From: an uncultured Clostridia bacterium
GTDB taxonomy: Bacteria > Bacillota > Clostridia > Oscillospirales > CAG-272
Assembly: GCA_944389045.1 (NCBI GenBank)
Contig: CALXKW010000002.1
Location: 1 to 42,101 of the forward strand
Length of the DNA: 42,101 bases
Direction: 5' to 3'
Position 1 is the first letter of the stretch, and every line of letters begins with the position of its first letter. The translations under genes were made by a program, and so were the position numbers. The notes under the pieces are model-generated. The model was given only the letters and a program-made list of their open reading frames with translations, had not been told where the DNA came from and ran no database searches. Below, in pieces: positions 1-42,101 of the stretch.

Positions 1-1
1 A

Positions 2-295
2 TTTGCCGAGGCGCTTTCCAAAGTCACTTTCCGCAAAAGCAAAACGGTTCTTTATTCGAACACGACGGCAGAGCCTTATACCGACGATGCAGCAGAACTG
101 CTCTCAAAGCAGATTTGCAGTCCTGTTCGTTGGGAAGAAACGATTCGGAATATGATGGCAGGCGGGATTGATACGTTTATCGAGATTGGTCCCGGTAAAA
201 CACTTACGAATATGATTAGGAAGATCTGTGCAGAGGCGAGGGTATATTCTGTTTCCGATCTTCGGTCTGTTCTTTCGGAGGTGTCGGGATGTTAA
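2..295 (+). CDS. fabD: malonyl CoA-ACP transacylase, C-terminal part (5' end lies outside the window)
   Basis: Frame 2 is open from the window edge to TAA at 293-295. The translation ...SPVRWEETIRNMMAGGIDTFIEIGPGKTLTNMIRK resembles FabD C-termini. The stop overlaps the fabG start (ATGTTAA), and the gene sits immediately upstream of fabG-fabF. Confidence 0.8.
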   Translation, partial: FAEALSKVTFRKSKTVLYSNTTAEPYTDDAAELLSKQICSPVRWEETIRNMMAGGIDTFIEIGPGKTLTNMIRKICAEARVYSVSDLRSVLSEVSGC

Positions 296-1017
296 GCGGA
301 AAAGTAGCCGTTATCACCGGCGGTTCGCGCGGTATCGGCGCGGCAATTACTTACAAGCTCGCTTCTCTCGGCGCAGACGTTGCGATTCTCTATGCCGGTA
401 ACACAGAGTCGGCCAATACCGTTTGCCAAAGATGCCAAGCGGAGTTTGGCGTGCAAGCATGCTCCTATGCCTGCGACGTATCCGATTTTCATACCGTGAA
501 GGAGACCCTCTCAAAGATCAAAGCCGATTTCGGCGCGGTCCACATTCTTGTCAACAATGCGGGTGTGACGCGCGACGGACTTCTGGCGATGATGAAGGAA
601 GAGGATTACGATACGGTCCTTGATACGAATTTGAAGGGCGCTTTTAATATGATCCGCCATACAATGCCGCTTTTTCTGCGCGAAAGGGAAGGCTGTATTA
701 TCAATATCAGCTCCGTATCCGGTCTTATGGGAAACGCAGGGCAAAGCAATTATTCCGCCTCCAAGGCTGGGCTCATCGGGCTTACGAAATCGGTGGCCAA
801 GGAGTATGCCGCAAAGGGGATTCGCTGCAATGCCGTGGCTCCCGGATTTATCAGGACCGATATGACCGAAGCGCAGACAGACAATCCGCTTCTCGCAAGG
901 ATCCCTCTTGGAAGAATGGGCGAGGCAGATGAGGTCGCTGATGCGGTGGCATATTTGATTAACGCAAAATACGTAACAGGCGAGGTTCTTCGCATCGACG
1001 GCGGAATTGCCATGTAA
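289..1017 (+). CDS. fabG: 3-oxoacyl-ACP reductase (SDR family)
   Basis: 242 aa. Carries the TGGSRGIG cofactor motif, NNAG, and the catalytic YSASKAG (YxxxK). Sits within the fab cluster. Confidence 0.9.
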   Translation: MLSGKVAVITGGSRGIGAAITYKLASLGADVAILYAGNTESANTVCQRCQAEFGVQACSYACDVSDFHTVKETLSKIKADFGAVHILVNNAGVTRDGLLAMMKEEDYDTVLDTNLKGAFNMIRHTMPLFLREREGCIINISSVSGLMGNAGQSNYSASKAGLIGLTKSVAKEYAAKGIRCNAVAPGFIRTDMTEAQTDNPLLARIPLGRMGEADEVADAVAYLINAKYVTGEVLRIDGGIAM

Positions 1018-1027
1018 GGAGAAAGAG

Positions 1028-2275
1028 ATGAACGATAACAATAAACGTGTCGTAGTAACAGGAATTGGCGCGATCACTCCGCTTGGAAAGACCGTAAGGG
1101 AAACTTGGGAGGCTATGAAGGCAGGCCGGAACGGCATTGCGCCGATCACCTTATTTGATACGACGGATTATAAGGCCAGACTTGGCGCGGAGGTAAAGGA
1201 CTTTCGTGCGCTTGACTATATGGAGAAATCCGAAACACTCCGCACCGACCGTTATACACAATTCGCTCTGATAGCCGCACAGCAGGCGGTAGAGGAAAGC
1301 GGTATTGCGGGCAATATAGTTCCCGAGCGCTTCGGTGTTTATATGGGTGTAGGGATCGGCGGGATCGGTACGTTTGAGACCGAGCATGCGAAACTAATGG
1401 AAAAAGGCCCGCGCAGAGTTTCCTCTCTGTTTGTTCCGATGATGATCCCCAATATGGCGGCAGGCATGATCGCCATCAAATATGATTGCAGAGGCCCCGC
1501 TATGCCCGCTGTTACCGCCTGCGCGTCAGGCTCCAACGCCATCGGGGAAGCCATGCGTCTGATCCGCCACGGTTATGCCGATGCGGTCATAACAGGCGGC
1601 GCGGAAGCGGCGATCTGTCCTTCTGCCGTTGCCGGCTTTGTCAATATGCACGCGCTTTCCACCGCAGAGGATGCGAATGCGGCCTCCCTTCCGTTTGACA
1701 GCCGTCGTGCGGGATTTGTCATTGGCGAAGGAGCCGTTTCTCTTGTGCTTGAAGAATTTGAGCACGCAAAGGCGCGCGGAGCGAAGATCTACGGGGAGGT
1801 TTGCGGTTACGGCTCCACCTGCGATGCCTACCATATTACCGCTCCTCATCCCGAAGCAAGAGGCGGAGCGCAGGCCATGATGGAGGCTATGCGTGAAGCG
1901 GGATATACCGAAAACGATGCGGTATATGTAAATGCTCACGGCACGGGTACGCCTATGAACGATAAGCTTGAAACCATGGCGATCAAAAAGGCGCTCGGCG
2001 AAGAAGGGGCCAGGCGCGCGTATGTCAGCTCTACAAAGTCCATGACCGGACATATGCTCGGCGCGGCGGGGGCCATAGAAGCTCTTGCCTCTATTTTGGC
2101 ATTGAATGAGGGTGTGATTCCTCCCACGATCAATCTTGACGAACCGGATCCCGAATGCGATCTGAATTATGTTCCGAATAGGGCGATCAAACAGGACTTG
2201 GATTTGGCGCTCTCGAATTCTCTCGGATTTGGAGGACACAATGCGTGTCTTGCCTTCAGAAAGGTGAAAGCATGA
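1028..2275 (+). CDS. fabF: 3-oxoacyl-ACP synthase II
   Basis: ATG at 1028 preceded by AAGGAGA. The Cys-His-His triad is recognisable (ACASGSNAIGEA, NAHGTGTP, KSMTGHMLGAAG). The track start at 1007 lacks an RBS. Confidence 0.9.
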   Translation: MNDNNKRVVVTGIGAITPLGKTVRETWEAMKAGRNGIAPITLFDTTDYKARLGAEVKDFRALDYMEKSETLRTDRYTQFALIAAQQAVEESGIAGNIVPERFGVYMGVGIGGIGTFETEHAKLMEKGPRRVSSLFVPMMIPNMAAGMIAIKYDCRGPAMPAVTACASGSNAIGEAMRLIRHGYADAVITGGAEAAICPSAVAGFVNMHALSTAEDANAASLPFDSRRAGFVIGEGAVSLVLEEFEHAKARGAKIYGEVCGYGSTCDAYHITAPHPEARGGAQAMMEAMREAGYTENDAVYVNAHGTGTPMNDKLETMAIKKALGEEGARRAYVSSTKSMTGHMLGAAGAIEALASILALNEGVIPPTINLDEPDPECDLNYVPNRAIKQDLDLALSNSLGFGGHNACLAFRKVKA

Positions 2276-2721
2276 AAGAAGCAGATATTCGTAAATATGC
2301 GGCGCTGATGAAGGAGCTTGAGCTGACAGGGCTTGAGATCACCGAGGATAATAAGGTGGTTCGTCTCGAACGCACGCAGCCCGTTCCCCCTCATGAGGCG
2401 GTCGTGATACAGGCGCCTGCGGCAGCTTCTGTTGCGGCGGCTTCTGTTTCTCCCGCAGAACAGTCTGTCCATGATTGGGCGGATGTTATCGTTGTCAAAT
2501 CGCCGATCGTGGGTGTATTTTATGCCGCGCCTGCGGAAAACGCAGAACCCTTTGTGTCGATAGGCGACCGTGTGGAAAAAGGACAGACGCTTTGTATTCT
2601 CGAGGCTATGAAGCTGATGAATGAGATTACCGCAGAGGAGAGCGGAGTCATTGAAAAAATCTGTGTCACGAACGGTCAGGTCGTGGAGTTCGGAACAGAG
2701 CTGTTTCGCATCAGGAGGTAA
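2272..2721 (+). CDS. accB: biotin carboxyl carrier protein of acetyl-CoA carboxylase
   Basis: ATG at 2272 overlaps the fabF stop (ATGA). Pro/Ala-rich linker followed by the biotinyl-lysine motif EAMKLMNEI. Confidence 0.9.
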   Translation: MKEADIRKYAALMKELELTGLEITEDNKVVRLERTQPVPPHEAVVIQAPAAASVAAASVSPAEQSVHDWADVIVVKSPIVGVFYAAPAENAEPFVSIGDRVEKGQTLCILEAMKLMNEITAEESGVIEKICVTNGQVVEFGTELFRIRR

Positions 2722-2724
2722 GAT

Positions 2725-3141
2725 ATGACAAGAGAGGAAATCCAAAATATTTTACCTCACAGAGACCATATGCTGCTGCTTGATGATGTGGAGAATCAAG
2801 ACGGCACGGCGGTAGGGCATTATCAGGTCAAGGGAGATGAATTCTTCCTGCAAGGTCATTTTCCGAACAATCCCATCGTACCCGGTGTTATTTTGTGTGA
2901 GATCCTTGCGCAATCCGCCTGTGTTCTCATGGCAGACGCTATGACTGAAGGTAAATTGCCCGTATATACAGGTCTTAACAACGTTAAGTTCCGCAATCCC
3001 GTCCGTCCCGGCGATCGGATCGAAACCCGATGTTCGATCAGGCGGGCGAAGCCTCCCTTCTATTTTGCGGAAGGTACAGTAAACGTGGATGGCAAGGTCT
3101 GTGTCAGCGCAGAGTTTTCCTTTGCCATCGTCGGAGAATAA
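2725..3141 (+). CDS. fabZ: 3-hydroxyacyl-ACP dehydratase (hotdog fold)
   Basis: 138 aa. Contains LPHRDHMLLLD and GHFPNNPIVPGVILCEILAQ, typical of FabZ. Confidence 0.9.
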   Translation: MTREEIQNILPHRDHMLLLDDVENQDGTAVGHYQVKGDEFFLQGHFPNNPIVPGVILCEILAQSACVLMADAMTEGKLPVYTGLNNVKFRNPVRPGDRIETRCSIRRAKPPFYFAEGTVNVDGKVCVSAEFSFAIVGE

Positions 3142-3144
3142 ACT

Positions 3145-4452
3145 ATGTTTTCAAAAATATTAGTGGCCAATCGCGGTGAGATTGCCGTGAGAATTATAAG
3201 AGCCTGCAAGGAGATGGGAGTCGCGACCGTTGCCGTTTATTCGGAGGCGGACAAAAATGCGCTTCACGTAGCCCTTGCCGATGAAAGCTATTGTATCGGC
3301 AGAGCCGAGGCATCGGAAAGCTACCTGAATGAAAATCAGATCATCAGTACGGCTCTTCTGGCCGGTGCGCAGGCCATTCATCCCGGTTACGGCTTCCTGT
3401 CAGAGAACGCTCATTTTGCGCGGGTCTGCCGTAAGAACGGCATCGTGTTCATCGGCCCTGATCCCGAGAATATGGAACGGCTGAGCGACAAAGCCATATT
3501 GAAGGAATTGATGAGCGATGCGGGGCTCACCGTCATTCCCGGCACCAAAGCCGTTGCTTCGTTGGAGGAAGCAAAAAAAGCCGCCGACAGAATTGGGTAT
3601 CCCGTTATGCTCAAGGCATGCGCGGGCGGCGGCGGACGAGGGATCCGTCTGATCCGAAGCGAAGCCGAAATGGAGGATGCCTATATGCAGGCATCCGCGG
3701 AAGCTGCGAGCGCATTCGGCGATGGCTCTATGTATCTTGAAAAATACATTTTCCCCGCACGTCATATTGAATTGCAGATTCTTGCGGATGAAGCGGGAAA
3801 CGTGGTTTGCCTGGGAGAGCGTGATTGCTCCTTACAGCGAAGAAATCAAAAGCTGATCGAGGAAACGCCCTCTCCCGCAGTACAGGAGGAAGAGCGCGCA
3901 AAAATTATAAAAAGCGCGATTGCGGCAATTAAAAAGATCGGTTATGTAGGCGCCGGCACACTTGAATTTCTTTATGATCGATCGGGCAATTTCTGGTTTA
4001 TGGAAATGAACGTGCGGCTCCAGGTGGAGCATTGCGTGACCGAAATGCTGACGGGCTTCGATCTTGTCAAGTGGCAGATCCGTATTGCCGCAGGCATTCC
4101 GCTGAATTTTACGCAAAAGGACGTTCGCATGACAGGCTCGGCGATCGAATGCAGGGTCAATGCAGCGAGCTGCGGCACTTTGCGTATGCTTCATGTTCCC
4201 GGAGGTCCGTCGGTTCGGTTTGACACTTGCCTTGTGGAAGGTACGGTGGTAACGCCTTATTATGACTCCCTGCTCGGCAAGCTGATCGTATACGCGCAAA
4301 CGAGAGAGGAAACCTTGCGGAAGCTCCGCGCCGCGCTCTGTGAGCTTGTGATAGACGGCATCCCGACCAACGTGGAGGAGCAGCTGCGCATTGTTTCGGA
4401 TACACGATTTGTCTCGGGAGAATATGATCTGACTTTTATGGGGAGTAGGTGA
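3145..4452 (+). CDS. accC: acetyl-CoA carboxylase, biotin carboxylase subunit
   Basis: 435 aa. N-terminus KILVANRGEIAVRIIRA, ATP-grasp GGGGRGIR, and EMNVRLQVEH. Confidence 0.95.
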   Translation: MFSKILVANRGEIAVRIIRACKEMGVATVAVYSEADKNALHVALADESYCIGRAEASESYLNENQIISTALLAGAQAIHPGYGFLSENAHFARVCRKNGIVFIGPDPENMERLSDKAILKELMSDAGLTVIPGTKAVASLEEAKKAADRIGYPVMLKACAGGGGRGIRLIRSEAEMEDAYMQASAEAASAFGDGSMYLEKYIFPARHIELQILADEAGNVVCLGERDCSLQRRNQKLIEETPSPAVQEEERAKIIKSAIAAIKKIGYVGAGTLEFLYDRSGNFWFMEMNVRLQVEHCVTEMLTGFDLVKWQIRIAAGIPLNFTQKDVRMTGSAIECRVNAASCGTLRMLHVPGGPSVRFDTCLVEGTVVTPYYDSLLGKLIVYAQTREETLRKLRAALCELVIDGIPTNVEEQLRIVSDTRFVSGEYDLTFMGSR

Positions 4453-4456
4453 ATTT

Positions 4457-5308
4457 GTGGCATTACTTAATTTTTTGAAACCGAAAAACAAATTGGAGGA
4501 GGGCGGCCGTACCGAGGCACCCGTTCAAAACGATGCGGGCGAGCCCGAAAAAAATTGTCCGAATTGCCACAAGGATATTCCCTTGAGCCGGCTGTGGGCC
4601 AATCAGCTTGTCTGCCCTTGCGGCTACCACTTTCGTATGAAGGCGCGTCAGCGTATCAGTATGATTACAGACAAGAACAGCTTTTGCGAGCTGTTTGCCA
4701 ATATCCGGTCGGACAATCCGCTGAACTTTCCCGGATACAAGGATAAGCTTGAGATGTCTAAAACCGCAAGCGGGGAAGAAGAAGCCGTGGTCTGCGGTAC
4801 TGCTCTGATCGGCAGACAAAAATGCTGTATTTTTGCGATGGAATCCTATTTTATGATGGGAAGCATGGGCAGCGCCGTCGGAGAAAAGATCACCTCTTTG
4901 TTTGAGTATGCGATGAATCACCGATTGCCCGTTGTCGGCTTTACCGTTTCGGGCGGCGCGCGTATGCAGGAAGGACTTTTGTCGCTGATGCAAATGGCAA
5001 AGACGAGCGCCGCTGTGAAGAGACACAGCGACGTCGGACTTCTTTATATTGCGGTGCTGACCGATCCCACCACTGGCGGAGTGACCGCAAGCTTTGCGAT
5101 GGAAGCGGATATTATCTTGGCTGAACCCGGTGCTACGGTTGGCTTTGCGGGAAAGCGTGTCATCGAGCAGACCACAAAGCAGAGTCTGCCGAAGGTATTT
5201 CAATCCTCGGAATTTGTGCTTGAACATGGCTTTATTGATAAAATTGTACAGCGCAAGGATCAGAGAAAGACACTTGCGGAGCTGATAAAAATGCATCATG
5301 GAGAATAA
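4457..5308 (+). CDS. accD: acetyl-CoA carboxylase carboxyltransferase beta subunit
   Basis: GTG start. N-terminal Zn-ribbon (CPNCHK...CPCG). The carboxyltransferase core contains GSMGSAVGEK and GGARMQEG. Confidence 0.9.
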   Translation: MALLNFLKPKNKLEEGGRTEAPVQNDAGEPEKNCPNCHKDIPLSRLWANQLVCPCGYHFRMKARQRISMITDKNSFCELFANIRSDNPLNFPGYKDKLEMSKTASGEEEAVVCGTALIGRQKCCIFAMESYFMMGSMGSAVGEKITSLFEYAMNHRLPVVGFTVSGGARMQEGLLSLMQMAKTSAAVKRHSDVGLLYIAVLTDPTTGGVTASFAMEADIILAEPGATVGFAGKRVIEQTTKQSLPKVFQSSEFVLEHGFIDKIVQRKDQRKTLAELIKMHHGE

Positions 5309-5311
5309 GAG

Positions 5312-6094
5312 ATGAGTGGAACTCCTTATGATCGGGTAAAGCTTGCCCGCGACAACAAACGGCCGACAGGGCAGGATTATATCAAAAATATATTTAAGAA
5401 CATTATAGAGCTTCACGGCGACCGGAGATATTCGGACGATAAGGCGATTATTGGCGTTATTGCCCGTCTTGACGGCACACCGGTAACCGTTATCGCCATT
5501 GAAAAAGGACACACATACAAGGAGCGCGTAGAGCGTAACTTTGGCGCTCCTCATCCCGAAGGATATCGAAAGGCTCTTCGCTTAATGAAACAGGCGGAAA
5601 AGTTCGGCAGACCGATCATCTGCTTTGTGGATACCTCGGGAGCGTGCTGTGGAATCGGAGCGGAGGAACGCGGGCAAGGTCAGGCGATCGCCGAAAATTT
5701 AATGGAAATGAGCACTCTTTGTGTTCCTGTCATTTCTATTCTCATCGGAGAAGGCGGCAGCGGCGGCGCGCTTGCGCTTGCCGTTGCGGACCGAGTATGG
5801 ATGCTCCAAAATGCGGTATATTCTGTCATTTCTCCCGAAGGCTGTGCGAGCATCTTGTGGAAGGACTCTGCCAAAGCGGACGTTGCGGCGGAAAGCCTGA
5901 AGCTGACTGCAGAGGATGCCAAAAGCCTGGGTGTAATCGATCGTATTCTATCTGAAAGCGATATCGGCAGCAAGGAGTATTACGACCGTATCCGTACGCT
6001 TCTTACAGACGAAATCACAGAGCTCTCAAAGGATCCCGATCTGCTTCAGGCAAGATACGACCGTTTCCGAAAAATCGGTATGCGGAGTAATTGA
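5312..6094 (+). CDS. accA: acetyl-CoA carboxylase carboxyltransferase alpha subunit
   Basis: 260 aa. Contains FVDTSGA..G..AEERGQGQAIA and IGEGGSGGALA. Confidence 0.9.
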   Translation: MSGTPYDRVKLARDNKRPTGQDYIKNIFKNIIELHGDRRYSDDKAIIGVIARLDGTPVTVIAIEKGHTYKERVERNFGAPHPEGYRKALRLMKQAEKFGRPIICFVDTSGACCGIGAEERGQGQAIAENLMEMSTLCVPVISILIGEGGSGGALALAVADRVWMLQNAVYSVISPEGCASILWKDSAKADVAAESLKLTAEDAKSLGVIDRILSESDIGSKEYYDRIRTLLTDEITELSKDPDLLQARYDRFRKIGMRSN

Positions 6095-6112
6095 TTTAAA
6101 GGAAAAAGGTGT

Positions 6113-7759
6113 ATGAGTATATATAAAAAATACTGCCGTGAGCATTTTGACGAACAGGGAATTTTGACAAAGTTTGAATTTGCATATCCCGAAAACTTTA
6201 ATTTCGGGTATGATGTTGTCGACGAGCTCGCAGCCGAGTTCCCCGACAAAAAGGCTCTCGTTTGGTGTAATACCGCAAACGAGGAGCATGTCTTCACCTT
6301 TGCCGATATACAAAAAAACAGCAATCGGGTTGCCAACGTTCTAAAAAGTAAGGGCATCAAAAAGGGCGCCCGCGTGCTTGTCGTCCTGAAGCGGCACTAT
6401 GAGTATTGGTTTGTCGCTGTGGCATTACACAAGCTGGGCGCTGTGCTGATACCGGCAACGCATATGCTGACGGTAAAGGACTTTGAACACCGCATCTCTG
6501 CTTCTCGCGCAGATGCTATTATCTGCACGCCGCAGAACGACGTTCCCGAAAATATCAAAGCGGCACTAAAAAACATAAAAAAAGCCCCATTGCTTTGGTG
6601 TGTGCAATCGGACGGGATGGACGGCTTTGCCAATCTAACAAAGGAGATGCAGACTGCCGACGATATATTTGAACGTGTACCTACCTTGGCGACAGACCCG
6701 ATGCTGATGTATTTCACTTCGGGCACAACCGGAAATCCAAAGGGCGTTATCCATGACTTTACCTATCCGCTCGCTCACGTGATCACGGCGAAATATTGGC
6801 AACAGGCAGAGGACAATGGGCTGCATTTCACCGTTGCCGAAACGGGCTGGGCGAAAGCATCCTGGGGAAAGCTCTACGGTCAATGGCTTGTCGGAAGCGC
6901 AGTCATGGTATATGATTTTGATAATTTTGAGCCGAAGCAGCTGACGAATATCATCAACCGTTACGGCGTGACCTCCTTCTGCGCCCCGCCAACCGTTTAC
7001 CGCTATCTTGTACGCAAGGGCGTCCCCGAGATGCCGAAGCTTCGTCACGCATCGACTGCCGGCGAGAAATTGGCAACAGAGGTTTTCAAGCGATTTACGG
7101 AGCGAACGGGAATCCCGCTTTGCGAAGGCTACGGTCAGACCGAAACGACGCTTCTGATGGGAAATTTGAAAGGCCATACTCCCCAAGAGGGTTCTATGGG
7201 AACGATATCACCGATGTACCATATCGAGCTGCTCGACAAAAAAGGAAATCCCGTAACACAAGGAGAAATCGGGGAGGTGGTTATCGTTCCGCCTGAAAAC
7301 GGCAGACAGGTCGGCGTTTTTTGCGGATATCTCGATAACGAGAAACAATACAAGCATGTATGGCGCGGCGGCGTTTATCATACAGGGGATGCGGCTTGGC
7401 AGGATGAGAATGGGCTGTATTGGTTTCACGGCCGGTTTGACGATATTATCAAAACCGGTGGGTTCCGAGTCGGCCCCTATGAAATTGAAGATGTTCTGAT
7501 GGAGCATCCTGCGGTGGGCGAATGCAGTGTCATCGGCATTCCCGATAAGCTTCGCGGGCAGGCGATCAAGGCGGTTATTCTCCTTGGCAAAGGGTATTCT
7601 CCTACCAAAGAGCTTGAAAAAGAGATTAAAGATTTCTGCAATAGCAAGTTGGCAGAATACAAGTGGATCCGTTTCGTTGAATTCGTGAGTGAAATGCCGA
7701 AGACCATCAGCGAAAAGATCAGGAAAACAGAGCTGCGCAAGGCCTATTCGGGTCAGTAA
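6113..7759 (+). CDS. AMP-dependent acyl-CoA synthetase/ligase (medium-chain-like)
   Basis: 548 aa. Adenylate-forming motifs YFTSGTTGNPKG, GYGQTE, YHTGD and GRFDDIIKTGGFRVGPYEIE, plus the C-terminal lysine motif SEKIRK. Confidence 0.8.
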   Translation: MSIYKKYCREHFDEQGILTKFEFAYPENFNFGYDVVDELAAEFPDKKALVWCNTANEEHVFTFADIQKNSNRVANVLKSKGIKKGARVLVVLKRHYEYWFVAVALHKLGAVLIPATHMLTVKDFEHRISASRADAIICTPQNDVPENIKAALKNIKKAPLLWCVQSDGMDGFANLTKEMQTADDIFERVPTLATDPMLMYFTSGTTGNPKGVIHDFTYPLAHVITAKYWQQAEDNGLHFTVAETGWAKASWGKLYGQWLVGSAVMVYDFDNFEPKQLTNIINRYGVTSFCAPPTVYRYLVRKGVPEMPKLRHASTAGEKLATEVFKRFTERTGIPLCEGYGQTETTLLMGNLKGHTPQEGSMGTISPMYHIELLDKKGNPVTQGEIGEVVIVPPENGRQVGVFCGYLDNEKQYKHVWRGGVYHTGDAAWQDENGLYWFHGRFDDIIKTGGFRVGPYEIEDVLMEHPAVGECSVIGIPDKLRGQAIKAVILLGKGYSPTKELEKEIKDFCNSKLAEYKWIRFVEFVSEMPKTISEKIRKTELRKAYSGQ

Positions 7760-7769
7760 TGGAGTATAT

Positions 7770-8765
7770 ATGCGATTAATCCTTGATGTTATGGGCGGCG
7801 ACAAAGCACCTCTTGAGATACTCAAGGGCGTGCTTTTCGCTCTGCCGGAATGCGACGCCAAATTTACGCTTGTCGGGGACCCCGGCGAGATGAGTCGCAC
7901 TGCAAAAGAAATAGGCTTGAACTTGGAGCAATTTGAAGTGATAGGCGCTTCGTCCGTCATTACGATGGAGGATGATCCGATCCAGTCCTTTAAGCATAAG
8001 AAAGATTCTTCCATGATGGTTGGCCTGCAAAGGCTTGCAGACGGTCAAGGCGACGCCTTTGTCAGCGCAGGCAACACAGGAGCTTTGTTCACGGGCGCGA
8101 CCTTTATGGTAAAAAGAATGCCGGGAATCAAACGTGCGGCAATCGGTACGGTCATATCCGCCGAAAAGCCGTTTTTGCTGCTCGATGCCGGGGCGAATAT
8201 TTCGGTAACGCCCAAATATCTCGAACAGTTTGCCCTCATGGGGTCGGCGTATATGAAAACAATGTATCAGATCACAGAGCCTGCGGTCGGTTTATTGAAC
8301 AACGGCGCGGAGGATTGCAAGGGAACAGCGCTTCAAATAGAAACCAACACGCTTTTACAGGCGTGCACCGCCATTCGCTATGTGGGGAACGTGGAGGGAA
8401 ATGAAGCTATGTTCGGCGCCTGTGATGTGCTGGTAGCGGATGGATTTACAGGGAATATTTTTTTGAAAACGGCGGAAGGCTCCTTTCGGTTTTTGATGAA
8501 AACATTAAAGTGCGAGTATCGCAAAAATCCGATCAACAAATTCTCGGCGCTTCTGTTCCGTAAATCCCTCGAGGGGATGAAGCGTGCTTTTGACCCGTCC
8601 GAATACGGCGGCTCTCCCATTCTCGGTATCTCGAAGCCAGTCGTGAAAGCGCACGGCTCCTCGGATGCCAAGGCCATCAAAAATGCCATCCTTCAAGCTA
8701 TAAAATATGCTGAAAGCGGAGTGGCCGAAGAAATCGCAAGAGCAGCGCAGGGGGGCGAAAGATGA
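7770..8765 (+). CDS. plsX: phosphate acyltransferase
   Basis: ATG at 7770 with GGAG 6 nt upstream. N-terminus MRLILDVMGGDKAP is PlsX-like. The track ORF start at 7689 overlaps the previous gene and lacks an RBS. Confidence 0.9.
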   Translation: MRLILDVMGGDKAPLEILKGVLFALPECDAKFTLVGDPGEMSRTAKEIGLNLEQFEVIGASSVITMEDDPIQSFKHKKDSSMMVGLQRLADGQGDAFVSAGNTGALFTGATFMVKRMPGIKRAAIGTVISAEKPFLLLDAGANISVTPKYLEQFALMGSAYMKTMYQITEPAVGLLNNGAEDCKGTALQIETNTLLQACTAIRYVGNVEGNEAMFGACDVLVADGFTGNIFLKTAEGSFRFLMKTLKCEYRKNPINKFSALLFRKSLEGMKRAFDPSEYGGSPILGISKPVVKAHGSSDAKAIKNAILQAIKYAESGVAEEIARAAQGGER

Positions 8766-9118
8766 TAAAAGGCATCGGCTGCGATGTTACAAAGATCGAT
8801 CGCGTGGAAAGACTGATGTCTGACACGAGATTTATCCGAAAGGTCTTCACTCCTGCCGAGCAATCCTATGTAAGCGCGAAGTCCGTTCAGACCGCCGCAG
8901 GGCTGTGGGCGGCCAAAGAGGCGGTGAGCAAAGCTCTCGGTACGGGATTTGACGGTTTCTCTATGCGGGATATTGAAATTGGCCATGACCGAAGCAAGCC
9001 GTATGTCAAACTCCATAACGGGGCGCAAAAAAGCCTGGAACAGTTATGCGGAAAGCAGATATCGATCAGCATTTCCCATGAGGAGAATGTAGCAATAGCC
9101 TTTGCGGTCATCGAATAG
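8762..9118 (+). CDS. acpS: holo-ACP synthase (4'-phosphopantetheinyl transferase)
   Basis: 118 aa. Contains IKGIGCDVTKIDRVERL, WAAKEAVSKALG and ISISHEENVAIAFAV. The start overlaps the plsX stop. Confidence 0.85.
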   Translation: MIKGIGCDVTKIDRVERLMSDTRFIRKVFTPAEQSYVSAKSVQTAAGLWAAKEAVSKALGTGFDGFSMRDIEIGHDRSKPYVKLHNGAQKSLEQLCGKQISISISHEENVAIAFAVIE

Positions 9119-9143
9119 GATGCAGCTTTGACAGGTATTTTTG

Positions 9144-9172
9144 TTGACGATAATTGTTTTTTATGGTATAAT
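9144..9172 (+). promoter_or_regulatory. sigma-A type promoter (TTGACG-17 nt-TGgTATAAT) for the PAS regulator
   Basis: -35 TTGACG at 9144-9149, a 17-nt spacer, an extended -10 TG at 9164-9165 and TATAAT at 9167-9172. Lies about 70 nt upstream of the ATG at 9244. Confidence 0.6.
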
Positions 9173-9243
9173 ATACCCTAATCATTATGAGAAGAAGGAC
9201 GGCTGTCGGTTGGTAAACGCGAGCAGGTGCATAGGGAGGTACA

Positions 9244-11244
9244 ATGAAATTGCCATTAGAAAACACTGCGGAAATATTGGATCATCAGATCAGCGGTTTC
9301 CGTATATTTGAATTCCCTTCGGCAACTCCGGCGTTTATCAGTCAAAATTTTTGTGAAATGGTGGGATATTCAAAAGATGAGCTCACCGGGGAACGAGCCA
9401 TCGCTTATTCTTCCTTGATCCATCCCGCAGACCAAGAGATATACGGTCGCTATTTGGCGGGCCTTGCAGCGAACATGCAATCGGCTTCTGCGGAGTACAG
9501 AATCGTCAAAAAGGACGGCTCCGTGATTTCCGTACGGGATACGATGACGCTGAAAAACGATGAAAACGGAAGGACAGTCGGATATTCTGTTTTGACCGAT
9601 ATTACGGCCATAAGAGCCGAGAATGAAAATCTGCGATTCCTCAATGAAACCGTTCCGTGCGGTATGCTCAAATATACGTGTGATAAAAACCCCAAGATCA
9701 CATACATAAATAAGCAGATGCTTGCCATGCTTCGCTTTCCCGAGGTCAAGGAGGGAGAGCTTGACTATTTCGAGCTATACAAGGATAACATCTATCTTAT
9801 GATTCCGATTGAGGAAAGACGGAATTTCGCGCACTATCTGCATCAGGTATATACCAAAGGGGTTCCGATCACCGGGGAAATGACGGTGGTTCGCTGTGAC
9901 GGGACGCGGGCGCGTCTTTACGGATGGGTAACGAAGATTACAGACAGGGATGGGAATGAAGAATTTCAAAGCGTTTGCATGGATGTGACCGAGCGTTATC
10001 AGGAAAGAATGGCAAGTGCTACCGAACACTACCTTAAAGCACTCTCCGATGTTTATGAAAAAATATTTGAATATGATTTCACAAATCACACGGTAAAATA
10101 TGTATCGGGCGGCTCCGCCACCTTCAGCAGAATTCGAAATCTGCCGATGCAGATGGAGGAAGCTACCGAGCAATGGATCAAGAATACTGTGTATAAAGAA
10201 GATCGTAATAGGATGCACGAATTCTTTTCGGGTGTATTTGCACGAAGAATGTCGGAGGGCGGCGGTCGTCCTCCGCAGGTCAAATACCGTGTAAAAAAGA
10301 ACGATTCGATTCTTTGCTATAGCGGTATTTTTTTGAAAATATCTTCAGGTGTTTCGCTTTTCTGCTGCAGAAACGAACAAAATGAGCAGGAGGCCGATTT
10401 TCTCCGTACAGAGAATCTTTCGTTAAGAAACAGAACGGAAAACATTCAGGAAATGATGATGCGGTACAACGACGGCGTCGCCGCCTTTGAGGTAACCGAG
10501 GAGTATGTAACACCTCTCTATGCAAGTGATAACGTATGTGAGTTCTTCGGCGTTACCAAGGAGGAATGGCTGAACCTCATGAAAAAAAGCACCTCGATCA
10601 AGGAATTCGTTTCCCGCTGTACGGTTGATTATGAAAAATTCTCCGAGTTGCTGCGAAACGGAGAGGCGGAATTTACCTATTACGATATTGGCGGTGATAC
10701 CGAGCAGCGTATCAAGGCGATCTGTTCCCAGAAGCACGCCGATGGAGATTGTCCTCGCTATGTTATGCTTTATAAAATGGGTGCCGCCAGGAAGCAGGAG
10801 GACACAACCGACGAGCAGCACAAAGTGTATATTAGAACCTTCGGCTATTTTGATGTGTTCATTGACGATAAGCCTATCGCTTTCCGCAATAAAAAAGCCA
10901 AAGAGCTTCTTGCTTTGCTTGTGGATCGCCGAGGCGGGTATGTTACGAGCGAACAGGCAATCGGCTATCTTTGGGAGAATGAGTCTGCAAACGCCGTCAC
11001 CTTAGCGAGATATCGCAAGGAAGCGCTTCGCTTGAAAAACGCACTTGAAGAATACGGTATCGGATATATCATGGAATCGGTGGACGGAAAACGGCGGATC
11101 ATTCCCGAGTACATCGGCTGTGATCTCTATGACTATCTTTCCGGCAACGAAGAATACGCAGGTCTTTTCAAGGGCAGCTATTTAACCGATTATTCTTGGG
11201 GAGAAATGACACTTAACGGGCTTTTGAACGATAATTTGAATTAA
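9244..11244 (+). CDS. multi-PAS-domain transcriptional regulator with C-terminal SARP/OmpR-type winged-helix DNA-binding domain
   Basis: 666 aa. Has an RBS GGGAGG. Several PAS-like blocks each end in a D(I/V)T motif (e.g. ...GYSVLTDITAIRAE, ...QSVCMDVTERYQ). The C-terminus is YIRTFGYFDVFIDDKPIAFRNKKAKELLALLVDRRGGYVTSEQAIGYLWE. Confidence 0.6.
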   Translation: MKLPLENTAEILDHQISGFRIFEFPSATPAFISQNFCEMVGYSKDELTGERAIAYSSLIHPADQEIYGRYLAGLAANMQSASAEYRIVKKDGSVISVRDTMTLKNDENGRTVGYSVLTDITAIRAENENLRFLNETVPCGMLKYTCDKNPKITYINKQMLAMLRFPEVKEGELDYFELYKDNIYLMIPIEERRNFAHYLHQVYTKGVPITGEMTVVRCDGTRARLYGWVTKITDRDGNEEFQSVCMDVTERYQERMASATEHYLKALSDVYEKIFEYDFTNHTVKYVSGGSATFSRIRNLPMQMEEATEQWIKNTVYKEDRNRMHEFFSGVFARRMSEGGGRPPQVKYRVKKNDSILCYSGIFLKISSGVSLFCCRNEQNEQEADFLRTENLSLRNRTENIQEMMMRYNDGVAAFEVTEEYVTPLYASDNVCEFFGVTKEEWLNLMKKSTSIKEFVSRCTVDYEKFSELLRNGEAEFTYYDIGGDTEQRIKAICSQKHADGDCPRYVMLYKMGAARKQEDTTDEQHKVYIRTFGYFDVFIDDKPIAFRNKKAKELLALLVDRRGGYVTSEQAIGYLWENESANAVTLARYRKEALRLKNALEEYGIGYIMESVDGKRRIIPEYIGCDLYDYLSGNEEYAGLFKGSYLTDYSWGEMTLNGLLNDNLN

Positions 11245-11270
11245 TAAGCATAATGACAACCAAGTTCAAC

Positions 11271-11330
11271 AAAAACAGCGCATAAAGAAGTCGGGCGTAC
11301 GATGCCCGTTCGTCTTTATGCGCTGTTTTT
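11271..11330. terminator. long stem-loop, bidirectional rho-independent terminator
   Basis: ACAGCGCATAAAGA (11275-11288) pairs with TCTTTATGCGCTGT (11313-11326). An inner CGGGC/GCCCG hairpin is present. Flanked by an A-run 5' and TTTTT 3'. Confidence 0.75.
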
Positions 11331-11660
11331 ATTTCTTGAAAAGCACTTTTTATGATCTCGTACTATTTTCCCAGTCCAGAGGCTGAAAATTGACGGAACC
11401 TCGCCGCTAGGGCTTCTCGGAGCATGGCGACCCGTAAGCCTCTAATTTTTTCAAGATGTCTTTTCGAGGCGGGCGCCAGGATCTCGGCAGGGAAGTATTG
11501 ATACGGCAGATCTTTCGGAAGATCCAAAACCTGCGTGTACCAACCGGTTTTCCCTCGTCCGCCGCAGAGCTTTCTCGGCGGCGGAAATCCTGCGGTTTCA
11601 AAGCCGCACTTTTTTCACTTTGATAAACCCCATAAACCTACAATAAACGTTTATAACAGA

Positions 11661-11689
11661 TTGACACAAGAGCGAAAACATGATATTAT
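11661..11689 (+). promoter_or_regulatory. near-consensus sigma-A promoter (TTGACA-17 nt-TGaTATTAT) of the small-ORF/giant-ORF operon
   Basis: -35 TTGACA at 11661-11666, a 17-nt spacer, an extended -10 TG at 11681-11682 and TATTAT at 11684-11689. No other gene lies between it and 11843. Confidence 0.6.
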
Positions 11690-11842
11690 AAAATAAATAT
11701 TTATACCTTTTGTTAAAGGAGTGCGAAGAAGAATTTGGTGTAAAAGAAAAGGAATTAAGAGAAAAACTCATAGAAGTATTCGAACTTGACTACTTTTCAT
11801 TTTCCAAGACGGTAGGCTATGCTCAACATTATGGAGACACAT

Positions 11843-12277
11843 ATGGATAATAAAAGCATTCAAATATACGTTGCCCTAAAGCACATGGGCAACGTCACGA
11901 AAAAGGTGAAAGAATATCCTTTTATACTTAACAATACGCCCCGCACGTTTCGGGATCTGATCGAAGAATCGGTAAAGTCTTGTATTGAAGCGTACAAGGC
12001 GCGGGCGAACAATGCGAAAAATCCCGCGCCGCTTAATGACGAGCAGTTTGATGGTATGCGAGAGATCGGCAAGTTTGCTTTCGGCGTTCATTATAATGAA
12101 ATTTCAATTGATGAAACAAAAGCGATTGAAACGGCAATCGAAGCGGCGACGGACGGACTTGTGCGAGTATTCAAAGGAAACGATGAAATAACAGATCTCG
12201 ACGGAGAGATTGATATTACCGAAGGCGATGTCTTTACGTTCGTAAGGCTTACAATGCTTTCAGGCAGAATGTGGTAA
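11843..12277 (+). CDS. hypothetical small protein (144 aa; 152 aa if the ATG at 11819 is used), first gene of the operon
   Basis: Open frame 11819-12277. The ATG at 11843 has GGAG 6 nt upstream. No family was recognised. The stop lies 13 nt before the next ATG. Confidence 0.6.
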   Translation: MDNKSIQIYVALKHMGNVTKKVKEYPFILNNTPRTFRDLIEESVKSCIEAYKARANNAKNPAPLNDEQFDGMREIGKFAFGVHYNEISIDETKAIETAIEAATDGLVRVFKGNDEITDLDGEIDITEGDVFTFVRLTMLSGRMW

Positions 12278-12290
12278 AGGAGGCTTTCCT

Positions 12291-15200
12291 ATGGCAGATA
12301 AGCAGGAAGAAGCTGCACGAAAGGAGGCACTTGCGGCTAAATATGCTGATATCGTGCTCAAGCATAAGGAAAAAGTCAAGGAGAGTTTGAGCGCTGCTCA
12401 ATATGATTTTTTTGAAAATCACGGACAATCTGTTGATACGACAATATATTCCGATCTCGTGGCGGCTATGCGAAATCCGAACACAATACCGTCGGAATAT
12501 ATATCAAAAAAGTTGGGATGGCTTTTTGGTATGGCAATTCCGAGCCGTGAAAAGGATGTTGTTTTGTATTTTGCCGATAAGCTGCAAGAATATCCTTACT
12601 CGGATTCTTACAGTAGAAGATCATTCAGAGCGAAAGGAAACGGCGCATATGCCTCCAAGCTTGCGTATATCATTCGCCAGTATGGCTCTGTTCATATGAA
12701 TATGATCGATGAGCCACTTGAAAAGATTCTGAATAAAGAACTACCCGAAGAAGCCCAAGCTTTCCTCGATGAATATGCTTGGCGCGGATGCGGATATACG
12801 GGTTGGCAGGTAGCATATGCGCTTGACCATAACGACAGCAAGATCGAAGATGCCGTTCGTCGCATTCTGACCGAAGAAAACGGCTCGGGAATGATGACAA
12901 ATGAGCTTGTGCGCGGTGTGGTTTTCAGTCACAGATCTGATTTTCACGAGTTGCTCGGGAAGCTACTCCTTGCGGCTAGACTTCAAGAGGGACTCCGACA
13001 GGTCATCTGCGAAAACGCCGATTACGGGACAAAAGCAGGCTTTCTCACGATTCTGAAAGTAATTGCCGACAATAATTTAATCCGCTTTTCATCCGTAAAA
13101 AGGGCGGTTGGGACTTGGCTCGGCATATTGGCCGAAGAATCCCGCGACCTTGAGCGTGTCAGCGAAAAGAGCGTTCGCCTTATTATCGATTGCTTGGAAA
13201 AAAAGAGCGTACGTGAGGAGTGTCTTGCAACCGAAGATGCGATGATGATATATATCGCTCTTTGGAGTTACGGATTCGACGACATTGACGATGCCATTCA
13301 GAAAATTGTTCATATAGCAGATAACGGCTCTACGCATCAGCTACTTGTATCGGGATATTTCGTGGCAAATCTCGATCTGCCGTATATTTCGAATCAGATT
13401 GCCAAGATTGTGTTGAAGCAACATTACGATCAAGACGAGGTTCTTGCGGTATGGCTTCCTTGCTTTATGTCCACAAGAGTGTCTGCTTTGTGGAACGCCG
13501 TAAGAAACGATCAGCCTATCAAATACAATACTTGGTTTGATAGCAAAGCAGAGATACACGAACATTATCAGCTTATTAAAAACCTCTATTCTGCTTTTTC
13601 CGGCAAGACAAAAACCTTCTCGCCGTGTGTTTTTCCGTGGCATGAAGCCAAAATCGCAAAAAATGCTTTTGCAGAAATTCTTTGTACCTTGGCGGCTCTG
13701 TCGGGTGATAATGATAAGATCGATGAAGCTTGCGTCCTTATCAAAGAATGCAATTCCAATCAACGGCAGTTTTATTTTTCAGCCTTGCTTCGCGAGCCCC
13801 GGACCGCGCTTCAGCACAAAACCGTGCTTGAAGGTCTTGTAGACAGAGAAACATACACCCGCAAATCTGCTTACGATATCGTATCTAAATTGAAACTGTC
13901 GGGCGAGGAGTATCGTTCTATTGAGGAATATTTGCGCTTTAAGGGTGCGGATATCCGTAAATATGTCATAGAGTTATTGCTTAAGCAAAGCGATTCCGAG
14001 CTTACCGCATGCATAGGTAGACTCCTTGAAAATAATAAAGAAGAGGTTCGCCTTGGCGGACTTGATATGCTTTTGCAGCTTAAAAAGGATGCAAAACGCA
14101 GTAAAATCACGGATTCCTTTACGAGCATTTTATCCGAAAGAGCAAAAGCAGATAATCTTCCTTCAAAAGAGAAGATCTTGCTTGATTTTCTTGTTTCCAC
14201 GGAAGCGGAAACGAAAGCGGAAGAAATTGCACTATTCTCCGCAGAGGACAAATATCTGCCCACTGAATTTGAGGCGGAGTATATAGAGCTCTGTGCAAAA
14301 ACCTTTGCGGAATATTTTCCCGAGTCTAGATTGCCCGAACTGATTAGAGGCAAAAAAGGAGGATTTAATCTCTTTGGAAAGATCAAGTCAGCGTTAACCG
14401 ATAATGTTGTTTGCAAGTCCTCGATTGTTGCCGCTATGGATCTGATGTCGCTTTCAAAATTCATTGAAGCACATAAAACCGATTCGTTCACCTGCTCAAA
14501 TGGTGAGGCAATGCTGATCGGTAATATTCAGTATTCTCATCAGTTCATTGATAAAGACGGAAAATTACCTCTTTGGGAACTGTGGCAGGAGTGGATTAAA
14601 ACGAACGGCATTACGAATAAGCGTCTTGTAAGCGCGCTTGTACTGTACCGCGCATATAAACAAAAAACGCGCTTTTCCGAAGCTTGTGTTGATTCGGTCA
14701 GAACCGTGTTTGGCACGGGCTTTGAATACGGCGAGGAGCTTCCGCACTCTGCTATTATGTATATGGTTCTCAATCATATGCTCGGATGCTTACCAAAGGA
14801 AGAACTCACTCAGCTTGCATCTGCACTTGCGATATGGTTTGTCCAATGTGTACCCGATGATATGGTGATGATTCATGCTCCGACACAGCAAAAATTGCCC
14901 GCTCAATTTGAGATGGCACATTTGCTTGCACACGAACAGTTACACCTTGTTTACGGATGGCTGAACTGTAAAAATACTGCCGATCTCAAAAACACCTTCC
15001 CATTAGCCGTTGCCTCTGCTGAACGTTGCGTGGTGGCTTTCAAAAAGATTCCCAAAGAAGAAACGAAAATCGGCAATTCTTATTACTACTTCGGCAACTC
15101 GCGCACCCGTGTTTTGCACGAGCCGTATGAGAGTATGTATGGCTCATACAAGCCACTTGTAGGTGTAAATGCATATTTGTTTGCGGCTTATCAAGGTATT

Positions 15201-17525
15201 ATTACAGAGGCTCAGTTGTTTGAGTTCTTACTTGATGCCGATAATCTGCGCGAATCGATGGAGGCTGTGACAGCAGTCGCTACAACCTGTTACGAAAAGG
15301 GTAAACAAATTTCGGGGCGCGATTCCTACAAGGGTATCCGTAACGCTCATAAGGTTAAAGAATTCCTTGGCAAAAAGGACGCACCGAGTGCGGAGGATAT
15401 GAAGCTCATCGAGTATGTATCTCACATTTATGAAACCGTTATCCCCGTAGTTCTTGCTTCCGAGCTTAGCCGTGGTGATAGCCCAACAGCCTACACCAAA
15501 GGTATTTATGGTATCGCACGTATTTACGGCGCAAAGTATCTCTCGGAGATATTGTCTGCTATGGGTAACGACACTCTTGACAGAACGACATATTGCGGAT
15601 GGGGTGAAGCAAGCGACCGCAAGAGTTCGCTTTCCTATCTTCTTTCCGTATGTATTCCTGCGGACAATGATTCTGTTGATACACTTCGAGCGGCTCTTTG
15701 CGGCAAAAAGATCACAACAAAACGTTTGATCGAGGCGGCGCTATTCTCTCCCGAATGGATTCCGATCATTGGAAAATATCTTGAGATCGAGTCCTTTGAA
15801 TCAGTGTGCTATTACTTTATGGCGCATATGAACGAAAAGTTCGACGAGAAGCGCAAGGCTATGATTGCAAGATTTACACCTCTTTCAGGAGATGAGTTGA
15901 ATCTCGGAGCGTTTGACGTAAATTGGTTCCGTTCCGCATACGATTCCATCGGCGAAAAGGAATTTGATCTGATCTACGATGCTGCAAAGTATATTTCCGA
16001 CGGCGCGAAGCATTCCCGCGCGAGAAAGTATGCAGATGCGACACTTGGCAAATTCGATGTTGACGAAACCGAAAAGACGATTTCCGACAAGCGAAACAAA
16101 GATCTTTTGATGGCATATGCGCTCATACCGCTTAAGGGCGACGATGATATTTGTAGGCGTTATCTCTATATCCAAAGATTCCGTAAGGAAAGCAAGCAGT
16201 TCGGTTCACAGCGTGTAGCGAGTGAAGGCAAAGCGGTAGAAATGGCACTTACCAACCTTGCTATTAACGCGGGATATTCCGATACGATGCGCCTGACTCT
16301 GCGCATGGAGACCAAGGTGATCGACGACAGCCGCGCACTTCTTGAAGAACAGATCATCGAGGGCGTGTCCTTTAAGATCACGCTTGATGAAAACGGCAAG
16401 GCAACACTTGTTTGTGCGAAGGACGGCAAGCAGTTAAAGAGTGTTCCTGCAAAGTTGAAAAAGAATGAAAGTGTAGTGGCTCTTACAGATATGGTCAAGA
16501 CGCTTACCGAGCAGTACAGACGTACACGAGTGATGCTTGAAAGAGCAATGGAAGATTGCACGACCTTTACGTTTGGCGAGCTTTCGGCTCTGTCGGCACA
16601 TCCCGTGGTTTATCCGATGCTCAAAAACCTCGTGCTTGTCAGCCGTGACGCCGTTGGCTTCCTTGCCGACGGAGGTCTTGTAAACGACGGTGGCGAAATA
16701 CAGAAGCTTAACGATAGCGCAGAAATTAAGATTGCCCATCCGTTCGATCTGTATAGCAAGGGCTGTTGGAGAAATTATCAGAAGTATCTCTTTGTAAACA
16801 AGATCGCACAGCCGTTCCGTCAAGTATTCCGCGAACTGTATATCAAAACCGCAGAGGAAATGGATTTGTTCCACTCCCTCAGATACGCCGGAAATCAGAT
16901 ACAGCCTGCAAAAACTGTCGGTGCGCTAAAGAGCCGCCGTTGGGTAGCGGATATTGAAGACGGTCTGCAAAAGGTTTATTACAAAGAGAACATCGTAGCG
17001 CAGATCTATGCACTTGCGGATTGGTTCTCACCTGCGGACATTGAAGCACCCACGCTTGAATGGGTATGCTTCACCAATCGAAAGACGGGTAAAGAACTCA
17101 AGATAGCGGACATCCCCGATATTGTATTCTCGGAAGTTATGCGTGACGTTGATCTTGCTGTCAGTGTAGCGCACGCGGGCGGTGTCGATCCCGAAACAAG
17201 CCACTCTACAATGGAAATGCGCGCTGCAATCCTTTCCTTTGTTCTGCCTATGTTCCGCATAAACAACGTCAAGGTAGAAGGACGTCACGCCATAGTGGAT
17301 GGCAAGCTCGCAGAGTATTCGATCCATCTCGGAAGCGGTGTTGTGCATCAGTTCGGCGGAGCTATGATCCCTGTCTTGCCCATACATTCCCAGCATAGAG
17401 GAAAGATATTCATGCCTTTCGTGGATGACGACCCCAAGACAGCCGAGATCATATCTAAAGTCCTTCTGTTCGCAGAGGACGATAAGATCAAGGATCCGAT
17501 GATTCTGTCGAATATCGGTAAGTAA
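12291..17525 (+). CDS. 1744-aa helical-repeat protein with C-terminal DUF4132-type (MolR/YehI-like) region; function unknown
   Basis: Uninterrupted 5.2-kb ORF with AAGGAGG 7 nt upstream. The C-terminal ~400 aa contain strings I associate with DUF4132: LERAMEDC, HPVVYPMLKNLVLV, IKIAHPFDLY, IAQPFRQVFRELY, FSEVMRDVDLAVSVAHAGG and HLGSGVVH. The rest looks like HEAT/ARM-type helical repeats. The family assignment is from memory, not a search. Confidence 0.8.
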   Translation: MADKQEEAARKEALAAKYADIVLKHKEKVKESLSAAQYDFFENHGQSVDTTIYSDLVAAMRNPNTIPSEYISKKLGWLFGMAIPSREKDVVLYFADKLQEYPYSDSYSRRSFRAKGNGAYASKLAYIIRQYGSVHMNMIDEPLEKILNKELPEEAQAFLDEYAWRGCGYTGWQVAYALDHNDSKIEDAVRRILTEENGSGMMTNELVRGVVFSHRSDFHELLGKLLLAARLQEGLRQVICENADYGTKAGFLTILKVIADNNLIRFSSVKRAVGTWLGILAEESRDLERVSEKSVRLIIDCLEKKSVREECLATEDAMMIYIALWSYGFDDIDDAIQKIVHIADNGSTHQLLVSGYFVANLDLPYISNQIAKIVLKQHYDQDEVLAVWLPCFMSTRVSALWNAVRNDQPIKYNTWFDSKAEIHEHYQLIKNLYSAFSGKTKTFSPCVFPWHEAKIAKNAFAEILCTLAALSGDNDKIDEACVLIKECNSNQRQFYFSALLREPRTALQHKTVLEGLVDRETYTRKSAYDIVSKLKLSGEEYRSIEEYLRFKGADIRKYVIELLLKQSDSELTACIGRLLENNKEEVRLGGLDMLLQLKKDAKRSKITDSFTSILSERAKADNLPSKEKILLDFLVSTEAETKAEEIALFSAEDKYLPTEFEAEYIELCAKTFAEYFPESRLPELIRGKKGGFNLFGKIKSALTDNVVCKSSIVAAMDLMSLSKFIEAHKTDSFTCSNGEAMLIGNIQYSHQFIDKDGKLPLWELWQEWIKTNGITNKRLVSALVLYRAYKQKTRFSEACVDSVRTVFGTGFEYGEELPHSAIMYMVLNHMLGCLPKEELTQLASALAIWFVQCVPDDMVMIHAPTQQKLPAQFEMAHLLAHEQLHLVYGWLNCKNTADLKNTFPLAVASAERCVVAFKKIPKEETKIGNSYYYFGNSRTRVLHEPYESMYGSYKPLVGVNAYLFAAYQGIITEAQLFEFLLDADNLRESMEAVTAVATTCYEKGKQISGRDSYKGIRNAHKVKEFLGKKDAPSAEDMKLIEYVSHIYETVIPVVLASELSRGDSPTAYTKGIYGIARIYGAKYLSEILSAMGNDTLDRTTYCGWGEASDRKSSLSYLLSVCIPADNDSVDTLRAALCGKKITTKRLIEAALFSPEWIPIIGKYLEIESFESVCYYFMAHMNEKFDEKRKAMIARFTPLSGDELNLGAFDVNWFRSAYDSIGEKEFDLIYDAAKYISDGAKHSRARKYADATLGKFDVDETEKTISDKRNKDLLMAYALIPLKGDDDICRRYLYIQRFRKESKQFGSQRVASEGKAVEMALTNLAINAGYSDTMRLTLRMETKVIDDSRALLEEQIIEGVSFKITLDENGKATLVCAKDGKQLKSVPAKLKKNESVVALTDMVKTLTEQYRRTRVMLERAMEDCTTFTFGELSALSAHPVVYPMLKNLVLVSRDAVGFLADGGLVNDGGEIQKLNDSAEIKIAHPFDLYSKGCWRNYQKYLFVNKIAQPFRQVFRELYIKTAEEMDLFHSLRYAGNQIQPAKTVGALKSRRWVADIEDGLQKVYYKENIVAQIYALADWFSPADIEAPTLEWVCFTNRKTGKELKIADIPDIVFSEVMRDVDLAVSVAHAGGVDPETSHSTMEMRAAILSFVLPMFRINNVKVEGRHAIVDGKLAEYSIHLGSGVVHQFGGAMIPVLPIHSQHRGKIFMPFVDDDPKTAEIISKVLLFAEDDKIKDPMILSNIGK

Positions 17526-17541
17526 TCGAAAGAACCTCGTG

Positions 17542-17712
17542 CCAAAATGGCATGAAGATAATATTGTTCTTAAAACGCAAGCGCCGATGATAAACGACTA
17601 CCTATACGAAAAACGCTTCTCCCTACGGGGAAACAAGCGTATCTTACGTAAAATCTACACAACCACACGCGAGAAATGCGAGGAAAAACTCAAGGGGGCT
17701 GATAGCGGATAA
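17542..17712 (+). pseudogene. fragment resembling the N-terminal arm/AP2-like DNA-binding domain of a tyrosine integrase
   Basis: Start-less frame PKWHEDNIVLKTQAPMINDYLYEKRFSLRGNKRILRKIYTTTREKCEEKLKGADSG*. Another frame continues as ADKKAEITAEKAKAK. This matches the '...G-K/R-R...-T-xx-E-xx-EKLK' pattern of integrase N-termini. No catalytic domain follows. Confidence 0.35.
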
Positions 17713-17764
17713 GAAAGCAGAAATCACAGCAGAAAAAGCAAAAGCGAAAACCGCATGAACGCCA

Positions 17765-17795
17765 CAGAGGGCTGACCGCAATGGTCAGCCCTCTG
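17765..17795. terminator. 13-bp perfect hairpin between the convergent genes
   Basis: CAGAGGGCTGACC-gcaat-GGTCAGCCCTCTG followed by TATTT. Sits between the 3' ends of the + strand operon and the - strand 450-aa gene. Confidence 0.5.
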
Positions 17796-17828
17796 TATTT
17801 GGGATGCGGTAAGCAAATAAAAGAGATT

Positions 17829-19181
17829 TTATTTGACCGGATAGTATCGGTTTATATATTCAGCAATACTGTAATTGCTATCATGCCTACACTCTTCAAT
17901 CATCTCTTTTGTCAGCCAACGTCGTTTAGAAAGGTCTAATACGGCATATTCTCTGCAACACGAGCAAAGGGTTGTTTCATAGATGTAGAAGAAAAACTCT
18001 TTTGGCAATTTGACATTTTGATCCTTAACGCCCAAAATGTGCATCCCAATGCCGTGCCAATCGGATTTGTCCTTGTAATCGGCACGTATTTGATAAAGTT
18101 CATCCAATAATAATTGCTTGTCTTCTGCTTTATAGTTGCACAGCAGCATTTCTATAGCATACGTCATATTGGTTCTGTCGGCAAGTAACTCAAACGCATA
18201 TGCCCGCACTTCTTCACTTTGACAATTAATCAGAACCCCGAAAGCATTTTCACGCAATTTTTTATGAGACGATTTGGAATACTCAATAATTGCATTGTGA
18301 GAAAAAGGAAAGTTATCATTTCTGTAAGCAAAGGTAGAAAGCAATTCTGCTTTTACATCAAGATCGGATTCAGCAAGGATCTCTTGTGCCAATTTTAGTT
18401 TTTCTTCTGCGACTGCATGTCTGCCAAATCGAACTCGAGAGGAAGGAGATAATTTTCCGGTCGAAGATATTTCATCTTTAATATTCTCAGCACTTGGTGC
18501 AGCAATGGGCTTTCGCACGATCTGCTTCATCTCTTTCTGTGCTTTTAAGTAGTTTTCGTAAAAACTGAGAAGGTTTTGCGATTTCTTAGATTCGAAACGC
18601 AAGATCGAAAGAAATTTTTTACATCCCCCATGCTCCATGCAGGAACAAAACCAATCAAAATCACTTCCATTGTAGTGAGGATTCTCTCGGAACAAACGTC
18701 CCATATCCGATGCTATGCGTAAAATCCCGTCTGTTTCTTCCATTGAGCTGATTGCCAAGCAAATCCGCTCAAAGTTGTCACGCTCAAAATCATAACTAAC
18801 GAATCTACGTTTGCTGATTAGGGTTGCTAAAAGCTTATCATATTTTTTCTGCAATGCCTTTTTTGCATTAGTATTCCCGTTTTCCGCGAAACAGCAGAGC
18901 AAATTGCAAAAATGCGAAAATGTCCAATCCGAGCGACGAGGAAGACGTTCAAAAGCGTCAATTATCGGAATAACAAAGTATTGCTCGTCATTGAAATACG
19001 TGGTTAATTCATAAACGAAATAAGCGCGAGTTCCTTCACACTGTGTGTCATATGACAAATTGTGTAAGCATCCCCACAAAACAATTTCTTTATATTTTGA
19101 AATGTTTTTGGCGTTTTTCAGTACTAAAACACATCTTCCCAAGCCTTGCTGCATATAACGTTTGAAATCTCTTTTGTTCAA
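17829..19181 (-). CDS. hypothetical 450-aa helical-repeat protein with Cys-containing C-terminus
   Basis: Long ORF in very AT-rich DNA. TTG start with AGGAGG (19188-19193) 6 nt upstream. HEAT-like segments (e.g. EEVRAYAFELLADRTN). The C-terminus is ETTLCSCCREYAV...ECRHD. No family was recognised. Confidence 0.75.
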   Translation of the reverse strand: MNKRDFKRYMQQGLGRCVLVLKNAKNISKYKEIVLWGCLHNLSYDTQCEGTRAYFVYELTTYFNDEQYFVIPIIDAFERLPRRSDWTFSHFCNLLCCFAENGNTNAKKALQKKYDKLLATLISKRRFVSYDFERDNFERICLAISSMEETDGILRIASDMGRLFRENPHYNGSDFDWFCSCMEHGGCKKFLSILRFESKKSQNLLSFYENYLKAQKEMKQIVRKPIAAPSAENIKDEISSTGKLSPSSRVRFGRHAVAEEKLKLAQEILAESDLDVKAELLSTFAYRNDNFPFSHNAIIEYSKSSHKKLRENAFGVLINCQSEEVRAYAFELLADRTNMTYAIEMLLCNYKAEDKQLLLDELYQIRADYKDKSDWHGIGMHILGVKDQNVKLPKEFFFYIYETTLCSCCREYAVLDLSKRRWLTKEMIEECRHDSNYSIAEYINRYYPVK

Positions 19182-19202
19182 TATGATCCTCCTAAAATTA
19201 CA

Positions 19203-19224
19203 GCCGCAGGGTCTCCCCTGCGGC
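19203..19224 (-). promoter_or_regulatory. 9-bp GC hairpin immediately upstream of the 450-aa gene RBS (leader terminator/attenuator-like)
   Basis: GCCGCAGGG-tctc-CCCTGCGGC. On the minus strand it is followed by UGUAAUUUUAGGAGG. A second hairpin, TGCGGT/ACCGCA, lies at 19232-19247. Confidence 0.35.
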
Positions 19225-19282
19225 TTTGATCTGCGGTCAAAACCGCAAATTTGGTACTCGAATGCCTTATGAATACCGGAAT

Positions 19283-19327
19283 TGGTCGGAGTGACAGGAT
19301 TCGAACCTGCGGCATCGAAGTCCCAAA
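19283..19327 (-). pseudogene. 3' half of a tRNA-Pro(UGG) gene (anticodon loop to CCA); candidate att-site remnant
   Basis: The reverse complement reads TTTGGGACTTCGATGCCGCAGGTTCGAATCCTGTCACTCCGACCA. It matches 37 of 45 positions of the corresponding part of the intact tRNA-Pro at 21547-21622. The T-stem differences are compensatory (GCAGG/CCTGT versus GCACG/CGTGT). No 5' half is present. Confidence 0.8.
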
Positions 19328-19773
19328 CAGAGAAAAGGAGGTTTTTTGCCTCATTTTCGTGCCTTTTTGGTGCTTTTCAGTCCGAAATCGATGCTTTCGG
19401 GTGCTCCCCGTCGCACTGCTTCCACGTAGTCCGAAGCTGTAAGTGATCAAAAATGTGGTCAGGCTTATAATCCCATATCACTATCACCACCTCACACGAG
19501 CCGAAGGCTCCAAGCCAAGGTGGCTTTTTTTGCTATTCTCATTATACCATCAAACTGCGAATAATTCAAGTACCTTCGCTACTAAAAATTTGCACACAGT
19601 AATCAAAGAAAACCGCTCCGCCAAAACCGGATTCACCATAGGAGTAATTGTAGTAAAGAGAGTATGCTGAGAAATGCTTTCTCAGCAGATTCTTGACTTG
19701 AAAATTTAGAATTATTTATTGAAACTCCATTGATGTTTTGTCGGATTTAGTATATAATATTTCCGACAAGGTG

Positions 19774-20150
19774 ATGTCAAGAAACGAACCATTTCTATAA
19801 ACCAAAGAAGAAAGGATCCGCAACTCGCCCAAGGGTATGTTTTTTTTGACCTCAGATTTTACGGATTTAGTGTTCTCGGATGCTGCAAACAGAGCTTTTT
19901 TTCGCCTTGAAGAAGCCGGGCTAATTCGCAGGATCCTTTTCTGCGTTTATGAATATCTCGATTATAATGAATTTTTGGACGAATATGTCGAGCCTTCTCC
20001 CGATATGATAGCGCATGCATTGGCAAAAAATTCGGATGGACTATCGTTGCCTGCGGCGATACCGCACTGAAATTGCTCGGTATTTCTACACAAGTTCCTG
20101 CCGTTTGGCTCTATGTCAGCGACGGAACAAACGCAGCAGCGTGGATTTAA
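19774..20150 (+). pseudogene. AbiEi/DUF6088-type antitoxin gene, disrupted by at least two frameshifts
   Basis: Promoter TTGATG-17-TATAAT at 19730-19758. The pieces are MSRNEPFL*, then KEERIRNSPKGMFFLTSDFTDL...EEAGLIRRI...PSPDMIAHALAKNS, then (shifted) GWTIVACGDTALKLLGISTQVPAVWLYVSDG. This follows the order of conserved blocks in the family. Confidence 0.5.
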
Positions 20151-20172
20151 AAGAAATCTGCGGGGGAGCAAA

Positions 20173-20307
20173 ATGAGAAATGTAGTAACCATAGCGGCGC
20201 GCGACCGAGAGGTACTGTTCCGTAATACGGCCGCCAAGATGGGTATGAGTGAGGCAATAATCGAAAAAGGTGAAACTGATTTCCCCATTGAAAGAAGACT
20301 GAGGTGA
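20173..20307 (+). pseudogene. N-terminal stub of an AbiEii-type nucleotidyltransferase toxin
   Basis: MRNVVTIAARDREVLFRNTAAKMGMSEAIIEKG... resembles the AbiEii N-terminus (..lF..ta.kmgi...iiEKD..). The frame ends after about 44 codons instead of about 250-300. Confidence 0.4.
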
Positions 20308-20313
20308 GATAGA

Positions 20314-20520
20314 ATGTATCAATACGAATATGAAACAGTAAGCTGTGAATTGGGCGGTTGGGGCTTTGGCTCCGGTAACATTTATGAGATCGATGACTAC
20401 CGTTCAGTCATTGATAAGAGAGCAAAAGAAGGCTGGCGCTTTGTTGGCTATATTCCTACAAGGCAGCGCGGAACCGGACATGTCCAGAAACTTGATTTGA
20501 TTTTCGAAAAAGAGATTTGA
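20314..20520 (+). CDS. DUF4177-like small protein (68 aa)
   Basis: MYQYEYETVSCELGG......KRAKEGWRFVGYIP.....LDLIFEKE fits the Y-EY...G....eGW.lv....f.r pattern of DUF4177. A GAGGTGA RBS lies upstream. Confidence 0.6.
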   Translation: MYQYEYETVSCELGGWGFGSGNIYEIDDYRSVIDKRAKEGWRFVGYIPTRQRGTGHVQKLDLIFEKEI

Positions 20521-20779
20521 GGGGGTGGCCATTATAAATTGGGTGGTACGGATCGAATCACCTATCCCGATGACTTCGTAAAACATGCATATGAGGAAGG
20601 TCACGATTATGAAAGCCTAAAACGCGACTTGATCTATGGCTTTACTCGTATTGGCGGGGTCGATTCTGAGGCAGTATTCTACATACGATTCTTTATAGTC
20701 TAACACCTTGATTTCCTCGAAATCATTTTTCTCTAAAAAGTCGAATATAGAGTAGGGCAAGTTGTGACGTACACTTTTC

Positions 20780-21079
20780 GTGATGTTGTGCCTCCCGATT
20801 GACAGCGATGTGGTGATCGACGTTGTCAATCTGAAACTATCGGTCGAGATGTTCGGCTCCTTTGGCACGGCGGACGGTGTCTGTCCCGCCTGTCACATGA
20901 ACAAGCTCCATTGGATCTCGGTGCTTCTTCCCGACGCGCCCGAGGATGTGGTGAAGTTCCTTGTTAACGTGATTTTTGAGGCAATGAAGGAAATACGGAA
21001 ACGCAGAAAAGACTGCAGTATAACGCAAAAGGGTGGTTCTCATGAGCCATCCTTTTCTTCTGCCGATAAGACCATCTAA
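20780..21079 (+). pseudogene. 5'-truncated YjbR/MmcQ-family gene
   Basis: ...VVNLKLSVEMFGSFGTADGVCPACHMNKLHWISVLLPDAPEDVVKFLVNVIFEA parallels the '..LK..pe....L......P..HlNK.HW.tV.ldg..pd' core of YjbR. About 45 N-terminal residues are missing, and a stop lies just upstream. Confidence 0.45.
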
Positions 21080-21180
21080 TTTGTTTGCCGTTAACGGCAC
21101 TTTTATTAGATGAATGCAGAAGTTATCTGCTTGATAACAGATTAAACGCTGGGCCTGTGCCTTCTGTGATATATTGTGTG

Positions 21181-21354
21181 TTAACAAAAGCCAGGGAGGT
21201 AGGCACAAGGGCAAAAATAATCCGTCCTCTTCAAAGTGATTGTTCTGCATATAAATTCTTCATTTAGCCGTAACACCCATTGATTGTCAAGAATAAACTG
21301 TTCGCGGGCGTCCGCTGTCAGCGGAGCGAGGATTACTTTTGTATTTTTCATCAT
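21181..21354 (-). pseudogene. possible N-terminal stub of a GNAT acetyltransferase
   Basis: MMKNTKVILAPLTADAREQFILDNQ... looks like a GNAT N-terminus. It then degenerates and stops after 57 codons. No convincing RBS. Confidence 0.3.
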
Positions 21355-21367
21355 GAAAATCTCTTGA

Positions 21368-21406
21368 AATATAAAAATACTCGGCCATTACAAAGTAATG
21401 ACCGAG
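21368..21406 (-). terminator. rho-independent terminator on the minus strand, about 140 nt downstream of tRNA-Pro
   Basis: The minus strand reads CUCGGUCAUUAC-uuug-GUAAUGGCCGAG followed by UAUUUUUAUAUUU. The single non-Watson-Crick pair is G.U on the minus strand but C/A on the plus strand, which favours minus-strand function. Confidence 0.6.
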
Positions 21407-21508
21407 CGCACTCGACACTTGATCCGGTATGCGGTCTGCAAATCCTTTCGGATTTACGATCCCCAAGCGTTACGACGCCCCACCTCCGGTGAGAACTGTT
21501 TCATTTTC

Positions 21509-21542
21509 GCTGATTTGACCGTAAAATAACGGTCAAATCAGC
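21509..21542 (-). other. perfect 13-bp hairpin abutting the 3' end of tRNA-Pro
   Basis: GCTGATTTGACCG-taaaataa-CGGTCAAATCAGC. No U-run follows on either strand, so this is not a canonical terminator. Confidence 0.5.
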
Positions 21543-21546
21543 ATTC

Positions 21547-21622
21547 TGGTCGGAGTGACACGATTCGAACGTGCGACCTGATGGTCCCAAACCACCCGCT
21601 CTACCAACTGAGCCACACCCCG
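21547..21622 (-). tRNA. tRNA-Pro (anticodon UGG), CCA encoded
   Basis: The reverse complement folds by hand into a cloverleaf: CGGGGTG-TG-GCTC-AGTTGGTA-GAGC-G-GGTGG-TTTGGGA-CCATC-AGGTC-GCACG-TTCGAAT-CGTGT-CACTCCG-A-CCA. Confidence 0.9.
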
Positions 21623-22224
21623 ATGGTTTTGACATAGTGTTTATTTTACGATATCGCGGTCAAAAGTCGTATGGAAATGCACGAAATAAGGGAGGAATGA
21701 AAAACGAAAAATTGTCAAGCTTTATTTCGGAAACGAAAAGACCGGGAGCACTGCCTTCTTGTGATTGTGCTTTTAAAAGCGCGGTCTTTGAAAAAATGTG
21801 CATTTTAAACGCGCCAGGGAATATCTTCTCTCCGGACACGCTATTATTATAGCAGTCTTTCTTTCAAAAGTCAACACCGGCGGGAGGCTTTTTGTTTGAG
21901 GGCAGCACCCCGGGCAAGCAAGGTCGATTCGCCGGGGTGTGGGGCGGATAAAATCTGTCCGGCATCCGAGGGGATTTTGGAGTGGCAATCGGTTATGGAG
22001 GAAGACGATACGGACAGGCGGTCGGGCAAAGAAAAATAGGCGGTCTTTCTAAGGAAGGAGTCTATTCGGCGCTCTTACGGCAGGAATACGTCGGGGAAGG
22101 AAAGTGCCGTGGGGGTCGGTAGTTTCATGCGGTAGTCGGTTGGGTCACGGATTCTCTTCTGGGGCCGCGGATGATGGAAATTGTCCTTCCGGTTCTTTCC
22201 GTTTGATAAAATCGGGCGCAAACA

Positions 22225-22253
22225 TTGACTTTTTTCGGGATTTGGTGTAAAAT
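22225..22253 (+). promoter_or_regulatory. candidate promoter TTGACT-17 nt-TAAAAT for the surface-protein gene
   Basis: -35 at 22225-22230 and -10 at 22248-22253. Leaves a leader of about 150 nt before the ATG at 22414. Confidence 0.45.
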
Positions 22254-22413
22254 AAAAGACAAAAATGGCGGATTGTCTGCCGGCTCTGCCGGCAGTCGGA
22301 AAACGCCGCTATTTCTTGGCCGAGAAGGGCCGGCAGTATTCCGCTGAGGACTGGCTTCGCTGATAAAATGCGTCTCTCTGCGGATACGAGTACAGAAAGG
22401 CTTGAACCGTTTT

Positions 22414-25400
22414 ATGAAAAAGAATGTTTCCTCTGAAGGATTTTGGAGTAAAATCGGCGCCGCGCTGAAAAATGCATTTTTGAAGGCGGCGGGGTGGATA
22501 AAGGGACTTTTTCAGAAGCTCTCGACCCGCAGTCTGATCTTCATTGCCGCCGGGGTCTTCCTGCTTTTGGCGGTCTTTGTGACGGTGCTCTTCCTGCTGC
22601 TCCGCACGCCGGAAAAGCCGAGCGACTCCTCTTCCTCCCCGCCGGATACCGAAGCGCCGTCGACTACCGAAACGGAGTTTTTGGTCACTCCCATCGAAGG
22701 AGTCGAAGTCGAGGTCAGCGCGGACGGCCGGAGCATTACGCTGTATGTGCTGGAGGGCACCGTGTCGGTCGATTTTGCTTCGATGGTGACGGCCAAGGAG
22801 AGCTGGACAGTGATGGACGACGACAAAAAGATTCTGGAGGACGGCGTTCTGCCGGTTACCGAAAACGGCGTCAGCTATACGGTATCCTATGGCCCCTCCC
22901 GTCTGCCCTATCGCGTCACCATTCGGTATATCGAATTCTATACGGTCACTTTTGAGGGACTCGACGGCTATACGCTCTCGGTGAAACGGGGGGGAAAGGC
23001 CGCCTCTCCGGCCGATCTGCCCGAGAAGACCGGCTACCGTTTCGACGGCTGGGATTTTGATTTCGACAGTCCGATTACGGAAAATACATATGTGAAAGCC
23101 AAGTGGACGCCGAACCGCTATGTAATCACCTTCGACGCCGCCGGCGGCAGCGTGTCGCCCGGAACGCTTGAAGTGACCTTCGGCGCCTCCGTGACGCTTC
23201 CCGAGCCGAGCAAGACCGGATTTACCTTTATCGGGTGGTATGCCGGCGATAGGCCGGTCGGCTCCGGAACCTGGGAAATTGCCGGGGATGTGACGCTGGT
23301 CGCCGCCTGGGACAATCACGATTACCGCATTACCTATGACGCCGCCGGCGGTTATGTGGATAAGACCGTTCAGGGCGTGTCCTTCGGCGAGGCCTTTACG
23401 CCTCCCACGCCCGAGCGCGTCGGATATACCTTTTTGGGCTGGTTTGTGGGCGAAACGCCGCTCGATTCCTCGTCATACGCCTATACCACCGACGTCGTCT
23501 GTGTGGCCAGATGGGCGGAGAACCGCTATACGGTTCACTATGTGACCAACGGCGGGGAAGAGATTGCGAGCGAGGCCCTTCTGTTCTCGGAGATCGGAAA
23601 AAGGACTCCCGTGCGCCCCGGCTATACCTTCGGCGGCTGGTACTATGACCCGTCGCTGAGCGAGACCAACATTGTGGTCGGTGAAGACGGTGCGGTGACC
23701 GCTTATGCCTGGTGGCAGGAGGAGAGCCGAACCTCGGACTTTACCTTCTCCCTTGAAGAAAAGGGTGCGGTGATTACCGGATACCGCGGCACGAAGAGTC
23801 TCTGTGTGGTGCCCTCCTTTATCGGAGGCCTGCCGGTGGTGGCGGTGGGCGAGGCCGCTTTTGAAAACGCGGCGACTTTAGTACAGATCGTTCTGCCCGA
23901 AACGGTGACCGAACTCGGTGCCGGCGCTTTTGCCGGATGCAGCCGCCTTGAGAAGTTCAACCCGATTGAGAACACCGCCGACAGCCGGCCGGTGGATCTC
24001 GAGGGCTTTTCTTCGATCGGTGCCGGCGCTTTCCGCGGTACGGCTTTCGTCTCGGTGACGATTCCGGACGATATGCTCTCGCTTCCCGATGAGCTTTTTG
24101 CCGAATGCACCAAGCTTCGGCAGGTGAATTTGAACCGGGTGACCGAACTTGGCGCCGGAGTCTTTGCCGGCTGTACCGCGCTTGATTCGGTGACGATTCC
24201 CGACGGGGCCACCTCGCTCGGAGCGGATCTCTTCCGCGGCTGTACCGGACTTTTGGATCTGTCGATCCCCTCTACGGTGAGCGAAATCGGCGCCGGCGCT
24301 TTCGCGGGCTGTACCTCTCTGAAGGCGATTCTTCTTCCGCGCGGGCTGTCCTCTTTGGAAGATGAGCTGTTCGCGGGATGCTCCGCTCTCGTCACAATCG
24401 GCAATCTGACCTCCGACAACACCGCGCTTCGTACCATCGGTAAGTATGTGTTTGCCGACTGCGTGAAGCTTTCTGCCATCGAGCTTCCGAATAATCTTGC
24501 GTCTATCGGAGAAGGGGCGTTCTCCGGCTGTACCGCGCTTGTCTCGATGACGATCCCCGCGTCGGTAACCCTTCTGGAAGACTCGCTCTTCAGCGGCTGC
24601 TCGCGTCTTCAGACCTTGATTCTTCGCGGGGTGGTCACGCGCATCGGCGACAATGCTTTCAGCGGATGCCGGCTTCTCTCCGAGCTGATTCTGAGCGAAG
24701 GCCTGGAGAGCATCGGCGAAGGGGCGTTTCTGCACTGTCTGAGCCTGACGCGCATGACGCTTCCCGAAAGTCTTACCTCGATCGGAAAAGACGCTTTCTC
24801 GGGCTGCGTGAAATTGCAGGCGGTGAACATCCCCCTCGGCGTGACAGAAATTCCCGCCGGTGTGTTCGATGGCTGCGGTGCGCTTGAGACGCTGACCTGG
24901 CACGACGGCGTCACCGCGGTCGGAGACGGAGCCTTCGCGGGCTGTTCGCTGCTGTCGCTTCCGTTTATGCCCGCCTCGCTTCAGAGAATCGGGGTGGAGG
25001 CCTTCCGTGGCTGCTACGACCTGCAGACGCTTACGTTGGAAACAGCGCTGGTCTCGATCGGCAGCCGGGCGTTTGCCGACTGCATTTCGCTGACCCGGGT
25101 TTTGTTCAAGGGCTCTGCCGAACAGTGGAAGGGCGCGGTGGCTGACGACGCTTTTGAGGGCTGTACCAGCCTTGGGGACAACATCATTGTGACACCGGGT
25201 ATTGTCGATGACCTGGCCCCTTGGCTTCTTGCGAATCCCTCGTCCGGAGCGCTCTGGGCGATCGACAATACGCTGCCGATGAACGGAAAGCGTCCTGCTG
25301 CCGTTCTCGCTTTCGCGCCCGAGAATCTTTTCTTCAACAATCTGATTCTTACCGATCCCGAAAATGCCGATCCGGTAACCGGCGCCTCGGTCAATCCCGC

Positions 25401-26085
25401 TTATACATGGGAGATGGTCGTGGCGGGGCAGACCCTGACCATCTCCTCGTTTGAGGTTTACAATTTCGGCGGGTACGGTTATGTGATTCTCGATCTGGGC
25501 GAAGAGTTTATTCCGGCCGCCGGGGTCGCCCGCTACGCGGCCTCGCTGACCATTTATGGCTCCGCCGGAGAGCCTCTCTATCAGGCGGAGCTTGGCGAGT
25601 GCATCTTCCGCAATGCCGTCCTCTCTCTGACCGAGGATCCCTCCCGCGAGGAGAGCGATCCCCTTGGCGGCTTTACACTTTCCTCCGGTCCCTCGCTCGG
25701 TATGAGTTACGGAGCCGAGAATCTTTTTGACAGCAATCTCGATACGCGCTTTTTCTCTCAGGACCGCACGCCGATTGTGATCTCCTTTGAAGAAAAGGTT
25801 CGCCTTACGTCCTATTCGTTTATCACTTCGCCTGCGGGAGCCTGTTATCCCGAAGCGCTTCCTTCCGGCTGGACTCTTTACGGCGGTGCGGAGAACGAGG
25901 ACGGTGAATGGGAATGGGTGGAGGTCAGTAGAGTGGAATCCGCCGGGTTTTCCGCCGAAAGCTGGGTGGAACACAACATTAATGTGGAACACGATACCGC
26001 TTATCGGCAGTACATGCTGGTCTTCGACGGGGAAGGGCCGCTCACGCTTTCCGAAATCATGTTTTTTGGAAATGCCGTTGCCTGA
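22414..26085 (+). CDS. membrane-anchored surface protein: N-terminal TM helix, Listeria-Bacteroides (Flg_new) repeats, BspA-type leucine-rich repeats, C-terminal discoidin/F5-8 type C-like domain
   Basis: ATG at 22414, 13 nt after AGAAAGG. The track's TTG at 22402 is too close to the RBS. TM segment LIFIAAGVFLLLAVFVTVLFLLL. Four G(Y/F)TFxGW repeats. More than 12 repeats of the xxIGxxAFxGCxxLxxIxLP type. The C-terminus is AENLFDSNLDTRFFS...WTLYGGAENEDGEWEWVEV. Confidence 0.85.
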   Translation: MKKNVSSEGFWSKIGAALKNAFLKAAGWIKGLFQKLSTRSLIFIAAGVFLLLAVFVTVLFLLLRTPEKPSDSSSSPPDTEAPSTTETEFLVTPIEGVEVEVSADGRSITLYVLEGTVSVDFASMVTAKESWTVMDDDKKILEDGVLPVTENGVSYTVSYGPSRLPYRVTIRYIEFYTVTFEGLDGYTLSVKRGGKAASPADLPEKTGYRFDGWDFDFDSPITENTYVKAKWTPNRYVITFDAAGGSVSPGTLEVTFGASVTLPEPSKTGFTFIGWYAGDRPVGSGTWEIAGDVTLVAAWDNHDYRITYDAAGGYVDKTVQGVSFGEAFTPPTPERVGYTFLGWFVGETPLDSSSYAYTTDVVCVARWAENRYTVHYVTNGGEEIASEALLFSEIGKRTPVRPGYTFGGWYYDPSLSETNIVVGEDGAVTAYAWWQEESRTSDFTFSLEEKGAVITGYRGTKSLCVVPSFIGGLPVVAVGEAAFENAATLVQIVLPETVTELGAGAFAGCSRLEKFNPIENTADSRPVDLEGFSSIGAGAFRGTAFVSVTIPDDMLSLPDELFAECTKLRQVNLNRVTELGAGVFAGCTALDSVTIPDGATSLGADLFRGCTGLLDLSIPSTVSEIGAGAFAGCTSLKAILLPRGLSSLEDELFAGCSALVTIGNLTSDNTALRTIGKYVFADCVKLSAIELPNNLASIGEGAFSGCTALVSMTIPASVTLLEDSLFSGCSRLQTLILRGVVTRIGDNAFSGCRLLSELILSEGLESIGEGAFLHCLSLTRMTLPESLTSIGKDAFSGCVKLQAVNIPLGVTEIPAGVFDGCGALETLTWHDGVTAVGDGAFAGCSLLSLPFMPASLQRIGVEAFRGCYDLQTLTLETALVSIGSRAFADCISLTRVLFKGSAEQWKGAVADDAFEGCTSLGDNIIVTPGIVDDLAPWLLANPSSGALWAIDNTLPMNGKRPAAVLAFAPENLFFNNLILTDPENADPVTGASVNPAYTWEMVVAGQTLTISSFEVYNFGGYGYVILDLGEEFIPAAGVARYAASLTIYGSAGEPLYQAELGECIFRNAVLSLTEDPSREESDPLGGFTLSSGPSLGMSYGAENLFDSNLDTRFFSQDRTPIVISFEEKVRLTSYSFITSPAGACYPEALPSGWTLYGGAENEDGEWEWVEVSRVESAGFSAESWVEHNINVEHDTAYRQYMLVFDGEGPLTLSEIMFFGNAVA

Positions 26086-26186
26086 CCTTCTTTCCCCGAT
26101 TCTGGGTATTAAATTTGTGAACGCAGAGAAGGAGAGAGCAGACAAAAACGGGCGGTCCCGGTAAGACATTATCATAAAAATCAGTA

Positions 26187-26220
26187 GGAACGGCGTGGCG
26201 CAAGCCACGCCGTTTCCTGT
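26187..26220 (+). terminator. rho-independent terminator of the surface-protein gene
   Basis: AACGGCGTGGC-gcaa-GCCACGCCGTT followed by TCCTGTTTT. Confidence 0.7.
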
Positions 26221-26942
26221 TTTCCCAGTGTTCCCACAGGGATAAAGCCCACAAGGTCATACCAGATGTGGATATCTGCCGCCGGAAACCGCTGGCCTCG
26301 GGCTTCTTCATATGATAATTCACATTTTGTTTACAAACATATTGAGGCAAGCAGACTAAATAAGTCGTTCAGTCAATATACCCCTCTATATATCCGGGCC
26401 GCTCTAAAAAAGCGAAAAAGGAAACGAAAAATTTTGAAAAAATCTTGCCTGTCAACAGATCCATTTTGCCTTATGGCATAGAGGAAGCATTGTAAGCCCG
26501 ATCAGGACTACACTCTCTTAAAGTTAATTTTGATTCGTGACTAAATCTTGACAAACTCTGTAAAACGGTATATCGCTTCAAATTCACGCTTTCAAAAGCG
26601 TAACACTTGACCCCTGGAAAATAAGCCTGCAAGACTATGTTCAGCCCCTCCTCCTGCCCACTCATGGCGGGGTGTGGCTCCGGAGGATATGCACCATCGC
26701 CTCGCCGAATGGAATAGCACAGCCGAGAGCGTTCTCAAGGCTTTACAGCAAAAAAGCCGGACTTAGCCTTTAAGACTAAATCCAGCTATTTTCATTTTCA
26801 GCCAATCCATCCAAGAGCTGCATTTCAAGGTTTTAATTGTTGGTTTTGTTCGTACTGTCTGGGGCTCCGTAAAACTGCTCTTTTTCTGTTTTTTGTCCGT
26901 ATGATTTCGGGCGGACAATGGGATTTCCCGATGTTCCTGTTT

Positions 26943-27251
26943 TCAGTCGAAGAGGGCGAGAAGATTTTCCTTCGACGTGACACCGATGGTCTTGTTGATG
27001 ATTTTGCCGTCTTTCATGGCGACCAGGGTGGGAATGCTTTCGATCCCGAAGGACATGGCGAGCCGACGTTCGTCGTCCACGTTGATCTTGCCGACCTTGA
27101 TGTCGTCGTTTTCTTCGGCGATTTCTTCCACAATCGGGGCGATCATGCGGCAGGGGCCGCACCAGGAGGCCCAGAAGTCGAGGAGCACCGGCTTCTCGGA
27201 GCGGATAACTTCTTCTTCAAAATTGTCTTCCGTAATGGTGATATATTTCAT
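26943..27251 (-). CDS. trxA: thioredoxin
   Basis: 102 aa with the WCGPC active site in ...[18 protein letters not shown].... Confidence 0.9.
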
Positions 27252-27335
27252 GCTTTTCCTCCGTTCCCTTTAGAACTTTATTTTGTCCCGCGGTTGTCGT
27301 TGTTATGCGGCGGGTCTCTTTATAAGGACAAGCTC

Positions 27336-27364
27336 AGTATAGCACGCCGTTTTTTGTTTGTCAA
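27336..27364 (-). promoter_or_regulatory. candidate trxA promoter (TTGACA-17 nt-TATACT on the minus strand)
   Basis: The reverse complement of 27359-27364 is TTGACA. The reverse complement of 27336-27341 is TATACT. The spacer is 17 nt. Confidence 0.5.
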
Positions 27365-27475
27365 CCGATACGGCTCAAATTCGGAAAAAACGCACAGGGA
27401 GAGTTACAGGGAAAGTTTTTGAAAAAAACACACTTGGGTTTACAAATAATTCAAAAAGTATTTTGTACGTCCTTA

Positions 27476-27505
27476 TTGCATACGGGAGGAAAACCATGCT
27501 ATAAT
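27476..27505 (+). promoter_or_regulatory. candidate promoter (TTGCAT-18 nt-TGcTATAAT) of the ABC operon
   Basis: -35 at 27476-27481, extended -10 TG at 27497-27498 and TATAAT at 27500-27505. Confidence 0.5.
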
Positions 27506-27580
27506 GAATCGGTCTTTCTGAAGATCGAGTGAAGACTTTGTGAGGCCGAAATATCGACAGTGGAAAGGAGTGAGCGGAAA

Positions 27581-29929
27581 ATGGCGTTGATCCGGCTACA
27601 GAATATCGGAAAGATTTATGTTTCCGAAGGCAATGTTGCGGTGGGAATCCGGGGAGTGAATCTTTCCTTTCATCGCGGCGAGTTTGTGGCGATTACGGGA
27701 AAATCGGGTTCGGGAAAATCGACTCTTCTGAACGTTATCAGCGGCATGGACACCTATGAGGAGGGGGAGCTGTATGTGAACGGCGAAGCCACCTCGCATT
27801 ATTTACAGAAGGACTGGGAGGAGTACCGGAAGAAATATATCTCCTTTATTTTTCAGGATTACAACATCGTGGAGAGTTTCACGGTTTTAGAGAACGTGGA
27901 GCTGGCCCTTATGCATATCGACGACCGCAGGGAGCGCCGCCGGCGCGCCATGGAATTGATTCGCCGTGTGGGACTCGAAGGGCATATCCGCCACAAGGGA
28001 AGCCAGCTTTCGGGTGGCCAGAAGCAGCGAACCGTTATCGCCCGCGCGTTGGCCAAGGACAGTCCGATACTTTTGGCGGATGAGCCGACGGGAAACCTTG
28101 ACAGTCAGACCTCCAAGGAAATCCTTGCGCTTTTGCGGGAGATTTCGCACGACAAACTGGTCATCATCGTGACGCACAATTTCGATCAGGTGGAGGAATA
28201 CGCGACCCGCCATGTCCGGATCTTTGACGGAGCGGTCGAATCCGACCATATCCTCCAGAACGTGGAGGAAAAAGAAGAGACGGCGCCGGTCGACGTCTAC
28301 GAAAATCTGGCGAACAAGGCGGGCCGGGCTTTGAAAAACGGAACGCTTCTCGGCTGGGTGCGCTTCAAATCCAAGCCCAAGCTTTCCTTTTTCCTTACGG
28401 TCCTTCTCTGTCTTGCCGTTCTGGCCGCCTCATTGGTGACCGCGCTGTCGGGAGAGGCCTACGCGCTTTTTGAAAAGCGGTACATGTTTACGCCGATGGA
28501 GGGCCGGACCGTGATCGCCCGCAAGGACGGGGCGGTCATGACCGGGGAAGAATTAAAAGCGCTTGCCTCCAAGGTCGGGGCGAAGGAGTACTGGCAGAAC
28601 GATTATCTGCTCGACTACACGCTTTCCAAATATTTTCCGGATTACGGGACTTTTCTTGAGTTTGTCTGTGAATACGATTCGGAGCTTGTTCCCGATGTCG
28701 GGCGGCTTCCCGAAAAGGTCAACGAAGTGATGCTTTCGCTTCCCATCGGGATGCAGCCCTATTTCGGGAAAGAGGAGCTGAAGGAGGAGGCGTTTTCCGG
28801 GGCGTTCATCGGCATCGACTATACCGTGGTCGGCGTCCATTATTTTTACGACAATACCAAACCGGCCAAGCTTATTTTTACCGAGGAGGGCTACCGCTTC
28901 GCCAGCTTTGCCGCGATTTACGATTCCATGCGCTATTCCTCGGGGGTCAGCGCGACGCTTCTTGTTTCCGAGAGCTTTTCCGGCGGAGGAAGCGCCTCTC
29001 ACAGCCTTCCTTTTAATATGGATTCAATTCTGGTTTCCTTTGCCATGGAACCGGGGACTTACGGTGTGCTGGGAACCTCCTTTGACGATCCCATGGCGAG
29101 TTTCCGGGAAAATGCCGAGAAGGACGCGGATTACCGTTATACCGTCACCGGAGAGATGACCGGCCGGTATACCGAAAAAGGGTACGAAGGTTATTACGAC
29201 TATCCGATCTATTATGCCGACGTCGAAATCGGTCCGGGACAGGATAAGCTGATCCGGAAGTCGTTTGAGGGATATCGCTATTGTGATGAGCTTCCGAATG
29301 ACGTGCAGCTCTCGCCTTCTTACGATTATGGAAATTCGGTTCTCGTAGTCAGTCCCGATCTCTGGGTCGATTTTATGGAGAACTACAATGCCGTCACTTA
29401 TACGCAGGCCTCGCTCTTTTTTCAGGATGACGAGGAGGCGCACGGGAAGATCGAGCTCCTCCGCGATCTGGGCTATGTGGCGGTGACCTCGGATTCCACG
29501 GTGGAGGCCGACGGTTATGAAATGATCCTGGCTGTTTTGACCAGTCTCTTTGCGGCGGTTTCCTGGCTCTTGGCGATGGTCTTTATCGCGCTGTTTTTGA
29601 ATCTCTGTTCCGGCCGCGCCATGATGGCCTCCTCGGGGGACGTGGCCATTATGCGTTCGATGGGCATTCCGGTGCGGGTGATCCGGATCAGCGTTTATGT
29701 ACAGACGCTCTTCTCGCTGCTTCCCGCGTTTTTTGTTTCGGCAGCGGTCTTTATCCTCATTTATCTTTTCCCCGAGACCAACCGCTTCTTCATGTTCCTG
29801 CACGCGCGTGAATATATTTTCGTGGCGCTTGGTGTGATTCTGATCGCCCTTTTGATGTCGAGGCGTTTTGTCCGCAAGCTGTTCGGAAATAGCGTGAAAA
29901 AAGCTCTGAAAGGGGAGGCCGAGAAATGA
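27581..29929 (+). CDS. fused ABC transporter ATP-binding protein / FtsX-family permease (MacB-like architecture)
   Basis: ATG at 27581, 10 nt after AAAGGAG. Walker A GKSGSGKST, signature LSGGQKQR, Walker B LLADEPTGNLD. Has a large middle domain and C-terminal FtsX-like TM helices. Confidence 0.85.
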   Translation: MALIRLQNIGKIYVSEGNVAVGIRGVNLSFHRGEFVAITGKSGSGKSTLLNVISGMDTYEEGELYVNGEATSHYLQKDWEEYRKKYISFIFQDYNIVESFTVLENVELALMHIDDRRERRRRAMELIRRVGLEGHIRHKGSQLSGGQKQRTVIARALAKDSPILLADEPTGNLDSQTSKEILALLREISHDKLVIIVTHNFDQVEEYATRHVRIFDGAVESDHILQNVEEKEETAPVDVYENLANKAGRALKNGTLLGWVRFKSKPKLSFFLTVLLCLAVLAASLVTALSGEAYALFEKRYMFTPMEGRTVIARKDGAVMTGEELKALASKVGAKEYWQNDYLLDYTLSKYFPDYGTFLEFVCEYDSELVPDVGRLPEKVNEVMLSLPIGMQPYFGKEELKEEAFSGAFIGIDYTVVGVHYFYDNTKPAKLIFTEEGYRFASFAAIYDSMRYSSGVSATLLVSESFSGGGSASHSLPFNMDSILVSFAMEPGTYGVLGTSFDDPMASFRENAEKDADYRYTVTGEMTGRYTEKGYEGYYDYPIYYADVEIGPGQDKLIRKSFEGYRYCDELPNDVQLSPSYDYGNSVLVVSPDLWVDFMENYNAVTYTQASLFFQDDEEAHGKIELLRDLGYVAVTSDSTVEADGYEMILAVLTSLFAAVSWLLAMVFIALFLNLCSGRAMMASSGDVAIMRSMGIPVRVIRISVYVQTLFSLLPAFFVSAAVFILIYLFPETNRFFMFLHAREYIFVALGVILIALLMSRRFVRKLFGNSVKKALKGEAEK

Positions 29930-32814
29930 TTTCGATTCGCAATGCCGAAAAATATTATAATAAGGGCAAGCAGAATGAGCTTCATGTTCTGAACAACATC
30001 TCGCTCGAATTGCCCGACCGCGGTATGATCGCCATTTTCGGGCGGAGCGGCTGCGGAAAAACCACGCTTCTGAACGCCATCGGCGGGTTGGACACCTTAG
30101 CCTCCGGCGAGATTCTGATCGAAGGAAGCAGTCTGAAAAACGATCCCGAGACGGTCCGCAACCGGGATATCGGCTACATTTTTCAGAATTACAATCTGAG
30201 CCGTGACGAGACGGTGTTCGAAAACATTGCCGACGCGCTCCGCCTCTGCGGTATGACCGATCCTGCCGAAATTGAGGAACGGGTGATGGCCGCTCTGCGC
30301 AACGTGGATATGGAGCGCTATCAAAAGCGCACGCCGGATACGCTTTCGGGCGGTCAGCAACAGCGCGTGGCCATCGCCCGTGCTATCGTCAAGAATCCTG
30401 CCATCATTCTGGCGGATGAGCCGACCGGCAATCTCGATGAGACCAATACGGTCATGATTATGGACCTTCTGAAAGCGATCTCCCGCGACCATCTGGTGCT
30501 TTTGGTCACGCATGAGGCGAATCTCGTGGACTATTACTGCGATCGGGTCATCGAGCTTTCCGACGGACGGGTCGAGAGCGTCCGGGACAACGATCACGCA
30601 AAGGGGTACGACGCCCGGGATAAAAACGATATTTATCTCGGCGAGCTCCCCTGTCAGAAGGGAGAGATGCCCGGTCTCAGCGTTTCTTATTACGGCGAGC
30701 CGGCCGGAGAAATCCGGCTGAAGATCGTCAGTACGGGCGGAAAGCTTTATCTGCAAAGCGATACGCCCGGCCTTCGGATTCTGGATGCCGCAAGTGAGGT
30801 CAAGCTCCGCGAGGGCGTCTTTGCGCCAAAAGGGGAAAAGACCGAAAAAAAGGCCGAGGACCGATTGGATATGAGTCATCTCACGCCTTTTGAGGGAAAG
30901 CATTTCGGGCGGCTCTTTAATTTCAAAAAATCGCTCTCTCTTGCCTGGCGGAGCAATTTTTCGCAGAAGCAGAAGCGGTCAAGCCGGCTTCTTCGGGTCT
31001 GCCTTGTGCTGATGGCGGTGGTGCTGGTCTTTATGTCGTCGAGCTTCGCCGTGATTCTGCGCGATTTCCGGGATCTGCGAAAATCCTCCAGCGAGAAAAA
31101 TTTCTGGCTTCCGCTTTCGAGCGATACCGACCTGGATACTCTCTACCATTCGCTCGGGGAGAACGGCATCGCCGCGCTCCGCATGACCAGCGCCTATATG
31201 AAAGACGCAGAAAGGGACTGGCGCTTTTTTCTGGGGAATTTCATGACCGCCAATACGCAGGCGCTCTCGGCCAGCGGCGCGCTTTGGGGCGCCGATCTTG
31301 CGGCCGATCTTACCTGCGTGGCCGGAACCAAGGAACTGTCCGAGAAGACTGATGTGCTTCTCACCACCGCGATGGCCGATGCCATGATCGCTTCCAGTCC
31401 CTATGCGTTTCTTGATGGCTATGATTCGCTGATCGGCCTGATCTCCGCCGAAAACATTCCGAGCATCGGCAGGGTACGGATCGCGGGCATTGTGGAATCG
31501 GAGGAACGCTGCGTCTATGCCGATCCGCTGGTCACCGCCTCCCGGATCCTCTACGAATATGTCGGCGGACTTTCGCTGACCCCCCTTTCCTGGTCTGACG
31601 TATACAGCCGGGAGATTCTTCCGGGCGAGATCGTCTATTACTCCGATTTCGAGGGAAGCGTCAACGCCGACATCACGGTAGGAAAGAAGCTGCTTCTGCT
31701 GGGAAGGGAATATCGGGTCGCGGAAGTGGTTGTCAACGACTATGAGCACTATGTCGAGAACCACTACCAGACCAAGCTCGAAGACCTTGATGCCTATACA
31801 GAACGGGTTTTGGCCTCCGGAGAAGCTGAGGATGCGTATCAGGCTTCCTATATGTGGTTCTGGGATTATTACTACCGTTACTACAGCGAATACTGCGCCT
31901 CCAATATTCGGCAGGAGCTCTATCGCTATATCGAAGCCTACTATCCCTCTCCCACGATCCTCTCCTATCTTCTCAGGGGAGACGATCAGGAAATGTGGAT
32001 CGGCTACTGCTATCGGGAGAAAACAGGACGCTATCCCACGGCTGAGGATATAGAAGGAACGGGCGAGTTCGCCGCTTTCCGGGATGAGCTCCTTGCGGAA
32101 GACCGGTATCACCAGACGCTTTATGAGGAAGAGCTTCGTTATCAGGACGAGTTTTACCGCTATCTCGACAGCATTCAATATTGGACAGACTCCTCCGGGT
32201 TTATTCTGAGCGACGCCGACTACCAGGCGCTCTCCTATACGGTGGGCCCCTGCGACGATGTCTTTGGATATTACGACGCCGATTATTTATACAGCTATCT
32301 GGCGCTTCTGATCTATTCCGAAGATCCGGCCGCGACCGAAAAATTCCTCTCTCCGCTTTACGGCAATCTTGAAACGCCCGACGACATTTTTGAAGAAAAG
32401 CTGGATGAAATGCGCGAGAATGTGATCGGCGGAATCATCAGCATTGTCGTGGTGCTGGCGCTGATGTGCCTTTCGGTGTTCATCCTCATGCGGACTTCGC
32501 TGATGCGCCGTGTGCGGGAGGTGGGAATCTACCGGGCCATCGGCGTATCCAAGAAGAATCTGGTCTTCCGTTTTCTGGTGGAGGCCGCGCTGCTCTCGGT
32601 CATGACGACCCTGATCGGCTATCTTGCGGCGACTGCCGTCGTTATGTGGTTCTCCGGCCTTCCTCTTCTTTCGGCGGTCTTCTATTTCCCGTGGTGGCTG
32701 GCACTGTCGCTCTTCGGCGTTCTCTTTGCGGCCCTTCTTTTGGCCGGTATTCTTCCGCTCTGCCTGCTTCTTTCCAAAACGCCCAGCGCCATTCTGGCCA
32801 AATACGACATCTGA
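29926..32814 (+). CDS. fused ABC transporter ATP-binding protein / FtsX-family permease, paralogous partner
   Basis: The start overlaps the upstream stop (ATGA at 29926-29929), with an AGGGGAGG RBS. Walker A GRSGCGKTT, signature LSGGQQQR, Walker B ILADEPTGNLD. C-terminal FtsX-like helices. Confidence 0.85.
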   Translation: MISIRNAEKYYNKGKQNELHVLNNISLELPDRGMIAIFGRSGCGKTTLLNAIGGLDTLASGEILIEGSSLKNDPETVRNRDIGYIFQNYNLSRDETVFENIADALRLCGMTDPAEIEERVMAALRNVDMERYQKRTPDTLSGGQQQRVAIARAIVKNPAIILADEPTGNLDETNTVMIMDLLKAISRDHLVLLVTHEANLVDYYCDRVIELSDGRVESVRDNDHAKGYDARDKNDIYLGELPCQKGEMPGLSVSYYGEPAGEIRLKIVSTGGKLYLQSDTPGLRILDAASEVKLREGVFAPKGEKTEKKAEDRLDMSHLTPFEGKHFGRLFNFKKSLSLAWRSNFSQKQKRSSRLLRVCLVLMAVVLVFMSSSFAVILRDFRDLRKSSSEKNFWLPLSSDTDLDTLYHSLGENGIAALRMTSAYMKDAERDWRFFLGNFMTANTQALSASGALWGADLAADLTCVAGTKELSEKTDVLLTTAMADAMIASSPYAFLDGYDSLIGLISAENIPSIGRVRIAGIVESEERCVYADPLVTASRILYEYVGGLSLTPLSWSDVYSREILPGEIVYYSDFEGSVNADITVGKKLLLLGREYRVAEVVVNDYEHYVENHYQTKLEDLDAYTERVLASGEAEDAYQASYMWFWDYYYRYYSEYCASNIRQELYRYIEAYYPSPTILSYLLRGDDQEMWIGYCYREKTGRYPTAEDIEGTGEFAAFRDELLAEDRYHQTLYEEELRYQDEFYRYLDSIQYWTDSSGFILSDADYQALSYTVGPCDDVFGYYDADYLYSYLALLIYSEDPAATEKFLSPLYGNLETPDDIFEEKLDEMRENVIGGIISIVVVLALMCLSVFILMRTSLMRRVREVGIYRAIGVSKKNLVFRFLVEAALLSVMTTLIGYLAATAVVMWFSGLPLLSAVFYFPWWLALSLFGVLFAALLLAGILPLCLLLSKTPSAILAKYDI

Positions 32815-32865
32815 TCCGCGAAACAGCGGCTTATGCGGCGGTCCGGCAGGCCGTTGAAGAAGCCG

Positions 32866-32905
32866 AAAAACCCGGCAGCCGAAGTAAATTCGGCTGCCGG
32901 GTTTT
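32866..32905. terminator. bidirectional rho-independent terminator
   Basis: AAAAA-CCCGGCAGCCGAA-gtaaa-TTCGGCTGCCGGG-TTTT. Lies between the ABC operon (+) and the rha operon (-). Confidence 0.8.
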
Positions 32906-33020
32906 CTCTTAATTATCGGCGGATATCGGCCGCTGCCGCCGGCTTGGGGCCGATGCGGGGGCTTTTGGGGGACAAAGTCACTGAGAGACTGCAGCCCCAA
33001 GCAAAGGCTTAAGCCGGTTG

Positions 33021-33161
33021 GATGAAAGCTTCGATCAAGCCTTTTCAAGGGCCTGCTTGCGCGGGTGGAGAGCGCGAAGCTCTCCTCGCCCGTTGCAAAA
33101 AGGGCGAGATCGACGCTTTTGCACGACTTTTTGCAGACCCGACAGAAAAATTTTATGGATA
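33021..33161 (+). pseudogene. 46-codon stub resembling the N-terminus of an ECF/sigma-70 family sigma factor
   Basis: ...GEREALLARCKKGEIDAFARLFADPTEKFYG* matches the '..Ll.r...Gd..AF..L...' opening of region 2. The frame stops there. Confidence 0.3.
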
Positions 33162-33186
33162 AAATTCTCTTTTGCGTGCAGGAAAA

Positions 33187-34002
33187 TTAGAGATTGAGAA
33201 AATCCTTGCGGTAAGCGACGCCGAAGGCCTCGGCCAGCTCCTGCAATTCGCGGTCGCGGATGGTGTTGATCCGCGGCAGATGGGCGGTGAGCATGAAGAC
33301 CTCCGCCGCCTTTTCGATCGTTTCTACAAGACCGAAGGCTTCGTCGGGGGTCTTTCCGGCGGCATAGACGCCGTGCATGCCCCAGATTACGGCGCGGAAT
33401 TCCTTCATCTTTTCGGCCGTGGCCTCGCCGATGCGGTTGGTGCCGCAGAGCATCCAGGGCAGGACGCCCACCCCTTCGGGAAAGACCACGATACACTCGG
33501 TCGACATCTCCCACAGGGTATGGGTAAAGGCGCGTTCTTCAAGCGGATGCACATAGTTCATGGCGAGGGTATGGGTGGGATGGCAGTGCATGACGATTCG
33601 GTTTTCGGGATCGACGGTCAGCCGCGCCATATGGCTCATCAGATGGGCAGGAAGCTCGCTTGTGAAGCGGCCGTTGTCCCGGTATCCCCAGAGCAGCTCG
33701 GCGGTTTTGCAATCGGACGCGATACGGAAAAGGCCGAGATTGGTCTCGGGATCCCGACGGACGTTCCGAAAGTATTTTCCGGTGCCGGTGACAAGAAAAT
33801 AGCGGCCGGCCAGCGTGGGCGCGGAAAATCCGATGGGAATATTGCGGAGAACACGGTCAAGAGAGAGATACTCCGAGACTTCGGCCTCGTCGAGCATCAT
33901 GCTGATATTGCCGCCGTTCCGTTCGTCCCAGCCGAGGCGGTACATCTGGGAGGTGAGTTCGATCATTTCCCCGAGAAAAGGGGCGGTCATAATGTCTTTC
34001 AT
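33187..34002 (-). CDS. rhaD: rhamnulose-1-phosphate aldolase
   Basis: MKDIMTAPFLGEMIELTSQMYRLGWDERNGGNIS...TGTGKYFRNV...ELPAHLMSH...HCHPT aligns along its length with E. coli RhaD as I remember it. Start chosen at the ATG at 34002 (271 aa, GAGGA upstream) rather than the track start at 34059. Confidence 0.85.
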   Translation of the reverse strand: MKDIMTAPFLGEMIELTSQMYRLGWDERNGGNISMMLDEAEVSEYLSLDRVLRNIPIGFSAPTLAGRYFLVTGTGKYFRNVRRDPETNLGLFRIASDCKTAELLWGYRDNGRFTSELPAHLMSHMARLTVDPENRIVMHCHPTHTLAMNYVHPLEERAFTHTLWEMSTECIVVFPEGVGVLPWMLCGTNRIGEATAEKMKEFRAVIWGMHGVYAAGKTPDEAFGLVETIEKAAEVFMLTAHLPRINTIRDRELQELAEAFGVAYRKDFLNL

Positions 34003-34030
34003 TTCTTCTTTGTCCTCAGTCCGGAGCGTT

Positions 34031-35275
34031 TTATCGCTTCGACAGCACTTCCTTTTCATAGACTTTTATTTTTTCAAACCAGGCTTCGCCGGTCGGAACC
34101 GAGCACTCCTCGCAGAAGCGCTCCCAGACGTCGCCGAAGGGAAGGGTCTTAAGCTCTTCGCCCAGCATGAGAAGCTCGGTGCCGCGCCCCTCCTTCTGAA
34201 GGGTTTTCATACGGGCGCTGGGGCGGAGCAGGGCGAAGAGAAGGGCCTTGCGGATGCTTCTGGCGCCGATGACCCAGGCGGCGATGCGGTTGATCGAGCC
34301 GTCGAAGTAGTCGAGCGCGATGAAGGTGCTGTCGAGGCGTCCGCTTTCGACGACCTCTTTGGCGATCTCAAGCGTCTCATCGTCGAGAATGACCACATGG
34401 TCACTGTCCCAGCGAACCGGGCGGGTGACATGGAGGGCTACGCGGTCGTGAAAGAGGTAGAGCGAGGAGAGTTTGTCCGAGACGGTTTCGGTGGGATGGT
34501 AGTGACCGTTGTCGACCAGCGGTGTGATGCCGCGCTCCTTGGCATAGGTGAGAGCAAATTCGGCGCTGACTACGGTATAGGATTCGAGTCCGATGCCGAA
34601 GACCTTGGACTCGAGCGTGGGGAAGACCAGCGTCTTGTCGTAGGGGGTGGATAAAATCTCATCGAGCGATTCCTTCATGCGCGCGCGGGGCGAAAGGCGG
34701 TCGGCGGGGATATCCTTCATGCCGTCGGGCATCCAGAAATTGATCACCGTCGGCCGGTTGGTTTCTTTGGCGAAATACTCGGCGATCTTCAGACAGGCGA
34801 TGCCGTGCTCGATCCAGAAGCGGCGCGTCTGTTCGTCGGGAGAAGAGAGCGTCAGGTTGTCCTTGACGCGGGGGTGGCTGAAGAAGGTGGGATTGAAGTC
34901 GATGCCGAGCCCGTGCTTTTTGGCAAATTCCACCCAGCCGTCAAAATGACGGGGTTCCAGACGGTTGCGGTCGACGAATTCCCCTTTGTCAAAAAGAGCA
35001 TAGGACGCATGGAGGTTCAGCTTGCTTTTTCCCGGAATCAGAGACAGCGCCGTTTCGTAATCGGCCATCAGCTCCTCCGGGGTCCGGGCGCGGCCGGGAT
35101 AGTTTCCCGTGACCTGAATGCCGCCCGAGAGGGGACCGTCGTGGTCGAACCCGGTCACGTCGTCGCCCTGCCAGCAGTGCAGGGCCACTTCCACCTCTTT
35201 CAGCTTTTTGATGGCGGCGTCGCAGTCGACGCCGAAGGTTGCGTAAATTGCTTTTGCGCTTTCGTATCGTGTCAT
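34031..35275 (-). CDS. rhaA: L-rhamnose isomerase
   Basis: 414 aa, RhaA-like in length and sequence (LHCWQGDDVTGF..., HASYA..., DNGHYHPTE). Lies between rhaB and rhaD. Confidence 0.85.
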   Translation of the reverse strand: MTRYESAKAIYATFGVDCDAAIKKLKEVEVALHCWQGDDVTGFDHDGPLSGGIQVTGNYPGRARTPEELMADYETALSLIPGKSKLNLHASYALFDKGEFVDRNRLEPRHFDGWVEFAKKHGLGIDFNPTFFSHPRVKDNLTLSSPDEQTRRFWIEHGIACLKIAEYFAKETNRPTVINFWMPDGMKDIPADRLSPRARMKESLDEILSTPYDKTLVFPTLESKVFGIGLESYTVVSAEFALTYAKERGITPLVDNGHYHPTETVSDKLSSLYLFHDRVALHVTRPVRWDSDHVVILDDETLEIAKEVVESGRLDSTFIALDYFDGSINRIAAWVIGARSIRKALLFALLRPSARMKTLQKEGRGTELLMLGEELKTLPFGDVWERFCEECSVPTGEAWFEKIKVYEKEVLSKR

Positions 35276-35386
35276 AAAGATCCCTTTCTTAATTCAATTC
35301 CGTGTGGGTCGGTCTTTATTCAAAATGGTTTGGTTCGGTTTTTCGGTTCGCCCGTATGTCTTCGGGTTTGGCTTTATAGGGTGGCG

Positions 35387-36757
35387 TCAGACATTTCGCA
35401 CGTCAAAGCTCTCCCGGATGATCTCCCGCACCTGTGCGAGCGTGAGCGCGCTCTCGTGCATGATCTGGCTTGCCAGATTCCCGATCGCAGTGGCCTCCTT
35501 CGGTCCGGCAAGAACCGGGATGCCGAGCGCCTCTTTCGTGAGACGGTTTAAGTAGTCGTCGGAGGAGCCGCCGCCCACGATCTGCAGCGCGGAAACGCGT
35601 TCCCCGGTGAGGGCCTCGAGACTCTCGACGGCCCTGCGGTAGGAGAAGGCCAGAGAGTGATAGACCGACGACAGAAGATCGGGAAGCGGTATGCTTGTTT
35701 CGCAAAGAAGCTTTTGTATCGCGGAGATCATGCTCTCCGGCGCGGAGAGCGATGGGTCGTTCACGTCGAAGATTTTGCGGTAGGAGCTGCTTTGCGCCAG
35801 CTGCATCATCCGATCATAGCTGTATTGTTTTCCGGTCTCGCGGCGGATGTTTTGAAGAAGCCACATGCCCATGATGTTCTTCAGGAAGCGATAGCGGAAT
35901 TCGATGCCGCCCTCGTTGGTGAAGTTTTCCCGCATGGCCTCCTGCGTTGTCAGCGGAGTACTTCTCTCCATGCCGATGAGGCTCCAGGTTCCGGAGGAGA
36001 GAACGGCCGCGTGGGGAAGTCCCAGAGAAGCGGCAAAGGCCGAGGCCGTGTCGTGCGAGGGGGCGGTGAGAACCTCGGCCGAAAAGCCGAGTATTTTTTC
36101 GGTCTCGGGAGAGAAGCGGCCGATCGATTCGGCGGGAAGCGTCAGCTTTCCGAAAAGAGAGGCTTTCAGGCCGAGTTTTTCGATCAGCGAGCGATCCCAT
36201 ATCTTTTCGGCGGCGTTTACAAGCGATGTGGTGGTGGCATTGGTGTATTCGTTGACCCTATTTCCGGTCAGCCGCCAGGCGAGATAGTCGGGCATCTGCA
36301 AAAAATATTCAGCCCGGTCGAGCCGTCCGGCCGTTTGGTCGCAGAAGAGCTGGTAAAGCGTGTTGAAGGGCTGGTACTGAATTCCCGTTTTCCGATAGAC
36401 TTCTTCTCGGGAAAGAAGCGCGTCTGCGGCAGGCACGACGGCGGCGCGCCGCGTGTCCCGGTAAGAATAGGCGGGCCCGATCAGCTGTCCGGATTTGTCG
36501 AGAAGGCAATAGTCCACGCCCCAGGTATCGATGGCCACCGTGGCGGGAATCTTGTTCTCCTGCTTGCAGCGCATCAGCCCGTCCATAATGCCCGAAAAGA
36601 GCTTTTCGGTGTTCCAGACAAGCGACCCTTCCCGGTCCTTTTCGACGCCGTTTTCAAAACGATAGATTTCTTCGGTGACAAGGCGCCCGTTTTCCAAATG
36701 TCCCAGAATGTGCCGTCCGCCCGAGGCGCCGATGTCGATGGCAAGATAGTAGACCAT
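35387..36757 (-). CDS. rhaB: rhamnulokinase (FGGY carbohydrate kinase family)
   Basis: 456 aa. N-terminus YLAIDIGASGGR, with IDTWGVDY and GGGSSDDYLNRLT. First gene of the rhaBAD order. Confidence 0.85.
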   Translation of the reverse strand: MVYYLAIDIGASGGRHILGHLENGRLVTEEIYRFENGVEKDREGSLVWNTEKLFSGIMDGLMRCKQENKIPATVAIDTWGVDYCLLDKSGQLIGPAYSYRDTRRAAVVPAADALLSREEVYRKTGIQYQPFNTLYQLFCDQTAGRLDRAEYFLQMPDYLAWRLTGNRVNEYTNATTTSLVNAAEKIWDRSLIEKLGLKASLFGKLTLPAESIGRFSPETEKILGFSAEVLTAPSHDTASAFAASLGLPHAAVLSSGTWSLIGMERSTPLTTQEAMRENFTNEGGIEFRYRFLKNIMGMWLLQNIRRETGKQYSYDRMMQLAQSSSYRKIFDVNDPSLSAPESMISAIQKLLCETSIPLPDLLSSVYHSLAFSYRRAVESLEALTGERVSALQIVGGGSSDDYLNRLTKEALGIPVLAGPKEATAIGNLASQIMHESALTLAQVREIIRESFDVRNV

Positions 36758-36786
36758 TTCTTCTCCTTTGCCTTGTATTTGGTTTT

Positions 36787-36815
36787 ATTATAGCGTTTTT
36801 CACGGAACGGAGCAA
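36787..36815 (-). promoter_or_regulatory. candidate rhaB promoter (TTGCTC-17 nt-TATAAT on the minus strand)
   Basis: The reverse complement of 36810-36815 is TTGCTC. The reverse complement of 36787-36792 is TATAAT. Lies about 30 nt upstream of the rhaB start. Confidence 0.45.
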
Positions 36816-37083
36816 GCGAAATATTTATCCATAAGAGTGTCTTTAGTTGCTTTTATCACCCGCTGCCCGAATTCTTCCGTCTAAGAGATTCGCCGGACAG
36901 AATCGGCCGGATGCTTTGGCGGCGTTTCCATGCGTTTGCCGGGCGAAATTTTTTGTCGGCCGGAAAACGCGGTGTGTTCACGCCGTGAAAGAGAGAATGC
37001 GGCCGCAAAAGAATACAGGGCCATATGAAAATTGCACTCCTGACGGGCCCTGACCGCAAAAAAGGAAAATGCCCCGAAAACGC

Positions 37084-37113
37084 TTGACAAACGCTTGACA
37101 AACATGCTATAAT
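37084..37113 (+). promoter_or_regulatory. tRNA-Gln promoter (TTGACA-18 nt-TGcTATAAT), -35 box tandemly duplicated
   Basis: CGCTTGACAAA occurs twice in tandem (37081-37102). TTGACA at 37084-37089 is correctly spaced to TATAAT at 37108-37113, with TG at 37105-37106. Confidence 0.55.
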
Positions 37114-37126
37114 ACACTGTACATTT

Positions 37127-37201
37127 TGGGATATCGCCAAGCGGTAAGGCACAAGACTTTGACTCTTGCATTCGCTGGTTCGAATCCAGCTATCCCAGCC
37201 A
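37127..37201 (+). tRNA. tRNA-Gln (anticodon UUG), CCA encoded
   Basis: Hand-folded cloverleaf: TGGGATA-TC-GCC-AAGCGGTAA-GGC-A-CAAGA-CTTTGAC-TCTTG-CATTC-GCTGG-TTCGAAT-CCAGC-TATCCCA-G-CCA. Confidence 0.9.
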
Positions 37202-37235
37202 AAAATCTCCTCGGACGAAGTTCGGGGAGATTTTT
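37201..37235 (+). terminator. terminator hairpin directly after tRNA-Gln
   Basis: AAAAATCTCCTCG-gacgaagtt-CGGGGAGATTTTT. Confidence 0.6.
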
Positions 37236-37237
37236 AC

Positions 37238-37265
37238 CTTTTCACTTTTCACTCTTCACTTTTCA
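37238..37265 (+). repeat. four tandem heptamers CTTTTCA (one CTCTTCA variant)
   Basis: Read directly: CTTTTCA CTTTTCA CTCTTCA CTTTTCA, centred between the arms of the 19-bp inverted repeat. Confidence 0.85.
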
Positions 37266-37320
37266 CTAAATCCGTCCGAGGAGATTTTTGGCAAAGTAAT
37301 AAGTAATAGTGAAAGTGCAC

Positions 37321-37446
37321 GAAAACGGAGATTTCGAGAGATTTCTCCGGCACCTTGGTTCGCCAAGGTGCTTTTTTCGACTCTGAAGTTTTTTGAAATT
37401 TTGTAGATGCATTTCGGGGTTTTTCAATCTGTGGCTGGATTCGAAC
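37321..37446 (+). repeat. R1 copy A: ~126-nt conserved non-coding element containing a strong terminator hairpin (37350-37377)
   Basis: About 90% identical by eye to 38961-39087. Contains GCACCTTGG-ttcg-CCAAGGTGC-TTTTTT. The 3' end carries, inverted, 13 nt identical to the tRNA-Gln T-arm (GTTCGAATCCAGC). Confidence 0.85.
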
Positions 37447-37576
37447 GGACTAATATAACACAAATTGATAATTATTCTCTCAAGATGCGTTATTGGTTTC
37501 TTTGTTTTTCTGTTGTATAATATAGATGTCGACAGAAGATAAGCTTTGCAAGGTACTAACATACAAGGAGGAAACC

Positions 37577-38761
37577 ATGAAACTTACAATCGGTGAAAAC
37601 ATCCGCAATTTTCGAAAGAAAAACGATCTGACACAGGAGGCTCTCGCTGACCGTTTGGGTGTAACATATCAATCTATCAGCCGTTGGGAAAACGGAACGA
37701 CATATCCCGATCTTGAATTGATTCCTGCCATTGCCGAGGTGCTTGCCGTTACTGTCGACGAGCTCCTTGGAATGCCTCAGATCGAAAAAGAAAAACGTGC
37801 AATTGAGGCGTTTGACGAGCTTCGCCGCGAGTGTATAAAACGTGATTATAATGCAGACAAGATCGTAAGTCTTCTTCGTGATATACGAAGAAATTTTCTT
37901 GACAGCGGCTCTGCATGGCGTCCGTGGGTTGAGGGAAACGAGCGAGCATTTCGCGATCCCAAAATACTTCCCGAGGTGCGCTTGCTGGCAGAAGCCTATC
38001 TTGAACGCAATCCTATGTATCCGCACACAATCATAACAATGGCAGAAATTGAGGACGAAGATAAAATAGAGGAATTTTTGAGCAAACACACCACAGCCTT
38101 CGATTGTTCCAAGCGTGCATTATTATTTAAAAGATATTGGCTGCGTGGCGATGCAGAACGGTTTGAGCCAGAACGCAGATATCAATTATATAATGCCTTT
38201 AGCACTTTGCTTTCCCCTCATCGCTATCTGCTACAGTTGGATGAAAATAATGAGCACAGAGCGGCGGCAGATAAATTTATGGAAACTATACTCTCACTAA
38301 TTCGCTTTGATGCCGCGGATAATCGCCCGGATATATGGATAGAGGATCGCATGGCACTCGGAATTAAATCTGCAGTACGTTCGATATCATCGGGTAATCA
38401 TGAAGAGGCTCTTTCGCAAATAGAGGCTGTGGTCAAATTGTTAGAGGAGACTATGATGATCACGGATGAAGTTCTGTTGCCGACATCAAACCGATTTCTT
38501 GACGGAATGGAATGGCTGGCAAAAGAAGATTGGATGGACCGTGATAATAATCCCGACAGCCCGGAAGAGCGAATGATCTTTATAATTACTCAGATGAACG
38601 ATAATAGGGGATGTTTTTCTAGGTGTTATTGCATATTTCCCAGCAAATATTATGATGTTGTCAACGGAAAATCTTTTGACCTTATTCGTAATCATCCGGA
38701 TTTTGAAAAACTTTGTGAGAGAGTAAAGGCGTTGATAGTAACAAAGCCAAAGGAAAATTAA
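37577..38761 (+). CDS. XRE-family HTH protein with ~325-aa helical C-terminal domain (394 aa)
   Basis: ATG at 37577, 5 nt after AAGGAGG. Promoter TTGGTT-17-TATAAT at 37493-37521. HTH segment IRNFRKKNDLTQEALADRLGVTYQSISRWENG. Confidence 0.8.
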   Translation: MKLTIGENIRNFRKKNDLTQEALADRLGVTYQSISRWENGTTYPDLELIPAIAEVLAVTVDELLGMPQIEKEKRAIEAFDELRRECIKRDYNADKIVSLLRDIRRNFLDSGSAWRPWVEGNERAFRDPKILPEVRLLAEAYLERNPMYPHTIITMAEIEDEDKIEEFLSKHTTAFDCSKRALLFKRYWLRGDAERFEPERRYQLYNAFSTLLSPHRYLLQLDENNEHRAAADKFMETILSLIRFDAADNRPDIWIEDRMALGIKSAVRSISSGNHEEALSQIEAVVKLLEETMMITDEVLLPTSNRFLDGMEWLAKEDWMDRDNNPDSPEERMIFIITQMNDNRGCFSRCYCIFPSKYYDVVNGKSFDLIRNHPDFEKLCERVKALIVTKPKEN

Positions 38762-38765
38762 AACC

Positions 38766-38933
38766 TACATAGTTTCGTTTAAAAGCATGGCGTTGTGCCC
38801 CGGAAGACAGCGGACAAGTGCACCGCCCATCATCGCCAAGGGGTTAGTCTACCCTCTGCAAAATTATCGTGCATCTAAATTGTACACACACGTTTTTGCA
38901 TCTTTTTCGTACACTCATCCCATAGGCGTGGTC
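38766..38933 (+). repeat. R2 copy A: ~170-nt semi-conserved non-coding element downstream of XRE gene A
   Basis: Shares blocks with 40207-40376: ACATAG.TTTCGTTT..AAGCATGGCGTT, CCATCATCGCCAAGG.GTTA.TCT.CCCT, GTGCATCTAAAT.GTACAC, TTGCATCT and CATAGGCGTGGTC. Confidence 0.75.
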
Positions 38934-38960
38934 AAAAAAGATGCAGCCACGAAGACAAGG

Positions 38961-39087
38961 GAAAAACGGAGATATCGAGAGATTTCTCCGGCACCTTGGT
39001 TCGCCAAGGTGCTTTTTTCGACTTTGAAGTTTTTTGAAATTTTGTAGATGCATTTCGGGCTTTTCGAACCTGTAGACAGATTCGAAC
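38961..39087 (+). repeat. R1 copy B (terminator hairpin at 38991-39018)
   Basis: See R1 copy A. The same hairpin and flanking sequence are present. Confidence 0.85.
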
Positions 39088-39367
39088 CGCCACACCGTAG
39101 GGGTCGGCGCTTCGACGACCCGAAAATCCGCCGCACAAACGGACTGCCGAGGGGCCAGCCCCTACCGTTCAAAATTTATTTACAAAGCCGTAGCTGTAAC
39201 GATGTTTTGGACAGATTTGAACTAACGAAAATAACTTTCAAAGAGATTAATCCAACCATTTGGAGATTTTTTGATACGAAAACTTTACCAGATCGACAAA
39301 TGATATATTCACTTTAAGACTGACGTGTACTATAATATAACCGCAAAAGCAAGGAGGGGAAACGGTT

Positions 39368-40213
39368 ATGAGTATCGGAAAAAACATTGCAAAATACAGA
39401 AAAGTAAGAGGCTTAACGCAAGAGGAATTAGGTACAAAACTTGGAGTGACCAATCAAGCAGTATCAAAATGGGAATCGGAAGTTTCGATGCCCGACGTAA
39501 TGCTTATTCCAGAAATCGCAAAGGCTTTGAGCATATCCTTGGATGATATATATGGACTAGTAAAAGAACCCGAAAGTGTATCTGTTTCAGCAGACGACTT
39601 TCCGGCTTTCTGCCATAATAAACTAATTGAGTTATTCTACTATAATACGAGAATGAGATACACTCACATTGGTTCATCCGACAAAGAACAGTTGGAATAT
39701 CTGAGCAAAAAGTTGATGGATGGCTGCAGAATCGGTTGTCTTTCCAATACGCAAGGTGCAATCGTTATAACAGAAGATTTTGCGTTCATCGATAATACAT
39801 ATAAAGCTCCCGAAAGCGAAAGTATTATTAAAAATCAAGTGGATGGTACACTCATGTATTTAACAGATCAGAATCTACGAAAGGTTTTTAACTATCAGTA
39901 CAAAACCGCTTTTGCAAAATCGAAAGTGAATGACACTGAATTTACCTTTGAGGAAATCATGAATGCTTGTAATCTCACAGAAGGCGAAACCGCAGCGGCT
40001 TTAAGGCTCTTAAAGGATACTCGCTTCAATGAGGTTTATACCGATAAGGCAACTAAAACAAAAAAGTATGTGATTTTGATTTCAAACGCTTTATACGCTC
40101 ATTCAATTTATAAGCTTGCTGAATTACTGTCCGAAGATGCTTGCTGGGTTGTTGTGAGAGATTCATCTATACTATCCGACTACGCTTTCGAAAAACAACA
40201 AATATTTACATAG
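39368..40213 (+). CDS. XRE-family HTH protein with unrelated ~215-aa C-terminal domain (281 aa)
   Basis: RBS AAGGAGGGG. TATAAT at 39331-39336. HTH segment IAKYRKVRGLTQEELGTKLGVTNQAVSKWESE. Confidence 0.8.
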   Translation: MSIGKNIAKYRKVRGLTQEELGTKLGVTNQAVSKWESEVSMPDVMLIPEIAKALSISLDDIYGLVKEPESVSVSADDFPAFCHNKLIELFYYNTRMRYTHIGSSDKEQLEYLSKKLMDGCRIGCLSNTQGAIVITEDFAFIDNTYKAPESESIIKNQVDGTLMYLTDQNLRKVFNYQYKTAFAKSKVNDTEFTFEEIMNACNLTEGETAAALRLLKDTRFNEVYTDKATKTKKYVILISNALYAHSIYKLAELLSEDACWVVVRDSSILSDYAFEKQQIFT

Positions 40214-40376
40214 ATTTCGTTTGCAAGCATGGCGTTAAAAGTTCGTTAGGTCGCGGATATTTTTAACTTCCATCATCGCCAAGGAGTTAATCTGCCCTTG
40301 CTCGAAAAGCAGTGCATCTAAATCGTACACTCGCAGCCTTGCATCTAAATCGGAGTCACATTACATAGGCGTGGTC
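40207..40376 (+). repeat. R2 copy B (begins at the last codons and TAG stop of XRE gene B)
   Basis: See R2 copy A. Confidence 0.75.
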
Positions 40377-40387
40377 GATTTCGGTCC

Positions 40388-40436
40388 GCGCCAAAAAACG
40401 GGAGCACTTTTTTCATAGCTCCCGTTTTTTTGGCGC
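40388..40436. terminator. 18-bp stem bidirectional terminator
   Basis: GCGCCAAAAAACGGGAGC-actttttcata-GCTCCCGTTTTTTTGGCGC. Confidence 0.8.
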
Positions 40437-40914
40437 CTGATTTTTTCAGGATCAGAATGAAGGCGGCGGCGTATAGTTAGTCAAATTTTCAGCTTTAAGG
40501 CATATTGGATACGGCAGAATACTATATTGGAATAAGAATACTGTGTGGAAGCAAGGCGTATGTTTGATCCTAATATTAAAATAGGCCATTCCGTCAATCT
40601 CTGGATTTCCGAAAACAATCCTTCTGGGATGGTAAAGGAGAAAAAAAGCAAGAATATTTCGGAAGCCGCACCTGTTATGGTTTTACCCGAAGAATCGACC
40701 AATATCGCGGCTTCTTCCGCAGTAAACGGACATTGATATCTATAAAACGAATCTGTCCTTTGATACCGAAATGTGGCAGTATTATGCTAAGCAGGTATTT
40801 GAAAAACATTTCAAATTGATTGAAGATTGGTTGGATGATAAGACGGGAGCAGTCAGCTTGCTTCCAAAATAGATTTTTCAAGATAAAGCGGGCTTTGAAA
40901 AATAAAGATTCATG

Positions 40915-40950
40915 AAAAAACGTCTCTGCCAAGCGGCAGAGACGTTTTTT
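40915..40950. terminator. bidirectional terminator downstream of the mannosidase gene
   Basis: AAAAAACGTCTCTGCC-aagc-GGCAGAGACGTTTTTT, 20 nt beyond the stop at 40970. Confidence 0.8.
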
Positions 40951-40969
40951 CAATTTTTCTAAGTCGGTT

Positions 40970-42101
40970 TTATTTTGTCAGCATGAAGGTGGCGATTTCG
41001 AAGGGGCGGAAGCTGTAATCCACGCAGCCGTCCTCTTGAATGGGAAGCTCGTATTTGATATCCTCCAGAATGTTGGTGCGGTAGACATGCTTGACGTCTT
41101 TGCCGACGTAGATCTTCGCATTGGTGCGGCAGCGCTCGGCCTCGTAAAGACGGGCTACGTAAGCGCCTTTTACCAATTCGGCGGGTTTGACCGCCTCGCA
41201 GATGATGTTATCGGCGTCGATGCCGAGTACGGGGGCATATCCGTCTTTCAGTCTGCCCGCGGCCGGGACGGCGGGGATGTTGAGCAGGTAGGCGGGCTTG
41301 ACCACGCTGTCCACCGAGAAGGGAGCGTTGTGCGGCAGGAAGGAATAGGTCACTTCATGAACGCCCTCGTCGCCGGTCACATCGGGGTGCGTGCCGCCCT
41401 TGTGCAGGGTAAGGCGCAGATGCGAGCCGTCGGCCGAAATTCCGTATTTGCAGTCGTTCAGGATGGCAACGCCGTAGCGGCTCTCCGAAAGGTCGCTCCA
41501 CTTGTGGTTGCAGACCTCGAACTTGGCGATCTCATAGCTGTTGTTCTCGGTGGTGGGACGCTCGATGTGTCCGAACTGAATTTCGTTCTTGACGGTGAGC
41601 GAATTGATGTCGAGATCGAAGCCGGTCTTGAGCAGGGTGTGCTTGTCGTGCCAGTCGATGACGGTATGGAAATCTACCTTGGCCGTGTCGGCATAGAAAA
41701 GGATATCCTGCGTCAGGGTGGAGTAAGAGCCGATCTTATAGACCGCGCGGAGGATGAAGGCGAGCGGCCCGTCGGATACCGTCTCGAAAGATACGAGCTC
41801 CTTCTGCGGGAAGACCTTCAGCATCGTCTCGTAGTCGATGTCCCAGTTATCCCAGGCGTTGGGCACGTCCTCGCCGGTATAGAAGGTGTTGAGCGGCTCG
41901 CCCCCCTCGCGGCGAAGCTCTCTTTCGGCTTCCTTGTCGTAGAAGGAAGCCATGCCGCCGTTTTCGTCAAAGACGACTTTGGCAAACGGAGTTTCGAGCG
42001 TTCGGTCGGCAAAGGTGAAGGGGGAAGAGCCCGTTTCGGCGGAATCGGTCAGAGCGAAGGAGGCGGCGCCGAAGGCGTCGAGCTCCACGCCGCCCACGAG
42101 A
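40970..42101 (-). CDS. GH38 alpha-mannosidase, C-terminal ~375 aa (5' end outside the window)
   Basis: The frame is open to the window edge. ...NAWDNWDIDYE..., IQFGHIERPTTENNSYEIAKFEVCNHKWSDLSE..YGVAILNDCKYG and LTLHKGGTHPDVTGDEGVHEVTYSFLPH match the GH38 C-terminal region. Confidence 0.8.
   Translation of the reverse strand, partial: LVGGVELDAFGAASFALTDSAETGSSPFTFADRTLETPFAKVVFDENGGMASFYDKEAERELRREGGEPLNTFYTGEDVPNAWDNWDIDYETMLKVFPQKELVSFETVSDGPLAFILRAVYKIGSYSTLTQDILFYADTAKVDFHTVIDWHDKHTLLKTGFDLDINSLTVKNEIQFGHIERPTTENNSYEIAKFEVCNHKWSDLSESRYGVAILNDCKYGISADGSHLRLTLHKGGTHPDVTGDEGVHEVTYSFLPHNAPFSVDSVVKPAYLLNIPAVPAAGRLKDGYAPVLGIDADNIICEAVKPAELVKGAYVARLYEAERCRTNAKIYVGKDVKHVYRTNILEDIKYELPIQEDGCVDYSFRPFEIATFMLTK

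Follow-up and report, generated by a model that had tools for sequence, protein, structure and literature searches.

The window, a 42,101-nucleotide stretch of DNA from an uncultured Clostridia bacterium, carries between positions 11,661 and 17,525 a small gene followed by a very large one. The question that this locus raises is what the pair does and whether, as a preliminary description of the same DNA proposed, it is defence-like cargo. The features that bear on the answer are as follows.

11591..11608, + strand: terminator-like hairpin (7-bp stem, 4 GC pairs) followed by a T-run, CTTTTTTCAC
11613..11722, + strand: promoter block conserved among other copies of the pair, from DNA comparison with loci L001, L014 and L015
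11661..11689, + strand: sigma-70-type promoter with extended -10; TTGACA (11661-11666), 17-nt spacer, TGaTATTAT
11690..11842, + strand: leader of about 150 nt
11843..12277, + strand: gene for the putative small subunit, 144 aa; GGAG 6 nt before the ATG, protein tail ...FVRLTMLSG-RMW
12277..12283, + strand: ribosome-binding site AAGGAGG, overlapping the stop codon of the small gene, 7 nt before the ATG of the giant
12291..17525, + strand: ORF for the putative giant subunit, 1744 aa, 197 kDa, predicted soluble, with three Pfam domains
12402..16307, + strand: DUF5724 region, aa 38-1339 (Pfam E 4.8e-287)
16425..16943, + strand: DUF4132 domain, aa 1379-1551 (Pfam E 7.7e-43)
16944..17516, + strand: linker (FSEVMRDVDL...) and DUF7737 (aa 1641-1742; Pfam E 5.5e-35)

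The two genes (11843-12277 and 12291-17525) form a single operon, closely spaced and with a strong promoter of its own, as the preliminary description had held. The near-consensus extended -10 promoter that it placed at 11661-11689 reads exactly so, with 11 of 12 positions matched and the extended TG present, and is the top sigma-70-type match within 11-19.5 kb, a region in which promoter-like sites are not enriched (11 found versus 14.4 expected). The hairpin closes the upstream PAS-regulator gene and is the 5' limit of the two-gene unit. In L001, L014 and L015 the DNA that precedes the pair is about 76-82% identical to the block at 11613-11722, with the -35 and -10 elements kept, and the promoter therefore travels with the gene pair; a 12-nt palindrome inside the block, ATAAACGTTTAT (11644-11655), is not conserved. 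The leader of about 150 nt was also found as described. It contains no known RNA family, the Rfam matches in the whole window being two tRNAs only, and its position is occupied in L001 and L014 by an HTH_17 gene.

At the junction, the stop codon TAA of the small gene lies at 12275-12277, AAGGAGG at 12277-12283 and the ATG of the giant at 12291, so that the gap is 13 nt; both this gap and the AAGGAGG-led ORF had been reported and are read directly in the sequence. The overlap of the ribosome-binding site with the stop codon suggests coupled translation. ORF coordinates at other loci range from apparent overlaps to short gaps, and the overlaps may be artefacts because the ORF finder picks the most upstream start codon. 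In the window the small ORF has a maximal span of 11819-12277 (152 aa), but since GGAG stands 6 nt ahead of the ATG at 11843 we take that codon as the start of a 144-aa protein. Homologues are 144-145 aa long, and the gene call on an identical contig is 11843-12277. That the small protein fits no named family was borne out by Pfam, NCBIfam, PHROG and PADLOC, none of which assigned one. It is not the orphan that it was first taken for: it has 320 close homologues, and a profile search places it in an unannotated family that counts at least 687 clusters at 50% identity.

The giant has the DUF5724-DUF4132-DUF7737 architecture, with all three domains in this order over about 1700 aa, as do 730 homologues of about 1740 aa. 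The Pfam search upheld the DUF4132 domain named in the preliminary description. Five motifs quoted in support of that domain all occur in the giant, but only the first three lie within DUF4132; FSEVMRDVDLAVSVAH is within the linker and HLGSGVVH within DUF7737. The absence of transmembrane helices and of a P-loop was likewise confirmed, by a hydropathy scan (highest 19-residue value 1.37) and a search for Walker A motifs, and from sequence we infer that both proteins are cytoplasmic. Conservation was profiled by aligning 58 homologous giants with that of the window. The DUF5724 region, with conserved patches at aa 201-350 and 1050-1350, a variable stretch at aa 600-1050 and weak HEAT-type matches at aa 504-615, is probably a helical-repeat scaffold. 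The linker and DUF7737 form the most conserved stretch, with 27 invariant positions in aa 1601-1650, and over the whole C-terminal module the invariant positions number more than 80, with polar residues (H, S, D, E, R, Q) at many of them.

The association of the two genes extends well beyond the window. A giant comes next in all 83 loci that were reached through the small gene and have downstream DNA, which answers the synteny question raised in the preliminary description, and giant-first searches found the small gene upstream too, including in Deinococcus, Bacteroides, Chondrinema and Fulvitalea. The two exceptions were the giant of L097, which lacks the small gene, and an Acetobacter plasmid copy. 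There is no third conserved gene: the most frequent others reach at most 6 of 88 loci. Short proteins of 865-869 aa with DUF4132 and DUF7737 and no DUF5724, which align to the giant profile at positions 1336-1724 only, are still accompanied by the small gene, and E. coli YehI, which has DUF4132 but not DUF7737, has no such partner. At the level of sequence comparison, this shows that the small gene tracks the DUF4132-linker-DUF7737 module and not the long N-terminal region. The module, of which the window carries one copy, is conserved across bacterial phyla. Its spread is patchy, the exact tail motif of the small protein being present in 271 of 185,579 species genomes. Within the species of the window it appears to be stably fixed: giants 98-100% identical occur in four assemblies in the same surrounding context.

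Such a patchy distribution, together with pair copies that are often split or truncated, would fit an anti-phage or anti-plasmid system carried as mobile cargo, and the composition and settings of the pair offer this explanation some encouragement. The lower G+C of the pair was confirmed (42-48% over 11-18 kb, against 50-55% at 1-9 kb and 60% at 23-25 kb). The settings of the pair vary and some are mobile, the copies in L001-L004 lying among genes for TnpV, a Y1 transposase, HTH_17, an S24 peptidase and a resolvase; a few type I or type IV restriction genes occur among the neighbours, and a truncated giant in L100/L101 lies directly next to a partial BREX cluster. The mobile surroundings described for the window itself fared less well. 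The 57-aa ORF (17539-17712) called an integrase stub directly downstream of the pair has no Pfam match, and the tRNA remnant, a real partial copy of tRNA-Pro, brackets 19283-21570, so that a degraded tRNA-linked island sits beside the pair and not around it.

The wider survey also speaks against defence. At many loci the pair is flanked by housekeeping genes, such as tsf and an MscS-family channel gene, and is conserved across the species of a single genus. The 134 immediate neighbours are spread over 142 Pfam families, of which HSP20 (5) and ResIII (4) are the largest groups; restriction genes appear 2-3 times each, three of them from one Coprococcus clade, so that defence genes are a phylogenetically clustered handful. 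The pair was found on only 1-3 of 2.9 million viral contigs. In PADLOC-DB 2.0 the best match of the giant was HEAT-ARM_XIII at E 0.015 and the small protein matched nothing; nor did the domain searches turn up a nuclease, NTPase, protease, TIR, SIR2 or pore-type effector. We therefore consider a conflict system distinctly unlikely, a view strengthened by the behaviour of a relative in Deinococcus radiodurans, which responds to DNA damage and alters peroxide tolerance.

This relative is the DR_A0165/DR_A0166 operon. DR_A0165 matches the profile of the small-protein family with a probability of 99.75% (E 2.8e-27), the C-terminal 450 aa of the two giants are about 42% identical, and the window has a homologous small gene directly 5' of the giant on the same strand; the two operons belong to one family. 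The Deinococcus operon is a DdrO target, repressed by DdrO and up on its depletion, with an RDRM at -83 (PMC8533742) that we confirmed in the sequence, and DR_A0166 protein rises after mitomycin C in an IrrE-dependent manner (PMC8533742). DR_A0165, named SEP068184, is induced by gamma rays and H2O2, and its deletion gives higher survival of peroxide (PMC9650054). The tagged protein pulled down 157 proteins, with overlapping interactors for the N- and C-terminally tagged forms (PMC9650054); DR_A0166 was not found among the co-immunoprecipitation entries covered here. This experimentally studied counterpart was not visible to the author of the preliminary description.

Because DNA damage induces the Deinococcus counterpart, we tentatively favour a stress-response complex over anti-phage defence. 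The small protein and the giant would be produced together and form an obligate cytoplasmic complex, in which the small subunit would dock non-covalently onto the DUF4132-DUF7737 module. The likely contacts would be the insert loop GKFAFG and the C-terminal tail (Gly-Arg-Met-Trp-COOH here), both of which are conserved. Such a complex may take part in the response to DNA or oxidative damage, more likely as a modulator or scaffold of other proteins or nucleic acid than as a catalyst of a known reaction. The stress link is an analogy with one distant organism. The LexA (Cheo) box GAAC-N4-GTTC is absent from 84 upstream regions of pair loci, that of the window included, and there is no RDRM-like site anywhere in the window, where the pair would be an accessory module, apparently strongly expressed, with no recognisable damage-response operator.

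The structure predicted for the small protein opens a different line of thought. An AlphaFold2 model built from 121 sequences (pLDDT 84.7, pTM 0.73) gave Foldseek matches in PDB and BFVD mostly to ubiquitin, SUMO, NEDD8 and Ras-binding domains, all of them weak (best E 0.01 in PDB and 0.002 in BFVD), and the predicted fold is a ubiquitin-like beta-grasp with a helical insert. Neither this fold nor the tail had been visible to the preliminary description. Gly141 is the sole invariant column of the family. It is followed by exactly three residues in 133 of 139 representatives, with R at 83%, M/L/I at 86% and W at 85%. Clostridial members end in Gly-Arg-Met-Trp, that of the window in ...LSGRMW with no free Gly-Gly. 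Relatives in Deinococcus, Fulvitalea and Chondrinema end in Gly-Gly, as ...RLTALAGG-stop in three Deinococcus species and ...VGG-stop in two Bacteroidota partners of short forms.

One could thus imagine a ubiquitin-like modifier or carrier that operates with no E1 or E2, in which the DUF4132-DUF7737 module would be a new activating, ligating or processing enzyme. The glycine would be free in the Gly-Gly versions and, in the window, exposed once Arg-Met-Trp had been removed; after activation the protein would be joined to targets or charged with a cargo. The beta-grasp prediction, the invariant glycine, the resemblance of the Gly-Gly ends to ubiquitin LRLRGG and the 157 pulled-down proteins are all compatible with this scheme, and the invariant polar residues of the C-terminal module of the giant look more like those of an enzyme than of a docking platform. 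Against it, the giant has no ThiF/E1, E2, JAB or other peptidase or adenylation domain even at E <= 10, and no third conserved gene could supply the missing enzyme. The lack of an invariant cysteine in the giant makes a thioester cascade unlikely. The three residues after the glycine, unlike typical propeptides, are strongly conserved in length and sequence, and a tail so constrained is more readily explained as a docking motif than as a propeptide to be discarded. The shared interactors of the two tagged forms of DR_A0165 also argue against conjugation through the C terminus (PMC9650054). A modifier system thus seems unlikely to us. If true, it would be a previously unrecognised way of handling a ubiquitin-fold protein free of E1, E2 and JAB, deployed in Deinococcus in the response to DNA damage and oxidative stress, and would provide the first biochemical role for DUF4132; MolR and YehI, which have neither DUF7737 nor a partner gene, would need separate study.

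Another proposal, in which a MoaD/ThiS-like sulfur carrier and a MolR-like protein serve molybdate or molybdenum-cofactor metabolism, has its own attractions. E. coli MolR, a DUF4132 protein, was historically named after a molybdate-utilisation phenotype (cited in PMC8533742), DR_A0165 was independently modelled as MoaD-like (PMC9650054), its Gly-Gly end resembles those of sulfur carriers, and modA and thiS lie within 10 kb of the operon in D. radiodurans. That neighbourhood does not recur in D. ficus or D. psychrotolerans, however, and no E1-like MoeB/ThiF, MoaE or ThiG partner is conserved near the pair. Expression of moeA/moeB was unchanged (PMC8533742), profile comparison gave no ThiS signal, and the Gly-Arg-Met-Trp end of most members bars a thiocarboxylate unless it is processed. 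We regard this role as very improbable, and the two-protein stress-response complex remains our preferred, if tentative, reading.

Compared with known systems, the small protein is predicted to share the beta-grasp with ThiS/MoaD and with Bil/Bub-type ubiquitin-like proteins, and its last strand and tail resemble ubiquitin LVLRLRGG, with a Gly-Gly end in some lineages. It is twice the usual size of such proteins because of the helical insert of roughly 40 residues, and most members end in Gly-Arg-Met-Trp instead of Gly-Gly. Profile comparison of the family with ubiquitin and ThiS detected no sequence relationship. Genes for an E1, an E2 or a deubiquitinase are not found with the small gene, nor is a ThiF/MoeB-type adenylating enzyme encoded in the operon of the window.

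The label 'MolR/YehI-like' given to the giant holds for the DUF4132 domain, which is common to YehI and the window giant (26% identity over about 260 aa, BLASTP E 2e-8), and each has a long N-terminal region in which no further domain is recognised. It does not extend further: YehI lacks DUF5724 and DUF7737, YehK, encoded next to it, has no relationship to the small protein, and the E. coli yeh region contains no ORF of the small-protein family. The yehLMPQ genes (MoxR AAA+, DUF5682, vWA, SWIM) that adjoin the E. coli genes are absent among the conserved or top-family neighbours of the pair, and the WGR domain (PF05406) of the neighbour yehF has no match in either window protein. MolR (YehH) is reported to be LexA-regulated (PMC8533742), which echoes the damage link of the Deinococcus operon.

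The Deinococcus operon itself differs from that of the window in its control, being damage-induced through an RDRM where the window has a strong sigma-70-type promoter and neither RDRM nor LexA box. It differs also in the end of the small protein, Gly-Gly versus Gly-Arg-Met-Trp, and in the motif ADWFSPADIE, which is carried by W-type giants and absent from Gly-Gly-type giants such as that of Deinococcus. In architecture the two agree: DR_A0166 combines DUF5724, DUF4132 and DUF7737 as the window giant does, and the order is small then giant in both, with a gap of 2 nt in Deinococcus and 13 nt here.

The two-gene operon claimed in the preliminary description was checked directly against the sequence, and all of its described elements were present. 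Fatty-acid synthesis genes, acpS and a PAS-domain regulator lie upstream of the pair; downstream of it are a family-less 450-aa ORF, degraded DUF6088/AbiEi-like and DUF4177 fragments, a tRNA-Pro gene and a BspA-type leucine-rich repeat protein.

Features in and around the pair (coordinates, strand, description)
9244-11244, forward: PAS-domain regulator, 666 aa; PAS domain at the N terminus, C-terminal region without a Pfam name
11591-11608, forward: terminator-like hairpin closing the upstream gene
11661-11689, forward: promoter, read directly as TTGACA (11661-11666), a 17-nt spacer and TG-a-TATTAT ending at 11689
11843-12277, forward: small gene, 144 aa (152 aa in the longest reading, from 11819)
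12291-17525, forward: giant gene, 1744 aa, 197 kDa
17829-19181, reverse: 450-aa ORF, convergent with the giant gene, 39% G+C, no Pfam, NCBIfam or PADLOC family
21547-21622, reverse: tRNA-Pro(TGG); 24-nt copies of its 3' end at 21547-21570 and 19283-19306, with one mismatch between them
22402-26085, forward: BspA-type surface protein, 1227 aa, with leucine-rich and Listeria-Bacteroides repeats

The promoter is the top sigma-70-type match within 11-19.5 kb (11 of 12 positions plus the extended -10 TG), a region where promoter-like sites overall are not enriched (11 found versus 14.4 expected). The promoter block at 11613-11722 has been kept with the pair in close relatives at approximately 82% identity. 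We place the start of the small gene at the ATG at 11843 rather than at 11819, since a GGAG lies 6 nt upstream, homologues are 144 to 145 aa long and this start is also the one called on the identical public contig (11843-12277). The two genes form a co-transcribed pair. The TAA of the small gene (12275-12277) overlaps an AAGGAGG, and the ATG of the giant follows at 12291 after a gap of 13 nt. The lower G+C content reported for this DNA was also borne out (42-48% over the pair versus 50-55% upstream and 60% at 23-25 kb). No Rfam element was found in the leader upstream of the small gene. A 46-codon ORF with a TTG start (11710-11850, forward strand) spans the leader and shares 8 nt with the start of the small gene. 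No ribosome-binding site is evident in front of it, and conservation does not extend to that portion of the leader. In two loci from other genomes, L001 and L014, a 61-aa HTH_17 gene occupies the equivalent position.

Three Pfam models match the giant: DUF5724 at aa 38-1339 (E 5e-287), DUF4132 at aa 1379-1551 (E 8e-43), which had been suspected from motifs, and DUF7737 at aa 1641-1742 (E 5e-35). Neither a Walker A motif nor a TM segment is present, as first described. The 730 homologues, of approximately 1740 aa, share the three-domain architecture and, where named, are called merely 'DUF4132' or 'DUF5724 domain-containing protein'; the giant has no family in NCBIfam, PHROGs or PADLOC. In the PDB, neither the giant nor its C-terminal 450 aa had a significant match by sequence or by profile (best E 0.38, a phage gp87 fragment). 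Five segments run against Pfam at E <= 10 returned noise only (for example, DNA_alkylation at E 0.12), and the C-terminal profile, used for a third round of homologue searching, recovered nothing beyond fragments of the same family. Conservation, assessed by aligning 58 homologous giants with that of the window, peaks at aa 201-350 and 1050-1350 and is highest at aa 1500-1744, while aa 600-1050 are variable. In 42 aligned sequences (41 homologous giants and the window's own) more than 80 positions within the last 450 residues are invariant; many of these are H, S, D, E, R or Q, and Cys is not among them.

The conservation of the pair was assessed using loci located via the small protein, of which five came from metagenome or genome contigs and 80 from scanning 185,579 species genomes. 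Because the 121-sequence set had no sufficiently conserved stretch, the genome scan used a subset of the small-family alignment, and the census is biased towards Gly-Arg-Met-Trp tails. Within it, a giant lies 3' of the small gene in all 83 loci that have downstream DNA. Starting from the giant, we found the small gene upstream in Oscillospiraceae, Lachnospiraceae, Bacteroides finegoldii, Chondrinema, Fulvitalea and three Deinococcus species. The exceptions to pairing were an IMG/VR contig whose giant has no small gene (L097), a 5'-truncated giant remnant beside a partial BREX cluster (L100/L101) and several split giants. Splits into at least two ORFs were seen in L098/L099, L014, L034, L057, L079 and L084, and one of them (1144 + 685 aa) was obtained twice, from independent assemblies. 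The splits may be true pseudogenes or split genes, or else assembly errors. By ORF coordinates, the spacing between the two genes ranges from overlaps of approximately 130 nt, which may be artefacts since the ORF finder picks the most upstream start codon, to gaps of approximately 130 nt; at one locus (L049) a 1.8-kb insertion separates them. The most recurrent other gene is present in at most 6 of 88 loci, and the unit is exactly two genes. The 450-aa ORF and the PAS regulator were considered as third components and rejected, as neither recurs in other loci.

Short DUF4132-DUF7737 proteins (865 to 869 aa) that lack DUF5724 also occur in Fulvitalea and Chondrinema, and the long-giant profile aligns to them at positions 1336-1724 only. 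Each is preceded by a small-family member of approximately 128 aa (probability 97.3%; HMM E 3e-16 and 7e-14). Fulvitalea axinellae carries two head-to-head pairs on plasmid pFA1 (400.8-410.0 kb), one with a 157-aa small gene (tail GSTY) and a 1704-aa long giant, the other with a 128-aa small gene (tail VGG) and an 869-aa short protein. Chondrinema litorale carries both pair types on separate plasmids. The small protein is associated with DUF4132-DUF7737 proteins of either length. Since the short proteins keep the partner and Escherichia coli YehI, which lacks DUF7737, has no small-family partner gene, we infer that the small protein acts together with the DUF4132-linker-DUF7737 module.

The small protein has no family in Pfam, NCBIfam, PHROGs or PADLOC, but the label 'orphan' given to it at first cannot stand: it has 320 close homologues, and a profile search of 1.84 billion representatives yielded 687 family clusters with a typical length of 139 aa. 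Its AlphaFold2 model (pLDDT 84.7 and pTM 0.73 with the 121-sequence alignment, versus pLDDT 42 from the single sequence) runs strand, strand, long helix, two-helix insert, three strands and a disordered tail, which we read as a predicted beta-grasp core with a helical insert. Foldseek gave no match below E 0.001, and at or above that value nearly all leaders in PDB and BFVD were ubiquitin-like folds (PI3K and plexin Ras-binding domains, SUMO, NEDD8, ubiquitin and viral ubiquitins). The family profile matched nothing in the PDB and gave no signal to ubiquitin or ThiS, so the fold is assigned solely from the predicted structure. The Deinococcus small protein was independently modelled as MoaD/MPT synthase-like (PMC9650054); we regard a sulfur-carrier or molybdenum role for the pair as very improbable.

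The tail of the small protein is constrained. Gly141 is the sole invariant column of the 121-sequence alignment, and 133 of 139 representatives have exactly three residues between this glycine and the stop; these are R (83%), M, L or I (86%) and W (85%). In three Deinococcus species the protein ends in ...LLLLRLTALAGG-stop and in the two short-form Bacteroidota pairs in ...VGG-stop, Gly-Gly tails that resemble the LVLRLRGG terminus of ubiquitin. Such tails, together with the enzyme-like invariant residues of the giant, would fit a genuine ubiquitin-like modifier with the giant as its enzyme. This is the main rival to the reading that we prefer, and if true it would be a new bacterial route to ubiquitin-like signalling. 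However, no E1, E2 or peptidase signature was found, the giant has no invariant Cys and Arg-Met-Trp is strictly conserved, and we consider a modifier unlikely. An ADWFSPADIE motif is common to giants with Trp-type partners and absent from those with Gly-Gly-tailed partners; that it tracks tail type is suggestive, and is confounded by phylogeny.

The wider setting bears on the proposal that the pair is defence-like cargo among mobile debris. Of the debris named in that proposal, the tRNA att remnant is real: the copies of the tRNA-Pro 3' end bracket approximately 2.3 kb of degraded DNA with the DUF6088/AbiEi-like and DUF4177 fragments, and are an att-type scar of an integrated element. The pair lies outside this island, and the 'integrase stub' downstream of the giant received no HMM support. 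The whole arrangement is common to four assemblies of the same species. In all same-species contigs the PAS regulator, low in G+C like the pair, adjoins it, and elsewhere the two are unlinked; by eye, its C-terminal region looks like that of a DNA-binding regulator. The 450-aa ORF is called in every same-species contig (441 to 493 aa) and is absent beside the pair in other loci; it has weak HEAT-like similarity to aa 551-602 of the giant (E 0.008). The BspA-type gene, at 60% G+C, contrasts sharply with its surroundings.

Elsewhere the pair has housekeeping genes around it: it is flanked by an L19 gene and a fucosidase gene upstream and an ABC transporter downstream (L005), by tsf and an MscS-family channel gene, or lies near ffh and rpsP; in L001-L004 the setting is transposon-like. 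Among the 134 immediate neighbours 142 Pfam families are represented, and the few defence genes cluster in related Coprococcus genomes, which tells against the suggested defence neighbourhood. The pair occurs in only 1 to 3 of 2.9 million viral contigs, and plasmid copies reside mostly on large, non-mobilizable replicons. In the metagenome contigs L100/L101 (4172-10524), BrxA, BrxB, BrxC and an HATPase_c_4 fragment directly precede a 507-aa C-terminal giant remnant; the small gene and approximately 1200 giant codons are missing, and Hsp20 follows, which is also its place in intact loci of Lachnospiraceae. The pair was apparently destroyed here by the insertion of a BREX island. We conclude that the pair is a dispensable accessory module that is mobile on occasion, without specific support for defence, and we judge an anti-phage or anti-plasmid system to be decidedly unlikely.

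Regulation has been studied experimentally in Deinococcus radiodurans, where DR_A0166 has the same three domains as the window giant and DR_A0165 is a clear small-family member (E 2.8e-27). DR_A0165, 'putatively in operon with drA0166', was placed on the map of the damage regulator DdrO with the damage-response operator RDRM GGTTATGCTATTTACATAAC at -83; it is strongly up on DdrO depletion and not induced in an irrE mutant, and mitomycin C raises DR_A0166 protein in an IrrE-dependent manner (PMC8533742). The same gene was studied as 'SEP068184' in PMC9650054, where gamma rays and H2O2 induced it, deletion raised H2O2 survival and complementation lowered it. That study judged it to be Deinococcus-specific and without an upstream RDRM, in conflict with the site mapped at -83 in the other paper. 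Both judgements are contradicted by the present data: the family extends well beyond Deinococcus, and we confirmed GGTTATGCTATTTACATAAC 83 nt upstream of DR_A0165 in the D. radiodurans sequence. DR_A0167, just 3' of the pair, matches DUF99/Endo_dU (PF01949), in D. radiodurans only among the three Deinococcus loci. For the window, three forms of control were examined and rejected: LexA (no Cheo box in the window and 83 related upstream regions), RDRM (no similar site in the window) and the palindrome ATAAACGTTTAT as an operator (not conserved).

The reading that we prefer, tentatively and at somewhat less than even confidence, is that small protein and giant form an obligate cytoplasmic complex. 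The conserved loop and tail of the small subunit would dock on the C-terminal module of the giant, and the complex may act in a damage or oxidative-stress response. In that case the pair would represent a new accessory module for stress responses, and one that the gut microbiome commonly carries.

In comparison with known systems, the likeness to E. coli MolR/YehI first drawn for the giant is true solely at domain level, since YehI shares the DUF4132 domain alone (26% identity, E 2e-8) and lacks both DUF5724 and DUF7737. YehK, a neighbour protein in E. coli, was considered as a counterpart of the small protein and rejected. MolR is described as a LexA-regulon member (PMC8533742). The literature searched gave no mechanism for DUF4132 proteins, MolR/YehI included, and no mention of DUF5724 or DUF7737; a 2020 eLife paper on conflict systems yielded nothing. 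The window pair is a further member of a catalogued, uncharacterised family with a studied Deinococcus member. Against the searched literature, three aspects appear to be new: a widespread small-partner family with a predicted ubiquitin fold, its strict coupling to DUF4132-DUF7737 proteins, and its occurrence in Gly-Gly and Gly-Arg-Met-Trp forms. A large DUF4132 branch is thereby tied to an obligate small partner of predicted ubiquitin fold that carries no database annotation, and hundreds of gut and rumen Clostridial genomes are linked to a tractable, damage-induced operon of D. radiodurans.
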